64,000 nt of DNA from an uncultured Clostridium sp. (GTDB taxonomy: Bacteria; Bacillota; Clostridia; TANB77; CAG-508), in the NCBI GenBank assembly GCA_947364715.1, contig CANAUI010000002.1, forward strand, positions 13,124-77,123, given 5' to 3'. The notes below the pieces were generated by a model. The model had not been told where the DNA came from, did no database searches, and saw only the letters and a program-made list of their open reading frames with translations. Positions 1-64,000 of the stretch are shown here, one piece after another (position 1 is the first letter of the stretch; each line of letters opens with the position of its first letter). A program made the translations under genes and the position numbers.

Positions 1-370
1 CTAAAAATAAAGAAATAAAAAAGGTGATTAGAATAAAGGAAAATAATTTTAAATAATTTAATATTTTACTAGAGCCAGTTGAAAGATAGAGATTTTTTGA
101 CAGCTCTTTTATTGCCGTTTATTACAGAAACATAATTAATTCTACTATAATTTTTCAAAATCAAAATATATATTTTTAAATTTTAATCAAGTTAATAATT
201 AAAAGAAGAGGAATTAAATATAAGTTTCCCTAAGAAAATTTAAAAATTGTAAAAGCAGACAATTTTTAAACTTAGTAAAGAAATTTATAATTTAAGAAGG
301 ACTTTTTTTAACTAATAAATTAAATCAGCCATCAAGTTGATGCTTATTTCTGCTTAATATTTTATATGAG

Positions 371-3300
371 GTGATTTTTTTGGAATTAAAAGAAGTGAAA
401 TACGAGAAAGCTTCTCGTAAAGATTTCGCGAAAGTTGGCGATTATATTGAAATGCCAAATCTAATTAAAGTGCAAAGGGATTCTTATGATTGGTTTGTAG
501 AAGAGGGATTAGGTGAAGTATTAAAAGATATCTCTCCAATCGAAGACTACTCAGGAAATCTAGTACTTGAATTTTTTGATTACTATATGGAAGAAAAAAC
601 AAAATATACAGTAGAAGAAGCTAAAGAAAGAGATGCTACATATTCTTCAAGACTACATGTAAAAGTAAGATTAATTAACCGTGAAACAGGTGAAATTAAA
701 GAACAAGAAATTTATTTAGGAGATTTTCCATTAATGACAGATAGTGGTACATTTGTTATTAATGGAGCAGAAAGAGTTGTTGTCAGTCAGTTAGTTCGTT
801 CACCAGGTTGTTATTATGCAGAAGAATTTGATACAAAAACAGGAAAAAGAACATATACATCAACTGTTATGCCACTTCGTGGAGCATGGTTAGAATATGA
901 AACAGATGGAAATGATATTTTTTGGGTTCGTGTAGATAGAACAAGAAAAGTACCAGTAACAACTTTATTAAGAGCTATTGGTCTAGCAACAGATGCACAA
1001 ATGTTAGAACTATTTGGTGATGAAGAATTAATTAAAGCAACACTTAATAAAGACACAATAAAAGACCAAGATGAAGCATTAATTGAAATTTATAAAAAAT
1101 TAAGACCAGGAGAACTTCCAACAGCTGATGCGGCAAGAAATTTATTTAATGGATTATTTTATGACAATAGAAGATATGATTTAGCAAAAGTAGGAAGATA
1201 TAAATTTAATCAAAAATTATCAATAGCAGAAAGAATAAAAGGAAGAGTATCTGCAACAGATATCGTAGATAATGAAACTGGAGAAGTATTTATACAAGCA
1301 GGAGAAATTATAACAGAAGAAATTGCAGAAAACATTCAAAATGCAGGAATTAACATGGTAGATGTTACTATTGGAGAAAGAACAATTAGAATTATAGGAA
1401 ATGCTACATGTAATATCCACAAAGTATTACCAAATGTTGATTTAAGCAAATTACATTTCAAAGAATTAGTAAATTATGATGTATTAAAAAATATTATAGA
1501 TAACACAGATGAAAAAGAATTAGTAAAAATTATAGAAGAAAGACAAAATGAATTAGTACCAAAACACATTACAACAGAAGATATGATTGCATCTATTAAT
1601 TATTTACTAAATCTATATCATGGATTAGGTGAGCCAGACGATATTGACCATTTAGCAAACCGTAGAATTCGTTGTGTTGGAGAACTATTACAAAATCAAT
1701 TCAGAATTGGTTTAACAAGATTAGAAAGAGTTGTTCGTGAAAGAATGACAATTCAAGATTTAGATGTAGTAACACCACAAACATTAATTAATACAAAACC
1801 AATTACATCAGCAATCAGAGAATTTTTTGGAAGTTCACAATTATCACAATTCATGGACCAAACAAATCCACTTTCAGAATTAACACATAAAAGAAGAATT
1901 TCTGCATTAGGACCTGGAGGATTAACAAGAGATAGAGCAGGATTCGAAGTTCGTGATATTCACTACACACATTATGGAAGATTATGTCCAATTGAATCAC
2001 CAGAAGGACCAAACATTGGATTAATTTCAGCATTATCATCATTTGCACAAATTAATGAATATGGATTTATTGAAACACCATATAGAAAAGTAAATCCTGA
2101 AACACATAAATTAACAGATACTGTAGAATATATGAGTGCAGATGTAGAAGATAATTACATTATTGCTCAAAGCTCAGAGCCAATTAATAAAGATGGAAGT
2201 TTTGCAAATGCAAGAATTAGAGTTAGATATAGAAATGAAGTTATAGAAGTAGATAGAGAAAAAGTACAATATGTAGATGTTTCACCAAAACAATTAGTTT
2301 CTATTGCAGCAGCTATGATACCATTTTTGGAACATGATGATGCAAAAAGAGCATTAATGGGTGCTAACATGCAACGTCAAGCTGTTCCACTTATGATGAC
2401 AGAAAGTCCAATTGTTGGAACAGGTATTGAATATAGAGCAGCAAAAGATTCAGGAATTTTAGTATTAGCAGAAGAAGATGGTGTTATTGAAAAAGTAACA
2501 GGAGATGCTATTACTGTTAAATATAATAATGGAAAAACAATTGTACATAAATTACGTAAATTTAAAAGAACAAATGGTGGTACATGTATTAACCAAAAAC
2601 CAATTGTAAAAGTTGGAGAAAATGTAAAAAAAGGAGATGCCATTGCAGATGGACCATCAACAAAAAATGGAGAAATGGCATTAGGTAAAAATGTATTAGT
2701 TGCTTTCTCAACATGGGAAGGATACAACTATGAGGATGCTATCCTTTTAAATGAAAGATTAGTAAAAGAAGATGTATTTACATCTATTCATATAGAAGAA
2801 TATGATTGTGAATGTAGAGATACAAAACTAGGTGCAGAAGAAATTACAAGAGATATTCCAAACATTGGTGATGATTCATTAAAAGACTTAGATGAAAATG
2901 GAATTATTCGTATTGGTGCAGAAGTAAGACCAGGAGATATTTTAGTTGGAAAAGTAACACCAAAAGGAGAAACAGAATTAACAGCTGAAGAAAGATTATT
3001 AAGAGCTATTTTTGGTGAAAAAGCAAGAGAAGTAAGAGATACATCATTAAGAGTACCACATGGAGAAGCAGGAACTATTGTAGATGTTAAAATCTTTACT
3101 AGAGATAATTCAGATGAACTAGGACCTGGTGTTAACCAAATTATTAGATGTTATATTGCAACAAAAAGAAAAATATCAGTAGGAGATAAAATGGCAGGAC
3201 GTCATGGTAACAAAGGTGTTATTTCAAGAGTATTACCAGAAGAAGATATGCCATTTATGCCAGATGGTACACCAATAGATATATTATTAAACCCACTTGG

Positions 3301-4147
3301 AGTTCCATCTCGTATGAACTTGGGTCAAGTACTAGAAGTTCACTTAGGAGGAGCAGCAAAAGCATTAGGATGGCAAGTATCTACACCAGTATTTGATGGT
3401 GCAACACAAGAAGATGTTGAAAAATTATTAGCAGAAGCTGGAATGAATAAAGATGGTAAAACAACATTATATGATGGTAGAACAGGAGAACAATTTGCAA
3501 CACCAATTACAGTAGGTGTTATGTATATGTTAAAACTACATCACTTAGTAGATGATAAAATACATGCTCGTTCAACAGGACCATACTCATTAGTAACACA
3601 ACAACCTTTAGGAGGAAAAGCACAATTTGGTGGACAACGTTTTGGAGAAATGGAGGTTTGGGCATTAGAGGCTTATGGTGCTTCATATACATTACAAGAA
3701 ATGTTAACTGTAAAATCTGACGATGTTGTTGGAAGAGTAAAAACATATGAAGCAATTGTTAAAGGAGAAAATGTTCCAGAGCCAGGTGTTCCAGAAAGCT
3801 TTAAAGTATTAGTTAAAGAGCTTCAATCTTTAGGATTAGATGTTAGATTATATTCTGAAGATAACCAAGAATTAGAATTAAAGGAAAATATAGAAGACGG
3901 AATTGAATATGACCCAGAAAAAGAAAAGAAATATTTAGCAGAAGATGAAGTTGTGGCAGATGGTGATTTAGAAGATGGATACACAGAAGAAAGTACAGAG
4001 GATGATATTTTATTAGATGATGATAATGATATGTTAGATGATGGAAATGATGAACTTTTTGAAGGTTTAGATGATGAAGATGATGAAATGTTCTTTGGTA
4101 GTGATTTGGCAGGGGATAATCTTGATAATGATAATGACATTATCTAA
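371..4147 (+). CDS. rpoB: DNA-directed RNA polymerase beta subunit with an extended acidic C-terminal tail
   Basis: 1258-aa ORF with classic RpoB blocks ([42 protein letters not shown]). rpoC follows immediately. The track start is non-ATG (GTG), so the exact start is uncertain. Confidence 0.97.
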
Positions 4148-4296
4148 AAGGAATATTAGTAAAAATTAGAAAAATAAAATTAATTAAATAAATTCTAAAA
4201 AGGAAAGAGGCGACAAGAAAAATTGCACCAACAGAGGTTAGACCTCTAAACCTGTTTTAGAATTACCCAAAACAAATTTATTTAGGGGGAAATAAA

Positions 4297-7200
4297 GTGG
4301 ACGAATTAGATATTTTTAATAAATTAAAAATAGGAATTGCATCAGATGAAAAAGTTAGAGAATGGTCAAAAGGAGAAGTGAAAAAACCTGAGACAATTAA
4401 TTATAGAACATTAAAACCAGAAAAAGACGGATTATTCTGTGAAAGAATATTTGGTCCAACAAAAGACTGGGAATGTCATTGTGGTAAATATAAAAGAGTA
4501 AGATATAAAGGAATTGTATGTGATAGATGTGGTGTTGAAGTAACTAAATCAAAAGTTAGAAGAGAAAGAATGGGACATATTGAATTAGCAGCATCAGTAG
4601 CACATATATGGTATTTTAAAGGTATACCAAGTAGAATTGCTTTAATGCTTGATATTTCACCAAGAAACCTAGAAAAAATTATTTATTTTGCTTCTTATGT
4701 TGTAATAGATAAAGGAACAACAAACTTAGAAAAATGCCAAGTGCTAAATGAAAAAGAATATCATGAAGCAGAAGAAAAATACGGAAGAGGTTCTTTTAAA
4801 GCAAAAATGGGAGCAGAAGCTTTAAGAGAGCTATTAGAAGAAATTGATATAGAAAAATTAGCTATTCAAATTAGAAAAGAATTAGAAAATGCTAGTGAAC
4901 AAAAAAGAGTAAAACTAGTAAAAAGATTAGATACAGTAGAAGCTTTTAGAATTTCAGGAAATAGACCTGAATGGATGGTTATGAATGTTATTCCAGTTAT
5001 TCCACCAGATTTAAGACCAATGGTACAATTAGATGGTGGTAGATTTGCAACATCAGACTTAAATGACTTATATAGAAGAGTTATTAATAGAAATAACAGA
5101 TTAAAAAGATTGTTAGAATTAGGAGCACCAGAAATCATTGTTAGAAATGAAAAAAGAATGTTACAAGAATCTGTAGATGCCTTAATTGACAATGGAAGAA
5201 GAGGTAGACCAGTAACAGGTGCAGGAAATAGACCATTAAAATCTTTATCAGACCTATTAAAAGGTAAACAAGGTCGTTTCCGTCAAAACTTACTTGGAAA
5301 GCGTGTTGACTACTCAGGACGTTCTGTTATCGTTGTAGGTCCAGAACTTAAAATTTATCAATGTGGTCTTCCAAAAGAGATGGCTGTAGAATTATTCAAA
5401 CCATTTGTTATGAGAGAATTAGTAGGAAGAGGAATTGCACAAAATATCAAAAATGCAAAAAGAATGGTAGAAAGATTAAGACCAGAAGTTTGGGAAATAT
5501 TAGAAGAAGTTATTAAAGACCATCCGGTTATGTTAAACCGTGCTCCTACTTTACATAGATTAGGTATTCAAAGTTTTGAACCAGTATTAGTAGAAGGTAG
5601 AGCAATTAAACTTCACCCATTAGTTTGTGAAGCATTTAATGCTGACTTTGACGGTGACCAAATGGCTGTGCATTTACCATTATCACCAGAAGCACAAGCA
5701 GAATCTAGATATTTAATGCTTTCAACAAATAACTTATTAAAACCACAAGATGGTAAACCAGTAGCTGTACCAAGACTAGACATGATTTTAGGAAGTTATT
5801 ATCTAACAATGGTATTAGATGGAGAAAAAGGTGAGGGAACATATTATAAAGACCCAGAAGAAGCTTTAATGGCCTTTGAAAATCATGAAGTAGGAATTCA
5901 TGCAAAAATATTTGTTAGAATTTCTAAAGAAATTGATGGAGAAATAAAAACAAAAAAAGTAGAGACAAGTGTTGGAAGAATTATCTTTAATCAAGGAATT
6001 CCACAAGATTTAGGATTTATTGATAGAAAAGAAGACCCATTCCAATATGAAATTAGTTTCCCTGTTATGAAAAAATCAATGGGAAATATTATAGAAAAAG
6101 TTATAAGAACACATGGATTAACAGAATCAGCAGAAGTAATTGACTATATAAAAGCATTAGGATTCAAATATTCAACTTTAGCAGGTATTACTTTCTCAAT
6201 GAGTGATGTACAAGTACCTGGAACTAAAAAAGGATTATTAAAAAATGCAGACAGTAAAATTGAAAATATTAGAAAACAATATGCAAGAGGTTTAATTACA
6301 AATGATGAACGTTATTCAGAAGTTATCAAAGTATGGGAAGAAACAACAAATAAAGTAAGTGATGCCATGGAAGAAAACTTTGATGAATTAAACCCAATAT
6401 ATATGATGGTTAAATCTGGGGCCAGAGGAAATATGAGTCAGTTAAGACAAATTGCTGGTATGCGTGGATTAATGGCTAGTACAACAGGTAAAGCAGTTGA
6501 AATACCAATCAAATCATCATTTGCAGAAGGACTAGATGCTTTAGAGTACTTTATTTCTGCCCATGGTGCAAGAAAGGGACTTTCAGATACAGCTTTAAGA
6601 ACAGCAGACTCTGGATATTTAACAAGAAGATTAGTTGATGTAGCACAAGATATTATTGTAAGAGAACATGATTGTGGTACAGATGACGGAATTGTTATTT
6701 ATGATATTAAAGACGGTCAACAAATAATTGAAAAAATGCAAGAAAGATTATTAGGAAGATATGTTATAGAAGATGTATATAATCCAAAAACTAAAGAATT
6801 AATTGTTGATACAAATACTATGATTACAGAAAAAATTGCAGATGAAATTATATCAGCTGGAATTGAAAAATTAAAAGTACGTTCTGTTTTAGGATGTCGC
6901 TCACAACATGGTGTATGCCAAAAATGTTATGGTATGGGATTAGCAAGAAGAGATTTAGTATCAATTGGAGAAGCAGTTGGTATAATTGCAGCACAATCAA
7001 TTGGTGAGCCTGGTACACAGTTAACCATGAGAACTATTCACTCTGGTGGTGTTGCAGGTGTAGCAGATATTACACAAGGTCTTCCAAGGGTTGAAGAATT
7101 ATTTGAAGCTAGAAAACCAAAGGGACTTGCAATTATCTCAGAAATTGATGGAAAAGTAAAAATAAAAGAAACAAAGAAAAAGAAAGAAGTTATTGTTACA

Positions 7201-7821
7201 AGTAAAGATAATTCAAAAACTTATACTATTCCATTTGGTTCAAAAATGAAAGTAAAAGATGGAGATATGGTAGAAATAGGAGAGCCATTAATCGAAGGGT
7301 CAATTAATCCAGCAGAAATACTAACATTAAAAGGACCAGAAGGAGTATATGAATACTTGATTACAGAAGTGCAAAAAGTATACAGAAATCAAGGTGTTGA
7401 TATTAATGATAAACATATTGAAGTTATCGGAAGACAAATGCTTAAAAAGATTAGAGTTGAAGATAATGGTGATACAGATATGTTCCCAGGCTCATTAATA
7501 GATATGTATGAATTTGAAGATAAAAATAATAAAGTAATAGCAGAAGGAAAAACACCAGCAAAAGGAAAAAATGTATTACTTGGTATTACAAAAGCAGCAC
7601 TTGCAACAGATAGTTTCTTATCAGCAGCATCATTCCAAGAAACAACAAGAGTTCTTACAGATGCAGCAGTTAAAGGTAAAACAGATGACTTAATTGGATT
7701 AAAAGAAAATGTTATTATTGGTAAATTGATTCCAGCAGGAACAGGAATGCAAAAATATCAAAATATCCATATTAGTACAGAAAGAGAATTAGAACAAGTA
7801 GCTGATACAGAAAATATGTAA
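4297..7821 (+). CDS. rpoC: DNA-directed RNA polymerase beta-prime subunit
   Basis: 1174-aa ORF with the catalytic [12 protein letters not shown] motif and an N-terminal Zn-binding CHCGKY..CDRCG. The track start is a non-ATG codon preceded by a GGGGGA SD. Confidence 0.97.
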
Positions 7822-7840
7822 TAATAAAAAATATAAAAAA

Positions 7841-7884
7841 GGCATGTATTAACCAAATTTAAAAATTGGTGCATGTCTTTTTTG
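7841..7884 (+). terminator. Probable rho-independent terminator after rpoC
   Basis: Imperfect hairpin (ggcatg..accaaattt / aaaaattggt..catgtc) followed by a T6 run. Confidence 0.45.
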
Positions 7885-8127
7885 TATTATATGAAACTAT
7901 ACCATAAAAGCTTTATGTCCGTAAGGCTTTTTATAATTGCTGAAAAAATAGTAACAAAAGTGTAATACAAATTTAATATATATTAATATTTTGCTGTAGT
8001 TAGAATTCCCTATGTATTGCTAAAAACTTAAAAAATATAAAGAATTGTATTTTAGAAAATTCTATATTAAAATAAATATAATATATATGAGTTAAATAAA
8101 TAAAATTATGTAATATAGCAAATTAAC

Positions 8128-8329
8128 GTTACAGTTCACAGTCAATAGATATTACTTTTTTCATTATCTCCTCGGCTTGTTACATAGATTATAAATTCTA
8201 AGATTTAAATAACCGAGCCTCTCGTTATTACGCTTCCTCAGTTATTTAAATCTAAGAATTTATACATCTATTCCACGGCACATTCGTCGTTAATTCAAAA
8301 AGTAATATCTATTGGTTGTGAACTGTAAC
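8128..8329. repeat. 202-bp nested inverted repeat (MITE-like element or possible invertible/structured leader) directly upstream of the giant ORF
   Basis: Outer arms are gttacagttcacagtcaatagatattacttttt (8128-8160) and aaaaagtaatatctattggttgtgaactgtaac (8297-8329), 31/33 complementary. Inner arms are 8191-8217 and 8237-8263. A half copy lies at 28423-28492. Confidence 0.6.
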
Positions 8330-8366
8330 AAATTAATAACATTTTAAGAAGATAAGGAGTGTCATT

Positions 8367-11300
8367 ATGCAAAAGAAAAGATTAAAAAGTGAAAAAGGAG
8401 CAATAACTTTATTTGTTTTATTATCAATACTATTTTTTCTAATAGTAGTTTTTAGCGTTTTTATAAATAGTAATAATAAAAGACAATCTCAAACTGCAGA
8501 AATTGATAAAATAAAAAGTGAATATGAAAAAGAAATAGATATTATAGACGATATATATGATGAAGTAGTATCTGAAGAATTAATACAAATAGATTTTGAT
8601 AAAAATGGTGATACATATAATATTGCAAAAGATGGAACAGTTGATATTTCCTCAAATATAATTATTACATATGAAAATGGTATGACAATGCGTTCTAGAG
8701 AATATGGATGGAGTAATAGTAATGAACAAGAGCCATCTGTTTGGACAAGTTTTGCAACTGATACTATAAATGTAAAAAATGAAGATGTAGGACAAGGTTC
8801 ATATTATCTATGGGTAAGAGTAGAAAATATTAAAGATATAACAAATACATTAGTATCAAATGTATTCCAAGTAAATGAAAATGAAATTGGATTAAGTAAA
8901 AGTAATGATGAATATACTACAAGCAGTGTTAATGTAATAATAGATTATAAAGATACTTATGTAAGTGATAAAAAAGTAGGAATTGGAAGAACACTAGATG
9001 AAGCTACAAAAAATAGTGTAGCAAATGAGAATACAACAATAGAAGTAACAGAAAATAGTTTTGTATATGTAACAGCAAAAGACGCTTATGGTAACATTTC
9101 GTCAAACTATATAGAAATCAATAATATAGATACACAACCACCAGTTATTACAGTAACACCAAATGGAAAAGAATATATTGTAAAAAATGGTGAAACAACA
9201 CAAATTGACGTAAAAGTAAGTGTTGAAGATAAAATAAGTGGTGTAAAAGAAGTAAAATATTATTGGTCAACAAGTAATACAGAAAAACCAACAGAAGACA
9301 AATATATAGTAACTGCTAATAATTCAACTGTATCTAGTAGCAAAGTAGGTCATGGAACTTATTATTTATGGGTAAAAGCAACAGACAATGTAGGAAATGT
9401 AAGAGAAGAACCAAGTTATGCTTATATAGTAAAACCACCATTAGCACCAAATATAGCTCTAAAACACAATGATGAAAATGGAAAAGAATATATAAGTGGA
9501 ACATGGACAAACCAAGATGTATATCATGAAATTTCATTACCAACAACAGAAGGAACAGTAGAAAAATATCAATATTCAAATGATGGTATTACTTGGAAAG
9601 ATATAAATGGAGAATTAAAACAAGGAAAATTAGATTATACAACAAACTTCCCAATAGTAAGTGAAAATAGACCAAATTGGTTAGGAGAAGTAACTGCAAA
9701 TGGAACATATTATTTTGATATAAATGAAACAAATGGAACACTAACATCTGCTGGAACACATGGAAATAAAGGCAAAAATAGCACAACAGCTAATAGCTAT
9801 ATTCCAATTGACTTAAGGGAATATACAGAAGAAGATAAATTAACAATAACTCTAAATTATACAATTTCAAGTGAAGGTGTTAGTTATGATATAGGGTATG
9901 CAACAATAACACAAACAACAACTGCTCCTGCATACAATTCAAGTACAAATCAATTTATAAAAGTAGGAGGAAGTCTAACAACATCTGAAAAATCAATAAC
10001 CATATCAGGAGGTAAATTATATTACTTACATTTAGGATACAGAAAAGATAGTAGTACTAGTTCAGGAAATGATAGTTTTGTTATAAACAATATTAAATTA
10101 ACATCGGAAACTTTAGGAAAAAATGTGAGTTTTTATAACTATAATAAAAATGAAAACATAATAACATATATTGTACAAGATGAAATAAATTCAAATTTCT
10201 ATATAAAAGCTAATTATGAAGATAAAACAGAAAGCGGAATATCTGAATTTAAAATACAAATTGATAAAACAGCACCAATCATAGGTACAATAACACCAGA
10301 ATTAATATCTGAAACAAAGATAAAATTAACTATATCAAACATAATAGAAAATGCATCAGGATTGAAAGGATATTATATCTCAACAGAAGAAACTGCACCA
10401 ACTATTGAAAGTAATTGGACAGATGTGACAGAAGACACATTTGAAATAAATAATTTAAATACAGGAACAAAATATTATATATGGTTAATAGATAATGCAA
10501 ATAATATATCAGAAGTTAAATCAATAGATGAAATTAATATAAATTATAGAATAGATAATTCGAAATATGCAGAAACATTAGAACAAGCATTAAGTTTAGC
10601 AAATAATAATTCTACAATTGAACTATTAAATGACTATACAGATGAATCAACAGTAAATATAAATAAAAATATAATTTTAAATACACAAGATTATACATTA
10701 ACAAGAACAAAAACAATAACAATTGCTAGTGGAACTGAAGCAAAACCAATAATATTTGAATTAAATGGAAATATAACAAGTTCATCTAATATAAATACAT
10801 TAACAATAAATAATTATGCAACAATACAAGGGACAGGAATAATTGAGAGTACAAGTACTAGTTCAAGCTATAGAGCTATATATAACACAGGAGTATTAAC
10901 ACAAAATGGAGATTTAACTATTAGTGGATATTATAGAGGTATATATAATACAAATATTTTTACATTAAATTCAGGAAAAGTAGAAAGTACATATAATAAT
11001 AATTCAGCTTATGCTATATATAACTATTCATCAGGAGATATTGTTAATATAAATGGAGGAGAAGTTAGTGGATATTATGGATTATATAACAATAGTTCAG
11101 CTACTGCTAATATAAAAGGAGGAAAAATAACAGGAACAGGAGCATATGGAATATATCATTCTTCTGGAAAACTAACCATAAATGATGGAACAATAATTGG
11201 AAATACATATGGAGTATCTATATCTTCATCAGGAACCATAAATATGGATGGTGGATATATTACAGGAACAAATGGAATATATATATCAAATTCATCTGCT

Positions 11301-14300
11301 ACTGTAAATATATATGGAGGTACAATTGTTGGAAGCACATATGGAATATATGGATATACCACTGGAAATAAAAAGATAACAATAGGAAATTTAAATGTAG
11401 AAGTAAACGACATTTCACCAGTTGTATCTGGAGGACAATATGGAATTTATATGAGAAATAATAATACATATAATTTCTATAATGGAGTTATTATGGGAAC
11501 AAATGCAAAACCATATACAAGTACAGTAATTCCAAGACAAGGATATATGGTATATACATATTATGACTATGATAATGCAAGAAAATATTGTTCTACTCTA
11601 ACACCTACAGTACAAGAAATTACAATAGAACAAATACCATCAAATGATATATGGACAAACAAAGATGTAACTGTACAGATAAAATATCCAATATTAGAAG
11701 GAGCTACATTACAATATAGTGAAAATGGACAAGATTGGAAAGATGTTGATAATGGATATATAGCAACTGTTTTAGAAAACAAAAAAATATATGCTAGGAT
11801 GTTAGATGCATCAGGAATTATATTAGTAACTAAAGAACATGAAGTTAAAAATATAGATAAAATAGCACCAACAATAACAATAAATCCAGAAACAACTAAA
11901 TATCTTATATATAACATGGACCAAACAGAAGTAGATATAACAGTTACAGTAAATGTATCAGATGAAGGTGGAAGTCAAATAAAAACAAGCAAATATGGAT
12001 GGTCAAAAAGTATAGATGAAGAGCCTACACAATGGGAAGAATTACATGATGGACAAACTATAACTAAAGAAAATAATAAAGTAGGAGTATATTATTTATG
12101 GTTTGATGTATCAGATAATGCAGGAAATATAAGTGATGTAAATGTTATTAGATATATGGTGGAATTACAAGAAGCAGTAGTACAAATTGTAGAAACAGGA
12201 GAATATTATTACACAATACAAGATGCAATTGATGCTGTTGGAACAACATCTGCAACAATAAAAATTATAAAAGACACAGATGAAGTAAGTGTAATTGATG
12301 CAGGAAAAAATATAACAATTGACTTAAATGGATATACAATTGGAAGTTCAACAAATGAGCAACCAACAATTACAAATAATGGTACATTGACAATTATAGA
12401 TAATAGTGAAAACAAAACAGGAAAAATAGAAAACCTAGTAGGAACAGCTATTCAAAATGATGGGACATTAACAATAGGAGATAATACAAATCAAATAGAA
12501 GACAATACACCAACTATTACAGGTAAGAAAACAGGAATAAAAAATAATAATATATTAAATTATTATGATGGAACAATTATAGGAAAAATAGCAATAGATG
12601 GAAATGTACATGATACTATAGAAAGTTATGGACCAGTAGGAATATATAGAGAAGAAGATGGAATGACAGTTGTAAACTTAAGAGTTATATCAGATTATGT
12701 AGCAAGAATAGAATGGTTTTATTATTCAACATTACAAAGTGCATTTAATGATTGTATTGCTAAACCAAATAATACAGAACAAACTACAGTTAATATGTTG
12801 AAAGATATAGTTTTAGATAATACAGTAACTTCATATAATGGGCAAAATATACAATTAAATTTAAATGGATATATGCTTACAAATTCAAGAAATACAATTT
12901 TAGACAATTATGGAAGTCTAGAAATAACTGATTTAACACAAGAACAAAATGGGAATATAAATAGTTCCATTGCAGGAACAAGTAGTGATTCATATAGACT
13001 TATTACTAACATGGGAAATTTGAATATAGCTGGAGGTAAAATATTATCACAACAAAACTATAATAATCTTATATATAATCAAAATGGGGAATTTAAAATT
13101 ACAGGAGGAGAGATTAACAATAGTGTTACTGGTAGATATAATCATAATAATGAAGTAATACATAACACAGGTACAGGAATAATAAATGTTGTAGAGGGAA
13201 AGATATATACTACTAGTAGATATGTAATATATAATACAGGTAGAGGAAAAATAGATATAAATGGAGGAGAGATAAGTAATGATACTACTAATGGAAGTAT
13301 AGTTAATCATGGAATATATAATGAAGGCACAGGAACAATTAATATAAATGGAGGAGAGATAAGTACTAATAGTTTATATCATACTTATGGAATATATAAT
13401 AAAAGTACAGGAATAATTAATATAACAGGAGGAAAAATAAGTACTAGAACTAAATATAATGATAATTATGAAAATTATGGAATATATAGTGAAGGTACAG
13501 GAACAATAAATGTATCAGGAGGAGAGATAATTAGTGTTAGAGGTAAGAATATCTATGGGGTTAAAGCAAGTACAGGAATAGTTAATATATCAGGAGGAAA
13601 AATAAGCGTTGATGCCGAAGATGATTTTAATAATGGCAATTATGGAATATATAGTGAAGGTAAAGGGATAATCAATGTAGAAGGAGGTGAAATAATTAGT
13701 AGTGGTGAAAGAAACGTTTATGGAATACGTGGAGAAGGAACTATTAATATAAATAAAGGAAAGATAAGTGCCAGTGTTACTTATAGTTCTGGAAGTGGTG
13801 CAGGAGTATATAATGCAAAAACAGGAATACTTAATATGAATGGGGGAATTATAAGTATTAATGTTAGCACCGGTACTAGTTATGGAATATATAATGCAAA
13901 TACAGGAGTAATTAATATAAAATCAGGAGAAATAACTAATAATTCTAGTAGTAATATAGGTATTGGATATGGAGTTTATAATTCCCAAAATGGAAAAATA
14001 GTTTTAGGAAGAGAAGAAGATAATGAAATATCAAATTCTAATATAAAAATAACAACAATAAATGAACCAGAAAAGAATTATAAAAATATTGGTATTCGTA
14101 ATAATTCGGGGGAATTAGAAATATATGATGGAATCATAACAGGAAATATAGCATTATCAGGACATATAACAAAACAAAAAGATGGTTATACAATTAAAAA
14201 TACAATAACTGATGAAATTGAGACTATATACCTAGAAAAAATAGAAAATGAAAAAGATATTGTACAAGTGGAAAATATAAAATATAAAACATTAGAAGAA

Positions 14301-17300
14301 GCAATGCAAAATATAGATGATAATAAAGAAACTGTAATACAAGTAATTGAAGACTTTAATTTAGAATATCCATTAATATTTAGTAAAAACATAATTTTAG
14401 ATTTGAATGGACATAAAATAGATAGTAGATATTATAATATGGAAAATGAAGGAATTTTAACTATAAAAGATACCACTACAGAAAAAAATGGAGAAATAAG
14501 TTTTATTAATAAATGTCTTAATATAAGTAATATAAATAATGGTATTCTAAATATTGAAAGTGGAAATATAATAATGAATTCTTATGAGTTCAACTATGGA
14601 ATATATAATAATAGTGCAGAAACAATTAATATTACAGGAGGTAAAATTAATATTTATAGTGAAAAGAAAAACGTTTTTGGAATATTTAATGCAAGTACAG
14701 GAACAATTAATATAAATGGAGGAGAAATTAGTAGTAATAGTAAAGTAGATAATTCTTATACTATATATAATAAAAGTACAGGGATAATTAGTATAAATGA
14801 AGGAAATATTAGTAGCAATGGTTATTCTTCTAGTGGTGCATATAATGTGAGTACAGGAACAATTAGTATAAATGGAGGAAATATTAGTAGTAATGGTAAG
14901 GATAATTCGTATGGAACATATAATGCAAGTACAGGAACAATTAATGTAAATGGAGGAGAAATTGCTAATACTGGAAATACAATTTATGGAACATATAATG
15001 CAGTTGAAGGAATAATTAATATAAATGGAGGAAAAATTACTAATACAGGTATTCATGTTTATGGGATATATAATGCAGGTAAAGGAACAATAAATGTGAC
15101 AGAAGGAGAAATTAATGATGATAGTAGTTATGATGGTTATATGGTATATAATAATGATACAGGAACAATTAATATAACAGGAGGAGTAATAAGTGGTATT
15201 ATTATTAGAACTCGTAATCTAGATTTAAAGCCTATTTATGGAATATATAATAAAAGTACAGGGACAATCAAAGTAACTGGAGGAGAGATAAGTATAACTA
15301 CTAATACGAATACATTTGGAATGTATAATTATACAGGAACAATTACAATAGGAACAAAAGGTGATGGAATTGTAAGTACTAATGAACCTAATATAAAATC
15401 TATATATACAGGAACATCAACAAGTTATAAAGGATATGGATTACGTAATTATAATGGAAAGTTTAATTTCTATGATGGAAGAATAGAAGGCTCAACAAAG
15501 GCTGTTTATGAAGGCTCTGAAATAACAGAAGTAGAAGAAACTCAACAACCACAGTATTCAGCAGATGAAAAAATATATGCATATGGAATAGAAGCATCAG
15601 ATATCGCAAAAATAGGAACAAAAACTTATACAAATTTACAAGATGCGATAAATGAAGCTACTGGAAATGATATAATCAAAATATTAAGAGGAGTTCAATA
15701 TACAAATCAAGATACAGCATTAGTAGTTCCAAATAATAAAATAATTACAATAGATTTGCAAAATTATCCAATAATATCAGCAATAGAAGATGTAGTATTT
15801 ACTGTTGAAGGTAGTCTTAAAATTATAAACACAGTTGAAGGAGAAAAGGCTAAAATATCAAATTCTTATAAAAATACTATATATGTAAAACAAGGTGGAA
15901 CACTAGAAACAAGTGGAGTAATTATAACAAGTAGTAAGGCAAATGATAGTGTAATAAAAAATGAAGGAACAGTTAATGTTAAAGGTGGTACAATTTCAAA
16001 AACAGGCGGAAGTGGATATACAATTAATAATTCTGTTACAGGAATAGTTAATATTTATTCAGGAACAGTTAGTTCAAATAATTATAGTATATATAATATA
16101 GGAGAGGTAAATATTATACAAGGAACAATAACAGGAGGAAATAATGTAATAACAAATAATGAGTCAGGAATACTTAATATTGAAAATGGAACTATTAGAG
16201 GAAGCGCTACAGTAATTGCAAACCAAGGAAATTCAAGTATAAATATGACAGGAGGAAATATAGTAACATCAAATTCTAGTAACACTCAATATGGAATTAA
16301 TAACACAAGCACAGGTAATGTAAATATAACTGGTGGAAATATATCATGTACATACACAGGTACATCATCATATAATGCATATGGTATTTATTCAACAGCA
16401 GGAACAGTAAATATAGGAACTAAAGATGGAAATATTAAACAGGATATACCTAGTATTTTAGGCACAACAAATGGTATCTATACAGATAAAAATTGTAACT
16501 TAAACATTTATGATGGAATTATAAAAGGTATAAATTCAGCAATAAATGGAAATATAACATCAATAGAAGAAAAATCAGAGATAGTAATTGGAAAAGAAAC
16601 TTATAATAATAAAGAATATGAAACAATATCTTTGGTAAAAATTGATTCACCAATTGCAAGTGTTGGAGGAGTAGAATACTATTCGCTAAAAGAAGCTTTT
16701 AATAGTATTACAGAAACAGGAACAATTAATATTTTAAGAACAGGAACTGTTGCAGAAACAATAGATATTTCTACTGGAAAAGATATAACAGTTGACCTAA
16801 ATGGAAATACTTTAAATATATATACAAAAATTAATAATAACGGAACATTAAAAATAACAGACACAAGTGCAAACACTTCTGGCATATTAACAGGATATAA
16901 AGATAGAGTAATTGATAATGCTGGTACATTTGAACTACTAAATGGTACTATTTCAGGAATGACATATGGTATATACAATAATAAAAATGGAGTAGCTAAT
17001 ATTTCAGGAGGAACATTAAGAGATAATACATATGGTGTATATAATATAAGTGGAGGAATAGTAAATGTAACAAATGGAACAATTACAAGTAATACATATG
17101 GTAGTTTTAACTATGGTGGAACAACAAATATATCTGGTGGAAATATTAATATAAATGATTATGGTGTTTACAATAGTTCTGGAACAACAAGAATTAGTGG
17201 AACTTCTACAAACATTTCTGAAAATGAACAAGGTGTATATAATGTTAATGGAACAATAGATATTTCTGATACAACCATTACAGGAAATAAAAGTGGAGTA

Positions 17301-18140
17301 AATAATAAAGGAACTGGAACAATAAATATTTTAAGTGGAAATATATTAAGTGATACAATAGCAGTTACAAATACTTCAACAGGTAGAATTAATATTGGTA
17401 ATCAAGATGCAAATGTTAATAAAGAAAATCCTGTTATTCAAGGTGAACAATATGGTATTGCCAATACAGGAACTGGTGCAATCGGATTTTATGATGGTAT
17501 TGTAAAAGGAAAAGAAGGTACAATTAAAGGATATTATTTATATACAGAAATTGGTTACAAAGCACAGACAAATGTTGTAGAGGGATATTATTGTGATACT
17601 TTAGCTTTATCAGGAACTGTTACAACTGTTGCAAAAATTGGAGAGATTGAATATACAAACTTACAATCTGCAATAAATGCTTGTTCAAGTGATACACCAA
17701 TGACTATTACTTTATTAAATAGTATTAATAGTAGTAACATGTTTACAATAGAAAAAGAACAAAATGTTATTATAGATTTAGGTGGATATACTATTACAAC
17801 AGGTGTATTAGATAATTTAATAGAAAATATGGGAAGTTTAACAATTATTGATAGTAGAAATACAGGAATGAGTAGAATTGTAAATAATTCAGGAATTGCA
17901 ATTAATAATACAGGAACATTAAATTTAGGACAAGATGATGGCACAGTAAGTAAAACATCTCCAGAAGTATATGGTAACAGTACAGGTATTGTAAATACAG
18001 GAACATTTAACTTCTATGATGGAATTATAAAAGGGGCAGAAGCATTAAGAGGAAATGTTACAGCAAGACCAAATGGATATGCTATTAATGTTTCAACAGA
18101 TTCTGCAACTGGAACACAACAATTAACTTTAAGCAAATAA
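8367..18140 (+). CDS. Giant (3257 aa) surface/secreted protein with a pseudopilin/PilX-like N-terminal hydrophobic segment, Ig-like modules and seven parallel-beta-helix-like modules
   Basis: AAGGAG SD 8 nt before the ATG. The N-terminus is KSEKGAITLFVLLSILFFLIVVFSVF. A YYLW..D.(A/V)GN(I/V)S motif recurs in Ig-like modules. A Y.(T/S)L(Q/E/K).A(I/F/M) anchor followed by (I/L/V)DL(N/G)G..(I/L) recurs seven times, each followed by Gly/Asn/Thr-rich ~30-aa turns (GTININGGEIS..YGIYN). Confidence 0.85.
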   Translation: MQKKRLKSEKGAITLFVLLSILFFLIVVFSVFINSNNKRQSQTAEIDKIKSEYEKEIDIIDDIYDEVVSEELIQIDFDKNGDTYNIAKDGTVDISSNIIITYENGMTMRSREYGWSNSNEQEPSVWTSFATDTINVKNEDVGQGSYYLWVRVENIKDITNTLVSNVFQVNENEIGLSKSNDEYTTSSVNVIIDYKDTYVSDKKVGIGRTLDEATKNSVANENTTIEVTENSFVYVTAKDAYGNISSNYIEINNIDTQPPVITVTPNGKEYIVKNGETTQIDVKVSVEDKISGVKEVKYYWSTSNTEKPTEDKYIVTANNSTVSSSKVGHGTYYLWVKATDNVGNVREEPSYAYIVKPPLAPNIALKHNDENGKEYISGTWTNQDVYHEISLPTTEGTVEKYQYSNDGITWKDINGELKQGKLDYTTNFPIVSENRPNWLGEVTANGTYYFDINETNGTLTSAGTHGNKGKNSTTANSYIPIDLREYTEEDKLTITLNYTISSEGVSYDIGYATITQTTTAPAYNSSTNQFIKVGGSLTTSEKSITISGGKLYYLHLGYRKDSSTSSGNDSFVINNIKLTSETLGKNVSFYNYNKNENIITYIVQDEINSNFYIKANYEDKTESGISEFKIQIDKTAPIIGTITPELISETKIKLTISNIIENASGLKGYYISTEETAPTIESNWTDVTEDTFEINNLNTGTKYYIWLIDNANNISEVKSIDEININYRIDNSKYAETLEQALSLANNNSTIELLNDYTDESTVNINKNIILNTQDYTLTRTKTITIASGTEAKPIIFELNGNITSSSNINTLTINNYATIQGTGIIESTSTSSSYRAIYNTGVLTQNGDLTISGYYRGIYNTNIFTLNSGKVESTYNNNSAYAIYNYSSGDIVNINGGEVSGYYGLYNNSSATANIKGGKITGTGAYGIYHSSGKLTINDGTIIGNTYGVSISSSGTINMDGGYITGTNGIYISNSSATVNIYGGTIVGSTYGIYGYTTGNKKITIGNLNVEVNDISPVVSGGQYGIYMRNNNTYNFYNGVIMGTNAKPYTSTVIPRQGYMVYTYYDYDNARKYCSTLTPTVQEITIEQIPSNDIWTNKDVTVQIKYPILEGATLQYSENGQDWKDVDNGYIATVLENKKIYARMLDASGIILVTKEHEVKNIDKIAPTITINPETTKYLIYNMDQTEVDITVTVNVSDEGGSQIKTSKYGWSKSIDEEPTQWEELHDGQTITKENNKVGVYYLWFDVSDNAGNISDVNVIRYMVELQEAVVQIVETGEYYYTIQDAIDAVGTTSATIKIIKDTDEVSVIDAGKNITIDLNGYTIGSSTNEQPTITNNGTLTIIDNSENKTGKIENLVGTAIQNDGTLTIGDNTNQIEDNTPTITGKKTGIKNNNILNYYDGTIIGKIAIDGNVHDTIESYGPVGIYREEDGMTVVNLRVISDYVARIEWFYYSTLQSAFNDCIAKPNNTEQTTVNMLKDIVLDNTVTSYNGQNIQLNLNGYMLTNSRNTILDNYGSLEITDLTQEQNGNINSSIAGTSSDSYRLITNMGNLNIAGGKILSQQNYNNLIYNQNGEFKITGGEINNSVTGRYNHNNEVIHNTGTGIINVVEGKIYTTSRYVIYNTGRGKIDINGGEISNDTTNGSIVNHGIYNEGTGTININGGEISTNSLYHTYGIYNKSTGIINITGGKISTRTKYNDNYENYGIYSEGTGTINVSGGEIISVRGKNIYGVKASTGIVNISGGKISVDAEDDFNNGNYGIYSEGKGIINVEGGEIISSGERNVYGIRGEGTININKGKISASVTYSSGSGAGVYNAKTGILNMNGGIISINVSTGTSYGIYNANTGVINIKSGEITNNSSSNIGIGYGVYNSQNGKIVLGREEDNEISNSNIKITTINEPEKNYKNIGIRNNSGELEIYDGIITGNIALSGHITKQKDGYTIKNTITDEIETIYLEKIENEKDIVQVENIKYKTLEEAMQNIDDNKETVIQVIEDFNLEYPLIFSKNIILDLNGHKIDSRYYNMENEGILTIKDTTTEKNGEISFINKCLNISNINNGILNIESGNIIMNSYEFNYGIYNNSAETINITGGKINIYSEKKNVFGIFNASTGTININGGEISSNSKVDNSYTIYNKSTGIISINEGNISSNGYSSSGAYNVSTGTISINGGNISSNGKDNSYGTYNASTGTINVNGGEIANTGNTIYGTYNAVEGIININGGKITNTGIHVYGIYNAGKGTINVTEGEINDDSSYDGYMVYNNDTGTINITGGVISGIIIRTRNLDLKPIYGIYNKSTGTIKVTGGEISITTNTNTFGMYNYTGTITIGTKGDGIVSTNEPNIKSIYTGTSTSYKGYGLRNYNGKFNFYDGRIEGSTKAVYEGSEITEVEETQQPQYSADEKIYAYGIEASDIAKIGTKTYTNLQDAINEATGNDIIKILRGVQYTNQDTALVVPNNKIITIDLQNYPIISAIEDVVFTVEGSLKIINTVEGEKAKISNSYKNTIYVKQGGTLETSGVIITSSKANDSVIKNEGTVNVKGGTISKTGGSGYTINNSVTGIVNIYSGTVSSNNYSIYNIGEVNIIQGTITGGNNVITNNESGILNIENGTIRGSATVIANQGNSSINMTGGNIVTSNSSNTQYGINNTSTGNVNITGGNISCTYTGTSSYNAYGIYSTAGTVNIGTKDGNIKQDIPSILGTTNGIYTDKNCNLNIYDGIIKGINSAINGNITSIEEKSEIVIGKETYNNKEYETISLVKIDSPIASVGGVEYYSLKEAFNSITETGTINILRTGTVAETIDISTGKDITVDLNGNTLNIYTKINNNGTLKITDTSANTSGILTGYKDRVIDNAGTFELLNGTISGMTYGIYNNKNGVANISGGTLRDNTYGVYNISGGIVNVTNGTITSNTYGSFNYGGTTNISGGNININDYGVYNSSGTTRISGTSTNISENEQGVYNVNGTIDISDTTITGNKSGVNNKGTGTINILSGNILSDTIAVTNTSTGRINIGNQDANVNKENPVIQGEQYGIANTGTGAIGFYDGIVKGKEGTIKGYYLYTEIGYKAQTNVVEGYYCDTLALSGTVTTVAKIGEIEYTNLQSAINACSSDTPMTITLLNSINSSNMFTIEKEQNVIIDLGGYTITTGVLDNLIENMGSLTIIDSRNTGMSRIVNNSGIAINNTGTLNLGQDDGTVSKTSPEVYGNSTGIVNTGTFNFYDGIIKGAEALRGNVTARPNGYAINVSTDSATGTQQLTLSK

Positions 18141-18167
18141 AGACATAAATAAATGCTTAGGAGGAAA

Positions 18168-18701
18168 ATGATGGATAAAAAAACAGAAGAAAAAAATTTA
18201 TTAAAGAATTCAGTAAAATGTATTATAGCTGTATTAGTTGTAATTGGTATAGGATATTTAATAATAACATTTAGTAAAAAAGGGCTTGAACCTGCACCAA
18301 ATACAACAATAGATTACAATTCTTTAAATGTAGAAAAAAGCAATGGAAATATTGTTATGGAAAATGATACTAATGCAGAAATAAAAGATGGTACAAAAAG
18401 AAATATATCAGATAAATTAGTAGAAGAAAAAACATATAATGATATGAAGATTAGAGATGCTAGAATTGAAGCAACAGGAGGAAGTAGTCAATTTATAGCA
18501 ACAGTTGAAAATATATATGACAAAATTGTAGAAACACAAGAAATTTATATTGTATTTCTTAATGAAGATGGAAGCGAATTGACTACAATAACAACCTCAA
18601 TACCAGATTTAGAGCCAAATAGTATTTCTGAAATAAATGCTAGTACAGATATAGACATAACAATAGCTTATGATTTCTATATAAAGGAATATAATCATTA
18701 A
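18168..18701 (+). CDS. Hypothetical membrane-anchored protein downstream of the giant ORF
   Basis: AGGAGG SD lies inside the track ORF, so the start is likely ATG 18168 or 18171. One N-terminal TM (CIIAVLVVIGIGYLIITF). No recognisable domain. Confidence 0.6.
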   Translation: MMDKKTEEKNLLKNSVKCIIAVLVVIGIGYLIITFSKKGLEPAPNTTIDYNSLNVEKSNGNIVMENDTNAEIKDGTKRNISDKLVEEKTYNDMKIRDARIEATGGSSQFIATVENIYDKIVETQEIYIVFLNEDGSELTTITTSIPDLEPNSISEINASTDIDITIAYDFYIKEYNH

Positions 18702-18720
18702 AGTAAAATATATATAAAAT

Positions 18721-18750
18721 AAAAGCGAGAGATTTCTCGCTTTTATTTTT
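18721..18750. terminator. Bidirectional terminator between convergent genes
   Basis: gcgaga-gatt-tctcgc hairpin with an A-run before and a T-run after. Confidence 0.7.
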
Positions 18751-18800
18751 ACTTTGAATTGCAAAACTAAAAAGTTTCATAAGGTTTGCTATAATAAACA

Positions 18801-19448
18801 CTAATCTGTTATTGTACAATTTTCAATAGCAAATTGATTGTTATCTAATTTTAGTGTTACTTCAGTAGTAGAGACAACAATATCATTATTTAAAATATTG
18901 CCATATACTTTATATTGATTATCTGAAATTTGTGTAATTTTAGTAATATGTAATGAATGAGAGTCAAAATTTGAAAATTTATCTATTAATGCAATATCTG
19001 GTTTGACATCATTATTAGTATTAACAACAATTTCATCTGTTTCAGAATTATATTCGTAATTTGATAAAGCTATCCCATGAAAATCTATTAAAGAGGTATC
19101 TATACTATATTCACTATTTAATATGGCATAAATATCACTAACAGATATAGAGGTATAATCAGGATTATTAGTAAAGTAAGTATCTAAGGCATCCTGAATT
19201 TGTATTTGTAAAGATTCAACTTCATTTAAATTATCATTATTAGCTTTTAAGTATAAAGATTTAGCATCTAGTAAATTATTCTCTAAATAGTTATATATTG
19301 CAGTTTTTTCAAAGTCTGAAAAATCAAGTTCTTTCTCTGAATTTCTATTAGATAAAAATGCAGTTATACATATACCAATAATTATGATAACTACAACAGT
19401 AAGTATTATGAATTTATATTTTTTAATAAATTCTAAAAAGTTTTTCAT
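18801..19448 (-). CDS. Hypothetical membrane-anchored protein
   Basis: 215-aa ORF with an N-terminal TM (FIILTVVVIIIIGICITAF). GGAGG lies upstream on the minus strand. No recognisable domain. Confidence 0.6.
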   Translation of the reverse strand: MKNFLEFIKKYKFIILTVVVIIIIGICITAFLSNRNSEKELDFSDFEKTAIYNYLENNLLDAKSLYLKANNDNLNEVESLQIQIQDALDTYFTNNPDYTSISVSDIYAILNSEYSIDTSLIDFHGIALSNYEYNSETDEIVVNTNNDVKPDIALIDKFSNFDSHSLHITKITQISDNQYKVYGNILNNDIVVSTTEVTLKLDNNQFAIENCTITD

Positions 19449-19670
19449 ATTAAAATTAACCTCCTCTTTTGTTTTTATGAATTATACCATATGGCAGACT
19501 ATGTCTGCAACCTAAATAGTATAAAACATTAAAAAATCGTTACAAGAAAAGTTAATAATTATATAGTAGAAAAACACATCAAAATAACAAATTAGGAAAA
19601 GTACCAAACTTGACAAATTCACTATTTGCAAGTAAAATATAATAGAATAATTATAAGGAGAAAAGTACTT

Positions 19671-21689
19671 ATGCAAGACAAAAATAGAAAAATTTTTGAT
19701 AAACTATTATCAAAAATATATTTAGTAATTATTTTTATATTATTAACAATTATCTGTATAGAAAATATTATTATGATAATACCATCTATATTAATATTTA
19801 TAGGTGTTATAATATATTCTTATTATGCAAACAACAAAAGAAAAAGTGAAATATCAGAAACATTGCAGGACTTGACTTTATCAGTAGATACAGCAGCAAA
19901 AAGTAGTTTAATAAATTCACCATTCCCATTAATTATTATGGAATCAAATGGAAATATCATATGGAGGAGTTCAAAATTCATATCTGAATTTGAAGGAGTT
20001 GATATAAATAAATATTTAGACAATTTGATAGAAGATATTAAACTAGACATAAAAGAAATAGAAAAACATAACTCGAAAGAGAAAGATATATTTAAAAAAA
20101 TAGAATTAAATAATAAGAACTATAAAGTATTAGGGAAATTTGTTCATTCTAGCAAACATGACAAAAGAAACAATAACAAATATATGATGATGTTATATTT
20201 TATAGATGAAACCGAAATAGTAAAATTAAAAGAAGAATATAAAGACTCAAAATCTTGTGTAACAATTATAATGATAGATAATTATGAAGAAACTATGCAA
20301 CAAATAGAAAGTCAAGAAAAAACACAAATTACAGCAGAAATTGAAAAATGCATTTATGAATGGACAGACCAAAGTAATGGTGTATTAATTAAGTCTGATA
20401 GAGATAGATATGTATATTTATTTGAACAGAGATATTTTGAAAAAGTAAAAAAAGATAAATTTAGTATTTTAGATAAAATAAAAGATATTAATACAAAAGA
20501 AAATGTACAAATCACATTAAGTATAGCAATATCAAATGATGGTATGACAGATAAAGAAAAATATAAATCTGCCCAAGCAGCAATGGATGTTGTATTAGGG
20601 CGTGGTGGAGACCAAGCAGTTATTAGAGAAAATGAAATATACAAATTTTATGGAGGAAGAGCCCAAGAAGTAGAAAAAAGAACAAAAGTAAAAGCTAGAG
20701 TAGTAGCACATGCATTAGAAAATTTAATAAAAGATTCAAGCAAAGTTATGATTATGGGGCATACAAATCCAGATATAGATTCTATGGGGTCTAGTATAGG
20801 AATTTATACATTAGCAAAAAGCTTAAATAAAAAAGCATATATTATTGATAGTAGTGAAACTAATACATTAAAAAGTTTTAAAACAGATTTACAAAAAGAT
20901 GTAGAATATGAAGATACATTAATAACAAAAGAGGTAGCAGAAGAAAACATAGATAAAGAAACACTAGTAGTTGTTGTAGATACACATAAAACAACATATG
21001 TAGAATCACCAGAATTGTTAAAAAGAACAGACAAAATTGTTGTTATAGACCATCATAGAAGAAGTGCAGACTATATAGAAAATGCCACATTAACTTTTCA
21101 AGAAGTATATGCTTCATCAACAGCAGAATTAGTAACAGAATTATTACAATATGCTGAAGCAAAAATAGATTTAAAAACTATTGAAGCAGAAAGCTTATAT
21201 GCAGGAATTATGATGGATACAAAAAACTTTACATTTAAAACAGGAGTTAGAACTTTTGAAGCAGCAGCATATTTGCGTAGATGTGGAGTAAATATTATTA
21301 GAGTAAAGAAATGGTTTCAAAGTAATTTTGATACATTTAATAAAATAGCATCAATTGTTAAAAAAGCAGAAATTATTAATGATACAATAGCAATAGCAAC
21401 TTATGAAAAGAAAGATAAAGAAGCAAGCTTAATATGTGCAAAAGTAGCAGATGAATTATTAACAATTAGTGATATAACAGCATCATTTGTAATGGGAAAA
21501 GTAGGAAATAAAATTTGTATTAGTGGAAGGTCAATAGGAGATATTAATGTACAAGTTATATTAGAAAAATTAGGTGGTGGTGGTCACATCACCCTAGCAG
21601 GTGCACAAGTTGAGGGAATGACAATGGAAGAAACTAAACAAGAATTAATTAATAGAATTAATGAATATTTCTCAGAAATAGAAAATTAG
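19671..21689 (+). CDS. gdpP: c-di-AMP phosphodiesterase GdpP (two TM, PAS-like, degenerate GGDEF, DHH/DHHA1)
   Basis: DHH motifs (GHTNPDIDSMGS, DHHRR) and DHHA1 GGGGH. The gdpP-rplI-dnaB order is canonical for Firmicutes. The likely start is ATG 19671 after an AAGGAG SD (the track ORF starts at 19626). Confidence 0.9.
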   Translation: MQDKNRKIFDKLLSKIYLVIIFILLTIICIENIIMIIPSILIFIGVIIYSYYANNKRKSEISETLQDLTLSVDTAAKSSLINSPFPLIIMESNGNIIWRSSKFISEFEGVDINKYLDNLIEDIKLDIKEIEKHNSKEKDIFKKIELNNKNYKVLGKFVHSSKHDKRNNNKYMMMLYFIDETEIVKLKEEYKDSKSCVTIIMIDNYEETMQQIESQEKTQITAEIEKCIYEWTDQSNGVLIKSDRDRYVYLFEQRYFEKVKKDKFSILDKIKDINTKENVQITLSIAISNDGMTDKEKYKSAQAAMDVVLGRGGDQAVIRENEIYKFYGGRAQEVEKRTKVKARVVAHALENLIKDSSKVMIMGHTNPDIDSMGSSIGIYTLAKSLNKKAYIIDSSETNTLKSFKTDLQKDVEYEDTLITKEVAEENIDKETLVVVVDTHKTTYVESPELLKRTDKIVVIDHHRRSADYIENATLTFQEVYASSTAELVTELLQYAEAKIDLKTIEAESLYAGIMMDTKNFTFKTGVRTFEAAAYLRRCGVNIIRVKKWFQSNFDTFNKIASIVKKAEIINDTIAIATYEKKDKEASLICAKVADELLTISDITASFVMGKVGNKICISGRSIGDINVQVILEKLGGGGHITLAGAQVEGMTMEETKQELINRINEYFSEIEN

Positions 21690-21779
21690 TAATTATTTAT
21701 ACTTGTTAAAAAAGTAATAGTTTCTTTTAAATATAAAATATAGTACAGGCAAACCAAGAAAGTTAAAGGAGGAAGCAAT

Positions 21780-22226
21780 ATGAAAGTAATTTTAAAAGCA
21801 GATATAAAAGGGGTAGGAAAAAAAGATGAAGTAATAAATGCATCAGATGGATATGCAAGAAACTTCTTATTCCCTAAAAATTTAGCAGTAGAAGCAAACA
21901 AAGAAAATATGGCAAAATTAAAAGCAAAACAAGATTCTGCTAAATATCAAAAAAATCAAGAAAAAGAAGATGCAATGAAAACAGCAGATAAACTATCTAA
22001 GATATTGTTAAAAATGAAAGTAAAATCAGGAGAAAATGGAAAAATATTTGGTGGAGTGTCTAGTAAAGATATTGCACAAGAATTATCAAAACAATATCAA
22101 ATAGAAGTAGACAAAAAGAAAATTGACACAAAAGAAACAATTAAAACACTTGGTGTTCACAATATTGAAATAAAATTATTTGAAGGTGTAGTGGGAAAGC
22201 TAAGAATTGATGTTATTTCAGAATAA
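21780..22226 (+). CDS. rplI: 50S ribosomal protein L9
   Basis: MKVILKADIKGVGKKDEVINASDGYARNFLFP is a typical L9 N-terminus. It lies between gdpP and dnaB. Confidence 0.95.
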   Translation: MKVILKADIKGVGKKDEVINASDGYARNFLFPKNLAVEANKENMAKLKAKQDSAKYQKNQEKEDAMKTADKLSKILLKMKVKSGENGKIFGGVSSKDIAQELSKQYQIEVDKKKIDTKETIKTLGVHNIEIKLFEGVVGKLRIDVISE

Positions 22227-22312
22227 AAAAATATATGATAGATAAAATATACATGATAGATAAAATATATAGAAACTAAAAAAATATATAAAGTTATAGT
22301 GGAGGCTAAAAA

Positions 22313-23647
22313 ATGGAATTAGGAAAAGTACCACCACATGATATAGAAGCAGAACAAGCTGTTTTAGGAAGTATGCTAACAGATAAAGATGCAGTTATAT
22401 CTGCTATAGAAGTCTTAAAAGAAAGTGATTTTTATAGAACAGATAATAAATCAATTTATGAAGCAATAATTAATTTATATAATCGAGCAGAACCAGTCGA
22501 TATAATTACTGTTAAGGCTGAATTAGAATCATTAGGTAAATTCGAACAGGTGGGAGGACTAGAATATTTAGCAAGTTTACCAGATAAAGTTCCAACAACA
22601 GCAAATGCTATGAAATATGTGAAAATTGTAGAAGAAAAATCAACTGTAAGACATCTAATAAAAACAGCAAATGAAATTATCGAATTAGGGTATGACCCAA
22701 CAGAAGATGTATCAGATATTATGGAAGAGGCAGAAAAAAAGATATTTAACATTATGCAAAATAATGATAAAAAAAGTTATTCACCTATAAAAGACATTCT
22801 TGTAGATAGTTTCACACAATTGGAAGAATTATATAATAGAAAACAGCATATTACAGGTGTACCATCTGGATTTACAGAACTAGATTATAAAACAGCTGGA
22901 TTTCATGGCTCAGATTTAGTTTTAATTGCTGCAAGACCTGCAATGGGGAAATCTGCCTTTGCCTTAAATATAGCAACAAATGCATCTGTACGTGCTAATG
23001 TACCAGTAGCTATTTTCAGTTTAGAAATGTCAAAAGAACAAATGGTAAACAGAATTTTATGTAGTGAAGCAATGGTAGACAGTAATAAAGTAAGAACAGG
23101 AAAATTGGAAGAAAATGATTGGACAAAATTAGCAGGAAGCATAGGACCATTATCAGATGCAGAAATATATATAGATGATACACCAGGAATATCTGTTATG
23201 GAAATTAGAGCAAAATGTAGAAAATTAAAATTAGAAAAAAATATTGGAATGGTAGTTATTGACTATTTGCAATTAGTACAAGGAAGCAATAAAAGAAATG
23301 GAAGCCGTGAACAAGAAATATCAGAAATTAGTAGGTCACTAAAAATACTAGCAAAAGAATTAAGTGTACCAGTTATTGCATTATCACAATTATCAAGAGC
23401 AGTAGAACAAAGGCCAGACCATAGACCAATGTTATCAGACTTAAGAGAATCAGGAGCAATAGAGCAAGATGCAGATATTGTTATGTTTTTATACAGAGAT
23501 GATTACTATAATAAAGATAGCGAAAAAAAGGATATTGCAGAAGTAATCCTAGCAAAACATAGAGGAGGCTCTTTAGGAACAGTAGAATTATTATGGTTAG
23601 GCAGTTATACAAAATTTGTTAATTTAGAAAAGAGATTTGATGACTAA
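22313..23647 (+). CDS. dnaB: Replicative DNA helicase (DnaB family)
   Basis: N-terminal PPHDIEAEQAVLGSML, Walker A ARPAMGKSAF, IDYLQL and SQLSR motifs. Confidence 0.95.
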   Translation: MELGKVPPHDIEAEQAVLGSMLTDKDAVISAIEVLKESDFYRTDNKSIYEAIINLYNRAEPVDIITVKAELESLGKFEQVGGLEYLASLPDKVPTTANAMKYVKIVEEKSTVRHLIKTANEIIELGYDPTEDVSDIMEEAEKKIFNIMQNNDKKSYSPIKDILVDSFTQLEELYNRKQHITGVPSGFTELDYKTAGFHGSDLVLIAARPAMGKSAFALNIATNASVRANVPVAIFSLEMSKEQMVNRILCSEAMVDSNKVRTGKLEENDWTKLAGSIGPLSDAEIYIDDTPGISVMEIRAKCRKLKLEKNIGMVVIDYLQLVQGSNKRNGSREQEISEISRSLKILAKELSVPVIALSQLSRAVEQRPDHRPMLSDLRESGAIEQDADIVMFLYRDDYYNKDSEKKDIAEVILAKHRGGSLGTVELLWLGSYTKFVNLEKRFDD

Positions 23648-23648
23648 T

Positions 23649-23733
23649 GTGCCAAAATGCCCAGTCCCATTTTGGCAACTCTTTTCACAATGTGCCAAAT
23701 GGGACGGGGCATTTTGGCAACTTTTTTCACAAT
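23649..23733. repeat. Two tandem 42-43 bp units, each carrying a GC-rich REP-like palindrome
   Basis: Unit 1 is gtgccaaaatgcccagtcccattttggcaactcttttcacaat and unit 2 is gtgccaaatgggacggggcattttggcaacttttttcacaat. The stems are identical and the loops are near reverse complements of each other. Confidence 0.7.
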
Positions 23734-23807
23734 ATACTCATTTTTATAAAAAATAAAATAGGGGCAATGTTATATAGGGGCATACATTTTAATACAAGAG
23801 GTGAATA

Positions 23808-24587
23808 ATGCCAAGAACAGCAAGAAAGTATATAACAGGGTCCTTTTTTCATTTAATGACACAAGAAATCAATAGAGAATATATTTTTGAAAACAATAAA
23901 GATAAAGCAGTGTATGAAAAATTCATATTTCTATACAAAGATGAATTTGATGTTAATATATTATCATATTCTATTATGGATAATCACACACATATATTAA
24001 TCAAAGTTGAAACAGTTGAAAACATGTCAAAGTTCATGCACAAAGTAAACACTCAATATGCTATGTATTATAATAAAGAATATGATAGAACAGGATATGT
24101 TTTTAAAAATCGATACAAAGCACAAATGATTGACTCATGGAAACACTTATATAGATGTATAGATTATATTCATGATAACCCAGTAAAGGCCGGAATTTGT
24201 AAAAATAGGAATCAATATCAATATTCTAGTTTTACAAAATTATATCAAGATAGTCAGACAAAAGCGATGACAGTATTAGAAAGATATCTTAAAGATGGTC
24301 TTATAAATCAAAATCATGATAGAGATGAAAACACTTCAAAAGGCAATGATAATATAATTTTTTTAGAAAATACAGATGAAGATAAAAGAAGTATATGTCA
24401 AAAGGAAATAGATAAATATATACTAGAAAAACAAATAGACAAAAATATTTTGATAAAGAATAGAGAAAATTTAAGGGAAATAGTTATTAGGTTGAAATCT
24501 AAAAAGATTTCATATAGAATAATGTCAGAAAAATTAGGTATTGGAAGAGAAACATTAAGAAGATTGAATACAGAATTGAGTAAATAG
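23808..24587 (+). CDS. REP-associated tyrosine transposase-like protein (IS200-like Y1/HUH fold, COG1943 RayT type) with a C-terminal HTH-like tail
   Basis: The sequence fits the RayT consensus as I remember it: R..RK...G.FFH.M...(I)N...IF, the HUH motif MDNHTHILI, and GYVFKNRYKAQ.I with the catalytic Tyr region and YIH.NPVKAGI. The tail carries ISYRIMSEKLGIGRETLRRL. Confidence 0.8.
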   Translation: MPRTARKYITGSFFHLMTQEINREYIFENNKDKAVYEKFIFLYKDEFDVNILSYSIMDNHTHILIKVETVENMSKFMHKVNTQYAMYYNKEYDRTGYVFKNRYKAQMIDSWKHLYRCIDYIHDNPVKAGICKNRNQYQYSSFTKLYQDSQTKAMTVLERYLKDGLINQNHDRDENTSKGNDNIIFLENTDEDKRSICQKEIDKYILEKQIDKNILIKNRENLREIVIRLKSKKISYRIMSEKLGIGRETLRRLNTELSK

Positions 24588-25724
24588 ATGGGAGAGAATA
24601 TGGGAACAAGAATAAAGGAAGATTGTTATATAAAGGCAATAAAAACAATAAAGAAATATAGATTAATAAGTCCAGGAGACAAACTAGTTGTTGGTGTGTC
24701 AGGAGGACCTGATTCTATGTGTTTGTTAGAGATTTTGACAAGAATAAAACATCAAAGTTGCCAAAATGGCACGTCCCCTTTGGCAAGTTTTGATTTTGTG
24801 GTTGCCCATGTTAATCATATGATTAGAGAAGAAGCAAAAGAAGATGAACAATATGTCAAAAATTATTGTATAAAAAATGATATACAATTTTACACAAAAA
24901 GTATAGATGTTAAAAAAATGGCTAATACTAATAAAATCAGCATAGAAGAAGCTGGAAGAAATGCAAGACATGAATTTTTTTATGAAATATTACAGAAAGT
25001 AAGAGCAAATAAGATTGCTATTGCACATAACAAAAATGATAAAGTAGAGACCATAATTATGAATGAATTAAGAGGTTGTGGTATAAAAGGATTAAAAGGA
25101 ATTGAACCAGCAAGAGATAGATATATTAGGCCATTAATTGAATGTGAAAGAAAAGAAATAGAACAATATTGTGAAGAAAATAATATAAAACCAAGAATTG
25201 ATAAAACTAATTTTGAAAATATTTATACTAGAAACAAAATTAGAAATGTTGTTATTCCATATATAAAGAAAGAATTTAATCCTAATGTTATTGAAACAAT
25301 AAATAGACTTTCTGAACTTGTAATAGAACAAGAAGAATATATACAAAAACAAACTGAAAAGATTTATGAACAAATTGTTATAGAAGAAAATTTAAACTTA
25401 CAATTGCAAAAAGAAAATATTTCAACTAAACAGTTAATGGAGCAAGATAAAAAAACTATACAAGACAAAAAAACTGCACAAGATAATGAATATATTTTAT
25501 TAGATTTGAAAAGATTTAATGAACAAGAAAAAGTAATAAAATCAAATATAATTTTATATACTATAACAAGACTTTTTAATATGGGTAAAGGAATTGAGAA
25601 AATACATATAGAAGATATTATAAAATTATGTTTAAATAATGTTGGAAATAAATTTTTAATGCCAAATAAAAATTTGAAAATTTTTATTAAAAATGGACAA
25701 ATAAAAATTTCTAAGGAAGTATAA
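24588..25724 (+). CDS. tilS: tRNA(Ile)-lysidine synthetase
   Basis: PP-loop VGVSGGPDSMCLL plus HVNHMIREE. The start is either ATG 24588, which abuts the upstream TAG, or ATG 24600 after GGGAGAG. Confidence 0.9.
   Translation: MGENMGTRIKEDCYIKAIKTIKKYRLISPGDKLVVGVSGGPDSMCLLEILTRIKHQSCQNGTSPLASFDFVVAHVNHMIREEAKEDEQYVKNYCIKNDIQFYTKSIDVKKMANTNKISIEEAGRNARHEFFYEILQKVRANKIAIAHNKNDKVETIIMNELRGCGIKGLKGIEPARDRYIRPLIECERKEIEQYCEENNIKPRIDKTNFENIYTRNKIRNVVIPYIKKEFNPNVIETINRLSELVIEQEEYIQKQTEKIYEQIVIEENLNLQLQKENISTKQLMEQDKKTIQDKKTAQDNEYILLDLKRFNEQEKVIKSNIILYTITRLFNMGKGIEKIHIEDIIKLCLNNVGNKFLMPNKNLKIFIKNGQIKISKEV
24759..24785 (+). repeat. 27-nt REP-like palindrome inserted in-frame inside tilS
   Basis: tgccaaaatggcacgtcccctttggca is codon-aligned and encodes CQNGTSPLA. 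It belongs to the same family as the copies at 23650-23677 and 23693-23719. Confidence 0.65.
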
Positions 25725-25910
25725 GTAGCCGTAATATTTTAGAAAATAGATATAAATTGTAACAAAAAAGAAATACAAAAAACTATTGAAAAAGAAAAAA
25801 CAATATGATAGAGTGCTGGAAAATAATAAAAATGCACAAATATTGTGTAAATAAAAAACAAAAGGATTGATGTTATATTTAATATAACAGAATAAAGAGG
25901 AGGAATTGTT

Positions 25911-27725
25911 TTGAAAAACGGAATAAAAACATTAGCAATGTGGCTAATTATAATTGTAATTTTTTTAGTTGTATTATCTTCAATAGTGGAAAATAGTAAT
26001 TCTAGATTAGCTTATTCAGAATTAATGACAAATATAAATAGCAATAATGTCAAATCTATTGTAATTAATGCTGATGGAAAAACAGCAGAAGTAGAATTAA
26101 AAGATGACAATATGAAAAAAGAAACTAATATACCAGACATGGAAACATTTATGACATATGTGGAAGAATTCATAAATAATGGAAACTTTACATTAGAAGA
26201 AAAATCAGAATCTATCTTTATGGCACTACTTCCATTAGTAACACCATTTGCAATATTAATAGTATTTATACTTTTCTGGTTATTAACAATGGGAGGAAAC
26301 AATAGTGGAGCTCCTGGAAGTAAGACAATGTCATTTGGAAAGAGTAAAGCTAGAATGATGACACCAGCAGATAAAAATAGAATTACATTTGAAGATGTTG
26401 CAGGTGTAGATGAAGAAAAAGAAGAATTAGAAGAAATAGTACAATTCTTAAAAAATCCTAAGAAATTTACAGACATGGGAGCAAGAATACCAAAAGGTGT
26501 TTTATTAGTTGGCCAACCAGGTACAGGTAAAACATTACTTGCAAAAGCAGTAGCTGGAGAAGCAGGAGTACCTTTCTTTATTATAAGTGGATCAGATTTT
26601 GTAGAAATGTTTGTTGGTGTAGGAGCATCAAGAGTAAGAGATTTATTTGACCAAGCTAAGAAAAATGCACCATGTATCATATTTATAGATGAAATTGATG
26701 CTGTTGGACGTCAAAGAGGAGCAGGACTTGGTGGAGGACATGATGAAAGAGAACAAACATTAAACCAATTACTAGTTGAAATGGACGGTTTTGCAGAAAA
26801 TGAGGGTGTTATTGTTTTAGCAGCAACAAATAGACCAGATGTATTAGATAAAGCATTATTAAGGGCTGGCAGATTTGATAGACAAATTGTTGTAGGATTA
26901 CCAGATGTAAAAGCAAGAGAACAAATCTTAGAAGTGCATAGTAGAAAGAAAAGACTAGCAGATGGTGTAGATTTAAAAATTATTGCAAAAAATACATCAG
27001 GATTTGCAGGAGCAGATTTAGAAAATGTATTAAATGAAGCAGCATTACTAGCAGCTAGAAGAAATATGAATGAAATTGGAATGAGAGAAATTGAAGATGC
27101 CATGGTTAAAGTAACAATGGGACCTGAAAAGAAAACAAGAGTAAGAAGTGATAAAGAAAATAAATTGGTAGCTTATCATGAAGCAGGCCATGCAGTTGTT
27201 AGTCATTATTTAGAAACACAAGACCCTGTACATGAGATATCAATAGTACCTAGAGGTATGGCTGGAGGATATACAATGTATAGACCAACAGAAGATAAAA
27301 ATTTCATGTCAAAAACAGAGATGGAAGAAAATATTGTATCACTTTTAGGTGGTAGAGTAGCAGAAGCTCTTATCTTAAATGATATATCAACAGGTGCAAG
27401 TAATGATATAGAAAGAGCAACACAAATTGCAAGAAGTATGGTAACAAAATATGGTATGAGCGAGAAAATAGGAGCATTAATGTTTGGCTCTAGTCAAGAT
27501 GAAGTATTTTTGGGAAGAGATTTTGGCCATGCAAAAGAATATTCAGAAGAAACAGCATCTGTTATTGATGAGGAAACAAAGAGAATTGTAGATACTGGAT
27601 ATAATAGAGCGAAAAAGATATTATCTGATAATGTGGATAAATTACATCAAGTTGCTGGAATTTTATTAGAAAAAGAAAAAATTAATTCTGATGAATTTGA
27701 AGCAATATTTGGAGAAGAACAATAA
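25911..27725 (+). CDS. ftsH: ATP-dependent zinc metalloprotease FtsH
   Basis: Two TM segments, AAA Walker [14 protein letters not shown], Walker B IIFIDEID, and the Zn site HEAGHA. The start is TTG after a GAGGAGG SD. Confidence 0.97.
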
Positions 27726-27738
27726 AATACAAAATATA

Positions 27739-27777
27739 AAGAAAGTAGCAAATTATATTGCTATTTTCTTTTTTTTA
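27739..27777 (+). terminator. Rho-independent terminator after ftsH
   Basis: aagaaagtagca / tgctattttctt stem (one mismatch) running into a T-run. Confidence 0.6.
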
Positions 27778-27822
27778 ATATAAAATAAAATTACAAAATA
27801 AAAATAAAATAGAGGAATAGAT

Positions 27823-28419
27823 ATGAAAGATTATTATGGGATTTTAGAAGTGAATGAAAAAGCATCACAAGAAATTATAGAGAAAGCATACAAGACATTA
27901 GCAAAAAAATATCATCCAGACTTATATTCATCTGTTGAGAAAAGAGAAGCAGAAAAAAAGATGAAAGATATTAATGAAGCATACAATATAATATCAAATA
28001 GTTTCTTAAGAACACAATATGATTTGGAATTACAAAAAGAGAGAACTAGTAGGCAAGTGAATAAAGACATAAATGAAAATGATGTTCAAGAATATCAACA
28101 AAGTAATAAAGAAAAAGAAAATCAATTTATACCAAAAAATAGAGAGGAAAAACAAAAAACAGAACATGTGCCAAATAACAGTAATGTTGGGACAATATTT
28201 GGAATCATAGATTTAGTGAAAGTATTATGGACAAATAAACCAAAAAGTAGACAAAAAAGAAAAATAAATCAGAATGATTGGATAGCTGTAGGATTAACAA
28301 TTGTAGCAGTACTTATTATTGGTGGTATATTATGGGTTATACCATTTACAAATAGTTGGATGAGACAATTATTATTTGAAAATCCAATATTTGACTTTAT
28401 AGGAGGCTTGTTTTCTTAA
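27823..28419 (+). CDS. J-domain (DnaJ-like) protein with a C-terminal TM anchor
   Basis: DYYGILEV...[12 protein letters not shown]-domain signature and a C-terminal hydrophobic stretch ([22 protein letters not shown]). Confidence 0.8.
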
Positions 28420-28422
28420 TTA

Positions 28423-28492
28423 TTCACGGACAATAAATATTTATTTTGAACTAACGACAAATGTGTTGAGGAATAAATCTATAAGTTCTTAG
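28423..28492. repeat. Truncated half copy of the 8128-8329 inverted-repeat element
   Basis: ttcacggacaataaatatttattttgaactaacgacaaatgtgttgaggaataaatctataagttcttag aligns at roughly 80% (by eye) to the reverse complement of 8254-8325. Confidence 0.5.
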
Positions 28493-28880
28493 GAAAAATA
28501 AATGAATTAAATGTTATGAAGTAGTTTTAGAAGATGGACATTATACAGAAGAAGAAAAGAAAAATTTTATGGGAATTGCAAAAAACGGTTATTCTTTCTT
28601 TTTCAAATATGCACGTTTAGGAGGTTTAGAAATTGCCTAGTATTTTTGAATTAAAACGGATATAAAATTTATTTTTGGACAAATTTTAAAATTATTTATT
28701 AGTATTTTTTTAACACATAAAATTACATAATATTTTGAATATTGCAACTGTCTCTTTTTTAAATTTTTTGAAATACTTTTTCTTATTTTCTTTAAACTTC
28801 TATTTTGTAGCTTTTTTACTTGATTTTTATATTTGGAGAAATTTTTTCATGGTTTTATCCTGTTTAAGAAAATAATTCTA

Positions 28881-28909
28881 TTGACAAGCAATAACCAATA
28901 ATGTATAAT
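28881..28909 (+). promoter_or_regulatory. Near-consensus sigma-A promoter for rpsU
   Basis: TTGACA, a 17-nt spacer and TATAAT, with TG at the extended -10 position. Confidence 0.6.
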
Positions 28910-28975
28910 ATATATTGTTGAAGAAGGGTTATCCCAACATACAGTTTTCGTATGACCGGAAGGAGGGGAATTTAA

Positions 28976-29146
28976 ATGTTAGAAATAAAAGTTAATAATG
29001 GTAATATAGAAGATGCTCTAAAAAGATTTAAAAGACAATGTGCTAGAAATGGAGTATTGCAAGAAGTTCGTAAGAGAGAGCATTATGAAAAACCTAGTGT
29101 AAAAAGAAAGAAAAAATCTGAGGCAGCAAGAAAAAGAAAATTTTAA
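28976..29146 (+). CDS. rpsU: 30S ribosomal protein S21 (missing from the ORF track because it is under 60 aa)
   Basis: My own translation is [56 protein letters not shown], 56 aa. A GGAGGGG SD lies upstream. Confidence 0.9.
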
Positions 29147-29154
29147 TACATAAA

Positions 29155-29192
29155 AACAAGATATTAATAAAAAATTAATGTCTTGTTTTTTC
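29155..29192 (+). terminator. Rho-independent terminator after rpsU
   Basis: 14-bp stem aacaagatattaat / attaatgtcttgtt (one G-U pair) followed by T5. Confidence 0.75.
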
Positions 29193-29196
29193 ATAT

Positions 29197-29337
29197 TATA
29201 GAAAGTTCTCTGAACTTCCTATAACATAAAGCATTACACAGAAAATTGCTTTGCAATTTTAGCGGGTGAACAAAGACGAGGCATGAAGAGTAATCTAAAA
29301 GGTCATAAAATTTTAATCATGCCTCTTTTGTTCTATA
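29197..29337 (+). repeat. Modular intergenic repeat, copy C1 (modules 1-3)
   Basis: Module 1 is tata-gaaagttc..gaacttcc-tata. Module 2 is ataaagcattacacagaaaattgc-ttt-gcaatttt. Module 3 is gaacaaag..ggcatga..(loop)..tcatgcc..cttttgttc. See the related copies at 35428, 52463, 55928 and 61621. Confidence 0.6.
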
Positions 29338-29578
29338 TAAGTAAACTAAAAAATACAAAACTTTTAAACATATTTTTGCACATAGAAAACTAAATAAGGT
29401 TAATATTGTAATATAACTACTATGAATTGTAACAATATTATTAAATTTTCGTGACGTTTTATAAAATCATGTAGACAAATTTTGATATAAAATATATAAT
29501 AAAATCATAAAACTATATTATGTGATTAAAATATCAATAAATCACATAAAAATATAATAAAATAGGAGAAAAAAGGAA

Positions 29579-32500
29579 ATGATTAAAAAACTAAAGAAAA
29601 TGTTTATTGTAATAGCATTATTAGTTTTTACACTAATTTTATTAGCAGATTACAAAGTATTGGCAACTAATAGTGAAAATGTATTTCAAAAAGTTGAATA
29701 TACAGAGGAATTTAAAAAATGGTTAGAACTTTCTGAAGAAGAAAAGAAAGATACTATGATGCCTAGAATGTATGAAATACCATATACAAAAATGGAATAT
29801 ACTAATCCAATATATAATGCAAAAATTCTAAAAGCAAGTATTAACCCAAAATATAATTTAAAAGATGTAATTCCAGAAAACTTAACAATAAGAAATCAGC
29901 AACAAACAAATACATGTTGGGCTTTTGCAAGAATATCTTCATTAGAGACAAACCTTGCTTTATCTAATTATAAAAAAGGAATAAATTTATCAATAGTATA
30001 TGATTTTTCAGAAAGACATATGGAATATGCTACAAGTAGATATTTTTTAAACAATGAAGAAAATCCAAATGGATATAATAGAACTGTTGGAAGTGGTGGA
30101 ACTATTTTAATGGCTGATTCATATTTGGCAAATGGATATGGAGCAGTATTAGAATCTGAAATGCCATTTGAAAATAACGAAAATATTATAGATATTAACC
30201 AAATAAAAAATAAAACAATATCTAGTCAATTATATGATACAGTAGATTTTCCAGACTACCAACAAGAATCAGGTGAAAATAAAACTGAAATTATGAATGA
30301 AATTAAGCAACATATACAAAATTATGGTTCAATATATGCAGGTTTACATGGAGCTTCTGCTAGTACTTCTGATTTTAGTTGTTATAATGAGAGTACTGCT
30401 GGAAAATTTTGTGATAATATAGAGGAACACCCATCAGACCATGCTATTTCAATTATTGGTTGGGATGATAATTATAGTATTAATAATTTTGCTGAAGATT
30501 CAAGACCTAAATCAAATGGAGCATGGATTGTAAGAAACTCTTGGGGTGAAAAAAATGAAATTGGAAATGTAAGCGAATTAAGAATAGTAATATTTGACAA
30601 GTTTGCAGATGAATGTATTGCAAATGGTTGGAATAGTGCAGAAGAAATACCAAATGAATTTGTAAATAATATAGCAGAACAAAATAATTGGATAATTGAA
30701 AATGATATTGTATATGCAAAATATGGAGATAATGGACTTATTTATGTATCTTATGAAGATGTAAATATCTCAACAGAGATGTCTGGAATAGTTAAAGCAA
30801 ATGATAGTGTTAATTATGAAAATATATATGCTTATGATGAACTTGGAATGAGTATGGTTATGCAAATGAATGGCTCAAATGTAATGTTAAGTAATATATT
30901 TGATAAAAAGACAAATGGAACAGAATATTTAAACCAAATATCATTATATGCACCTGATGCATATACATGTAAAGTATATGTAAATCCTAATGGAACAAGT
31001 AGAACAAAAAAAGATTTACAATTAGTACAATTAAAATCAGGAGAAACAGAAACATTTAATGCAGGTTATCATACATTAGAATTTGCTAAACCTATTAAAA
31101 TAAATTCAAATTCTTTTGCAGTAGTTGTAGAGATTCAAAGTCATACAAATAAAACCATTTTTGCAATGGAAGGAAAACCAAATATTTCAATTGGTAATCC
31201 ATATGCAAATGTAAAAATTGAAAATGAAAAATGTTTTGTTGCTATTGGGAATGATTTAGAAAATCCTAAATGGTATGATTTAGGTAAACTTTCACAATCT
31301 GGTTTAGGAATATTATTACCTAATGGTGACAGTACAATAAAAGCTTTCACAACATCAGAATTAATGGATGAAACTTTAAAAAATATTGAAATAACAACAC
31401 CACCTACTAAAACATCATATTTTGAAGGAGAAGATTTTGATAAAACAGGAATGGTTGTAAAAGCAAATTATAATAGCAAAACAAAACCTTCTGTAATATT
31501 AGATAGTTCAAGTTATAGTATTACAAATGGAACAAATTTAAAATCAGGACAAACAAGTGTAACTATAACATATGAGGATAAAAGTGTAGAACAACCAATA
31601 ACAGTAGAAAAAAATGATATAGTAGAATTAAAAATAACAACACCACCTACTAAACTAGAGTATAAAGAAGGAGAAAACTTTGACAGAACAGGAATGGTTG
31701 TAAAAGCAATATCAAAAGATGGAACTGAAAGAGAAATAACAGATTATACAATTGAAAATGGAAATAACTTAAAAGTTAATCAAACAGAAGTAACTATTTG
31801 TTATGGAGAAAAAACAGTTAATCAAGCAATAACAGTAACACCTAATCCATTAACACAAATAAATATAACAAAAGCACCTAATAAAACTAAATATGTAGTT
31901 GGACAAAATTTTGATAAAACTGGTATGGTTGTTACAGGAACTTATCAAGATGGTTTAACTCAAGAAATAACAGACTATACAATTGAAAATGGAACAAATT
32001 TAAAAGTAGGACAAACAAGTGTAACTATAAAATATGAAGACAAAAGTGTAGACCAATCAATAACAGTAGAAGAAAAAGCAATTACAGGAATATCAATTAG
32101 TAAAAAACCTTCAAAAACAAAATATATACAAAATAAAGAAGAATTAGACTTAACAGGTGGATTATTAAAAATCAGTTATAATGATAATTCTAGTGAAGAA
32201 ATAGACTTAACTTCAGAAGAAGTTAAAGCTACAGGTTTTGATAATAAAGAATTAGGAAAAAATACTATAACTATAACATATCAATCTAAAACAACTACTT
32301 TTGATGTAGAAATAGTAGCACAAGAAACTCCTAAAAATTCTAACTTTGACAAAGCTAATTGTGATATAAATAGTGTTAAATATTATACATTTACTGATAA
32401 AGACACAAAAGAATATTTTGTAATAGATATGACAGTAAATGGAATAGTTAAAAATACAAATAATGATAGTTATGAATATTATTACTATTTATCTTCAAAT

Positions 32501-32917
32501 CAAGATGAAACTAATATACAAGATTGGGTAAAAATAACAGAAAACCAAACTTCTAAAGATAAACTTCAATTTAAAATAAACACAAAAGATATTAAAAATT
32601 ATGCAGAAGTTTCAGACTCTAATACAGTATATTTATATATAAAAGAAGTAGCAATAAAAGGAGGAAATCAATCAGTAGCTATATCAAAATCTATGAAAAT
32701 GGATACAGATGTAGAAGTAGAAATTTATTTAGATAATGTAAAAGTTGATAATGTTAATTCTGACAATAATGGAAATACTGATACACCTAATAAGACACCT
32801 CCAAGTAGATTGCCTAACGCAGGACTTAGAACTGTAATGATTTTAGTATTAATAGTTTCAGCAGTAAGTATTGTAGTTTATATTAGGTATAAAAATTTAA
32901 GTAAATATATTAAATAA
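29579..32917 (+). CDS. Cell-surface papain-like (C1 family) cysteine peptidase with four Big_3-type Ig-like repeats and an LPxTG-like sorting signal
   Basis: Signal peptide present. The catalytic set is QQQTNTCWAF (Gln/Cys), DHAISIIGWD (His) and NSWG (Asn). The repeat ITTPPTK..Y.EGE.FD.TGMVV.A occurs four times. The C-terminus is LPNAG, a TM segment and a basic tail. Confidence 0.85.
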   Translation: MIKKLKKMFIVIALLVFTLILLADYKVLATNSENVFQKVEYTEEFKKWLELSEEEKKDTMMPRMYEIPYTKMEYTNPIYNAKILKASINPKYNLKDVIPENLTIRNQQQTNTCWAFARISSLETNLALSNYKKGINLSIVYDFSERHMEYATSRYFLNNEENPNGYNRTVGSGGTILMADSYLANGYGAVLESEMPFENNENIIDINQIKNKTISSQLYDTVDFPDYQQESGENKTEIMNEIKQHIQNYGSIYAGLHGASASTSDFSCYNESTAGKFCDNIEEHPSDHAISIIGWDDNYSINNFAEDSRPKSNGAWIVRNSWGEKNEIGNVSELRIVIFDKFADECIANGWNSAEEIPNEFVNNIAEQNNWIIENDIVYAKYGDNGLIYVSYEDVNISTEMSGIVKANDSVNYENIYAYDELGMSMVMQMNGSNVMLSNIFDKKTNGTEYLNQISLYAPDAYTCKVYVNPNGTSRTKKDLQLVQLKSGETETFNAGYHTLEFAKPIKINSNSFAVVVEIQSHTNKTIFAMEGKPNISIGNPYANVKIENEKCFVAIGNDLENPKWYDLGKLSQSGLGILLPNGDSTIKAFTTSELMDETLKNIEITTPPTKTSYFEGEDFDKTGMVVKANYNSKTKPSVILDSSSYSITNGTNLKSGQTSVTITYEDKSVEQPITVEKNDIVELKITTPPTKLEYKEGENFDRTGMVVKAISKDGTEREITDYTIENGNNLKVNQTEVTICYGEKTVNQAITVTPNPLTQINITKAPNKTKYVVGQNFDKTGMVVTGTYQDGLTQEITDYTIENGTNLKVGQTSVTIKYEDKSVDQSITVEEKAITGISISKKPSKTKYIQNKEELDLTGGLLKISYNDNSSEEIDLTSEEVKATGFDNKELGKNTITITYQSKTTTFDVEIVAQETPKNSNFDKANCDINSVKYYTFTDKDTKEYFVIDMTVNGIVKNTNNDSYEYYYYLSSNQDETNIQDWVKITENQTSKDKLQFKINTKDIKNYAEVSDSNTVYLYIKEVAIKGGNQSVAISKSMKMDTDVEVEIYLDNVKVDNVNSDNNGNTDTPNKTPPSRLPNAGLRTVMILVLIVSAVSIVVYIRYKNLSKYIK

Positions 32918-32973
32918 AAAATAAACTTAATAAATAATAATTTATAGTTGAAAATCAGATAAGAGGTATTCAT

Positions 32974-33831
32974 ATGAAAATAATTTTGCCCAAGAAGGAA
33001 AAAACCAATGTTAAAGTAGTTATTTTATATACAATTTCAATAATTACTTGTATTATAGCAATCATTATAACAGGACTGTCAATTTATTATGGAAGTGATG
33101 AATTAGATAGATTAGTTACAATAGGTGGTTCAAGTTCAACAAAATCAGATGAACAATATCAATTATTAATAAATAATTTTGATAATATATTTCAAAATAA
33201 ATTAGAAGAATATACAACAGATGTAGATATAAAAAAAATAGATGAAGGGCAAGAAATAGTATATACATATTATACAAAAGATGAGAGTAAAAAAAATAAT
33301 TATGATATAAACATAAATATTCCATATATTAATATTGATAACAATGCTATAGCAACATATAATGAGGAAATTAAAAAAACATATGAAGAAAAAGCTATAA
33401 GTACATTACAGACAGAAAATAAAAATATTATTTATACACTTCAATATGAAGCAACAATAGAAAATGATATTTTGTCATTAATAATTAAAACAAATTTAAA
33501 AGAGGGAATAAATGCACAAAGAGTAATTATTCAAACATTTAATTTTGACTTAAAAAATAATAAAGAAATAACATTAGAAGAAGTGATTAACTTAAAACAA
33601 TTAAATGTGCAAGATGTACAAAATAAAATAGAAAAAGAAATAACAATAGCATATAAAAAAGTAGAAGATTTAAGAAGTTTAGGATATGAAATTTTTGAAA
33701 GAGACCCTAAAAATGAAAAGTATAATATAGAAAACTCTAAAGAATTTTTTATCAAAGATGGTAATATTTATATTATATATGCATATGGAAACAAAAATAT
33801 AACTAGTGAAATGGATTTAGTAATTATATAA
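32974..33831 (+). CDS. Hypothetical membrane-anchored protein (possibly a DUF4163/DUF3298-like fold)
   Basis: N-terminal TM present. The segments INIPYINIDNNAIATYNEEIKK and a C-terminal FFIKDGNIYIIYAYG loosely resemble RsiV/PdaC-type domains. The functional assignment is weak. Confidence 0.55.
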   Translation: MKIILPKKEKTNVKVVILYTISIITCIIAIIITGLSIYYGSDELDRLVTIGGSSSTKSDEQYQLLINNFDNIFQNKLEEYTTDVDIKKIDEGQEIVYTYYTKDESKKNNYDININIPYINIDNNAIATYNEEIKKTYEEKAISTLQTENKNIIYTLQYEATIENDILSLIIKTNLKEGINAQRVIIQTFNFDLKNNKEITLEEVINLKQLNVQDVQNKIEKEITIAYKKVEDLRSLGYEIFERDPKNEKYNIENSKEFFIKDGNIYIIYAYGNKNITSEMDLVII

Positions 33832-33915
33832 AATTTTGCTACAAAAAGCCTAACTTTGTTGTATACAATCTTAAATAGAGTAAAGATAAAAGTCGATTTT
33901 TTATATAATAAAATA

Positions 33916-33943
33916 AGAGGGGGACCGATTTAGGACCCCCTCT
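33916..33943 (-). terminator. Terminator after htrA (possibly bidirectional)
   Basis: agaggggg / ccccctct 8-bp GC stem immediately after the htrA stop, with T-rich sequence following on the minus strand. Confidence 0.7.
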
Positions 33944-33946
33944 TTA

Positions 33947-35230
33947 TTAAGGCTGTTCACCTAATGTAATTGTTACATCAATTTTTTTACCATCTCTATT
34001 AACTGTAATTGTCATTTCATCACCAATACTAAGAGAATTTTTAATTTCGTTTAATTCATCCATTGTTTTTATATCTTTTCCATTAGCTTTAATAATTACA
34101 TCACCAATTTTTATGCCACCTTTTTCAGCAGAAGAAAATGTTTCAACATTTTTTACATAGATACCTTCTACTAGATTATTCTTTTTAGCAGTTTCAGAAT
34201 TTAAATCCATTCCAGTAATACCAATATATGGCCTTCTAACCTTACTATATTTAATTAATTGAGAAGTAATATCTGTTGTAGAATTAATTGGAATAGCAAA
34301 TCCCATACCTTCAACATCATTTCCTGTTAATTTTAAAGTATTAACACCAATTACGTTTCCTTCACTATTTACCAAAGCACCACCACTATTACCAGCATTA
34401 ATAGCAGCATCTGTTTGGATTAGAGTATAAGTTTTACCATCTGAATAAGTAACTTCTCTGCTAACAGCACTAACTACACCACAAGTAATTGTACTTTGTA
34501 AACCTAAAGGACTACCAACTGCCATTGCAAATTCTCCTACTTTTATAGAATCAGAATCAGCAAATTCTGCTGGAGTTAATCCAGTAGCATCAATTTTAAT
34601 AACTGCTAAATCAGTTTGTTCATCAGTACCAACTATTGTTGCATCATATTTAGTTTCATTATTAAACAAAGAAACTGTAACTTTGGTAGCTTCTGATACT
34701 TGATAATATGACCCAGATTCATTAGAAGAAACAACATGATTATTAGTTAAAATATATCCATCATCACTAATAATGATACCTGAACCAGAAGCAGTGGCAG
34801 TAGAAGATTGACTTCCTCCAAAAATAGAAAACATAGATGTAACATTATATTCAATTTGAATACCTACAATTGAAGGCAAAATTTTATTAGCTACATATAC
34901 AGAAGTATCAGAATAATTAGATAAAGAAACTTGGTCAACATGTCCAGTTGATTGTGTATTAAAAGAATTATTGGATGTATTAGAATTAGTATTTCCCATA
35001 ATTTGATTTCTAATTGTTGGAACACCAAAGCAAGTACCTAGTACAACTGCACATCCAACAACTCCACTAAAAAATGGTAAAACAATATTTTTTACAAAAT
35101 TTGATTTCTTTTTTGGTTTGTCATTAATTTCATAAACTGCTTTATAGTTATTTGGATTAGAAACAGTTTTAAAACTTGAAGAATTTTCATGAGTTGAATT
35201 TGTGTTATTTTCTTGATTATTATTTTCCAT
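33947..35230 (-). CDS. htrA: HtrA/DegP-family serine protease with a PDZ domain
   Basis: N-terminal TM, catalytic residues in TNNHVV and DLAVIKI, GNSGGALVN (Ser), and a C-terminal PDZ-like region. Confidence 0.9.
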   Translation of the reverse strand: MENNNQENNTNSTHENSSSFKTVSNPNNYKAVYEINDKPKKKSNFVKNIVLPFFSGVVGCAVVLGTCFGVPTIRNQIMGNTNSNTSNNSFNTQSTGHVDQVSLSNYSDTSVYVANKILPSIVGIQIEYNVTSMFSIFGGSQSSTATASGSGIIISDDGYILTNNHVVSSNESGSYYQVSEATKVTVSLFNNETKYDATIVGTDEQTDLAVIKIDATGLTPAEFADSDSIKVGEFAMAVGSPLGLQSTITCGVVSAVSREVTYSDGKTYTLIQTDAAINAGNSGGALVNSEGNVIGVNTLKLTGNDVEGMGFAIPINSTTDITSQLIKYSKVRRPYIGITGMDLNSETAKKNNLVEGIYVKNVETFSSAEKGGIKIGDVIIKANGKDIKTMDELNEIKNSLSIGDEMTITVNRDGKKIDVTITLGEQP

Positions 35231-35427
35231 ATGTATTAACCTCCTATTAATATATATATTAACCTATTTTTAGCATATGATACAATAGGTTTGTGAATTT
35301 TATGTGAAGAAAATAGGATTTTTATAAAAAAAATCTAATATTATAGACAAAGTCAAAATAATATTGTAGAATAAATTCGTGGAAAACGATAATGAACAGA
35401 TGTAGTTTTGCCACCTTATTTTTATAT

Positions 35428-35529
35428 TATAAGAAAGTTCTCCGAACTTCCTATAATATAAAGCATTCCACAGAAAATCTTGACTCTATTTAAGATTTTT
35501 TTGTATACAACAAGATTAGATGTTTGTGG
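35428..35529 (+). repeat. Modular intergenic repeat, copy C2 (modules 1-2 intact, module 3 degenerate)
   Basis: tataagaaagttctccgaacttcctata followed by atataaagcattccacagaaaatctt..aagatttt. The module-2 stem sequence is changed but remains complementary. Confidence 0.5.
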
Positions 35530-35659
35530 ATTTGTCAATTTCTATATTTATGAATAAAAAGTCGAGAAATATAAAAAATTACTAATATAATTTGAGTAGG
35601 AAAAGGTTGAAAAATATATAATAAAAGCTACATAGAAAATAATAAAAGGTAAGAAAGGA

Positions 35660-36193
35660 ATGATAGAAAAAATGAAAGATAATAAAGGAATTACATTAAT
35701 AGCATTAGTAATTACAATAATAGTATTATTAATATTAGCAGGAATAACAATTAATACAGGAATGGAATCTATTAAAAAAGCAAATTTAGAGGGACTAAAA
35801 ACAAATATGTTATTAATTGAAACAAAAGCAAAAGAATATGTAGAAAATGCAAGCTTTAAATTAGGAGTTAATCCAAATACTGATACAATGTATGAGAAAG
35901 CCAAAGAAAACTTAGTTGGAGATGATAAAGGGGCAGTAGTTAATAGTGATGATGAAATTGTAAGTGATTTATTAAATATGGGAATTACTCAAGAGGACAT
36001 AAATAGAGGTAAAGTATATAAATTAACAACACAGAATTTAGAAAAAATGGGAATTAATAATGTACAATCTAATAATGATGAAGGCTGGTATGTTATAGTA
36101 TATAATATTGAAGATACATCAGCAGAAATATACTATACAAATGGATATCAAGGAAAATATTCTTTGACAGATATAGAGAAAATAGAAATATAA
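35660..36193 (+). CDS. Small pilin/pseudopilin-like protein (prepilin-type leader lacking Glu+5)
   Basis: N-terminus is MIEKMKDNKG|ITLIALVITIIVLLILAGITI, followed by a ~140-aa soluble domain. The alternative start is ATG 35672. Confidence 0.7.
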   Translation: MIEKMKDNKGITLIALVITIIVLLILAGITINTGMESIKKANLEGLKTNMLLIETKAKEYVENASFKLGVNPNTDTMYEKAKENLVGDDKGAVVNSDDEIVSDLLNMGITQEDINRGKVYKLTTQNLEKMGINNVQSNNDEGWYVIVYNIEDTSAEIYYTNGYQGKYSLTDIEKIEI

Positions 36194-36230
36194 TAAAAAA
36201 GAGAACAAAAAATGATATAATGAAAGAAGA

Positions 36231-36866
36231 GTGGAAACAATAAAAGAAAAAGAAATAGAACGATTAACAAATTTAAAAAGTATGGAAAAAGAAATTTACA
36301 ATAAAGGATTTGAATATATTTGTGGAATAGATGAAGCAGGAAGAGGGCCACTAGCTGGTCCTGTTGTTGTTGCAGGGGTTATTATGCCAAAAGATTCTAT
36401 GATAGAAGGAGTAAATGACTCTAAAAAGATATCAGAAAAGAAAAGAGAAAAATTATATGATATTATTTTGGAAGAAGCAATTAGTTATTCAGTTGCTATA
36501 ATAGGACAAGACATTATAGATGAAATCAATATTTTAAATGCAACAAAACAAGGTGTTACAACAGTAGTAGAAGAACTAGATGTAAAACCTAATTTAATAT
36601 TAGTTGATGCTTTAACACATATTAATACAAAGGGAATACCATATGATTCTATTATAAAAGGAGACGCAAAATGCTATAATATAGCAGTTGCATCAATAAT
36701 TGCAAAAGTAACAAGAGATAGAATTATGCGTGAATGGGATGAAATTTATCCACAATATGGTTTTAGTAATCATAAAGGATATGGAACAGCAAAACATATA
36801 GAAGCATTAAAACAATATGGACCATGTTCAATACATAGAAAAACATTTATTAAAAATTTTGTATAA
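36231..36866 (+). CDS. rnhB: Ribonuclease HII
   Basis: GIDEAGRGPLAGPVV catalytic motif and a typical length. GTG start. Confidence 0.92.
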   Translation: METIKEKEIERLTNLKSMEKEIYNKGFEYICGIDEAGRGPLAGPVVVAGVIMPKDSMIEGVNDSKKISEKKREKLYDIILEEAISYSVAIIGQDIIDEINILNATKQGVTTVVEELDVKPNLILVDALTHINTKGIPYDSIIKGDAKCYNIAVASIIAKVTRDRIMREWDEIYPQYGFSNHKGYGTAKHIEALKQYGPCSIHRKTFIKNFV

Positions 36867-36929
36867 AAGAAAAAGTTAAAAAATTAATTCTTTTCCAACT
36901 AAATTTATGCCTGAGAAAGGGATGTAATT

Positions 36930-38249
36930 ATGAATATTTTAGATATTATAGAAAAAAAGAGAGATAAAAAAGAATTGTCAAAAGCAGAAATTGAATATTT
37001 TATTCAAAAATATACAAGTGGTAAAATATCAGATTATCAAGCATCTGCATTAATCATGGCAATTTATTTAAATGGAATGACAAAACAAGAAACAACAGAT
37101 TTAACAATAGCAATGGCAAACTCAGGAGAAAAACTAGATTTATCAAACTTAAACGAAATAATTGTTGATAAACACTCAACAGGGGGAGTAGGAGACAAGG
37201 TATCTTTAATTTTATTACCATTAGTTGCTTCTTTAGGTGTACCAGTAGCAAAAATGTCTGGAAGAGGATTAGGGTTTACAGGAGGAACTGTTGATAAATT
37301 AGAATCTATACCAGGATATAAAACAGGTATAGATATCCACAATTTTGTAAAAAATGTGGAAAAAATAGGTATTAGTATGATTTCACAGACATTAAATTTG
37401 GCACCAGCAGATAAAAAAATATATAGTTTAAGAGATAGTATTTCTTGTGTAGAAAGTATACCACTAATTGCTTCTAGTATTATGAGTAAAAAAATTGCAA
37501 GTGGTGCACAGAAAATTGTATTAGATGTTACTTGTGGTTTAGGTGCTTTTATGAAATCTAAAGAAAGAGCGAAAGAATTGGCAAATGAAATGATTGCCAT
37601 AGGAAAATTGGCAAATAAAGAAACTGTATGTATATTAACTAATATGGATGAACCATTAGGATATGCAATAGGAAATTCTTTAGAAGTGATAGAAGCAATT
37701 GAATTTTTAAAAGGTAATATGCCAGAAGATGTAAAAGAAGTGGTCTTAGAATTAGGTGCATATATGATGAAACTTGCAGGAAAAGGCGAAAATATTGAAG
37801 AAAATAAAGCAAAATTATTGATAAATATAGAAAATGGAAAAGGATATGATAAATTTATACAATTAGTAGAAAACCAAGGAGGAGATATTTCTTATATAAA
37901 AGATACAAATCAATTTCCAAAAGCAAACTATATAGAAAAAATATATAGTAAAGAATATGGTTATGTACAAAGTATGGATGCAAAAGAAATTGGTAAAATT
38001 GTTTGTGATTTAGGAGCAGGAAGACTTCAAAAAGAAGATGATATTGATAATACTGTAGGAATTATATTGAATAAAAAAGTTTCAGATAAAGTACATAAAG
38101 ATGATATATTGCTTACAATATATGCAAATTCAAAGGAGAAATTGGAACAAGCCAAAAGGAGATTGTTGGAGGTTATAAAAATAGTTGATGAAGAGATTGA
38201 AAAACCAAAAATGATTTTAGATATTGTAAAAAATGTTGATATTATGTAA
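36930..38249 (+). CDS. pdp: Pyrimidine-nucleoside (thymidine) phosphorylase
   Basis: DKHSTGGVGDK phosphate-binding motif, SGRGLGFTGGT, and a 439-aa length. Confidence 0.92.
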   Translation: MNILDIIEKKRDKKELSKAEIEYFIQKYTSGKISDYQASALIMAIYLNGMTKQETTDLTIAMANSGEKLDLSNLNEIIVDKHSTGGVGDKVSLILLPLVASLGVPVAKMSGRGLGFTGGTVDKLESIPGYKTGIDIHNFVKNVEKIGISMISQTLNLAPADKKIYSLRDSISCVESIPLIASSIMSKKIASGAQKIVLDVTCGLGAFMKSKERAKELANEMIAIGKLANKETVCILTNMDEPLGYAIGNSLEVIEAIEFLKGNMPEDVKEVVLELGAYMMKLAGKGENIEENKAKLLINIENGKGYDKFIQLVENQGGDISYIKDTNQFPKANYIEKIYSKEYGYVQSMDAKEIGKIVCDLGAGRLQKEDDIDNTVGIILNKKVSDKVHKDDILLTIYANSKEKLEQAKRRLLEVIKIVDEEIEKPKMILDIVKNVDIM

Positions 38250-38264
38250 AATATGTGATAAAAT
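38236..38264 (+). promoter_or_regulatory. Candidate sigma-A promoter overlapping the pdp 3' end
   Basis: TTGATA, a 17-nt spacer and TAAAAT, with TG at the extended -10 position. Confidence 0.45.
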
Positions 38265-38311
38265 AGTTATGTAACTCGAAAACGTGTTTCTTTCGGAAGG
38301 AGGTGTGCAAA

Positions 38312-38443
38312 ATGGAGCAAAATGAGCACACCAAAGAACTGCTCGAAAATGTCATTCGAGCGGTTCTCGAACTTGAGGGGTATACCCCTCAAGAAATCCA
38401 GGACATGCTTAACAACACAATAATCATTGCACAAGTTAAGTAG
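38312..38443 (+). CDS. 43-aa ORF inside a GC-enriched, hairpin-dense island (could instead be a structured RNA)
   Basis: GGAAGGAGG SD 8 nt before the ATG. Translation is MEQNEHTKELLENVIRAVLELEGYTPQEIQDMLNNTIIIAQVK. The region holds four perfect hairpins, including UUCG-loop and UAUA-loop ones. Confidence 0.35.
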   Translation: MEQNEHTKELLENVIRAVLELEGYTPQEIQDMLNNTIIIAQVK

Positions 38444-38573
38444 TCCTCCCACTTCGGTGGGAGAAAATCCACGAGTTAAATAATAAAAAAATAAGAAATA
38501 AAATTTTAATAAAAATATAGAAAAATAAAATATATATGATATAATAAAAAAGAATTTAGGAAGGAAAATGAAA

Positions 38574-38705
38574 ATGAAAAAAGAGCAAGAAAAAAATAAA
38601 AAATATGATAAAGGACAAATTTTTGTAAAAATAATGGCCGGTATTTTAGCATTATTAATGATACTTGCAGGAACTTCAACACTAATATACTCATTAATAA
38701 GATAA
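38574..38705 (+). CDS. 43-aa small membrane protein upstream of cdaA
   Basis: AGGAAGGA SD upstream. Translation is MKKEQEKNKKYDKGQIFVKIMAGILALLMILAGTSTLIYSLIR, with a C-terminal TM. It is too short for the ORF track. Confidence 0.45.
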   Translation: MKKEQEKNKKYDKGQIFVKIMAGILALLMILAGTSTLIYSLIR

Positions 38706-38724
38706 TAAAAAAAGAGGTATAAAC

Positions 38725-39678
38725 ATGATAATTGATTTTGGAATAAATTGGGAAAATTTTTATACAGATAATATTGTAGGATATATAAAATCATTGCAAG
38801 AAACCCCATTTAAATTAATTACACTAATTGTAGATTTAGCGATTGTAATATTTTTAATATATTCTTTTTTAAGAATAGTAAAAGATTCCAGAGCATGGCA
38901 GTTAATAAAAGGAATTGTGCTATTAATTGTAATTACTTGGATTAGTGGATTATTCAACTTAAAAATATTAAATTGGATTTTAACAAGCATTATGAATTTA
39001 GGAGTTATTGCCATAATTGTTATATTCCAACCAGAATTAAGAAGAGGACTTGAACAATTAGGAACTAATAAATTCACAAAGTTTTTTGGAATATATAAAG
39101 ATTTAGCAACAAAAACAAAAGAAGATATTTATAAAATTGTTATTGCATCAATAGAATTATCAAAAAGTAGAACAGGAGCATTAATTGTTATAGAAAGAGA
39201 TATAAAGATACAAGATGTCATATCTAGTGGGATACCAATGAATGCAGAAGTATCGCCACAGTTATTAGTAAATATCTTTGAGCCCAAAACACCTTTGCAT
39301 GATGGAGCAGTTATTATCTCAGGAAATAAAATATCAGCAGCAGCTTGTGTATTACCACTTGCAGATGATAGTGATATAGCAAAAGAATTAGGAACAAGAC
39401 ATAGGGCAGCAATTGGAATTTCTAAAGAATCAGACAGTATTGTAATTATTATTTCTGAGGAAACAGGAAAAATTTCTATTGCAAAAGATGGAACTTTAAT
39501 TGCTGATGTTAATGAAGAAGCATTGAAAAAAATATTAATTACAAATGTGGTAACAAAAAGATTTGCAGTAGAAAAAAAGGAAAGAAAAAATAAAATAAGA
39601 GAAATAAGAGAAAAATTACACAAAGAAAAAGAAGAAAAAGTAGAAGAAAAAATTAACAAAGAAGAAACAAAAAAATAG
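38725..39678 (+). CDS. cdaA: Diadenylate cyclase CdaA (three TM plus a DAC domain)
   Basis: DAC-domain motifs HDGAVIISG, LGTRHRAAIGISE and IISEETGKIS, plus N-terminal TM helices and a K/E-rich tail. Confidence 0.92.
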   Translation: MIIDFGINWENFYTDNIVGYIKSLQETPFKLITLIVDLAIVIFLIYSFLRIVKDSRAWQLIKGIVLLIVITWISGLFNLKILNWILTSIMNLGVIAIIVIFQPELRRGLEQLGTNKFTKFFGIYKDLATKTKEDIYKIVIASIELSKSRTGALIVIERDIKIQDVISSGIPMNAEVSPQLLVNIFEPKTPLHDGAVIISGNKISAAACVLPLADDSDIAKELGTRHRAAIGISKESDSIVIIISEETGKISIAKDGTLIADVNEEALKKILITNVVTKRFAVEKKERKNKIREIREKLHKEKEEKVEEKINKEETKK

Positions 39679-39707
39679 AAAGTCGCATATATAGCGACTT
39701 TTTATAA
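39677..39707 (+). terminator. Rho-independent terminator after cdaA
   Basis: gaaagtcgc-atatata-gcgactttt perfect stem followed by a T-run. Confidence 0.75.
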
Positions 39708-39750
39708 TATGAAAGTGAGTAAAAAACTCAGAAATGAACGGAGAGTAAGA

Positions 39751-40497
39751 ATGAGAAATATAAAATTAATTATAGAATATGATGGAAAAGAATTTAATGG
39801 ATGGCAAAAACAACCAACAAAATTAAATATACAAGGAGAAATTGAAAAAGCAATTTACCAAATAACTGGAGAAGAAGTAGACTTGACTGCCTCAGGAAGA
39901 ACAGATGCAGGAGTTCATGCCTTTGGACAAGTGGCGAATTTTAAAACAAATTCTAATATACCAACTGAAAAAATTCCAATAGCATTAAATTCTAATTTAA
40001 AAAAGTCTATTATTATAAAATCAGCAGAAGAGGTAGAGGAAAGATTTCATAGTAGACTAAATTGCAAAAGAAAGACATATAGATATATTATTAATAATTC
40101 AAAGCATCCAACAGCAATATATAGAAATTTGGAAACACATATACCAATCAAATTAGATATTAAAAAAATGCAAGAAGCAGTAAAATATTTTGAAGGGCAA
40201 CATGACTTTAAGGCATTTAAAGCAAGTGGAACAAGTAGCAAAAGTAGTGTAAGAACAATTTATAAAGCAGATGTAATAGATGCAGGAAATGAAAGAATTT
40301 ATATAGAATTAACAGGAAATGGATTTTTATATAATATGGTAAGAATTATTTCAGGAACACTTGTAGAAGTAGGATTAGGAAAGAGAAAACCAAGTGAAAT
40401 AAAGGAAATTATAGAATCCCAAAAAAGAGAAAATGCAGGAAAAACACTACCACCTCAAGGGTTATACCTAGTTAATGTGGAATATGATAAAGATTAG
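39751..40497 (+). CDS. truA: tRNA pseudouridine(38-40) synthase TruA
   Basis: IEYDGKEFNGWQKQP and GRTDAGVHA (catalytic Asp). The likely start is ATG 39751 after GGAGAG (the track ORF starts at 39709). Confidence 0.92.
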   Translation: MRNIKLIIEYDGKEFNGWQKQPTKLNIQGEIEKAIYQITGEEVDLTASGRTDAGVHAFGQVANFKTNSNIPTEKIPIALNSNLKKSIIIKSAEEVEERFHSRLNCKRKTYRYIINNSKHPTAIYRNLETHIPIKLDIKKMQEAVKYFEGQHDFKAFKASGTSSKSSVRTIYKADVIDAGNERIYIELTGNGFLYNMVRIISGTLVEVGLGKRKPSEIKEIIESQKRENAGKTLPPQGLYLVNVEYDKD

Positions 40498-40599
40498 ATA
40501 AGATTTAATAAAAGACTAAAAATATTATAAATTTAACAATATGAACAATGTAATGAAATTATGCATAAAATATAGTAAAAAAGAAAAAGGAGAAAAAAT

Positions 40600-41235
40600 A
40601 TGAATACAATTTTACTTATATTTTTTGCAATACCATTAGCTGTAATTATATTTTCCATAGCATTACAAAAATTATTAAAATGTCCTGCATTAGTAGCTGA
40701 AATCATATTTGCCATAGGTGTTATTATTACATTTATTATAGGAAACTTAATTGTTTTAGCAGCTACTTTGGTTTATACATTAATTAGTTATATAACAGCA
40801 CTAATTATTTGTTTAATAAATAGATATTGTAAACATGATGAAAACAATTGTTGTAGAAGAAATCATTGCTGTAATGATAATAATGAAAGAGATTTGCTAA
40901 CTATTAGTAGTAGTTGTCAAAATAACAGAAATGGTGATTTACTAACAATTAATAGTAATTGTGCAAATGGAAATACTAATAATTTATTAACAATTAGTAG
41001 TAATAATAGAAGTGGTTGCTGTAATAATGATAATAATACTGGTTGTGGTTGCGGATGTGGAAATCGTAATGACATAAATACAGCAAATACAATAAATGGT
41101 GTTATCAGAATAGTTGATAATAATGGCAATACTTCTTGTAATAATGATGAAATAACAACTAGAATTAATGTAGTTCCAAATTGTGCAAATAATGGTAGAA
41201 CAGGTTGCATTTGTGGAAGATATAGAAGAAGATAG
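40600..41235 (+). CDS. Membrane-anchored Cys/Asn-rich protein of unknown function
   Basis: AAGGAG SD upstream. About 75 aa with two or three TM helices. The rest contains CC..NHCC, a segment LLTI(S/N)S repeated three times, GCCNNDNNTGCGCGCG, and a C-terminal GCICGRYRRR. Confidence 0.65.
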   Translation: MNTILLIFFAIPLAVIIFSIALQKLLKCPALVAEIIFAIGVIITFIIGNLIVLAATLVYTLISYITALIICLINRYCKHDENNCCRRNHCCNDNNERDLLTISSSCQNNRNGDLLTINSNCANGNTNNLLTISSNNRSGCCNNDNNTGCGCGCGNRNDINTANTINGVIRIVDNNGNTSCNNDEITTRINVVPNCANNGRTGCICGRYRRR

Positions 41236-41384
41236 TGAGTAGTTATAAATATTTATTGTCTGTGAATTATAACAAATAAACATTTTTTGCACTACTATCG
41301 TAATAAAATATAAAAATTTGATATATAATAAAATATGTGCTAATATATATTTAGCATAAGCAAGAACGTTCAAAATAGTTTTAA

Positions 41385-41416
41385 AAAGACCAGGTGTTAT
41401 ATACCTGGTCTTTTAG
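41385..41416 (+). terminator. Rho-independent terminator
   Basis: agaccaggt / acctggtct perfect 9-bp stem followed by TTTT. Confidence 0.7.
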
Positions 41417-41515
41417 TCTTTATCATCAAACTTACCTAATATTAAATAAACAATTTAGCTGGTTGAAATTTGATAAAAATTATGGTAATATAAATCATAA
41501 GAAAAGGAGGAGAAG

Positions 41516-42370
41516 ATGTTAGACATAATAAAAGAAACAATAGTAGATAGTGTAAAATTAATTCCTTTTTTATTTCTTACATATTTGATAATGGAATACA
41601 TAGAACATAAAACAAAAGAAAAAACGAAGGAAACTATTAAAAAATCAGGAAAATTTGGACCATTTTTTGGAGCTTTACTTGGTATTGTTCCTCAATGTGG
41701 ATTTTCTGTTTCTGCCACAAACTTATATGCAGTAAGAGTAATAACATTAGGTACATTGATTTCAGTTTACCTATCTACTTCAGATGAAATGTTACCTATA
41801 TTTTTATCAGAAGGTGTAGGAATTGATATTATTTTAAAAATATTAGCTATAAAATTGATTATTGGTATGGTAGCAGGATTGATAATAGATGTAGTTATAC
41901 AATTAAAAAGTAAAGGAAAAGAGAATAATGAAAAAATTATTGATTTATGTGAAAAAGAGCATTGTCATTGTGAACATGGAATATGGAACTCTGCATTAAA
42001 ACATACTATAAACATATTTATTTTTATCTCTATAATAACATTTGTTATTAATTTAACAATTTATTTTATAGGAGAAGAAATGATAGCTGGATTTATACTA
42101 GATAAACCAATATTAGGACCAATTATATCTGGAATTATAGGGTTAATTCCAAACTGTGCTTCATCAGTTATTATTACACAAATGTATTTAGAAAACATTA
42201 TATCTATTGGAACAATGATTGCAGGTTTATTAGTTGGTGCAGGTGTGGGACTAGCAGTTTTATTTAGAACAAATAAAGGTATAAAAGAAAATATAAAAAT
42301 TACAGTTTTACTATATTCAATAGGAGTTATATGTGGAATTATATTAGAATTTATAGGACTAAAAATATAA
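41516..42370 (+). CDS. Polytopic membrane protein, putative heavy-metal exporter (ArsP_2-like, from memory of the family)
   Basis: About 8-10 TM segments. The motifs IVPQCGFSVSATNLY and STSDEMLPI fit my recollection of the putative 10TM heavy-metal exporter family. A loop carries the His/Cys cluster CEKEHCHCEHG. Confidence 0.55.
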   Translation: MLDIIKETIVDSVKLIPFLFLTYLIMEYIEHKTKEKTKETIKKSGKFGPFFGALLGIVPQCGFSVSATNLYAVRVITLGTLISVYLSTSDEMLPIFLSEGVGIDIILKILAIKLIIGMVAGLIIDVVIQLKSKGKENNEKIIDLCEKEHCHCEHGIWNSALKHTINIFIFISIITFVINLTIYFIGEEMIAGFILDKPILGPIISGIIGLIPNCASSVIITQMYLENIISIGTMIAGLLVGAGVGLAVLFRTNKGIKENIKITVLLYSIGVICGIILEFIGLKI

Positions 42371-42383
42371 AAGATTACAAATA

Positions 42384-42418
42384 AAAGACTTACGAATTAA
42401 ATTTCATAAGTCTTTTTA
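42384..42418. terminator. Bidirectional terminator between convergent genes
   Basis: aaagactta / taagtcttt stem flanked by an A-run and a T-run. Confidence 0.6.
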
Positions 42419-42423
42419 TAATT

Positions 42424-44751
42424 TTATTTCTTTTCATTTTTCTTGAAATTGATAATAACAGCATCATCATTATCAAATAAATATTTAGAATCTGTAGTAT
42501 CTGTTTGTACTGGATTTATTTCATCTCTTGCATCTGTAAAGTCTAAATTTTTTAAATTAAATTTCTTTTTATATGAAGAATCATCTTCTGTGTCAGTAGT
42601 AGCACCATCAGAATATTTACCAAAATCAAAAGTTTTGATTTTTTGTTTTTCTTTATATTTAGATTCTAAGTAATTAAATCTACCAGGTCCTACCATTAAA
42701 CGTCCACCAATATCTTTAATTTTATATGCACACATTTTATCAGTAAGCATTCCTTGTAATTTTCCAGGTGAAAAGTAATTAACATATGACCATTTTACAT
42801 TACCATATTGAGGTGTATATTTCATTTTTTCAGTATCTAAGTTAACATTGTAAGTCCATTCTCTATGTGAGCCAAATTCTGCAGACCACCATTCTAATTC
42901 AGAAATAACAGCATTACCTGTAAATATTTTATTTGAACAGTTTGATAAAATTGTATGTTTATAATTTTCTCTAGATTTTGGTGTTTCTAATTGTGCTAAA
43001 TTTTGAGCTGAAATGACAGTTCCAACACGATATTTTCTATACATTGTAAAAATAGCTTCTGTTGCTTTACAAATAAAGTCAGGAAATTCATCAACATATA
43101 AGAAATTAGGAACTCTAGAATTTTCTACACCAGGTCTTCTTAAAACAGCATTTTGCATTGACATTAAGAAAAATAGTCCGAATGCTTGATGTGTAGAAGA
43201 GCCTAAATCACCACGTCTTGTACATACAAAGGTAATTTCTCCATTTGCAAGTGCTCTATCAAAATCAATATTGTTAAATCTATTACATAAAATAGATTTA
43301 ACACCAGGTAATCTTAAAAGATTATCTAATTGTGTAATTGCTGAATAAATATCTTTTTCAGTTTGGGCTTTTGCAGGTCCATCTTTATAAAAACATTTTC
43401 TAAAGTATGCAAGTTGTATAGAATATTTTTCTTTCAACTCTTCATCATGTGCTAATATTTCACACATTTTTTCTACTAATTCAAAATTAGTGAACATTTT
43501 TAACATATCTTCTATATTAGGTAGTGCACCTTCGTTCATTCTAGGGTACATTTCTTTTAGTAAAATAGCTAAGTTTTCAATAGCTTGAATAATAAAGTCT
43601 TCTCTGTATGCATCTTCAGTTTCTTCATGTGCATTACTATACATAGACTTTAAAGCAGAAGATATAGTAACTGCTATTTTTGAAGGCTCATCATAAACAA
43701 AAGGATTTAGTCCAACTGAATTAGGATTTGATGGGTCAATTATATTATATGTAAATCCATAATTATCACAAATTTGTATCATATGGTCAAGTAATTCATA
43801 ATCTGGAGACATAATTTCTAATCCTAAATTTTTATATACGTTTTTACCATCTAATGTTCCTAAAATCATCTTTTTCATATAAGCATTATAAACATCTTCT
43901 TTACCTTTAACAGGAGTAAGCATTTCTAATCTAAAGTTTTTGTTTAGATAATCATTATTATAAGGTTTATTTAAAAAGGCAATACCTGTTTTTAGAGCGG
44001 TAAATCCCATTTCTTTAGAAACTTCCCTAAAGAAGAATTTTTTCTCAATATCTCTAGCAATCATTGGTTCGAAAATTAAAGAAGTTTTCCCTGTTCCAGA
44101 ACCACCACATACAAATAATGATAAATATCTAGATACCTCTGGTATAATAATGGTTTTTCCAAAATCATTATCTGTACATAAAAATACTTCACAAGTATAT
44201 ACACCTCTGTCTTTTTTAGGGTCAGATAAATTAATACCTTTATAATCCCAAATAGAACGAACTTGGTCTAAGTTATCATTAATACCCATATATAGCCAAT
44301 TGAATAATGGGAATGCAGTAACTAATGGTAAATAAAGTGAAATACTACTAAATGCAGGTTTTACAATATCAGAAAAATTTGTAATTAAATCCACATAATC
44401 AGGAACAGAAAGTAATAATAACCAAGCTCCCATATTTAGCCATTGGGTAAACATCGAAACTGCAATGACATATAGTCCAATAACATATATGTAAAAGATT
44501 GCTACTTTTTTCATATTTGATGTTACAAATTCAGAATGACCTGAAAATAAAAATGCAAAAATTGGACATGCTAAAGCTAATGTATATTTTATAGGTCCCC
44601 AATAAGAGTAAGAAACACCTGTAAATATCATAAGAAGCATTTCAACAATACGGTCTACAGCTAAATATACAGTTAGTAATGTTAAAATATATGTTGCAAA
44701 AGTATTTCTACTTATATTTAATTTCTTTAAAAATTTATCTATGAATTTCAT
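42424..44751 (-). CDS. Orphan type IV coupling protein-like ATPase (VirD4/TraG/TraD family) with a 4-5 TM N-terminal region
   Basis: Walker A VCGGSGTGKTS (nt ~44084-44109), Walker B FLYVDEFPDF, and the T4CP-like block VISAQNLAQLE...ILSNCSNKIFTGNAV..E..WWSAEFG. The C-terminal tail is acidic. Confidence 0.75.
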   Translation of the reverse strand: MKFIDKFLKKLNISRNTFATYILTLLTVYLAVDRIVEMLLMIFTGVSYSYWGPIKYTLALACPIFAFLFSGHSEFVTSNMKKVAIFYIYVIGLYVIAVSMFTQWLNMGAWLLLLSVPDYVDLITNFSDIVKPAFSSISLYLPLVTAFPLFNWLYMGINDNLDQVRSIWDYKGINLSDPKKDRGVYTCEVFLCTDNDFGKTIIIPEVSRYLSLFVCGGSGTGKTSLIFEPMIARDIEKKFFFREVSKEMGFTALKTGIAFLNKPYNNDYLNKNFRLEMLTPVKGKEDVYNAYMKKMILGTLDGKNVYKNLGLEIMSPDYELLDHMIQICDNYGFTYNIIDPSNPNSVGLNPFVYDEPSKIAVTISSALKSMYSNAHEETEDAYREDFIIQAIENLAILLKEMYPRMNEGALPNIEDMLKMFTNFELVEKMCEILAHDEELKEKYSIQLAYFRKCFYKDGPAKAQTEKDIYSAITQLDNLLRLPGVKSILCNRFNNIDFDRALANGEITFVCTRRGDLGSSTHQAFGLFFLMSMQNAVLRRPGVENSRVPNFLYVDEFPDFICKATEAIFTMYRKYRVGTVISAQNLAQLETPKSRENYKHTILSNCSNKIFTGNAVISELEWWSAEFGSHREWTYNVNLDTEKMKYTPQYGNVKWSYVNYFSPGKLQGMLTDKMCAYKIKDIGGRLMVGPGRFNYLESKYKEKQKIKTFDFGKYSDGATTDTEDDSSYKKKFNLKNLDFTDARDEINPVQTDTTDSKYLFDNDDAVIINFKKNEKK

Positions 44752-44989
44752 TTAAAGTATCCTTTCAAAATTTATAGTCATACATATATATTATCCTACA
44801 AAACAGCTAAAAAAACAAGACTTTTTGCTAAATTTGTTTACCTAAAATTTCTTAAAGGTTAAAATTCATAGTCAAAAAAATATTTAAAAAAGTATAAAAT
44901 TTATAAAATCTATGTTATAATTGAAATACATTTAAATACTTGAAATATATATACTAAAAAGTAAGATAGATATAGAGGAGAAAAAGGAA

Positions 44990-46627
44990 ATGAGAGATAC
45001 AAAAGGGGTTACATTGATAGCACTTATAATTACAATTATTATATTATTAATATTAGCAGGAGTATCAATAGCAATGCTAACAGGTGATAATGGAATATTA
45101 AAAAATGCAAATAAATCAAAAGAAGCAACAGAGATATCAGAAGAAAAAGAAAAAGTAACAATGTCACAAAATGCAGATTTAGTAGCAAATCATGGTAAAA
45201 ATAACACAAAACAAGGATTACAACAAGAACTAGATAATATAGAAGGAATCAACAAAACAAAGGTAATAAAAGATGGAAAAGATAGTTATATAGTAACTTT
45301 TTTAGAAACCAATAGAAGTTATAGAATAAAAAATGGAAAAGAAATAGAAGGGCCAATAGACATAGAAATAGTAACAGATAATCAAGCAGGAGATATAACT
45401 AAAGGAAACACTTTAGATGGAACAAAAGAAAATCCATATAAAATAAATTGTATAGAAGATTTAGTAGATTTTTCAAACAAATCTAAAACAAATAATTTTT
45501 TAGGAAAAGAAATAATAATGACAAGAAATTTAGACTTCCAGTCAGAATTGTCTTATGAAGATTATCAAACAACTAAATATGGAGATATAAATAATGATGG
45601 CAAAATTAGTGAACTAATGGAAGAATTAACAACAGGTACAGGTTTTGAAACAATAAATATGTTTCAAGGAACTTTTGATGGAAAAAATAATAAACTAAAT
45701 AATTTATATATAAATTCAGACAAAGGTGTGATAGGATTTTTTAGTGAAATTAAGAATGCAACAATAAAAAACTTAATTATAAATGGAGAAATTTATTGTA
45801 GACGTACTGGAGTTGCTGGAGGAATAGTCGCATATGCGTCAGGAAATGTTTTGTTATATAATTTAGAATATAATGGAAAAATAGAAGTGACAGAAGATAT
45901 ATCTATGAATGCTATAGGAGGAATACTTGGATATGGAAAGAAAGATAGTCAGATAGAAATTAATCAATGTAGAAATAAAACTAATATAAATGAACAAGCA
46001 GATATAGGAGGTATTTGTGGAAAAACTGAAATAAAAATAAGAATTGTAAATTGCTATAATGAAGGTAATTTAACTGCGAAAGTAAAGAATGAAGACTCAA
46101 ATATACACTATTTTTCGATAGGGGGAATTATAGGAAGTGGAAAGGTAAGTTATATTAATATTGAAAATTGCTATAATAAAGGAAATATAGTAAATGAGTT
46201 AAATGGAACTTATAGTGGAGCAGGTGGAATAATTGGTGCTACAGGAAATTCAACAGTAAACATAAGCAATTGCTATAATATAGGAAAAACAAGTTCAAAA
46301 TATTCATATATAGCTCCATTTGCTGGAGGAATTCAGGGAGGATTTTGGTATGGGACCTATAAATCAATAATAAGTAATTGCTATTATGATGGTAATAAAA
46401 GTGATAGAAGTGTAGGTGGAGCAAAAGAAGAATATGCAACAAAGTTAACAACTGAACAAATGCAAGGAAAAGAAAATATAGAAAATCAAGATGGAACAAG
46501 TAGTACATTAGTAGAATTATTGAATAAAGAAATAGATAATAATACAAACAATATAGATACAACAGGTTGGTTAAAGTGGAAACAAGGAGAAGATGGTTAT
46601 CCAGATATTGATATGAGTAGTAATTGA
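44990..46627 (+). CDS. Pilin-like-leader protein with GLUG-motif repeats (adhesin-like)
   Basis: N-terminus is MRDTKG|VTLIALIITIIILLILAGVSI. The C-terminal half has repeated NCYN.G......GGI(I/L)G units typical of GLUG-motif domains. Confidence 0.75.
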   Translation: MRDTKGVTLIALIITIIILLILAGVSIAMLTGDNGILKNANKSKEATEISEEKEKVTMSQNADLVANHGKNNTKQGLQQELDNIEGINKTKVIKDGKDSYIVTFLETNRSYRIKNGKEIEGPIDIEIVTDNQAGDITKGNTLDGTKENPYKINCIEDLVDFSNKSKTNNFLGKEIIMTRNLDFQSELSYEDYQTTKYGDINNDGKISELMEELTTGTGFETINMFQGTFDGKNNKLNNLYINSDKGVIGFFSEIKNATIKNLIINGEIYCRRTGVAGGIVAYASGNVLLYNLEYNGKIEVTEDISMNAIGGILGYGKKDSQIEINQCRNKTNINEQADIGGICGKTEIKIRIVNCYNEGNLTAKVKNEDSNIHYFSIGGIIGSGKVSYINIENCYNKGNIVNELNGTYSGAGGIIGATGNSTVNISNCYNIGKTSSKYSYIAPFAGGIQGGFWYGTYKSIISNCYYDGNKSDRSVGGAKEEYATKLTTEQMQGKENIENQDGTSSTLVELLNKEIDNNTNNIDTTGWLKWKQGEDGYPDIDMSSN

Positions 46628-46750
46628 ATTTATTAATACATTCTCATCAAATGGTATAAATTAGTATAAAAAATCTATATTTGAATATACTATTATGAAA
46701 AAAGACAAAGATAAATTATCTGAGGACAGCAATGGCAAAATGAGAAAGGA

Positions 46751-47047
46751 ATGAATTCTATTATGGAAGATAAATTTGTTAAAGAAAGTGAAATAGAAAA
46801 TATAGGTGAGAAAGAAAGGGAGATAGAGCTTATACGAAATATTATTAAAACAAGAAAAGAATTAAAAAATGTAGATAAAAATTTTGAATATGCACAAGAT
46901 GATTTAATAGATTATTATATATATGAAATGAAAGCAAATCAAGCAAAATTAGATTATTTAATTAAAATTGCAAAAATGAAGGGAATTACTGTAGATATGA
47001 TTAATGATATAAAATATAAACTTTCTAATGATGAAGAAGTAGGATAG
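46751..47047 (+). CDS. YaaL-like (DUF2508) small protein
   Basis: The DLIDYYIYEMKANQAKLDYLIKIAK pattern resembles B. subtilis YaaL. It lies directly upstream of bofA, as in Bacillus. Confidence 0.55.
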   Translation: MNSIMEDKFVKESEIENIGEKEREIELIRNIIKTRKELKNVDKNFEYAQDDLIDYYIYEMKANQAKLDYLIKIAKMKGITVDMINDIKYKLSNDEEVG

Positions 47048-47116
47048 GTCTATTTGTCCATTTGATAGCATAATTATGAATAAGAGAATATATATGTTAT
47101 CAAGTGGAGGTAAGGA

Positions 47117-47377
47117 ATGGATATAAATATTATTACATATTTAGCTTGTATCTGTTTTATATTTATTATTGGAAGAATTTTTATAGTTCCATTAAAGAAG
47201 ATATTAAAATTAATTATAAATTCAATATTTGGAGGTATTGTTATCTATGTAATTAATTTGATAGGTGCTAATTTTGGATTTCATATAGGTTTAAATATTG
47301 TTAATAGTATCATAATAGGATTATTGGGATTACCTGGAGTAGTTTGTCTAATCATTGTTAAATTATTAGTTGGATAA
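47117..47377 (+). CDS. bofA: Pro-sigma-K processing inhibitor BofA
   Basis: 86-aa two-TM protein. The C-terminal G.HIGLN.VN..I.G.LG.PGV..L...K closely matches BofA. Confidence 0.7.
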   Translation: MDINIITYLACICFIFIIGRIFIVPLKKILKLIINSIFGGIVIYVINLIGANFGFHIGLNIVNSIIIGLLGLPGVVCLIIVKLLVG

Positions 47378-47410
47378 ACATTAAGGTGTATTTTTAATAA
47401 TGTATATATT

Positions 47411-47458
47411 TCAAAGCTGTAAATCTAAGACTATATACTCTTAGATTTACAGCTTTGA
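47411..47458. terminator. Strong bidirectional terminator between bofA and glmS
   Basis: 20-bp perfect stem tcaaagctgtaaatctaaga / tcttagatttacagctttga with an 8-nt loop. Confidence 0.8.
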
Positions 47459-47491
47459 AGTTTATATAAACTGTATCTTATATTAAGATTT

Positions 47492-49333
47492 TTATTCTAC
47501 TGTAACAGATTTTGCCAAGTTCCTAGGCTTATCAACATCTAATCCTTTTTCCTTTGAAATATAATATGATAATAATTGTAAAGGAATAATTGACAAAATT
47601 GTTGAAATATATGGGCTAGTTTCAGGTATTTCTAACACAATATCAAACATAGAGTTATCAATTTTTTGATTTGTAACAATAAATGTTTTAGCTCCACGAG
47701 TAATAACTTCTTGAAGATTACTAATTGTTTTTTCAACTAAAGTAGAATCTGTCATAATTCCTACAACAGTTATATCTTTTTCTATTAAAGCGATTGGTCC
47801 ATGTTTTAATTCACCAGCAGGGTAACTTTCTGAATGAATATATGAAATCTCTTTTAATTTTAAAGACCCTTCTCTAGCAACGGTTTCATCTATACCTCTA
47901 CCTATAAAGAAGATATCTTTTTCTTGATAAATTTCTTTTGCAAAATTTTGAATTTTATTTTTTAATTTTAGACAGGTTTCAATTTTTGCTGGTAAATTTA
48001 AAATTTCTTTTTTTAGTTCATATAATTTTTCAGAATCTTTTTCCAATATTTCTGCAAAGTAAATAGCTAATATAACCATCAAAACAACTTGTGAAGTATA
48101 TGCTTTAGTAGAAGCAACTGCAATTTCTGGTCCAGCATGTGTATAAATAGAATAATCTGCTTCTCTTGTAATAGAACTTCCAATAACATTAGAAACTGCA
48201 AGTGTTTTAGCTCCTTTTTGCTTTGATAATTTTAAGGCAGCAATTGTATCAGCTGTTTCTCCTGATTGAGAAATAAAAATACATAATGTTTTATCATCAA
48301 TTAACGGATTTCTATACCTGAATTCAGAAGCAATATCTACTTCAGTCGGGATTTGGCAAAGTTTTTCAATAATATTTTTTCCTACTAATCCAGCATGCAT
48401 AGCTGTACCACAAGCAACAATATAAATTTTATTTAAACTTGATAAATATTCTTTTGTAAATTTTAATTCATCAAATTCACATTTTGAGTTTTCACTAAAT
48501 TTAGCTCCAATAGTTTCACGAATAGCAGTTGGTTGTTCATGAATCTCTTTTAGCATAAAATCTTCATAACCATTTTTTTCACTACTAGTAGCATTCCATT
48601 CTATATTTTGAGTTTTTTTATCTAATCTATTTAAATCTTTATCATAAAATTCAGCAGAATCTCTTGATAAAAATACATATTCAAAATCATTTAAAAGATA
48701 GAAATTTCTAGTAAATGACAAAATTGCTGGAATATCTGAAGAAATATAGTTTTCATCTATTCCTTTTCCAATAACTAAAGGACTATCTTTTCTAACAACA
48801 ATCATATTATCAGCAAAGTCTTTACAAAGGATTTCTAGAGCGAAACTTCCTTTTAAATCACAGCAAGCATTTTTTACTGATGTTAATAATTTAGTTTTTC
48901 CTGTTTCTTTTGTTTGTTTTGTATAATAATAGTGAATTAAATTTGGAATAACTTCTGTATCTGTATTAGAGTAAAAATTGTATCCATTATCTATTAAAAA
49001 TTTTCTTAATTCATTATAATTTTCTATAATACCATTATGAACAACACTAAATGTTTTTGAATTATCTTGATGTGGGTGTGCATTTTCCTTAGATGGTTTT
49101 CCATGTGTTGCCCATCTAGTATGTGCAATACCAATAGTACCTTTTAAATTATCAATGCCATCTAAATTATATAAATTTTTTACCCTTCCTTTATTTTTCA
49201 TTACAACTAAGCCTTCTGATTCAATAGTTGAAATACCAGCAGAGTCATAACCCCTGTATTCTAATCTTAAAAGTCCATTAATTAAAATTGGACTTGCTTT
49301 TTGTTTTCCTATATAACCTACAATTCCACACAT
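47492..49333 (-). CDS. glmS: Glutamine--fructose-6-phosphate aminotransferase
   Basis: MCGIVGYIG N-terminal nucleophile, two SIS domains, and the C-terminal LAKSVTVE. Confidence 0.97.
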   Translation of the reverse strand: MCGIVGYIGKQKASPILINGLLRLEYRGYDSAGISTIESEGLVVMKNKGRVKNLYNLDGIDNLKGTIGIAHTRWATHGKPSKENAHPHQDNSKTFSVVHNGIIENYNELRKFLIDNGYNFYSNTDTEVIPNLIHYYYTKQTKETGKTKLLTSVKNACCDLKGSFALEILCKDFADNMIVVRKDSPLVIGKGIDENYISSDIPAILSFTRNFYLLNDFEYVFLSRDSAEFYDKDLNRLDKKTQNIEWNATSSEKNGYEDFMLKEIHEQPTAIRETIGAKFSENSKCEFDELKFTKEYLSSLNKIYIVACGTAMHAGLVGKNIIEKLCQIPTEVDIASEFRYRNPLIDDKTLCIFISQSGETADTIAALKLSKQKGAKTLAVSNVIGSSITREADYSIYTHAGPEIAVASTKAYTSQVVLMVILAIYFAEILEKDSEKLYELKKEILNLPAKIETCLKLKNKIQNFAKEIYQEKDIFFIGRGIDETVAREGSLKLKEISYIHSESYPAGELKHGPIALIEKDITVVGIMTDSTLVEKTISNLQEVITRGAKTFIVTNQKIDNSMFDIVLEIPETSPYISTILSIIPLQLLSYYISKEKGLDVDKPRNLAKSVTVE

Positions 49334-49399
49334 AATATAAATCCTCCTAATTCTTTTTTGGAATTAAAGGTATGCAAATAAAACTTATATGTATAGATT

Positions 49400-49530
49400 T
49401 TTGTTACAATATTACTATTGTTTTTTTTATCAATACTTATGACCATAAGTGAAGGCCATTAGAGCATCCGCCGAATCTTTCGATAACTCTAAACCTCGTC
49501 AACACTATAAAATAGTGTCCAGGCGCTATA
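49400..49530 (-). ncRNA. glmS ribozyme/riboswitch in the glmS leader
   Basis: The minus strand reads AGCGCCUGGACACUAUUUUAUAGUGUUGACGAGGUUUAGAGUUAUCGAAAGAUUCGGCGGAUGCUCUAAUGGCC.... This matches the conserved AGCGCC..GACGAGG..GUUAUCGAA..UUCGGCGGAUGC core. The 3' boundary (P3/P4) is uncertain. Confidence 0.85.
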
Positions 49531-49809
49531 TATAATTTAAATATTTTCCCTCCTTGTAAAAATCTTTTTGCATACTTTTAATTTATTTCTATTTTATTAT
49601 ATTATAGTAAAGTAAAAAAATAAGCAAGTCCTTTATAAATTTTTAATAAAAATAATATTTAAAAAATATGTGTTAAAAATATTTATATATTGACTTTTTT
49701 CATGTATAATTAAATAAAATACAATAAAGTAACTATTTTTATATAAAAAATTTAGGTTTTAATTAAAAATCCTTATTTTAAGAGATATATACAAAAAAAT
49801 TAAGTAATC

Positions 49810-49834
49810 TTACTACTAATTTACTACTTTTGAA
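49810..49834 (+). promoter_or_regulatory. Conserved 25-nt box, copy 1 (TTACTAC-N4-TTACTAC-TTTTGAA)
   Basis: ttactactaatttactacttttgaa lies ~75 nt upstream of ORF 49911. It is 24/25 identical to 50692-50716. Confidence 0.35.
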
Positions 49835-49910
49835 GAGAGAAAAAAATTTTTGAAAATATGGGTATGTACCACTTCACATAAATAAAGTATAATTATATTG
49901 AGGGATTAAT

Positions 49911-50489
49911 ATGGATTATAAAAAGATTTTTACTGAAAATGATTTAACAAATATTGCTAAATTTTTTACTTATATGCAAAATAAGTTTGAGTATGGTTGG
50001 ATTGATAAAGATGGAAATAGACACTATGGAATTAATGATGCTCAATCTTATAGTTTACAATCACCTAACGAATTGTTAAAAAGCCATATAGGAATTTGCT
50101 GGGATATGGCAGAGTTATCTAGATGTTTTTTTGAAAATATGACTTCTTTAAAATATGAAACTTATTATCTATTGTATGATGATAATAAAGGTTGTCCTAG
50201 CCATACTATCTTAGTATTTTACGACAAAAATAAAGTCTATTGGTTTGAACCTATGTTTAATGATAAAAATTGTTTTTATAGTGGTATACATGAATATGAT
50301 AATATTACTAAATTACTGGAAGACTTTAAACACACTTTTATTAAAAGTGCAGTGACTAATGAGTTAATCCCGATTGATTATAATTCATCTAATATTCAAA
50401 TATATAAATACACTGCACCTAAAAAGCATATTAATGGTTATGAAATGCGAAATCATATTAATAATAGTGAATTTATAAATATCAAATAG
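49911..50489 (+). CDS. Cytoplasmic transglutaminase-like / papain-fold protein (putative Cys-His pair)
   Basis: GICWDMAELSRCFF (candidate nucleophile Cys), SHTILVFY (His) and WFEP have the order and spacing typical of transglutaminase-core folds. The assignment is tentative. Confidence 0.5.
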   Translation: MDYKKIFTENDLTNIAKFFTYMQNKFEYGWIDKDGNRHYGINDAQSYSLQSPNELLKSHIGICWDMAELSRCFFENMTSLKYETYYLLYDDNKGCPSHTILVFYDKNKVYWFEPMFNDKNCFYSGIHEYDNITKLLEDFKHTFIKSAVTNELIPIDYNSSNIQIYKYTAPKKHINGYEMRNHINNSEFINIK

Positions 50490-50691
50490 AGAAAAATAAT
50501 ATAGTATTCTTTTAATTTTAAATAAAGCTACATGCTTCATGCTACATAATAAGGGTAATACTATACCTTATTATGGCGAAGACTTTAGTGGCGTAGCCAC
50601 TAGTCTCGCCTATAAGACTATACTTTGATACTATTACATTACATAGTATTTTTTTATATTTTATAAGAATACTTTAAAAATTTTCTGAATT

Positions 50692-50716
50692 TTACTACCA
50701 ATTTACTACTTTTGAA
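50692..50716 (+). promoter_or_regulatory. Conserved 25-nt box, copy 2
   Basis: ttactaccaatttactacttttgaa lies ~210 nt upstream of ORF 50924. Confidence 0.35.
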
Positions 50717-50923
50717 AGCCAAAATATAAGAAATTATAAAAATATATGTGAATACTTCTAAAAATAAAAATGCCATAAATACTTAAAAATAAAGGATATA
50801 ATAACATCTAAGAACTTATAAAAAGATAGTCAAAAATTATATAACTTTTATATAAAAAAATAGTTAAACAATATTAAAGACATATAAAGTTATAAAAATA
50901 AAAATATGAAAGGTTAAAGAAAT

Positions 50924-51775
50924 ATGAATATAGAATTTCAAGAATTTTTAAACACAGAAATAGGTTTTAGCAATACATTGAAAAACAAAAAGATACAATT
51001 ACTAAATGAAATAAAAGAGACAATTGAAAAAGATAAATTATTTTTAAAACAAGCTATAGAGATTGATTCAAAGAAATGGAAAAAGAAAATAGACTTAGAT
51101 ATATTTTCTAAAATTATTGATGAATATATAGCAATGGAAAAAAAGAATTATACTGTAATGCTAGAAGGAGGAAAATCTGAAATAGAAAAAGTGGTTGTAA
51201 GCTATTATGGAAATCCATATCTAACATTTATTTTATGTATTCAAACTATTATTTATCAAAAACAATTGTTATTAGAAACAGGGGAATTTATGTTATCTAT
51301 CAATACATTTATTGTAAATATAGTAAATCAAATATTGAAAGAAAATCATATACCTAAATTATTGATACATACTATAGAAATATTAGATAAGAGAGCTATT
51401 ATTGAAAAAGAAATAAAAACAATTATAATTGGTGCTACACAAAACAAAGCAAAATATTTTGGAAAATATATTTACATACCATATAATAATTACATAATTT
51501 ATTGTGTAGATGAAGAATTAGAAATGCTAAGTAATAGTATTTATGAATATGCTGATAACAATTTTTTTGAAACAGAGCAATTATTTGAAGAAGATGTAGA
51601 AAAGGCTATAGAAATAATGAATCTTGAAAAAGACTGTATAGTAGTAATATTAACAAAAGACACAAACTTGCAAGAAATGTTTAAAGAGAAAATAAAAAAC
51701 AAACTATATATTAATGAAAATCCATTTTCAAAAGAAGAAATTAATATTCCTACTAATTGTTTAGAATTGAAGTAA
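50924..51775 (+). CDS. Truncated gamma-glutamyl-phosphate reductase (ProA)/ALDH-like protein lacking the catalytic Cys region
   Basis: By-eye colinearity with B. subtilis ProA as I recall it: KNKKIQLLNEIKETIEKDKLFLKQAIEID ~ KDEALSLIANGLRKELDFLLAENAKD; VVVSYYGNPYLT ~ GVVGMIYEARPNVT; IIYCVDEE ~ CHIFIDET; EKAIEIMN..VVILTKD ~ EAVKHIQ..EAILTEN. It is about 130 aa shorter than ProA. Confidence 0.4.
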   Translation: MNIEFQEFLNTEIGFSNTLKNKKIQLLNEIKETIEKDKLFLKQAIEIDSKKWKKKIDLDIFSKIIDEYIAMEKKNYTVMLEGGKSEIEKVVVSYYGNPYLTFILCIQTIIYQKQLLLETGEFMLSINTFIVNIVNQILKENHIPKLLIHTIEILDKRAIIEKEIKTIIIGATQNKAKYFGKYIYIPYNNYIIYCVDEELEMLSNSIYEYADNNFFETEQLFEEDVEKAIEIMNLEKDCIVVILTKDTNLQEMFKEKIKNKLYINENPFSKEEINIPTNCLELK

Positions 51776-51898
51776 AATATATTATAAAATGTAATAGAAT
51801 ACTATGAAAGACTAAATACAAAATTTAATATAAAGAAAAAGAGATAAGGTAAAAATCAAATATTTTTCAATAAATTTGAATTAAGGAAGGGGAAAAAA

Positions 51899-52417
51899 AT
51901 GAATATATTAATTAATGAAGCAAGAATTGAAAAAAGATTAGAGGAAATGGCTAAACAAATAGACAAAGATTACAAAGATAAAGAAATTATTTTAATTGGA
52001 ATTTTAAAAGGTTCAGTTGTATTTATGATAGAATTAGCTAAAAGATTAAAAACAAAAGTACAATTTGAATTTATAGAAGTATCTAGTTATGAAGGAACAG
52101 AAAGTACAGGAAAAGTAAAAATAGTAAAAGACATTAAAAATAGTATTGAAGGAAAAGATGTGCTAATTATAGAGGACATTATAGATACAGGTACAACTTT
52201 AGCATTTTTAAAAGACTATTTACAATTAAAAAAACCAAATAGTTTAAAAATTGCAACTCTACTTAGCAAACCATCAAGAAGAATAAAAGAATTAGAGGTA
52301 GAATATATAGGATTTGGAATAGAAGACAAATTTGTAGTAGGATATGGTTTAGATTATAATCAAAATTATAGAAATTTACCATATATAGGTTATGTGGAAA
52401 ATATTGATGAATTTTAA
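51899..52417 (+). CDS. hpt: Hypoxanthine phosphoribosyltransferase
   Basis: PRPP-binding loop VLIIEDIIDTGTTL and the C-terminal VVGYGLDYNQNYRNLPYIG. Confidence 0.93.
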   Translation: MNILINEARIEKRLEEMAKQIDKDYKDKEIILIGILKGSVVFMIELAKRLKTKVQFEFIEVSSYEGTESTGKVKIVKDIKNSIEGKDVLIIEDIIDTGTTLAFLKDYLQLKKPNSLKIATLLSKPSRRIKELEVEYIGFGIEDKFVVGYGLDYNQNYRNLPYIGYVENIDEF

Positions 52418-52462
52418 AAAGGAAAAGTTTTAAACTTCTCCTTTTTGTTGTAATATAGGAAA

Positions 52463-52571
52463 AAATTGCTTTTTCCTATACTACAAAAATACATTGTACA
52501 CAAAATTGCAAGCAATTTTGGTATGTGAACAATGACGCAGAATTTAGAAATGCTTAAACAAGATAAAAAGT
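52463..52571 (+). repeat. Modular intergenic repeat, copy C3
   Basis: tataggaaaaaattgctttttcctata (perfect module-1 hairpin), then cattgtacacaaaattgc-aa-gcaattttgg, then a truncated module 3 (gtgaacaatgac...). Confidence 0.55.
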
Positions 52572-52780
52572 TAGTATAAATTTTTAGTAAGAAAATTTAT
52601 AGAAAAAAACCATAATTTGACTTTATGTAAAGCTAGATGTTATAATATATAGTGAAGTTTTTTGAGAATTATTACAATATTAATATAGTAACATGTATTT
52701 AGTATTAATAAATATGAATGAAGTTTACTTTTTTAATTTAGTATTATTAAATATTGTCTTATAGAAAGGGATGATTATAA

Positions 52781-55700
52781 ATGAAACCTATAGATAAAAT
52801 ATCAATAGCAGAAATGGAAGATATTTATAAAATATTAGAATTAGGAGATTTGGGGCATATTATAAATTTAGAAAAAATTGAAAAAATAGAAAAAGCCAGA
52901 AGAAATAAATTTCTTACTGAATTTATAGAAACGCAAAAAGGTATAATAGAAAGTACAAATATAAGTGATGAAGAAAAAATGGAAGTTTTTGTTCAATATG
53001 AGAAGTTTGCAGAAGGTAAAATAGAAGAAATAAATGAAAAACAAAGAGGATATATAAAGGCTGAATATAGAGATTTTGTGAAAAGAATAGGAACAGAAAT
53101 AATAATGGAAGAAATTATTATTAAATGGAGTAATTTTATACAAAATAATGCAAATAAAATCAATAAAAATGATATATTAATTGAATTTATGAAAGAAAAC
53201 GAAGATGATATAGATAAGGAAAAGGCCTTATTAATTTCTTTACAAAAACATCTAGAATTAAAAGACACATTAGGTGGTAAAAATAACTCAGAATATGGAA
53301 AATATTTTCAAGATAAAGAAAAAATACAAAAAAACATAGAAAAACTTAAAAAAATGGGAGAAGAGTTCTTAAAAGGTCGAGATATTTCCATTAGTAGATT
53401 GGAGTATCAGAAAACTATTAATAAGGTAAAAGAAGGAGAACATTGTAGAATAAAGGTAACTTCTAGTAAAGAACTTTCAGAAGAAAATTCATTATCTGAA
53501 GCTGAACGTAAACAAATAAGACAACAGGAAAGAGAAACCAAAAAACATATATATAGTCTTCCAAATAAAGCAGTTGCAATAGCATTATCCATTACAACTA
53601 ACATACATGGTCCATTAAAGAAAAATATATTTAATGCTGAAGATTTAGAAATACATATAGGAGATGCAATAAAATTTAATATTGAGTCAGAAGGAATTAT
53701 TGCAGAAGACCAATGGGATAAAATGTCTAGTACTTATCAAATAGATTTAAGTAAAGATTTTGCTAAAGAAGTTTTTAAAGGAATAGAAAAATATATTAAT
53801 GTAGATAAAATGTGTTTAACATCTTTTGTATACATAGTTGGAAAATTAGAGAAAGGTGAGATTTTGTACACAGATGGTACATGGGCACAAGAAGATGAGA
53901 AAAAAAGATATGGTACCAAAGATGAAAAACAAAAATATGAAGATTTAAATTATGAAGAACTATATTTAGAAGCTGAACAATATTTACAAAATTACTATAA
54001 TGTAATAAAAGATAAAGATATAGAAATAGTTATTAATGGAGAAAAATATACAACAGGATATGCTACAGAAGCTATGAAAAAATATATTGATGGAAGATAT
54101 ATGTCATCAAGTATGATGGCAAATATAATTGATTTATTAGTATCTGATAGAAAAACAATCGTTAATCTTACTAAAAATCAATTACAATATATTAGACAGG
54201 AACTTATTAATGTTGGAGCTATAATATTAAAGGAAGATGTAAAAACACTGATAGAAGTAGGAATATTTGATAAATCAACTATTTTAAAACTATACGAAAA
54301 TAGACAAATTGATTTGGAAATTATTAGTGAAATAAAAGGAAGCTTAGATTTAAAAAGTGAAGTAACACCTGAATTTATATTACAACAATTTGATAAATTA
54401 ATGGTGTTAGATGAAGAAAATGAACAATATGAAAAAGAAACTATCAAAAACAATTTTAGCTTATATAAAGAATTATATTTAAAAGGAAAATCAGAAGAAG
54501 AATTAGAAGAGTCAGGAAAAGCTTTAATAGAAGCAATAAATAGGGAAGTACAAGCAGATAAAGAAAAGTCAGAAGAATATAGACAAGAAGGTTTATTAAG
54601 ATATAAATTAATGTCTGAAAGAACATATGCAATATTAACCTCTAAAGGAATTGTAAAACCAGAAAATCTTATAAATATGTATCAAAAAAATGTTATTAGT
54701 ATAGAAACAATAGAACAATTAAAAGAAGAAGGCATTTCTTTTGATAATTTAAATATAGAAGAACAAATTATTGATAGTTATATAAAAATAAGAGAAGAAA
54801 AAGACCCAGATATTGAAGAATTAAAAAAATATATTACTTTATATAAAACATTACAATCAAAAGAATTATCAGAAGAAGATAGAATAGAAGAGGCAAATGA
54901 ATTTATTTGTGAAATAGGAGATAGAATTGAAAATAATGTAAAAGCAGGAAAACAAAAGAGAGAATTTGGAGCAGAAGATAGAGAACGACTATATGAATTA
55001 GGAGTGATTCCACTTGAGACATGGGTAGAATGGAGCGAAAAGGAAGAAATAATTGACATATTAAAAAGAGGAACATTAGTACCAAAAGATATAAGAAAAT
55101 TATATCAAGACAATAGAATTTTATTAAAAGATTTTGAAAAAATTATAAATTCACACAGTATAGAACTATTCCAAAAATTTCATTTGCTTAATACAGTATT
55201 TTCAAGTCATGAGGATGCTGAAATAAGACAAAAATTAATGGGTAAAATAGAAGGGTTAGAAGCTACAGTTAATTCAAGTGACTCAAGTAATTCAACTAAT
55301 TCCAAAAAGAGAATTAATAATGAAGAAGTAGAGTCAGAAGGTACAAATAAAGTTAATGGAAATAAATATATTTTTGACACAGCAGAAAGGTATAATGCTT
55401 GGATTGAAGCAGATGAAAAAGTTGCAATTTCATTATTAGATGATGGTCATGTTGTATTCCAATTACCAAATGTAAGAGGTGGTATAGCAGTTATAGAACA
55501 ACTATATGAAGTAAAAAATGTTAATATAAATGGTAAAAATGAAAAGATATTAGTAGATAAATATGGAACTAAGGGTTATGTTTTAACATTAGATGAATAT
55601 GATGAATTCAAAGAGAAGTTTACAACAGCAGATAACAGAATAAACAGGTCTAAATTAATAAACATTGAAAAACAGTTACCAAGTTTAGAAGATAAAGGTA

Positions 55701-55927
55701 TAACAAGAGAACTAAGACATTTCAAACATAAATATATAAGAGATATCCAAACATTGTTAGGTGTACCAGAGGATTTAACATTAGCAACAACTGATAAAGG
55801 ATTAGAAAAATCTATAAAAAGAATAGAAGATAGTACTGAATATACCCCAGAGGAAAAAGAAAGAATATTAAAAATTTATGCACTTTGGGAACAAGTTAAA
55901 CAGAGTAGAGATTCTTATAGAGAATAA
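52781..55927 (+). CDS. Large (1048 aa) cytoplasmic protein of unknown function
   Basis: Long uninterrupted ORF with genome-typical codon usage and an upstream GAAAGGGA SD. No signal peptide, TM segment, P-loop or nuclease motif was recognised. It looks helical and is rich in K and E. Confidence 0.7.
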   Translation: MKPIDKISIAEMEDIYKILELGDLGHIINLEKIEKIEKARRNKFLTEFIETQKGIIESTNISDEEKMEVFVQYEKFAEGKIEEINEKQRGYIKAEYRDFVKRIGTEIIMEEIIIKWSNFIQNNANKINKNDILIEFMKENEDDIDKEKALLISLQKHLELKDTLGGKNNSEYGKYFQDKEKIQKNIEKLKKMGEEFLKGRDISISRLEYQKTINKVKEGEHCRIKVTSSKELSEENSLSEAERKQIRQQERETKKHIYSLPNKAVAIALSITTNIHGPLKKNIFNAEDLEIHIGDAIKFNIESEGIIAEDQWDKMSSTYQIDLSKDFAKEVFKGIEKYINVDKMCLTSFVYIVGKLEKGEILYTDGTWAQEDEKKRYGTKDEKQKYEDLNYEELYLEAEQYLQNYYNVIKDKDIEIVINGEKYTTGYATEAMKKYIDGRYMSSSMMANIIDLLVSDRKTIVNLTKNQLQYIRQELINVGAIILKEDVKTLIEVGIFDKSTILKLYENRQIDLEIISEIKGSLDLKSEVTPEFILQQFDKLMVLDEENEQYEKETIKNNFSLYKELYLKGKSEEELEESGKALIEAINREVQADKEKSEEYRQEGLLRYKLMSERTYAILTSKGIVKPENLINMYQKNVISIETIEQLKEEGISFDNLNIEEQIIDSYIKIREEKDPDIEELKKYITLYKTLQSKELSEEDRIEEANEFICEIGDRIENNVKAGKQKREFGAEDRERLYELGVIPLETWVEWSEKEEIIDILKRGTLVPKDIRKLYQDNRILLKDFEKIINSHSIELFQKFHLLNTVFSSHEDAEIRQKLMGKIEGLEATVNSSDSSNSTNSKKRINNEEVESEGTNKVNGNKYIFDTAERYNAWIEADEKVAISLLDDGHVVFQLPNVRGGIAVIEQLYEVKNVNINGKNEKILVDKYGTKGYVLTLDEYDEFKEKFTTADNRINRSKLINIEKQLPSLEDKGITRELRHFKHKYIRDIQTLLGVPEDLTLATTDKGLEKSIKRIEDSTEYTPEEKERILKIYALWEQVKQSRDSYRE

Positions 55928-56039
55928 TATAAAGCATTCCATAGAAAATTGCAAAGTAATTTTTGCGGACGAACAAAGACAGGGCATGTAAATAATCTAA
56001 AAGATTAAAATATCTTATATCATGCCCCTTTTGTTCTAT
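55928..56039 (+). repeat. Modular intergenic repeat, copy C4 (modules 2-3)
   Basis: tataaagcattccatagaaaatt..aattttt, then gaacaaagacagggcatg..(loop containing aatctaaaag)..catgccccttttgttc. Confidence 0.6.
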
Positions 56040-56072
56040 TAAAAAGAAAAACGTAATAAAGGAAAGAAAAAA

Positions 56073-57932
56073 ATGTTTAATATAGAAGAAGAATTAAAAA
56101 AATTACCAGGGAAACCTGGTGTATATATTATGCATGATAAAGATGATAATATTATTTATGTTGGTAAAGCTATTTCGTTAAAAAATAGAGTTAGACAATA
56201 TTTTAGAAAAAATAACAAAACAGCTCGAATTGAAAAAATGGTCTCTTTAGTAGACCATTTTGAATATATTGTTGTAGATAATGAAGCAGAAGCTTTAATT
56301 TTAGAATGTAATTTAATAAAAAAGAATAGACCCAAATTTAATGTGTTATTAAAAGATGATAAAACATATCCATATATAAAAATAGATGTAAAATCAGAAT
56401 ATCCAGGAGTATATTACACAAGAAGATTGATAAATGATGGCTCAAAATATTTTGGGCCATATGCTAATCCAGGTGCAGTAAAAGAAATGTTGGATTTTAT
56501 AAAAGAAAGATATAAAATTCATCAATGTAGAACTTTAAAAGAAAGAACTAGACCATGTTTAAATTATCATATAGGTAGATGTTTAGCACCATGTATGGGT
56601 AATATAGATAAAGAAGAATATAGAAAACAAATTAATGAAATTATAGATTTATTAGATGGAAAAACAGATAAAGTTTTAAAAGATTTAGAATTACAAATGC
56701 AAGATGCTTCTCAAAAGATGGAATATGAAAAAGCAGCATATTTAAGAGATAGAAAACAAGCGATAGAAAGAGCATCAAGCAAACAAAAAGTATCTAATAT
56801 ATCTGAAAATACTATTGATGTAATTGGAATTGCAAAATCAGATTTAGAAGTTTGTGTAGAAATCTTTTTTGTAAGAGGAAGCAAAATGATAGGAAGAGAA
56901 CAATACTTTTACAAAGATTTAAAAGATATGGAAAATAGTGAAATTTTATCAGGTTTTATAAAACAATATTATTTTGATAACCCAAACATTCCTAATAAAA
57001 TTATGATAAGAGAAGAAATTGAAGATAAAGAAGCAATTGAAGGGTGGTTATCCACAGAATTAGGAAAAAAAGTGGAAATTAAATCTCCTAAAAAAGGCGA
57101 AAAGTTAAGATTTGTTGAAATGGCAGAAAATAATGCTAAAGTGACACTAGATAATAAGGAAAAAGATAAAAGTGAAATTTTATTAGAATTAAAAGAAGTA
57201 TTAAAAATGGACATATTACCAAGAAAGATTGAAACATTTGATATATCTAATATATCAGGAGAATATATGGTGGCTGGAATGTGTGTGATGCAAGATGGTG
57301 TTATTAAAAAGAATTTATCAAGAAGATTTAAAATAAAAACTGTTTATGGACAAGATGACCCCAAATGTATGGAAGAAGTTATTACTAGAAGATTAAGACA
57401 ATCTATTGAAAACTCAAATGGTGGATTTGGAAAACTTCCAGATGTTATATTCGCAGATGGTGGTATTACTCAAATACGTGCAACAAAACAGGCTATTCAA
57501 AATGTTTTAAATGAACAAAAAGAAATTATTATGAAAGAAGATATAACAGATAAGGATAAACAAGAAAAATTAGAAATGCTAGAAAAAGAATTAGAAATTA
57601 AGGTATGTGGTATGGTAAAAAATGATAAACACCAAACAAGAGCTTTAATGGATGAGGATAGAAATGAATTAACTATTTCAGATACTTTAATGAAATTGAT
57701 TACAAGATTTCAAGATACAGTTCATGATACTGCTATTACTTATCATAGAAAGTTGAGAGATAAGGAAATAACTAAATCTGAATTGGATGATATTAAAGGA
57801 ATTGGTAATGTTAAAAAATTGGCTTTGCTGAAAGAGTTTGGTAGTGTGGAGATGATTAAACAGGCTTCAGTAGACCAGTTGATGAAGGTTAAAGGGATTA
57901 CTAGAGATTTGGCAGAGAGATTGAAAGAGTGA
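56073..57932 (+). CDS. uvrC: Excinuclease ABC subunit C
   Basis: GIY-YIG N-terminus (PGVYIMHDKDDNIIYVGKAISLKNRVRQYF), a UVR domain, and C-terminal (HhH)2 (IKGIGNVKKLALLKEFGS). Confidence 0.95.
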   Translation: MFNIEEELKKLPGKPGVYIMHDKDDNIIYVGKAISLKNRVRQYFRKNNKTARIEKMVSLVDHFEYIVVDNEAEALILECNLIKKNRPKFNVLLKDDKTYPYIKIDVKSEYPGVYYTRRLINDGSKYFGPYANPGAVKEMLDFIKERYKIHQCRTLKERTRPCLNYHIGRCLAPCMGNIDKEEYRKQINEIIDLLDGKTDKVLKDLELQMQDASQKMEYEKAAYLRDRKQAIERASSKQKVSNISENTIDVIGIAKSDLEVCVEIFFVRGSKMIGREQYFYKDLKDMENSEILSGFIKQYYFDNPNIPNKIMIREEIEDKEAIEGWLSTELGKKVEIKSPKKGEKLRFVEMAENNAKVTLDNKEKDKSEILLELKEVLKMDILPRKIETFDISNISGEYMVAGMCVMQDGVIKKNLSRRFKIKTVYGQDDPKCMEEVITRRLRQSIENSNGGFGKLPDVIFADGGITQIRATKQAIQNVLNEQKEIIMKEDITDKDKQEKLEMLEKELEIKVCGMVKNDKHQTRALMDEDRNELTISDTLMKLITRFQDTVHDTAITYHRKLRDKEITKSELDDIKGIGNVKKLALLKEFGSVEMIKQASVDQLMKVKGITRDLAERLKE

Positions 57933-58011
57933 ATAAGTGTAAAAATTGTAATATGTAAGTATGAAATAATAAGATTCGCAAAGTAAAAATATACCTATAA
58001 ATTTATAAAAC

Positions 58012-58040
58012 TTGAAAAAATAATTGATTTGTGTTATAAT
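58012..58040 (+). promoter_or_regulatory. Near-consensus sigma-A promoter in front of the GC-rich island
   Basis: TTGAAA (58012-58017), a 17-nt spacer and TATAAT (58035-58040), with TG at the extended -10 position. Confidence 0.55.
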
Positions 58041-58071
58041 TAAAGTATTAATCAAAGGAGGAATGAGTAGT

Positions 58072-58293
58072 ATGAAGAAAACTTACCTGCGGGCCATCCT
58101 TTGGGCTGGCCTAACTTTGTGGGGAGGAGTGGGTTTTTTGTTCCTCTCCTATCATTGGAAAGAGTTCGTAATTTTTTTAAGAACTCTTTCAGGTGGGGCG
58201 GTTTTAACTGCCGTGATCCCGACGTTTGCGTCGGGTTGGGTGGCTCACATGATGTGGCCACCCAAGAGGAAAAAGGCGGAGAAATCCGCCTAA
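58072..58293 (+). CDS. 73-aa two-TM ORF with strongly atypical GC-rich codons (alternatively a structured ncRNA)
   Basis: AAAGGAGG SD ~10 nt before the ATG. Translation is MKKTYLRAILWAGLTLWGGVGFLFLSYHWKEFVIFLRTLSGGAVLTAVIPTFASGWVAHMMWPPKRKKAEKSA. The same ~220 nt hold five perfect local hairpins plus a long-range helix, and three reading frames are open. Confidence 0.4.
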   Translation: MKKTYLRAILWAGLTLWGGVGFLFLSYHWKEFVIFLRTLSGGAVLTAVIPTFASGWVAHMMWPPKRKKAEKSA

Positions 58294-58319
58294 TTCCCAA
58301 AAAATAGACCATTGAGAAG

Positions 58320-58553
58320 ATGATATGTCTAATCGATGGTCTTGTGCTTGTTTATGCTACTTTTATTCCAGTATCTATAACTTCCTTAACAGAAGAATTT
58401 GAAATTTACAACTACATATTATTGATTATATTTTGTATTAAAAAAAGCAATAACAAAAAATATGTCATAAAAACTGACAAAACTTATAAAAAAATAAGAA
58501 TAAATAAAGTACAAGCTGAATACAATATTATCAAAAATACAAAGGAGGAATAA
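58320..58553 (+). CDS. Possible small membrane protein
   Basis: 77-aa ORF with a weak SD and a hydrophobic N-terminal half. Support is low. Confidence 0.25.
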   Translation: MICLIDGLVLVYATFIPVSITSLTEEFEIYNYILLIIFCIKKSNNKKYVIKTDKTYKKIRINKVQAEYNIIKNTKEE

Positions 58554-58555
58554 TT

Positions 58556-58747
58556 ATGGAATACACACAAGAAAATTTATTAGACTTTGAATTAAGAGAA
58601 GAAGATAAAGAAAAAGCAGGTAAAAAAATTATAAAAGGAATTTATAAACATAAATTTATTTCATTAGTTATATTAGCATTTATCATATTATCAACAATAA
58701 ATGGAATTATGATATATAACTTTTTTAAAATTTTGCAAAACATTTAA
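58556..58747 (+). CDS. Small tail-anchored membrane protein
   Basis: Strong AAAGGAGG SD 7 nt upstream. 63 aa with a C-terminal TM (FISLVILAFIILSTINGIMIY). Confidence 0.5.
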   Translation: MEYTQENLLDFELREEDKEKAGKKIIKGIYKHKFISLVILAFIILSTINGIMIYNFFKILQNI

Positions 58748-58762
58748 ATTTACAAATATTAA

Positions 58763-58817
58763 AAGCTTGTTACAATTCAAAAAATGATATTTATCAGATT
58801 TGAATTGTAGCAAGCTT
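58763..58817. terminator. Long hairpin terminating the small-ORF cluster
   Basis: 19-bp stem aagcttgttacaattcaaa / tttgaattgtagcaagctt (one mismatch). The following sequence is T-rich but has no clean T-run. Confidence 0.55.
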
Positions 58818-58932
58818 ATTTAATGTTAGTAAAAAAAATCAAACCCCTTGGAAAAACAAAAAAAATGTGGTAAAATAAAGCTATTCTAATAATAGGAGGA
58901 ATAGTAGTATAATATACTGCTTAAGAAAAAAT

Positions 58933-59829
58933 ATGAAAATAGCAAATGAATGGAAAGAATATAAAATATTAGACATGGCAGATGGACAAAAATTAGAAAA
59001 ATGGGGAAATGTAATTTTATCTAGGCCAGACCCACAAATTATATGGAAAAATAGAAGTTTTCCAAACAAATGGAAAGAAATAAATGCTGTATATAATAGG
59101 AGTAAAACAGGAGGAGGGTCATGGGACTTTAAGAAAAAAATACCTTCTCAATGGCAAATTCAATATAAAAACTTAACTTTTAATATTAAACCAATGGGAT
59201 TTAAACATACAGGATTATTTCCTGAGCAAGCAGTTAACTGGGATTGGATGATACAAAAAATTAAGAGTGCAAAAAGAGAAATTAAAGTATTAAATTTATT
59301 TGCATATACAGGAGGAGCAACTGTTGCTTGTTTATCAGCAGGAGCATCTGTATGTCATGTAGATAGTTCAAAAGGAATGACTACTTGGGCAAAAGAAAAT
59401 GTAATATCTTCAAAATTACAAGATAGACCAGTTCGATTTATAATAGATGATGTGGTTAAATTTGTAAATAGAGAAATTAGAAGAGGAAATACATATGATG
59501 CTATTATTATGGACCCACCATCATATGGTAGAGGAGCTAAAGGAGAAGTATGGCAATTTGAAAACAATATCTATGATTTAGTAGAATTATGTACAAAAGT
59601 ATTATCAGATAATCCGCTATTTTTCTTAATAAATTCATATACAACAGGAATATCAAGTAAAGTATTAGAAGACATTTTATATTTAACAATATTAAAAAAA
59701 CATAAAGGAAAAATAGAATCAGGAGAAATAGGACTTCCTATGGAAAATTCTGAACTAGTGTTACCATGTGGTATTTATGGTAGATGGGAAAATTGTACAA
59801 ATTCAGATAAAAATAGAAGTAAAAAATGA
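58933..59829 (+). CDS. Class I SAM-dependent (rRNA-type, RlmI/RlmK-like) methyltransferase
   Basis: SAM-binding VLNLFAYTGGATVA and the catalytic-type motif IIMDPPSYGRG. Confidence 0.85.
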   Translation: MKIANEWKEYKILDMADGQKLEKWGNVILSRPDPQIIWKNRSFPNKWKEINAVYNRSKTGGGSWDFKKKIPSQWQIQYKNLTFNIKPMGFKHTGLFPEQAVNWDWMIQKIKSAKREIKVLNLFAYTGGATVACLSAGASVCHVDSSKGMTTWAKENVISSKLQDRPVRFIIDDVVKFVNREIRRGNTYDAIIMDPPSYGRGAKGEVWQFENNIYDLVELCTKVLSDNPLFFLINSYTTGISSKVLEDILYLTILKKHKGKIESGEIGLPMENSELVLPCGIYGRWENCTNSDKNRSKK

Positions 59830-59845
59830 AAAGGACAAAATAAAA

Positions 59846-60526
59846 ATGGGGAAATTAAAAATAATATATGAAGATAATCACATTATTGTTGTAGAAAAAA
59901 TACCAAATATTCCTTCACAATCTGACAAGACTGGAGATATGGATATGTTAACACTTGTTAAGGAATATATTAAAGAAAAATATAATAAGCCTGGAAATGT
60001 ATATTTAGGATTAGTACATAGATTAGATAGACCTGTGGGAGGATTAATGGTATTTGCCAAGACATCAAAAGGAGCTTCAAGATTAAGTAATCAAGTAAGA
60101 GAAAAGGTTTTTAAAAAAGAATATTTAGCAGTTGTTGATGGAAAGATAGAAAATACGAAAGGAACATTAATTGATTATTTATATAAAGATGAAAGAAATA
60201 ATATAAGTAAAGTAGTTAACAAAGAAAAGAAAAATGCTAAAGAAGCAAAATTAGATTATGAAGTTCTAAAATACAATGAAATAAAAGATTTATCATTAGT
60301 AAAAATTAATTTACATACAGGAAGACATCATCAAATAAGAGTACAATTATCTAATTTTGGACATAGTATATTTGGGGACCAAAAGTATGGAACTAGAGGT
60401 AAAGGAAAACAAATTGCTTTATGGGCATATAAATTAACAATTGAACATCCAATAACAAAAGAAAAGATGGAATTTAGAGATTTACCAGAAGCAATTGGAA
60501 CATGGTGTATATTAAAAGATGAATAA
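59846..60526 (+). CDS. RluA-family pseudouridine synthase
   Basis: HRLDRPVGGLMVFAKT (catalytic Asp) and TGRHHQIRVQL. The likely start is ATG 59846 (MGKLKIIYED); the track ORF starts at 59768 and overlaps the upstream gene. Confidence 0.9.
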   Translation: MGKLKIIYEDNHIIVVEKIPNIPSQSDKTGDMDMLTLVKEYIKEKYNKPGNVYLGLVHRLDRPVGGLMVFAKTSKGASRLSNQVREKVFKKEYLAVVDGKIENTKGTLIDYLYKDERNNISKVVNKEKKNAKEAKLDYEVLKYNEIKDLSLVKINLHTGRHHQIRVQLSNFGHSIFGDQKYGTRGKGKQIALWAYKLTIEHPITKEKMEFRDLPEAIGTWCILKDE

Positions 60527-60537
60527 AATGTTGAGAA

Positions 60538-60577
60538 AATATAGTTGGAAGTAAAAAACACAACTATATTTTTTTTA
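60538..60577 (+). terminator. Rho-independent terminator
   Basis: aatatagttg / caactatatt perfect 10-bp stem followed by T6+. Confidence 0.8.
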
Positions 60578-60709
60578 TATTATATATATTTTTTTTACAA
60601 AACAAATAGAAAGAAATTTTTATAAAATAAAATATGTGTTTTACAAAATAAAAATATTTAAGAATTATAAGCATGCTACAATTAAGTCATCAAAATGAGG
60701 TGAAGAAAA

Positions 60710-61327
60710 TTGATAGATACAATTTGTACATGTTTAACTAATAAAATACGAAAAGAAATGCCAGAAATAGATGATGAAAGAGCAGAAGTAATTAATTATG
60801 GATTACAAAATATAGTAGGAGAGATACCTAAAGTATTTTTAGTGTTTGTTATTGCATTTATTTTAGGAATGTTAAAAGAAGTATTATTTATGTTTATTGC
60901 ATTAACACCATATAGGGGAGCATCTGGTGGGTTTCATTTAAAAACACACTTAGGATGTATAGTAGGAACAACAACATTTTACTGTGGAATTGTATTTTTA
61001 TCACAACATATTATCTTACAAGATATAACAAAATATATTTTGATAGGAATTAGTTGGATATTTGGAATGATTATGATAAAACTTTATGCACCAGCAGATA
61101 CAGAAAATGTTCCAATATTATCTAAAAAAGATAGAAAAAGAAAACAAATAATAGCATATATTACATATTCAATTGGTCTTATTTGTGCTTTGATAATTTC
61201 AAATAATGTAATTTCTAATATTCTATTATTTGGAAATATTTTACAAACTTTAACAATAACCAAATTAGCATATAGATTAACAAAAAATAAATATGGATAT
61301 GAAGTGTATGGTGATGCTTCAGTTTAA
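60710..61327 (+). CDS. agrB: AgrB-family autoinducing-peptide processing membrane protease
   Basis: Polytopic, with ...YGLQNI... and the hallmark R.ASGGFHLKTH (R..GG.H) motif. TTG start after a GAGGTGA SD. Confidence 0.85.
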   Translation: MIDTICTCLTNKIRKEMPEIDDERAEVINYGLQNIVGEIPKVFLVFVIAFILGMLKEVLFMFIALTPYRGASGGFHLKTHLGCIVGTTTFYCGIVFLSQHIILQDITKYILIGISWIFGMIMIKLYAPADTENVPILSKKDRKRKQIIAYITYSIGLICALIISNNVISNILLFGNILQTLTITKLAYRLTKNKYGYEVYGDASV

Positions 61328-61388
61328 AAAAGTTTAAAATACATATATTAATATGTTTTTAAAAATATATAATAAGGGGGAATCTACT

Positions 61389-61508
61389 ATGTTCAAATTT
61401 TTATCTAAAATAGCAGAGAAATATGCTAAAGCAACTAATACAGCTTGTTTAGTATTATTTACATTACATCAACCAAAAATGCCAGAAAGTATGATGAAAA
61501 AGGATTAG
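61389..61508 (+). CDS. agrD: AgrD-type autoinducing peptide precursor (39 aa, missing from the ORF track)
   Basis: AAGGGGG SD upstream. My translation is MFKFLSKIAEKYAKATNTACLVLFTLHQPKMPESMMKKD. It has an amphipathic leader, a single Cys core and an HQP..PE recognition tail. It lies directly downstream of agrB. Confidence 0.75.
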   Translation: MFKFLSKIAEKYAKATNTACLVLFTLHQPKMPESMMKKD

Positions 61509-61592
61509 TAAATTGGCAAAAGTAGGACGTAATATTATTTTTGCCAAATGTTATATAACCTGAAAAGTTATATATTTGCAATCCAATATAAG

Positions 61593-61618
61593 ACAGCTTT
61601 TCTAAGCTGTTTTTTTTA
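61593..61618 (+). terminator. Rho-independent terminator after agrD
   Basis: acagctt-ttct-aagctgt followed by T8. Confidence 0.8.
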
Positions 61619-61620
61619 TA

Positions 61621-61769
61621 TATTAGGAAAGTCATACTGACTTTTCTAATATATAAAACACATTGCACACAAATTTATTTCATAAATTTGGCACACGAAC
61701 AAATTAACGGAAAGCCAAAGAAGAAATTTAAAATTAGTTAAAATATTAAGGCTTTCCGATTTGTTCTAG
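61621..61769 (+). repeat. Modular intergenic repeat, copy C5 (diverged, structure retained)
   Basis: attaggaaagtca-tac-tgacttttctaat, then cacattgcacacaaatttat-ttc-ataaatttgg, then gaacaaat..cggaaagcc..(loop)..ggctttccgatttgttc. Confidence 0.5.
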
Positions 61770-61800
61770 TATAGGAAACTGCGACATGCATGTCGTACTA

Positions 61801-61833
61801 TTAAAAAATAGATATGATGTTATTCATATCTAT
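61801..61833 (-). terminator. Rho-independent terminator after the agrC-like kinase gene
   Basis: The minus strand reads atagatatga-ataaca-tcatatctat followed by TTTTTT. Confidence 0.6.
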
Positions 61834-61842
61834 ATAATCTTA

Positions 61843-63189
61843 TTAATAATATATTTCTATTTGCTGTGAAAAGTATTTTTCACTTTTTGAAGTGTATAAA
61901 TTTAAATTCTTACTTTTGTTTAAGATTTTTCTAACTTCCCACAAACCTAATCCAGTATGATTTTCTTTTCCAGAATATCCTTTATTAAATATTTTTTCAG
62001 TATCAACATTTTTATCTTTATATGTGTTTTCTATTGTTATAAGTTGGCGATGATTTTTAGGGTCATTTCTAAAAAAGATGTTAATTGTTTTCTCATCACA
62101 TTCTTTACTGGCATCTATAGAATTATCTAAAAGAATACCTAAAACTCTAGTAAATTCATATATTTTCATATTTAACTTACTAAAATCTAGTAAAAGAGAC
62201 ATATTGATTTTTATACCTTTTTCTTCAGCTTCATAATATTTAGTAGTTAATAAACTGTATACACCAGGATTGTTGATTAATTTTGGATTTAAAATATATA
62301 AATTATTTACTTTTTGACAGTCATCTTCTAGTTGCACATAATATTTTTTCAATCCATTCATATCATTTGTCTTTACATAACCACCAATAGTTGTAACAAT
62401 ATTATCAAAATCATGTTTAAAACCTCTTACATTATCATGTAATATATTTAAGGTTTTATTATATTCTTCTGCATTTTGTAACTTTTGAGTAGTGATAGAT
62501 AATTTAATTACTCTGGTTAAACTGTATATGCTTATAAAGAAGTATGATAACAAGGTGATAAATACTAAAAATGTAACAGGCAATGGAAGAGAATCTATAC
62601 AATAGGCATTTACAATTAATTGTACAATAATAGTAAAAAATCCTAAAAATATATTCGAAATAATTATACGAGAAGTATTTTTCGGCAAATTATCTATAGC
62701 TTCTAAATGTAGCTTTCTATGTTTGAAAATTAATATTATAATAAAAATACTAATATATACTATAAATAAATGAAAAATTCGATATATTGGTACAGTTAAA
62801 ATATCAGTAGATTTTATATTAAGTATATTCATATAAGGATGAGATACTAGTGTACTTAATAAAGCAAAGACTATAGTAGGGGCAATTACTGCAATTAAAG
62901 TCTTTGTACGACTCATCGAAAATATCATATAAATAAGTATAAATAAAGCTATATAGTTAAATATCATATTAACAGGAGATGGAATAAGTAAATTAGATAT
63001 GATACTAATCAACGAAGAAACTATTACATAAATTATTTTTAGCTTTATTTTTGTTTCTATTTTAAATATAGCTAAAATTAAGTTTAAAATAAGAATATTT
63101 TCAATAAAAAATAAAGGAACAGTAAGAACTGATGTAAGAATCTCATTAGGTGTAGTAAGTGCATTCCATATATTATTCAATAATTCCAT
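61843..63189 (-). CDS. agrC: AgrC-like (HPK10 family) sensor histidine kinase
   Basis: About six N-terminal TM helices, the H-box RGFKHDFDNIVTTI, and the ATPase G-box GKENHTGLGLWEV. Confidence 0.85.
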   Translation of the reverse strand: MELLNNIWNALTTPNEILTSVLTVPLFFIENILILNLILAIFKIETKIKLKIIYVIVSSLISIISNLLIPSPVNMIFNYIALFILIYMIFSMSRTKTLIAVIAPTIVFALLSTLVSHPYMNILNIKSTDILTVPIYRIFHLFIVYISIFIIILIFKHRKLHLEAIDNLPKNTSRIIISNIFLGFFTIIVQLIVNAYCIDSLPLPVTFLVFITLLSYFFISIYSLTRVIKLSITTQKLQNAEEYNKTLNILHDNVRGFKHDFDNIVTTIGGYVKTNDMNGLKKYYVQLEDDCQKVNNLYILNPKLINNPGVYSLLTTKYYEAEEKGIKINMSLLLDFSKLNMKIYEFTRVLGILLDNSIDASKECDEKTINIFFRNDPKNHRQLITIENTYKDKNVDTEKIFNKGYSGKENHTGLGLWEVRKILNKSKNLNLYTSKSEKYFSQQIEIYY

Positions 63190-63889
63190 GATTTTTTATA
63201 ACCTCCATAAATTCTTTTTTATATTTAGGCCCAATATTACAAAATGTGTCATTATTGAAATATACAGTTAAGGCAACAGGGTCTACATTTTTAATATTAT
63301 TCAGATTAACAATATAAGATTTGTGGCATCTTATAAAATTATCAGGTAAGTTATCTTGAATTTTATTAAATGAACTATAAGATTCATAATCACGAGAAGA
63401 GGTATGAAAATTTAATTTCATACCATCTCTTTTAATATATTGAATTTGAGTTTCATCTACAAGTGTATTTTTATTATCAATTTTAATATATTTCTTTGGT
63501 AATCCATAAATATCATCGAAAAGTCTTTTGATTGTATCTTCTAATCTTTCATAAGTAATAGGTTTTGCTAGATAATCAAAAGTCTTATATTTATAAGCCA
63601 TCATTGCATATTCTAAATGACCAGTTGTAAATATTAAATAAACACTCTTATTTTTCTTTCTAATTTCTTCAGCTAAATCTAAACCAGTCTTTTGAGATTT
63701 TAAATTAATATCTAATAATAAAACATCAATTGGATTTTCATTATCAAAACAATCCAATAAATCCTCAAAATTGTTAAATTTAAAAGATACTTGAGCATCA
63801 AGATTATTTTTTGTGAATATATTTTCTAAAAGTTTTTCTAATCTATCTAAAATATTTATATTATCATCGCAAATTACAAAATTTAACAT
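63173..63889 (-). CDS. agrA: AgrA-like LytTR-family response regulator
   Basis: Receiver domain (MLNFVICDDN..., LLDINL) and a C-terminal LytTR domain (FIRCHKSYIVNLNNI). The likely start is ATG 63889 after AAGGGA (the track ORF extends to 63937). It overlaps the kinase gene by 17 nt. Confidence 0.88.
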   Translation of the reverse strand: MLNFVICDDNINILDRLEKLLENIFTKNNLDAQVSFKFNNFEDLLDCFDNENPIDVLLLDINLKSQKTGLDLAEEIRKKNKSVYLIFTTGHLEYAMMAYKYKTFDYLAKPITYERLEDTIKRLFDDIYGLPKKYIKIDNKNTLVDETQIQYIKRDGMKLNFHTSSRDYESYSSFNKIQDNLPDNFIRCHKSYIVNLNNIKNVDPVALTVYFNNDTFCNIGPKYKKEFMEVIKNHGIIE

Positions 63890-64000
63890 ATGTATTATCC
63901 CTTCTTTATTTGATAAAATAGTAAGTTTCGACAACAAAAAAACAATTACCTTATTTTTCCAGTAACAACAACAATATATGATAAAAAAATCATCTTGTCA

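Follow-up and report, generated by a model that had tools for sequence, protein, structure and literature searches.

Between dnaB and tilS, in a 64-kb stretch of DNA from an uncultured gut Clostridia lineage (hereafter the window), lies what is likely a REPtron/TIRtron-type unit: a gene for a Y1 HUH nuclease of RAYT descent with an extra helix-turn-helix (HTH) domain, inherited vertically at a single locus and bracketed by inverted cognate hairpins of about 30 nt. The right-hand hairpin lies in frame within a variable surface loop of TilS, the tRNA-Ile lysidine synthetase. The evidence supports placing the locus among the REP/RAYT-type units, closest to the HTH-bearing TIRYT or subclass 2.1 kind.

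To our knowledge, nearly all work on REP/RAYT systems has been done in Proteobacteria. With this locus and its relatives, the HTH-bearing branch gains a REP/REPIN-like population of hairpins, found in uncultured gut Clostridia. The coordinates of all features are collected in Table 1.

Table 1. Features of the dnaB-tilS region, numbered from the first base of the window.
Feature	Position	Strand	Description
dnaB (replicative helicase)	22313..23647	+	Pfam DnaB, DnaB_C; left palindromes begin at most 2 nt past the stop
Left unit 1	23649..23691	+	core 23650-23677 = TGCCAAAATGcccagtccCATTTTGGCA; direct flank AACTCTTTTCACAAT
Left unit 2	23692..23733	-	core 23693-23719 = TGCCAAATGggacggggCATTTTGGCA; GGGACG in the loop
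Two TAGGGGCA boxes	23759-23766, 23775-23782	+	about 25-50 nt 5' of the Y1 start; read from intergenic sequences
Y1 HUH (RAYT-like) gene	23808..24587	+	259 aa; PF01797
tilS (tRNA-Ile lysidine synthetase), probable start	24600..25724	+	PF01171; TIGR02432, 192 bits; ORF open from 24588
tilS copy (right hairpin)	24758..24786	+	27-nt core 24759-24785 = TGCCAAAATGGCACGTCCCCTTTGGCA; TTGCCAAA-atggcacgtcccc-TTTGGCAA

The ORF between the palindromes had been described in a first-pass annotation as a Y1 transposase-type protein with a C-terminal HTH-like tail, and both points hold. It passes the Pfam model Y1_Tnp with 47 bits at a cut-off of 23, and its AF2 model (pLDDT 83.6) is closest in Foldseek to the solved RAYT structure TnpA-REP (4ER8; E = 7e-7, TM(target) 0.69), above the IS608 and ISDra2 transposases. 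The curated RAYT model of NCBIfam, REP_Tyr_transpos (NF047646), failed with 64.8 bits, under its cut-off of 80, although this is far better than the 24.4 bits reached with the IS200 model (cut-off 55). The protein is laid out as a nuclease domain (aa 1-145), a poorly predicted linker and a helical HTH domain (aa 186-255, 24363-24572), with helices predicted at 191-255. In homologues the C-terminal part matches HTH_7, HTH_11, HTH_23, HTH_28 and HTH_8. The window protein by itself gives a weak HTH_26 match, and a Pfam search of its C-terminal 85 residues alone returned nothing significant.

H60 and H62 form the HUH motif and are invariant, together with Y120, in 84 homologues. Y120 sits in IDYIHDNPVKAG (DYIHDNPV) and is aligned to Y115, the catalytic residue of E. 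coli TnpA-REP (4ER8); the alignment points to Y120 as the putative catalytic tyrosine. In several homologues a Phe stands in place of the NRYKAQ tyrosine, which had been proposed earlier for this role.

The order dnaB-Y1-tilS-ftsH is kept at Y1 identities of 88, 84, 65, 58, 51, 46 and 37%, and dN/dS is 0.16-0.35 over the Y1 gene and lowest, 0.09-0.28, in the nuclease domain. As judged from this synteny and selection, the gene is vertically inherited at a single locus and not IS-like. Membership of IS200/IS605 does not agree with the single copy in the window, the locus fixed in all lineages examined, the inverted orientation of the hairpins or the low score with the IS200 model.

The three palindromes were found where they had been reported and are, as claimed, more GC-rich than their surroundings (0.50, 0.56 and 0.56 against 0.264 for the window). 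The pattern TGCCAAA-N6-20-TTTGGCA matches three times in the window and never in 100 shuffles, and a scan tolerating up to 9 mismatches in 29 nt found no further copy in the 64 kb. Left unit 2 flanks the Y1 gene on its left side and is conserved, with orthologous copies after the dnaB stop in L005, L008, L011, L014, L017, L018, L022 and L146. It is inverted relative to the tilS copy, 40 nt being 85% complementary to 24754-24793. Left unit 1 has a 10-bp stem and an 8-nt loop with a degenerate CAGTCCC loop motif. This unit is extra and species-specific, and the dnaB-Y1 spacer measures 160 nt, against 110-117 nt in relatives with one unit. The description of two tandem units of 43 and 42 nt, with mutually inverted cores (96% complementary) and directly repeated 3' flanks (96% identical), also proved accurate.

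As DNA, left unit 1 folds with -9.3 kcal/mol (z = -4.8) and the right hairpin with -9.7 kcal/mol (z = -4.1), and left units 1 and 2 co-fold into one long hairpin with -28.9 kcal/mol (z = -7). Rfam gave no match near any gathering score in 23400-25000. In the window's species a duplication of the left flank, with its loop flipped, has probably produced a REPIN-like long hairpin right after dnaB that might also serve as the dnaB terminator.

The layout of a dnaB stop followed by a hairpin is the same in all relatives examined, and every lineage examined has an inverted hairpin pair around the Y1 gene. Both members of the pair change together with the lineage (GTGCCAAAATAGCCCGTCCCC... in L017, TTGTCAAAAAGGGGCGTCCC... 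in L018 and TTGCCATTTATCTCCGACCCCGATGGCAA in L022, where the left copy is the exact reverse complement), a co-variation that is confounded by shared descent.

The right member of the pair lies in tilS. The conserved TilS N-terminus MGTRIKED begins at 24600 with a GGAG ribosome-binding site ahead of it, the upstream ATG is ATA in L008, and gene calls in L001-L004 put the tilS start 13 nt past the Y1 stop. The start is thus probably at 24600. Since this start is conserved and L008 has no upstream ATG, the Y1 TAG does not abut tilS, as had been proposed, but is separated from it by 12 nt.

The tilS copy begins 172 nt past the Y1 stop, is codon-aligned over its 27 nt and encodes CQNGTSPLA, all as first described. 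These are codons 54-62 of tilS, after the PP-loop helix and before the AHVNH strand. The first-pass annotation had B. subtilis TilS about 9 residues shorter here. Among solved TilS structures, the Geobacillus protein (3A2K) has in the HMMER alignment a 9-residue gap exactly at CQNGTSPLA, and 1WY5 a gap of 8 residues. Orthologues that are 71-76% identical and have no palindrome are 7 residues shorter there, and others have two copies, so that related TilS proteins carry 0, 1 or 2 in-frame copies in the loop. In the predicted TilS structure the insert falls in a low-pLDDT loop between helix 37-55 and strand 65-73.

In six lineages none of the 27 columns of the tilS copy varies, compared to 36 of 120 downstream columns. 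This copy forms the right flank of the Y1 gene and is kept across deep lineages. L144 and L147 have neither the Y1 gene nor the tilS copy, and in the flanking genes L144 is ~99% identical to L011. The first-pass annotation had seen here a REP that invaded an essential gene without disrupting it. An in-frame REP-like copy that leaves tilS undisrupted is indeed present next to a RAYT-type gene; a recent stray insertion it is not. A transposase flank that is built into an essential enzyme and base-identical across species is a natural case of dual coding, for DNA structure and for protein.

Hairpins of the same family are also dispersed in related genomes. At least 120 stretches carry the hairpin; they come from numerous Clostridia MAGs and, within a MAG, from several contigs. 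Members are about 30 nt long with a stem of 7-12 bp (TTGCCAAA/TTTGGCAA in the window) and a 13-nt loop. The loop motif GGGGACG (CGTCCCC on the opposite strand) is found family-wide, its CGTCCC core having been part of the search pattern. The loop motif is constant and the stems are variable, which makes GGGGACG a testable candidate recognition determinant. At stem position 9/31, T-A occurs 82 times, C-G 75 times, T-G 9 times and C-A not at all in the 166 copies among the matches listed, in which the outer stem bases also vary freely with pairing kept. Read from these column counts, the stem changes are compensatory.

The dispersed hairpins in relatives occur as singlets and inverted doublets beside gene ends, mostly right after stop codons, and 28 of the 31 neighbouring pairs among the matches listed have the '-+' order seen around the Y1 gene. 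Extra doublets were found in nearby intergenic regions of L014, L017, L022 and L146. Relatives have 0-4 extra copies per 20 kb and the 64-kb window has none. Outside the dnaB-tilS locus, none of the genome-collection matches listed comes from the window's species, and in its genome the hairpin family may consist of the Y1 flanks only. True internal genic copies are rare, with tilS and one NTP-transferase gene among about 168 copies listed; the other ORF-embedded matches are mostly artefacts of stop-to-stop ORFs 5' of true starts, or lie at 3' ends.

The primary descriptions of RAYT (TnpA-REP) genes flanked by REP/BIME are reportedly those of Nunvar in 2010 and Ton-Hoang in 2012. Like the present locus, the E. 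coli REPtron has a Y1 HUH fold whose single catalytic tyrosine stands in a D-Y-I-x-x-N-P-V-K motif, a vertically inherited gene at a single locus, and short inverted hairpins that flank it and are also dispersed as singlets and inverted doublets (here in related genomes). The locus differs from it in the extra C-terminal HTH domain, in its AT-rich host from a gut Clostridia lineage, in the failed curated RAYT HMM and in one flank that is translated within an essential protein. It also differs in the absence of GTAG: the position table of the 166 copies listed contains neither GTAG nor CTAC at the stem foot, and the conserved CGTCCCC is in the loop.

The HTH tail and the hairpins without GTAG fit the TIRYT/TIRtron class (Di Nocera 2013, PMC3733652) better than classical RAYTs. 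The counterpart of this class among TnpA-REP proteins is subclass 2.1, which has a C-terminal HTH (Quentin 2018, PMC6006769). TIRYTs likewise combine a RAYT-like protein with an HTH tail, here of the HTH_23/HTH_28 type by the matches in homologues, and with GGGG-rich flanking inverted repeats, some of which are self-complementary, moderately abundant and found in dimers. The TIRYT consensus GGGGWSAS (PMC3733652) agrees with GGGGACGK (GGGGACGG / GGGGACGT) in 7 of 8 positions, position 7 being G where the consensus has A. TIRYTs differ in having long TIRs in place of the short REP-like hairpins seen here, and Quentin et al. (PMC6006769) report no REP-like sequences near HTH-bearing subclass 2.1 genes. 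Those parts of the text and supplements of PMC3733652 that were accessible hold no Clostridia, tilS or lysidine entry, and a literature search found no paper connecting RAYT with tilS.

Another comparable system is the REPIN-RAYT of Pseudomonas (PMC5581495), with inverted doublets folding into long hairpins, a single-copy vertical RAYT and sequence populations that differ from one host lineage to another. It differs in belonging to another RAYT group, and the copy number is apparently much lower here. Group 1 RAYTs have been reported in Clostridia (Bertels 2017, PMC5581495).

The precedent of in-frame palindromic insertion in Rickettsia RPEs, invoked earlier for the tilS copy, applies but is not confined to Rickettsia, as intragenic GTAG/CGTC REPs in frame are documented too (PMC3733652). 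RPEs, intragenic REPs and the tilS copy have in common a short palindrome in frame in a housekeeping gene, at a surface loop. In this clade replication and repair genes are also affected, as at the 3' end of uvrB in L020, and the in-frame copies encode 9 residues per unit or about 22 as a doublet with spacer. The tilS copy differs in being the transposase gene's own flank, base-identical across species and tightly linked to the presence of Y1. RPEs are marked by many in-frame insertions, against the two internal cases listed here. The tilS copy is thus RPE-like in its working and not a member of the RPE family.

If it works like E. coli TnpA-REP and IS608 TnpA, the Y1 protein would bind the hairpin extruded in single-stranded DNA, and would cut and rejoin DNA via a phosphotyrosine link at Y120, with the metal held by H60 and H62. 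This activity might generate, maintain or homogenise the hairpin population. The tilS copy may persist because TilS tolerates 9 residues in the loop that joins helix alpha-1 to strand beta-2, and its sequence may also be held constant at the DNA level as a flank of the nuclease gene.

The failed curated RAYT model, the lack of GTAG, the absence of dispersed copies in the 64 kb and the finding of Quentin et al. on subclass 2.1 genes count against a REPtron/TIRtron-type unit, and dyad sites beside an HTH protein might just as well serve as double-stranded operators.

A stronger version, which we regard as unlikely, holds that the hairpin-bounded unit is a self-preserving module welded to tilS. 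Only replacement of the whole allele would remove such a module, and the 27-mer would be kept by ongoing nuclease action (homogenisation or repair templating) and not by passive tolerance. Deletion or recombination between the hairpins would be lethal because the ends enclose the ribosome-binding site of tilS with its first ~57 codons and the right end is translated. L144 and L147 show the pattern of a whole-allele replacement.

It is also possible, if improbable, that the protein is a domesticated Y1-HTH regulator with unused transposase chemistry, the palindromes TTGCCAAA-N13-TTTGGCAA being dimer-bound double-stranded operators for the dnaB/Y1/tilS region and for other genes with an upstream copy. 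Many dispersed copies do lie 10-60 nt 5' of true starts (dnaK and glyRS in two species each, clpC, fmt, dinB and holA), and the predicted HTH domain, the dyad symmetry of the sites and the long fixation of the locus would all suit a regulator. However, the HUH residues and Y120 are invariant in the 84 homologues, and dN/dS is at its lowest in the nuclease domain. Moreover, compensatory stem changes and outer bases that are free but paired are better explained by a folded hairpin than by a fixed operator, and the placement, mostly behind stop codons and as inverted doublets, is REP-like. CtsR or CIRCE operators, considered separately for the copies in front of clpC and dnaK, were rejected, as the resemblance to a CtsR half-site is confined to one loop subtype.

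We find it very unlikely that the palindromes are mainly elements of RNA or termination (a dnaB terminator, mRNA stabilisers) and only incidentally close to Y1. REPs have been reported as terminators or mRNA stabilisers in other bacteria (PMC3733652), left unit 1 is terminator-like in a consensus scan, and copies in relatives begin right after the stop codons of a GdpP-like gene, rpoC, ftsH and dnaB. But L014, L017 and L022 do not keep the T-run that follows the left hairpin, on which ground an intrinsic terminator was rejected as the general function, and a terminator within tilS would be harmful. Furthermore, the Y1-positive loci examined have an inverted copy on each side, the flank sequence shifts along with the Y1 lineage, and loci without the Y1 gene lack the TTGCCAA-type left copy as well as the tilS copy (the latter in L144 and L147).

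The least credible alternative is that the segment between the inverted hairpins, the Y1 gene and first ~57 tilS codons, is a cassette inverted or swapped by the Y1 protein. Inverted repeats inside coding sequence are known from invertible segments, for example the G segment of phage Mu. A cassette would also fit L011 (with Y1) and L144 (without), whose sequences agree to ~99-100% as far as the outer hairpin edges and are wholly different between the hairpins, and the mosaic TilS proteins, whose C-terminal parts are 96-100% identical and N-terminal parts 59%. Yet the recombinant P0161/L147 combines a type-A N-terminus with a type-B loop, so that the sharp edges are explained by ordinary homologous recombination between old divergent alleles. 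Inversion would wreck an essential gene, and all assemblies of more than 10 lineages have a single orientation. There is no minus-strand ORF near the left hairpin to supply an alternative 5' part of tilS, for which reason a shufflon-type invertible segment was rejected as well. The REPtron/TIRtron-type unit remains our preferred reading, and the TilS series with 0, 1 and 2 copies, together with the strains with and without Y1, provides material for asking whether domesticated nucleases still act.

A sigma-54 promoter was dismissed by eye: TGGCACG in the tilS copy is similar, but the downstream element is TTGG, not TTGC, and 2 nt out of register. The G-rich box about 25-50 nt 5' of the Y1 start was found again in relatives.

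The pattern TGCCAAA-N6-20-TTTGGCA matches three times in the window and not once in 100 shuffles, and the three palindrome cores have a GC content of 50-56% against 26.4% for the window. The three GC-rich palindromes of the first-pass annotation, the third of them in frame in tilS, are therefore borne out. A scan tolerating up to 9 mismatches per 29 nt found no further copies in the 64 kb. The first of the two tandem left units begins 2 nt past the dnaB stop codon. Repeat comparison confirmed the earlier description of units of 42-43 nt whose 3' flanks are direct repeats but whose cores are mutually inverted. Because of this arrangement, the two units are predicted to pair with each other in single-stranded DNA and form a single long hairpin (-28.9 kcal/mol, z = -7). 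The copy in tilS is the inverted partner of left unit 2 (40 nt, 85% complementarity). The observation of the palindromes is supported as real, and its earlier reading is upheld with corrections.

Hairpins, TilS forms and other features in the window and in loci of related genomes (L handles, own coordinates)
Feature	Locus	Position	Description
Palindrome core 1	window	23650-23677	in left unit 1, 43 nt
Palindrome core 2	window	23693-23719	in left unit 2, 42 nt
Palindrome core 3	window	24759-24785	in frame in tilS, encodes CQNGTSPLA
Boxes 5' of Y1 start	window	23759-23766, 23775-23782	TAGGGGCA
Y1 gene	window	23808-24587	ORF between dnaB and tilS
TilS insert	window	25400-25480	low complexity, Lys/Gln-rich
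Hairpin GTGCCAAAATAGCCCGTCCCCTTTGGCA	L017		right copy in corresponding TilS loop, VCQNSPSPLA
Hairpin TTGCCATTTATCTCCGACCCCGATGGCAA	L022		right copy in corresponding TilS loop, TCHLSPTPMA; left copy its exact reverse complement
Hairpin TTGTCAAAAAGGGGCGTCCCTATTGACA	L018		right copy doubled: one past Y1 stop, one as TilS codons 5-13
Tandem duplicate	L018	10744-10832	right hairpin plus ~30 nt, 60-nt period
Hairpin TTGTCAA	L020	9859-9887	left copy, within last ~12 codons of uvrB
Palindrome, unrelated stem	L146	20812-20904
Palindrome, unrelated stem	L011	4469-4499
Translated doublet	L113	4050-4151	inverted, in frame
Hairpin TGTCCA...TGGACA	L144	9897-9929	Y1-minus, GGGACG in loop
Third allele	L147	166-732	no Y1 gene, no hairpin
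SGGPDS to AHVNH, no copy			22 aa, ITMLDILLKIKQTKKISFDFVV
SGGPDS to AHVNH, one copy			29 aa, MCLLEILTKIKQKSCQNGTSPLATFDFVV
SGGPDS to AHVNH, in-frame inverted doublet			42 aa, ...SCQRGRAILATEKMCQNGTSPLAQFDFVV
SGGPDS to AHVNH, decayed doublet			42 aa, ...SSERGMFSLKQEEGCQNGTSPLA...

The Y1 gene product passed the Pfam Y1_Tnp model with 47 bits (cut-off 23), in agreement with its earlier assignment to the Y1 transposases; it fell short of the cut-off of the NCBIfam RAYT model (64.8 vs 80 bits) and scored 24.4 bits with the IS200 model. H60, H62, Y120, N124, P125 and K127 are invariant in 84 homologues. Y120 lies within IDYIHDNPVKAG and is aligned to Y115 of E. coli TnpA-REP, the catalytic residue of that protein. 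The tyrosine of NRYKAQ, previously proposed as catalytic, is a Phe in several homologues whereas Y120 is invariant, so this proposal was abandoned. The AlphaFold model (pLDDT 83.6) consists of an alpha/beta nuclease domain, a disordered linker (residues 165-180) and a C-terminal helical domain. Its closest solved structure is 4ER8, a RAYT in complex with a REP hairpin (E = 7e-7), followed by the IS608 and ISDra2 transposases. The C-terminal domains of the homologues match HTH_7, HTH_11, HTH_23, HTH_28 and HTH_8. In three close lineages the dN/dS of the gene is 0.16-0.35, with its minimum in the nuclease domain. If the protein works like TnpA-REP and IS608 TnpA, its Y1 domain would bind the hairpin when the DNA is single-stranded, with the invariant loop motif as likely specificity determinant, and would cut and rejoin DNA through Y120. 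That the Y1-HTH protein is instead a pure regulator appears unlikely to us.

The order dnaB - Y1 - tilS - ftsH is kept in relatives with Y1 identities of 88, 84, 65, 58, 51, 46 and 37% to that of the window. The gene is vertically inherited at a fixed locus and does not move about like an insertion sequence. A paralogous Y1-HTH lineage (40% identity) is positioned after uvrB, not dnaB (L020, Clostridiales bacterium UBA9784; also L021 and L035). In every case compared, the Y1 gene is bracketed by an inverted pair of one hairpin, and the pair co-varies with the lineage. The TilS loop of L018 contains no hairpin copy; one member of its tandem duplicate is intergenic and the other encodes SCQKGASLLT. 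Since relatives have a single left unit and a dnaB-Y1 spacer of 110-117 nt vs 160 nt in the window, the extra left unit of the window is a duplication specific to its species, in which the loop has been flipped.

Three copies in 64 kb are found in the window, and in relatives the hairpin is a dispersed repeat family. A genome scan with TGYCAAAANNNNNCGTCCCNNTTGRCA, using one genome per species, matched at least 120 stretches, from many MAGs labelled as uncultured Clostridia, Clostridium sp., Lachnospiraceae or Eubacterium and often from several contigs per MAG. Among the matches listed, stem position 9/31 of 166 copies is T-A in 82, C-G in 75, T-G in 9 and C-A in none; the outer stem bases are variable yet complementary. 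Neighbouring hairpin pairs among these matches are in '-+' order in 28 out of 31 cases, like the pair around the Y1 gene, with spacings clustering at 33-51 and 68-88 nt. Extra inverted doublets occur in nearby intergenic regions of L014, L017, L022 and L146 and typically start directly past a stop codon. It is very unlikely that the palindromes serve as RNA-level or terminator elements and have nothing to do with the Y1 gene, with which the hairpin pair co-varies.

Other hairpins have the GGGGACG loop in common on unrelated stems, e.g. TGATGATTTT...AAAATCATCA, and this recurrence of the loop motif suggests several subfamilies per genome. Palindromes with a GGGGACG/CGTCCCC or GGGAC loop and unrelated stems were also seen in L146, L011 and, as CTGTTT...AAACAG, in L011/L144. 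Dispersed hairpins often lie 10-60 nt 5' of housekeeping start codons (L090, L120, L075, L138, L052, L115, L073, L086), among them dnaK and glyRS (two species each), clpC, fmt, dinB and holA, which may reflect shared ancestry, insertion preference or regulation. Besides tilS, the only true internal genic case among the matches listed is a 477-aa NTP-transferase/cupin-type ORF of L113 (…GQGCQRGRFFLTTFDENSGEEKTVEEKSCQKEPSPLTPL…).

In HMMER alignments, Geobacillus TilS (3A2K) has a 9-residue gap exactly opposite CQNGTSPLA and Aquifex TilS an 8-residue gap. We compared the stretch from SGGPDS to AHVNH in 120 TilS clusters that share 71% identity or more with the TilS of the window, and the forms without a copy are shorter at this site, as the first-pass annotation had stated for B. 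subtilis. The structural model fits its view of an insertion that leaves TilS intact: the segment forms the end of helix 37-55 and a loop with pLDDT < 50, before strand 65-73. When six lineages are aligned, no column of the 27-mer varies vs 36 in the 120 nt 3' of it, where third-codon positions vary at 19 out of 40. The constraint thus acts on the DNA and not on the peptide alone.

In L144, tilS directly follows dnaB; there is neither a Y1 gene nor a hairpin copy in tilS. L144 and the Y1-plus locus L011 are 98-100% identical at the DNA level in rplI, dnaB, ftsH and tilS past AHVNH, and only 75% identical in the first 153 nt of tilS; identity stops precisely where the left and the right hairpin have their outer edges. 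TilS proteins with and without the copy are 96-100% identical in their C-terminal parts and 59% in their N-terminal parts, and pairs that both carry it (C-terminal identity at least 97%) have a mean N-terminal identity of 98.9%. These comparisons show the tilS copy to be tightly linked to the Y1 gene. The 5' end of tilS in L147 is recombinant, with a type-A N-terminus and a type-B loop (two divergent allele types). This recombinant shows that alleles of old divergence need only have undergone ordinary homologous recombination to produce the sharp edges, and we do not claim hairpin-mediated exchange; a rearranging cassette bounded by the hairpins is the least likely reading. Among near-identical strains, the region from dnaB to the tilS loop exists as three alleles: Y1-plus, Y1-minus with another hairpin, and Y1-minus without hairpin. 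Across species, the TilS N-terminal module is more conserved in Y1-minus (94.6%) than in Y1-plus alleles (82.9%; C-terminal parts 85-90% identical), which hints at horizontal spread of the Y1-minus module.

RAYT genes with REP flanks, the TIRYT/TIRtron type with inverted-repeat flanks and a GGGGWSAS motif, and REPs lying in frame within genes for replication and repair have been described (PMC3733652), and Group 1 RAYTs occur in Clostridia (PMC5581495). We found no literature link between RAYTs and tilS; among the supplements of PMC3733652 there is no tilS entry. The study that describes the HTH-bearing TnpA-REP subclass 2.1 reports no REPs adjoining its genes (PMC6006769). The HTH-bearing Y1 gene here is flanked by REP/REPIN-like hairpins. 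New are the pairing of a RAYT that bears an HTH domain with genuine hairpins of this kind whose tag lies in the loop, Clostridia as its host, a RAYT flank that forms part of an essential protein and is frozen at the DNA level, and the series of 0, 1 or 2 copies in TilS together with the allele series.

Close TilS orthologues are 335-400 aa long, and the Lys/Gln-rich insert of the window (residues ~268-294) has a pLDDT of ~30. There is no hpt gene between tilS and ftsH; in B. subtilis, hpt is present at this position. The two boxes 5' of the Y1 start are 16 nt apart, and a G-rich box (TAGGGGCA, GGGGGA) is found at equal distance in L005, L008, L011, L014, L017, L018 and L022, which could be a promoter, operator or 5'-UTR element.

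Follow-up and report, generated by a model that had tools for sequence, protein, structure and literature searches.

What is the hairpin repeat that recurs between the genes of a 64-kb stretch of DNA (hereafter the window) from uncultured gut Clostridia, and how does it spread? Interspersed repeats such as REP, BIME, BOX, ERIC and Correia elements shape transcription, mRNA stability and genome rearrangement and, to our knowledge, structured repeats of this sort are known almost solely from cultured Proteobacteria and a few Firmicutes. A first-pass annotation of the window had described five copies of a three-module hairpin repeat and proposed that they represent a 3'UTR or sRNA family, a BIME-like composite REP, or a structure-recognised recombination or mobilisation site. 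We found many copies of the element in a widespread lineage of uncultured Clostridia from the gut of humans, ruminants, rodents and rabbits. The copies appear to form a new family of clade-specific interspersed DNA repeats, functionally of the REP/BIME/BOX kind. With about even confidence we regard the element as a mobile DNA repeat that is non-autonomous, recognised by its structure, targeted to the T-tracts of terminators and moved by a putative enzyme acting in trans.

Results and discussion

Copies in the window and anatomy of the element

All five copies, c1 to c5, were recovered on the + strand at the places where the first-pass annotation had put them (Table 1). Scored with R1, a covariance model consisting of module 2 and GAACAA, four of them reached 54-67 bits (E 4e-13 to 4e-10), compared to the low score of c2; the best remaining match in the 64 kb, reverse-strand echoes of the copies' own hairpins excepted, was 14.1 bits (E about 1). 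These weak reverse-strand echoes come from the same palindromic hairpins of the window copies.

Table 1. Copies of the three-hairpin element in the window, with their parts and R1 scores
Feature	Position	Strand	R1 score	Parts
c1, full, subfamily A	29193..29334	+	57.0 bits	HP1 29196-29224; HP2 29232-29267; HP3 29268-29333
c2, partial	35421..35500	+	15.8 bits (E 0.42)	HP1 35421-35462; HP2 lead-in CATTCCACAG, then divergent hairpin 35474-35499
c3, truncated	52448..52545	+	54.4 bits	HP1 52448-52486; HP2 52492-52526; HP3 5' arm only (GAACAATG, 52527-52534), then decay
c4, HP2 and HP3, no HP1	55928..56037	+	57.7 bits	HP2 55935-55970; HP3 55971-56036
c5, full, subfamily D	61614..61767	+	66.9 bits	HP1 61614-61658; HP2 61661-61696; HP3 61697-61766
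Remnant 3' of c5	61768..61803	+		HP1 left arm (TAGTATAGGAAA), then CTGCGACATGCATGTCG, then TACTATT

The element measures about 140-155 bp and comprises three hairpins. HP1 is an AT-rich perfect palindrome of 40-46 nt, TTTTATATATTAGGAAAG..CTTTCCTAATATATAAAA, and so longer than module 1 of the first-pass annotation (TATA-GGAAA hairpin); the T-run at its 5' side coincides with the T-tract of the terminator before it. HP2 has an A·C mismatch that never varies, a bulged A and an invariant ACA/GC internal loop. HP3 is a long bulged helix on a GAACAA…TTGTTC base, and its outer pairing, originally given as gaacaaaG/Ctttgttc, had to be corrected to GAACAAA(G)/(T)TTTGTTC, with a G·T or an unpaired G beside a 2-nt AC bulge. 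The modular design stands, but the complete set of three modules is present only in c1 and c5; c2 and c3 are truncated, and c4, here counted with c1 and c5 as a full copy, has no module 1. Family-wide, too, many copies are found without HP1 or without the 3' half of HP3.

The window copies occupy different surroundings. A terminator at about 29155-29192 adjoins c1, and c2, which has neither GAACAA nor HP3, is located in a divergent promoter region. Downstream of c3 lies a host promoter (TTGACT-18-TATAAT, 52617-52646), and the spacing at c3 is unchanged in 10 more contigs of the same species. The start of c4 directly abuts the stop codon of the ORF at 52781-55927 and its end lies 36 nt before uvrC, and c5 follows directly 3' of the agrD terminator (61590-61613) in a gap between convergent genes.

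Covariation and strand preference

Strong covariation in all three stems supports the earlier proposal that hairpin structure, not primary sequence, is under selection. In HP2 (91 sequences, 74 distinct), 97.2% of the cells were paired, compared to 77% after shuffling and 30-51% when the partners were slid, and six pairs had changes on both sides; as the seed set was chosen by pattern and a 6-nt complementarity filter, pairs 13-36 to 18-31 are biased towards pairing, and pairs 7-42, 8-41, 9-39, 19-30, 20-29 and 21-28 are free of this bias. Double changes were present in 7 of the 13 HP1 pairs, and native HP3 arms folded at -17.5 kcal/mol versus -10.6 kcal/mol for arm-swapped chimeras. Fold z-scores were -3.65 (as RNA) and -5.5 (as DNA) for c1, -4.49 for c4 and -9.8 for c5.

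With RNA parameters (RNAfold), the reverse strand was the more stable one in 70 of 81 copies, mainly because of the one invariant A·C, which is a G·U on the opposite strand. The other pairs show a balance of G·T and A·C mismatches, with no strand preference in HP1 (8 A·C vs 6 G·T) or HP3 (6 A·C vs 2 G·T), and in the wobble-pair test of the copies G·U pairs were in no net excess on the + strand. Folded with DNA parameters, the three full window copies were about equally stable on both strands.

Distribution and subfamilies

As first supposed, the repeat is abundant and not confined to this region. At least 47 species-level MAGs of uncultured low-GC Clostridia from the gut contain the same element, with 133 covariance model matches in 697 kb of related loci from dozens of MAGs and at least 33 copies within one MAG; slightly more distant relatives yielded 2 weak matches in 365 kb. 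This documents dozens of copies per genome, where the first-pass annotation had considered hundreds possible. Members of a subfamily are 91-92% identical between species, loops included, compared to 72-86% for the coding genes of the same species, and c1 has 92% identity with a copy from a different species (L031). Individual copies turn over while the subfamilies persist across species, a pattern typical of propagating lineages. At c3, c4 and c5 no strain-level polymorphism was seen, the same-species contigs being identical there. Copies are either solitary or stand head to tail in arrays, whose near-identical units recur every 141-143 nt, and they never form inverted doublets.

Genomic position and orientation

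A hairpin (dG at most -5) ends at most 5 nt from HP1 in 48 of the 71 solitary copies, compared to 19% in shuffles, 12 further copies follow another copy of the element, and a copy on the other strand (L222) keeps the same terminator rule. The copies are placed after a host terminator and before the next host promoter, and lie outside transcription units according to the terminator/promoter scan; inside the window copies, a consensus scan found no sigma-70-like promoter, the neighbouring host genes having near-perfect ones. Most terminators in the window carry no element. HP3 itself is terminator-like in some subfamilies only, with a loop larger than the limit of the terminator scan. That all copies are intergenic and in the same orientation, as the first-pass annotation stated, is true within the window but does not extend to the family, where co-orientation with the flanking genes is a bias of 86% (64:10) and not a rule. 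The ten antisense copies run against the local genes and equally against the GC3 skew, which leaves orientation with transcription and orientation with replication inseparable. Copies are 2.4 times commoner in convergent than in divergent gene gaps (24 vs 10).

The co-orientation with neighbouring genes also speaks for a multi-copy sRNA gene family of about 110 nt, or for processed read-through RNAs, an explanation that we consider unlikely but a serious rival. The HP1 right arm would then act as a weak -10-only promoter (TATAAT or TAATAT), HP2 as a 5' protein-binding stem-loop, HP3 as terminator and the large subfamily-specific loop as seed or recognition region. TATAAT-like hexamers do precede the conserved ACATT with which HP2 starts, at a distance of 6-20 nt, TTTTGTTCT follows a G+C-rich inner stem of HP3 in subfamilies A and C, and the high conservation of whole elements between species, including their loops, is easier explained by the function of a product. 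Tandem sRNA gene arrays exist in other bacteria (LhrC, Qrr), and since the invariant A·C is a G·U on the opposite strand, an RNA from the antisense strand is also conceivable. However, next to the missing promoter and the missing G·U excess, the '-10' of several subfamilies has lost its final T (TATACA, TACAAC) and the palindrome is still kept, which indicates that symmetry is constrained and not promoter sequence. It would also be odd for a gene to have the T-tract of a preceding terminator as the 5' arm of its HP1. HP1 or the HP3 3' half is missing from many copies, copies are not kept at orthologous loci of sister species, and convergent gaps are richer in them than divergent ones. The element probably does not serve as a regulatory RNA. 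Of the roles first put forward, the BIME-like composite REP and the structure-recognised mobilisation site fit best, and the 3'UTR/sRNA role is weakened because the copies come after terminators and before the next promoter, with no sigma-70-like promoter inside.

The same stereotyped place between terminator and promoter could reflect host-selected structural or insulating modules, such as back-up terminators, barriers between transcription units, or sites for nucleoid or replication proteins, which are spread by recombination or duplication with no dedicated mobility. HP3 resembles a long terminator, and its 3' half is missing in copies just upstream of a start codon (L025, L037, L060, L073, L093), as if termination were counter-selected there; the invariant ACA/GC loop together with CGAACAA may moreover suggest a specific binding protein. 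We nevertheless judge this explanation improbable: the rapid gain and loss between sister species (see below) speaks against necessity at any site, the bulk of the window terminators do without the element, the family is wholly missing, but for the weak matches mentioned above, in slightly more distant relatives, and near-identical copies at unrelated loci would still require a mobility mechanism.

Presence and absence at orthologous sites

At the 3' side of agrD, where the window has c5, L149 has nothing, L150 a solo HP1-like palindrome and L151 an HP1 remnant. L149, a contig of a sister species, lacks the segment 61618-61803, of which the remnant listed in Table 1 is part, and its flanks are 85-90% identical to those in the window. 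L152 carries at this site a class C group II intron, which begins with GTGCGACAGG… directly after the T-run. The site 3' of ftsH is empty in the window and is filled by a type-B copy in L121 and a type-E copy in L088. Upstream of the RAYT gene in the GH15-RAYT gap, L110 is filled, and L229, L231, L232 and L235 have the same hairpin and T-run but no copy. Similarly, c2 is absent from the orthologous region of L082, and the copy upstream of truA in L093 has no counterpart in the window. No target-site duplication was detected at the filled/empty pairs (window vs L149, L110 vs L229-L235), and empty sites could also be mimicked by precise deletion.

Relation to RAYT-like genes

The window encodes a RAYT-like HUH transposase (23808-24587) with HUH and Tyr motifs, which matches Pfam Y1_Tnp with 47 bits and the NCBIfam model 'REP-associated tyrosine transposase' with 64.8 bits, below the curated cut-off. 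The element might therefore be the REP/REPIN substrate of this enzyme in an ordinary REP-RAYT system. Such enzymes, for example IS608 TnpA and RayT, read hairpins with conserved extrahelical bases, and L110 has a full element followed, after 33 nt, by a paralogous RAYT-like gene. This copy is an insertion, however, its site being empty in the four orthologous loci mentioned above, and another repeat, hairpin X (core GGGAC(N)GG), lies on either side of the RAYT-like genes of the window, L121 and five further loci (including L229, L231, L232 and L235), the classical REPtron arrangement. In 42 kb around the RAYT genes of relatives, hairpin X was present and the three-hairpin element was not found, and the element and hairpin X showed no coupling, that is no enrichment beyond their common intergenic location. 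Together with the sub-threshold NCBIfam score and an architecture of three AT-rich hairpins in a unit of about 150 nt, neither a short G+C-rich palindrome nor arranged in inverted doublets, this makes a REP-RAYT pair very improbable, and the REP/REPIN repeat class was rejected. For the preferred reading as a structure-recognised mobile repeat, we did count that the clade carries hairpin-dependent HUH machinery, namely RAYT-like genes with their own flanking repeat.

Identity searches and rejected candidates

The first-pass annotation did not recognise a named family, and in agreement with this no family in Rfam 15 matched the element in gathering or E-value scans. Rfam E-value scans of c1, c5 and one array returned sub-threshold chance matches, mostly to eukaryotic miRNA and snoRNA hairpin models, and the only gathering-level match in the window was glmS (49381-49538). 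A literature search by sequence strings and keywords gave nothing relevant to the element. Phage or plasmid cargo was rejected, as the pattern scan of viral contigs produced only chance matches and blastn against phages and plasmids no match. All-against-all clustering of 641 neighbouring ORFs revealed only housekeeping orthologues and no recurrent adjacent transposase or recombinase, and no autonomous parent element was found among the ORFs neighbouring copies. The 1048-aa ORF between c3 and c4 was dismissed as the element's enzyme: it is an ORFan without Pfam, PDB or homologue matches, of which some strains have a nonsense allele.

Several known kinds of element were tried and rejected as well. 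Unlike in a MITE, the two ends, TTTTATAT… and …TTGTTCT, do not form inverted repeats and there is no target duplication, and HP1 as an independent mini-MITE is contradicted by a crude palindrome scan, which found one clear solo HP1 in the loci in addition to L150. A type I toxin-antitoxin system (Sib/Ibs-like) would need a conserved small hydrophobic ORF on one strand, and in the copies that were read the subfamilies have no ORF in common; the HP3 loop of c1 has an ATG, which in c4 is followed by TAA. The right arm of HP1 is identical to the initial 15 nt of the S. aureus dif site (PMC11040001). Since the arms face outward, there is no second arm and the window contains no full dif, a dif/Xer site was rejected and the likeness is treated as an AT-rich coincidence. 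For CodY box, parS and sigma-54 motifs, compared by eye, the half-site order or spacing is wrong in each case.

Proposed mode of propagation

We infer that the structure is read as DNA, that the enzyme acts in trans and that the T-tract is the target. In this model the element would propagate as DNA, its three hairpins being recognised by the trans-acting enzyme in single-stranded or extruded form, with the invariant internal loop of HP2 and the GAACAA…TTGTTC base of HP3 as the putative key features. New copies would be inserted in one orientation, directly 3' of the T-tract behind the hairpin of an intrinsic terminator, and the A-run of the element may pair with the target T-tract, by which HP1 would be extended. 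Since HP3 together with TTTTGTTC resembles a terminator, we propose that copies can follow one another, and unequal exchange after such copy-on-copy placement could then generate the head-to-tail arrays. Besides the missing transposase neighbours and parent element, the hairpin X flanks of the RAYT-like genes and an orientation bias that does not separate transcription from replication, three more points count against this reading: the conservation of subfamilies, loops included, exceeds the needs of enzyme recognition and could mean a cellular function for each copy type; near-identical arrays can arise by duplication without transposition; and there is no target-site duplication or other footprint as proof of transposition.

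Among known repeats, BOX (boxA-boxB-boxC), which like RUP and SPRITE belongs to Streptococcus pneumoniae, is similar by its description. Both are modular, highly structured intergenic repeats of 100-200 bp in a low-GC Firmicute that occur about once per 15-20 kb, encode no protein, can lack modules and have no known mobilising enzyme. Our element differs from BOX in having no internally repeated boxB-like module, in its strict position after terminator T-tracts, in its head-to-tail arrays of whole units and in its occurrence in uncultured Clostridia. With REP, BIME and REPIN sequences it shares extragenic hairpins with compensatory stem changes, a position at gene 3' ends, BIME-like mosaics and a RAYT-like gene in the same genome, but a REP is a G+C-rich palindrome of 20-40 nt with a GTAG head, compared to 150 nt with three different AT-rich hairpins here; in addition, inverted doublets are lacking and the RAYT-like genes have hairpin X as their flanking repeat.

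The PATEs of the IS200/IS605 family and IS608 likewise have no terminal inverted repeats or target duplication, carry subterminal hairpins at both ends, have conserved extrahelical bases in a hairpin, insert in a single orientation 3' of a short target (here the T-run) and are biased in their orientation along the chromosome. In our element, however, the left and right hairpins are unlike, HP1 and HP3 being unrelated in sequence; no tnpA/tnpB IS with matching ends occurs among the ORFs next to copies, and the target appears to be a terminator structure plus T-run and not a fixed tetranucleotide. Insertion in one orientation directly downstream of intrinsic-terminator hairpins is also the target preference of class C group II introns. 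The likeness ends there, as the element has no ribozyme domains, GUGYG start or reverse transcriptase and is, with 150 nt, far too small for self-splicing. The proposed A-run:T-run pairing is loosely analogous to the guide-target pairing of IS608 and group II introns. Integron attC sites resemble the element in their bulged two-box helix (here an outer GAACAAA/TTTGTTC and an inner variable stem) with variable terminal loop, in conserved structure with free sequence and in same-orientation arrays. An attC site was rejected, since the AAC/GTT triplets are at the outer and not the inner end of the helix, the flanks, (G/C)(G/A)(C/T)GAAC…GTTCTAT, are unlike RYYYAAC/GTTRRRY, and the neighbours are housekeeping genes, with no cassette ORFs and no intI nearby.

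Implications

Tentatively, and with less confidence than in mobility as such, we consider that the family represents a way, so far undescribed, in which small structured DNA is moved or used, with a protein-less three-hairpin unit that recognises a terminator hairpin plus T-tract by A-run:T-run pairing and is propagated by a class of enzymes to which such repeats have not yet been linked, or else a large, fast-turnover structured-RNA family with subfamilies kept across species. The sharply defined insertion site, the cross-species subfamilies and the strong covariation make it a clean system for studying target choice and the mover enzyme of protein-less hairpin elements and, if it is mobile, terminator-specific targeting could serve as a 'safe-harbour' insertion principle. 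In this gut Clostridia lineage the family will confound the annotation of genes, sRNAs and terminators. The assembly of these MAGs is probably affected too, given a similar effect elsewhere: many contigs with RAYT-like genes between hairpin X flanks are only about 1 kb long.

Copies and anatomy of the element

The five plus-strand copies of the three-hairpin element placed in the window by the first-pass annotation were found at those positions, three of them (c1, c4 and c5) with a complete third hairpin. Model R1, a covariance model of the second hairpin and the GAACAA box, was run on both strands with filters off and scored c1, c3, c4 and c5 at 54-67 bits and c2 at 15.8 bits; since nothing else exceeded 14.1 bits (E ~1), bar weak reverse-strand echoes of the same palindromic hairpins, the window total was set at five.

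Refined on ~130 copies, the unit reads 5' to 3' HP1, an optional mini-hairpin (GGCTTCGCC, in some subfamilies), HP2 and HP3. HP1 is a near-perfect AT-rich palindrome of 40-46 nt, TTTTATAT(A/T)TAGGAAAG-loop-CTTTCCTA(A/T)ATATAAAA, and HP2 has the consensus ACATT-n-Y-ACA-S-AAAWTTnn-loop-nnAAWTTT-S'-GC-R-n'-R-C. HP3 is a long helix of GAACAAA(G/T), a 5'-arm bulge of 2-5 nt, an inner stem of 8-9 bp, a loop of 4 to 60 nt, the inner-stem partner and (T/A)TTTGTTC, usually followed by T; it occurs with at least five inner-stem types and 31 distinct 3' arms. In the lower stem of HP2, all copies share an A·C opposition together with a bulged A (ACA versus GC), a type of feature that proteins read.

Features of the window, with positions within it
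Feature	Position	Strand	Remarks
3257-aa ORF	8367-18140	+	~20 degenerate repeats of 75-90 nt, motif YGIYN..TGTININGGEI
Hairpin X, two copies	23649-23722		stem GTGCCAAAATG/CATTTTGGCAAC, core GGGAC(N)GG
RAYT-like HUH Y1 gene	23808-24587	+	259 aa; between dnaB and tilS; Pfam Y1_Tnp 47 bits
tilS ORF	24588-25724
Hairpin X in tilS	24747-24785		in frame; translates to ..HQSCQNGTSPLASF..
c1	29193-29334	+
Promoter after c1	29472-29500		near consensus
c2	35421-35500	+	partial
Promoter after c2	35562-35591		near consensus
775-aa protein	42424-44751	-	TraG-D_C (coupling-protein) domain; pilin-like ORFs adjoin
glmS	47492-49333	-
glmS ribozyme	49381-49538	-	Rfam RF00234, 92.9 bits; upstream of glmS
192-aa ORF	49911-50489		in strain-level indel 49750-50846
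c3	52448-52545	+	truncated
Promoter after c3	52617-52646		near consensus
1048-aa ORFan	52781-55927	+	K/E-rich; truncated c3 upstream, HP1-less c4 at stop codon
c4	55928-56037	+	without HP1
agr-type quorum-sensing locus	60710-63937		agrB and 39-codon agrD, convergent with histidine kinase (HATPase_c_5) and LytTR response regulator
c5	61614-61767	+	between two convergent terminators
Fragment behind c5	61768-61803		HP1 left-arm remnant and CTGCGACATGCATGTCG

Stem covariation

The compensatory stem changes first noted among five copies were borne out in all three hairpins, far more strongly than five copies could show. Standard pairs fill 97.2% of the HP2 cells (91 sequences, 74 of them distinct), compared to 77.3% with shuffled partners (0/500 shuffles reach the observed value) and 30-51% with partners slid by 1-3 columns. 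Six pairs changed on both sides, among them 13-36 (G-C/C-G), 17-32 (A-U/U-A), 8-41 (G-C/C-G/U-A), and 20-29 and 21-28 (four pair types); pairs 13-36 to 18-31 are inflated by the 6-nt complement that the seed filter demanded, and the other covarying pairs were free of that selection. HP1 has double changes in 7 of 13 consensus pairs (e.g. ATATTAGG/CCTAATAT, ATTATAGG/CCTATAAT and GTTGTATAG/CTATACAAC), a count biased to pairing as the best palindrome upstream of HP2 was picked. Native HP3 hairpins (median 22 bp) average -17.5 kcal/mol, against -10.6 kcal/mol for chimeras assembled from 5' and 3' halves of different copies, of which only 7% reach the native median; in subfamily A the inner stem varies as GAGG/CCTC, GTGG/CCAC, GGGG/CCCC and GGAG/CTCC. 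Folding of the window copies was much stronger than that of dinucleotide shuffles, with z-scores of -3.65 to -9.8 for c1, c2, c4 and c5, and -1.4 for the truncated c3. Stem covariation and fold strength together thus confirm the initial observation.

Placement and orientation of copies

The 5' T-run of HP1 is the T-tract of an upstream hairpin. Twelve of the 83 copies with a recognisable HP1 directly follow another element; in 48 of the 71 solitary ones a hairpin of dG <=-5 kcal/mol ends at most 5 nt from HP1, versus 19% for shuffled flanks, and in several more a strong hairpin lies 6-15 nt off. Obvious terminators precede c1, c3 and c5, and near-consensus host promoters lie downstream of c1, c2 and c3 (none was found inside the window copies), so that an element typically stands between the terminator of one gene and the promoter of the next. 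When a simple longest-ORF rule defines the genes, 64 copies between co-directional genes run with the genes versus 10 against, 24 lie between convergent pairs and only 10 between divergent pairs. This bias fits transcription and replication alike, since the ten antisense copies run counter to the neighbouring genes and to the local GC3 skew at once.

Distribution and turnover

Scanning one genome per species with a degenerate pattern yielded at least 111 blocks, of which ~100 hold true copies; eight among the matches listed are chance matches in unrelated phyla. True copies come from no fewer than 47 species-level MAGs, which carry the label uncultured Clostridia or Clostridium (one is named Candidatus Scatovivens) and stem from the gut of humans (Hadza among them), goat, water deer, wild mouse and rabbit; their G+C is 25-31%. 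Loci were taken as 8-kb blocks with heuristic gene calls; a single MAG has at least 33 copies in ten such blocks, and in several MAGs two to four near-identical units are strung head to tail with a period of 141-143 nt. In 365 kb around AgrB homologues from more distant relatives only two weak matches were found, one being a clear full copy behind the terminator of a convergent gene, and the family is therefore clade-restricted.

Orthologous sites differ in copy state among related genomes, where 'empty' means pre-insertion or post-deletion alike. After agrD, the window has c5 and a remnant (61618-61803), L149 (flanks 85-90% identical) 7 nt, L150 a solo HP1-like palindrome, L151 an HP1 left arm and L152 a group II intron starting GTGCG right behind the T-run. 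After ftsH, the window is empty, L121 has a type-B copy and L088 a type-E copy. Upstream of a RAYT-like gene (RAYT, REP-associated tyrosine transposase) in the GH15-RAYT-gap context, L110 carries a full copy between ...TATACTTATTTT and TGTATTTAAAAT, and L229, L231, L232 and L235 have none at the same hairpin and T-run. The c2 copy is absent in L082, and upstream of truA L093 has a 3'-truncated copy and the window none. Target duplication was not visible at any of these five sites. The sequence itself, unlike the state of the sites, is conserved: a copy from another species is 92% identical to c1, and copies from a further one are 91-92% identical to c5. Between c1 and c5 identity is only 65%, and coding genes of the compared genomes align to the window at 72-86%. 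Several subfamilies thus coexist in each genome and are common to different species, with turnover of the single insertions.

Behind c5, the 17-mer CTGCGACATGCATGTCG matches the group II intron 5' end GTGCGACAGGCATGTCA (L152, ~3895-3912) at 15/17 positions; this fragment may be the relic of an intron once inserted at the post-terminator site.

DNA-level repeat or RNA

With RNA parameters, the reverse strand is the stabler in 70/81 copies, by an average of 3.7 kcal/mol, mostly because HP2's invariant A·C becomes a G·U on this strand; isolated mismatches elsewhere are balanced (HP1, 8 A·C-type versus 6 G·T-type; HP3, 6 versus 2), and with DNA parameters both strands fold equally. No conserved ORF was found on either strand, and no promoter inside the window copies. 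An RNA product is possible; taken together, the strand tests, the lack of ORF and promoter, the place outside transcription units and the rapid turnover make us favour a DNA-level, structure-recognised repeat.

RAYT-like genes and hairpin X

Clustering of 641 ORFs adjoining copies gave no recurrent transposase. The 259-aa RAYT-like protein of the window (HUH, NHTHIL; tyrosine, GYVFKNRY) matches the NCBIfam model 'REP-associated tyrosine transposase' over its full length at 64.8 bits, below the cut-off of 80. Its gene is flanked by hairpin X, a different repeat family, with two copies upstream and one inside tilS, as in its L121 orthologue. A paralogous RAYT-like family (1747 homologues at E <=1e-10, one called RayT by a source) occupies a conserved GH15-RAYT-gap context in which GGGACAGGCAC precedes the gene and its reverse complement follows, an arrangement that looks like a REPtron in Clostridia. 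Because hairpin X flanks the former and GH15-RAYT-gap loci of relatives (L110 apart) lack the three-hairpin element, RAYT-like enzymes are candidates at best for its movement. Hairpin X is common (0.12 cores per kb) and sometimes serves as the 'terminator' before the element, not above expectation from shared intergenic location.

At two loci (L026 2575-2860 and L121 6500-6745) the element lies between two inverted hairpin-X terminator copies, forming a large composite palindrome. The in-frame hairpin X in tilS, with an equivalent extra segment CQKKAGPMASF in the L121 orthologue, is reminiscent of the palindromic elements of Rickettsia, whose insertion sites lie within genes.

Comparison with known systems

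Functionally, the element resembles REP/BIME and pneumococcal BOX repeats, which likewise encode no protein, are modular and structured, lie outside genes and occur about once every 15 kb. Mechanistically, several traits recall single-strand transposition of the IS200/IS605 type: hairpins at the ends, conserved extrahelical bases, oriented insertion behind a short T target, and the absence of both terminal inverted repeats and target duplication. Class C group II introns share its target. As the defining tests of REP-RAYT, MITE, attC and a PATE with known parent failed and no Rfam family matched, we place the element in a new family among bacterial interspersed structured repeats, one whose niche next to terminators is unusual and sharply defined.

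The HP1 right arm of subfamilies A and B (e.g. window 29214-29228 and 35446-35460) reads ACTTCCTATAATATA, identical to the first 15 nt (XerC arm and spacer) of the Staphylococcus aureus dif site (PMC11040001). Since both arms of HP1 point outward and there is no XerD-like arm behind, this is probably coincidence in AT-rich sequence.

Other features of the window

The window (G+C 26.4%) carries almost all its genes on the plus strand, in the order rpoB, rpoC, 3257-aa repeat protein, gdpP, rplI, dnaB, Y1 HUH protein, tilS, ftsH, DnaJ-domain protein, C1 peptidase with Big_3 repeats, htrA, rnhB, pyrimidine nucleoside phosphorylase, cdaA, truA, glmS with its ribozyme, uvrC and the agr locus. The 1048-aa ORF has no Pfam, PDB or database homologue outside its own species, and some strains (L139, L140) have a nonsense allele of 702 aa. 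L139 (same species, 99% identical) also lacks ~1.1 kb including the 192-aa ORF. The pilin-like ORFs near the TraG-D_C protein share an N-terminal methylation-motif segment (35670-35751 and 44988-45069, 83% identical).
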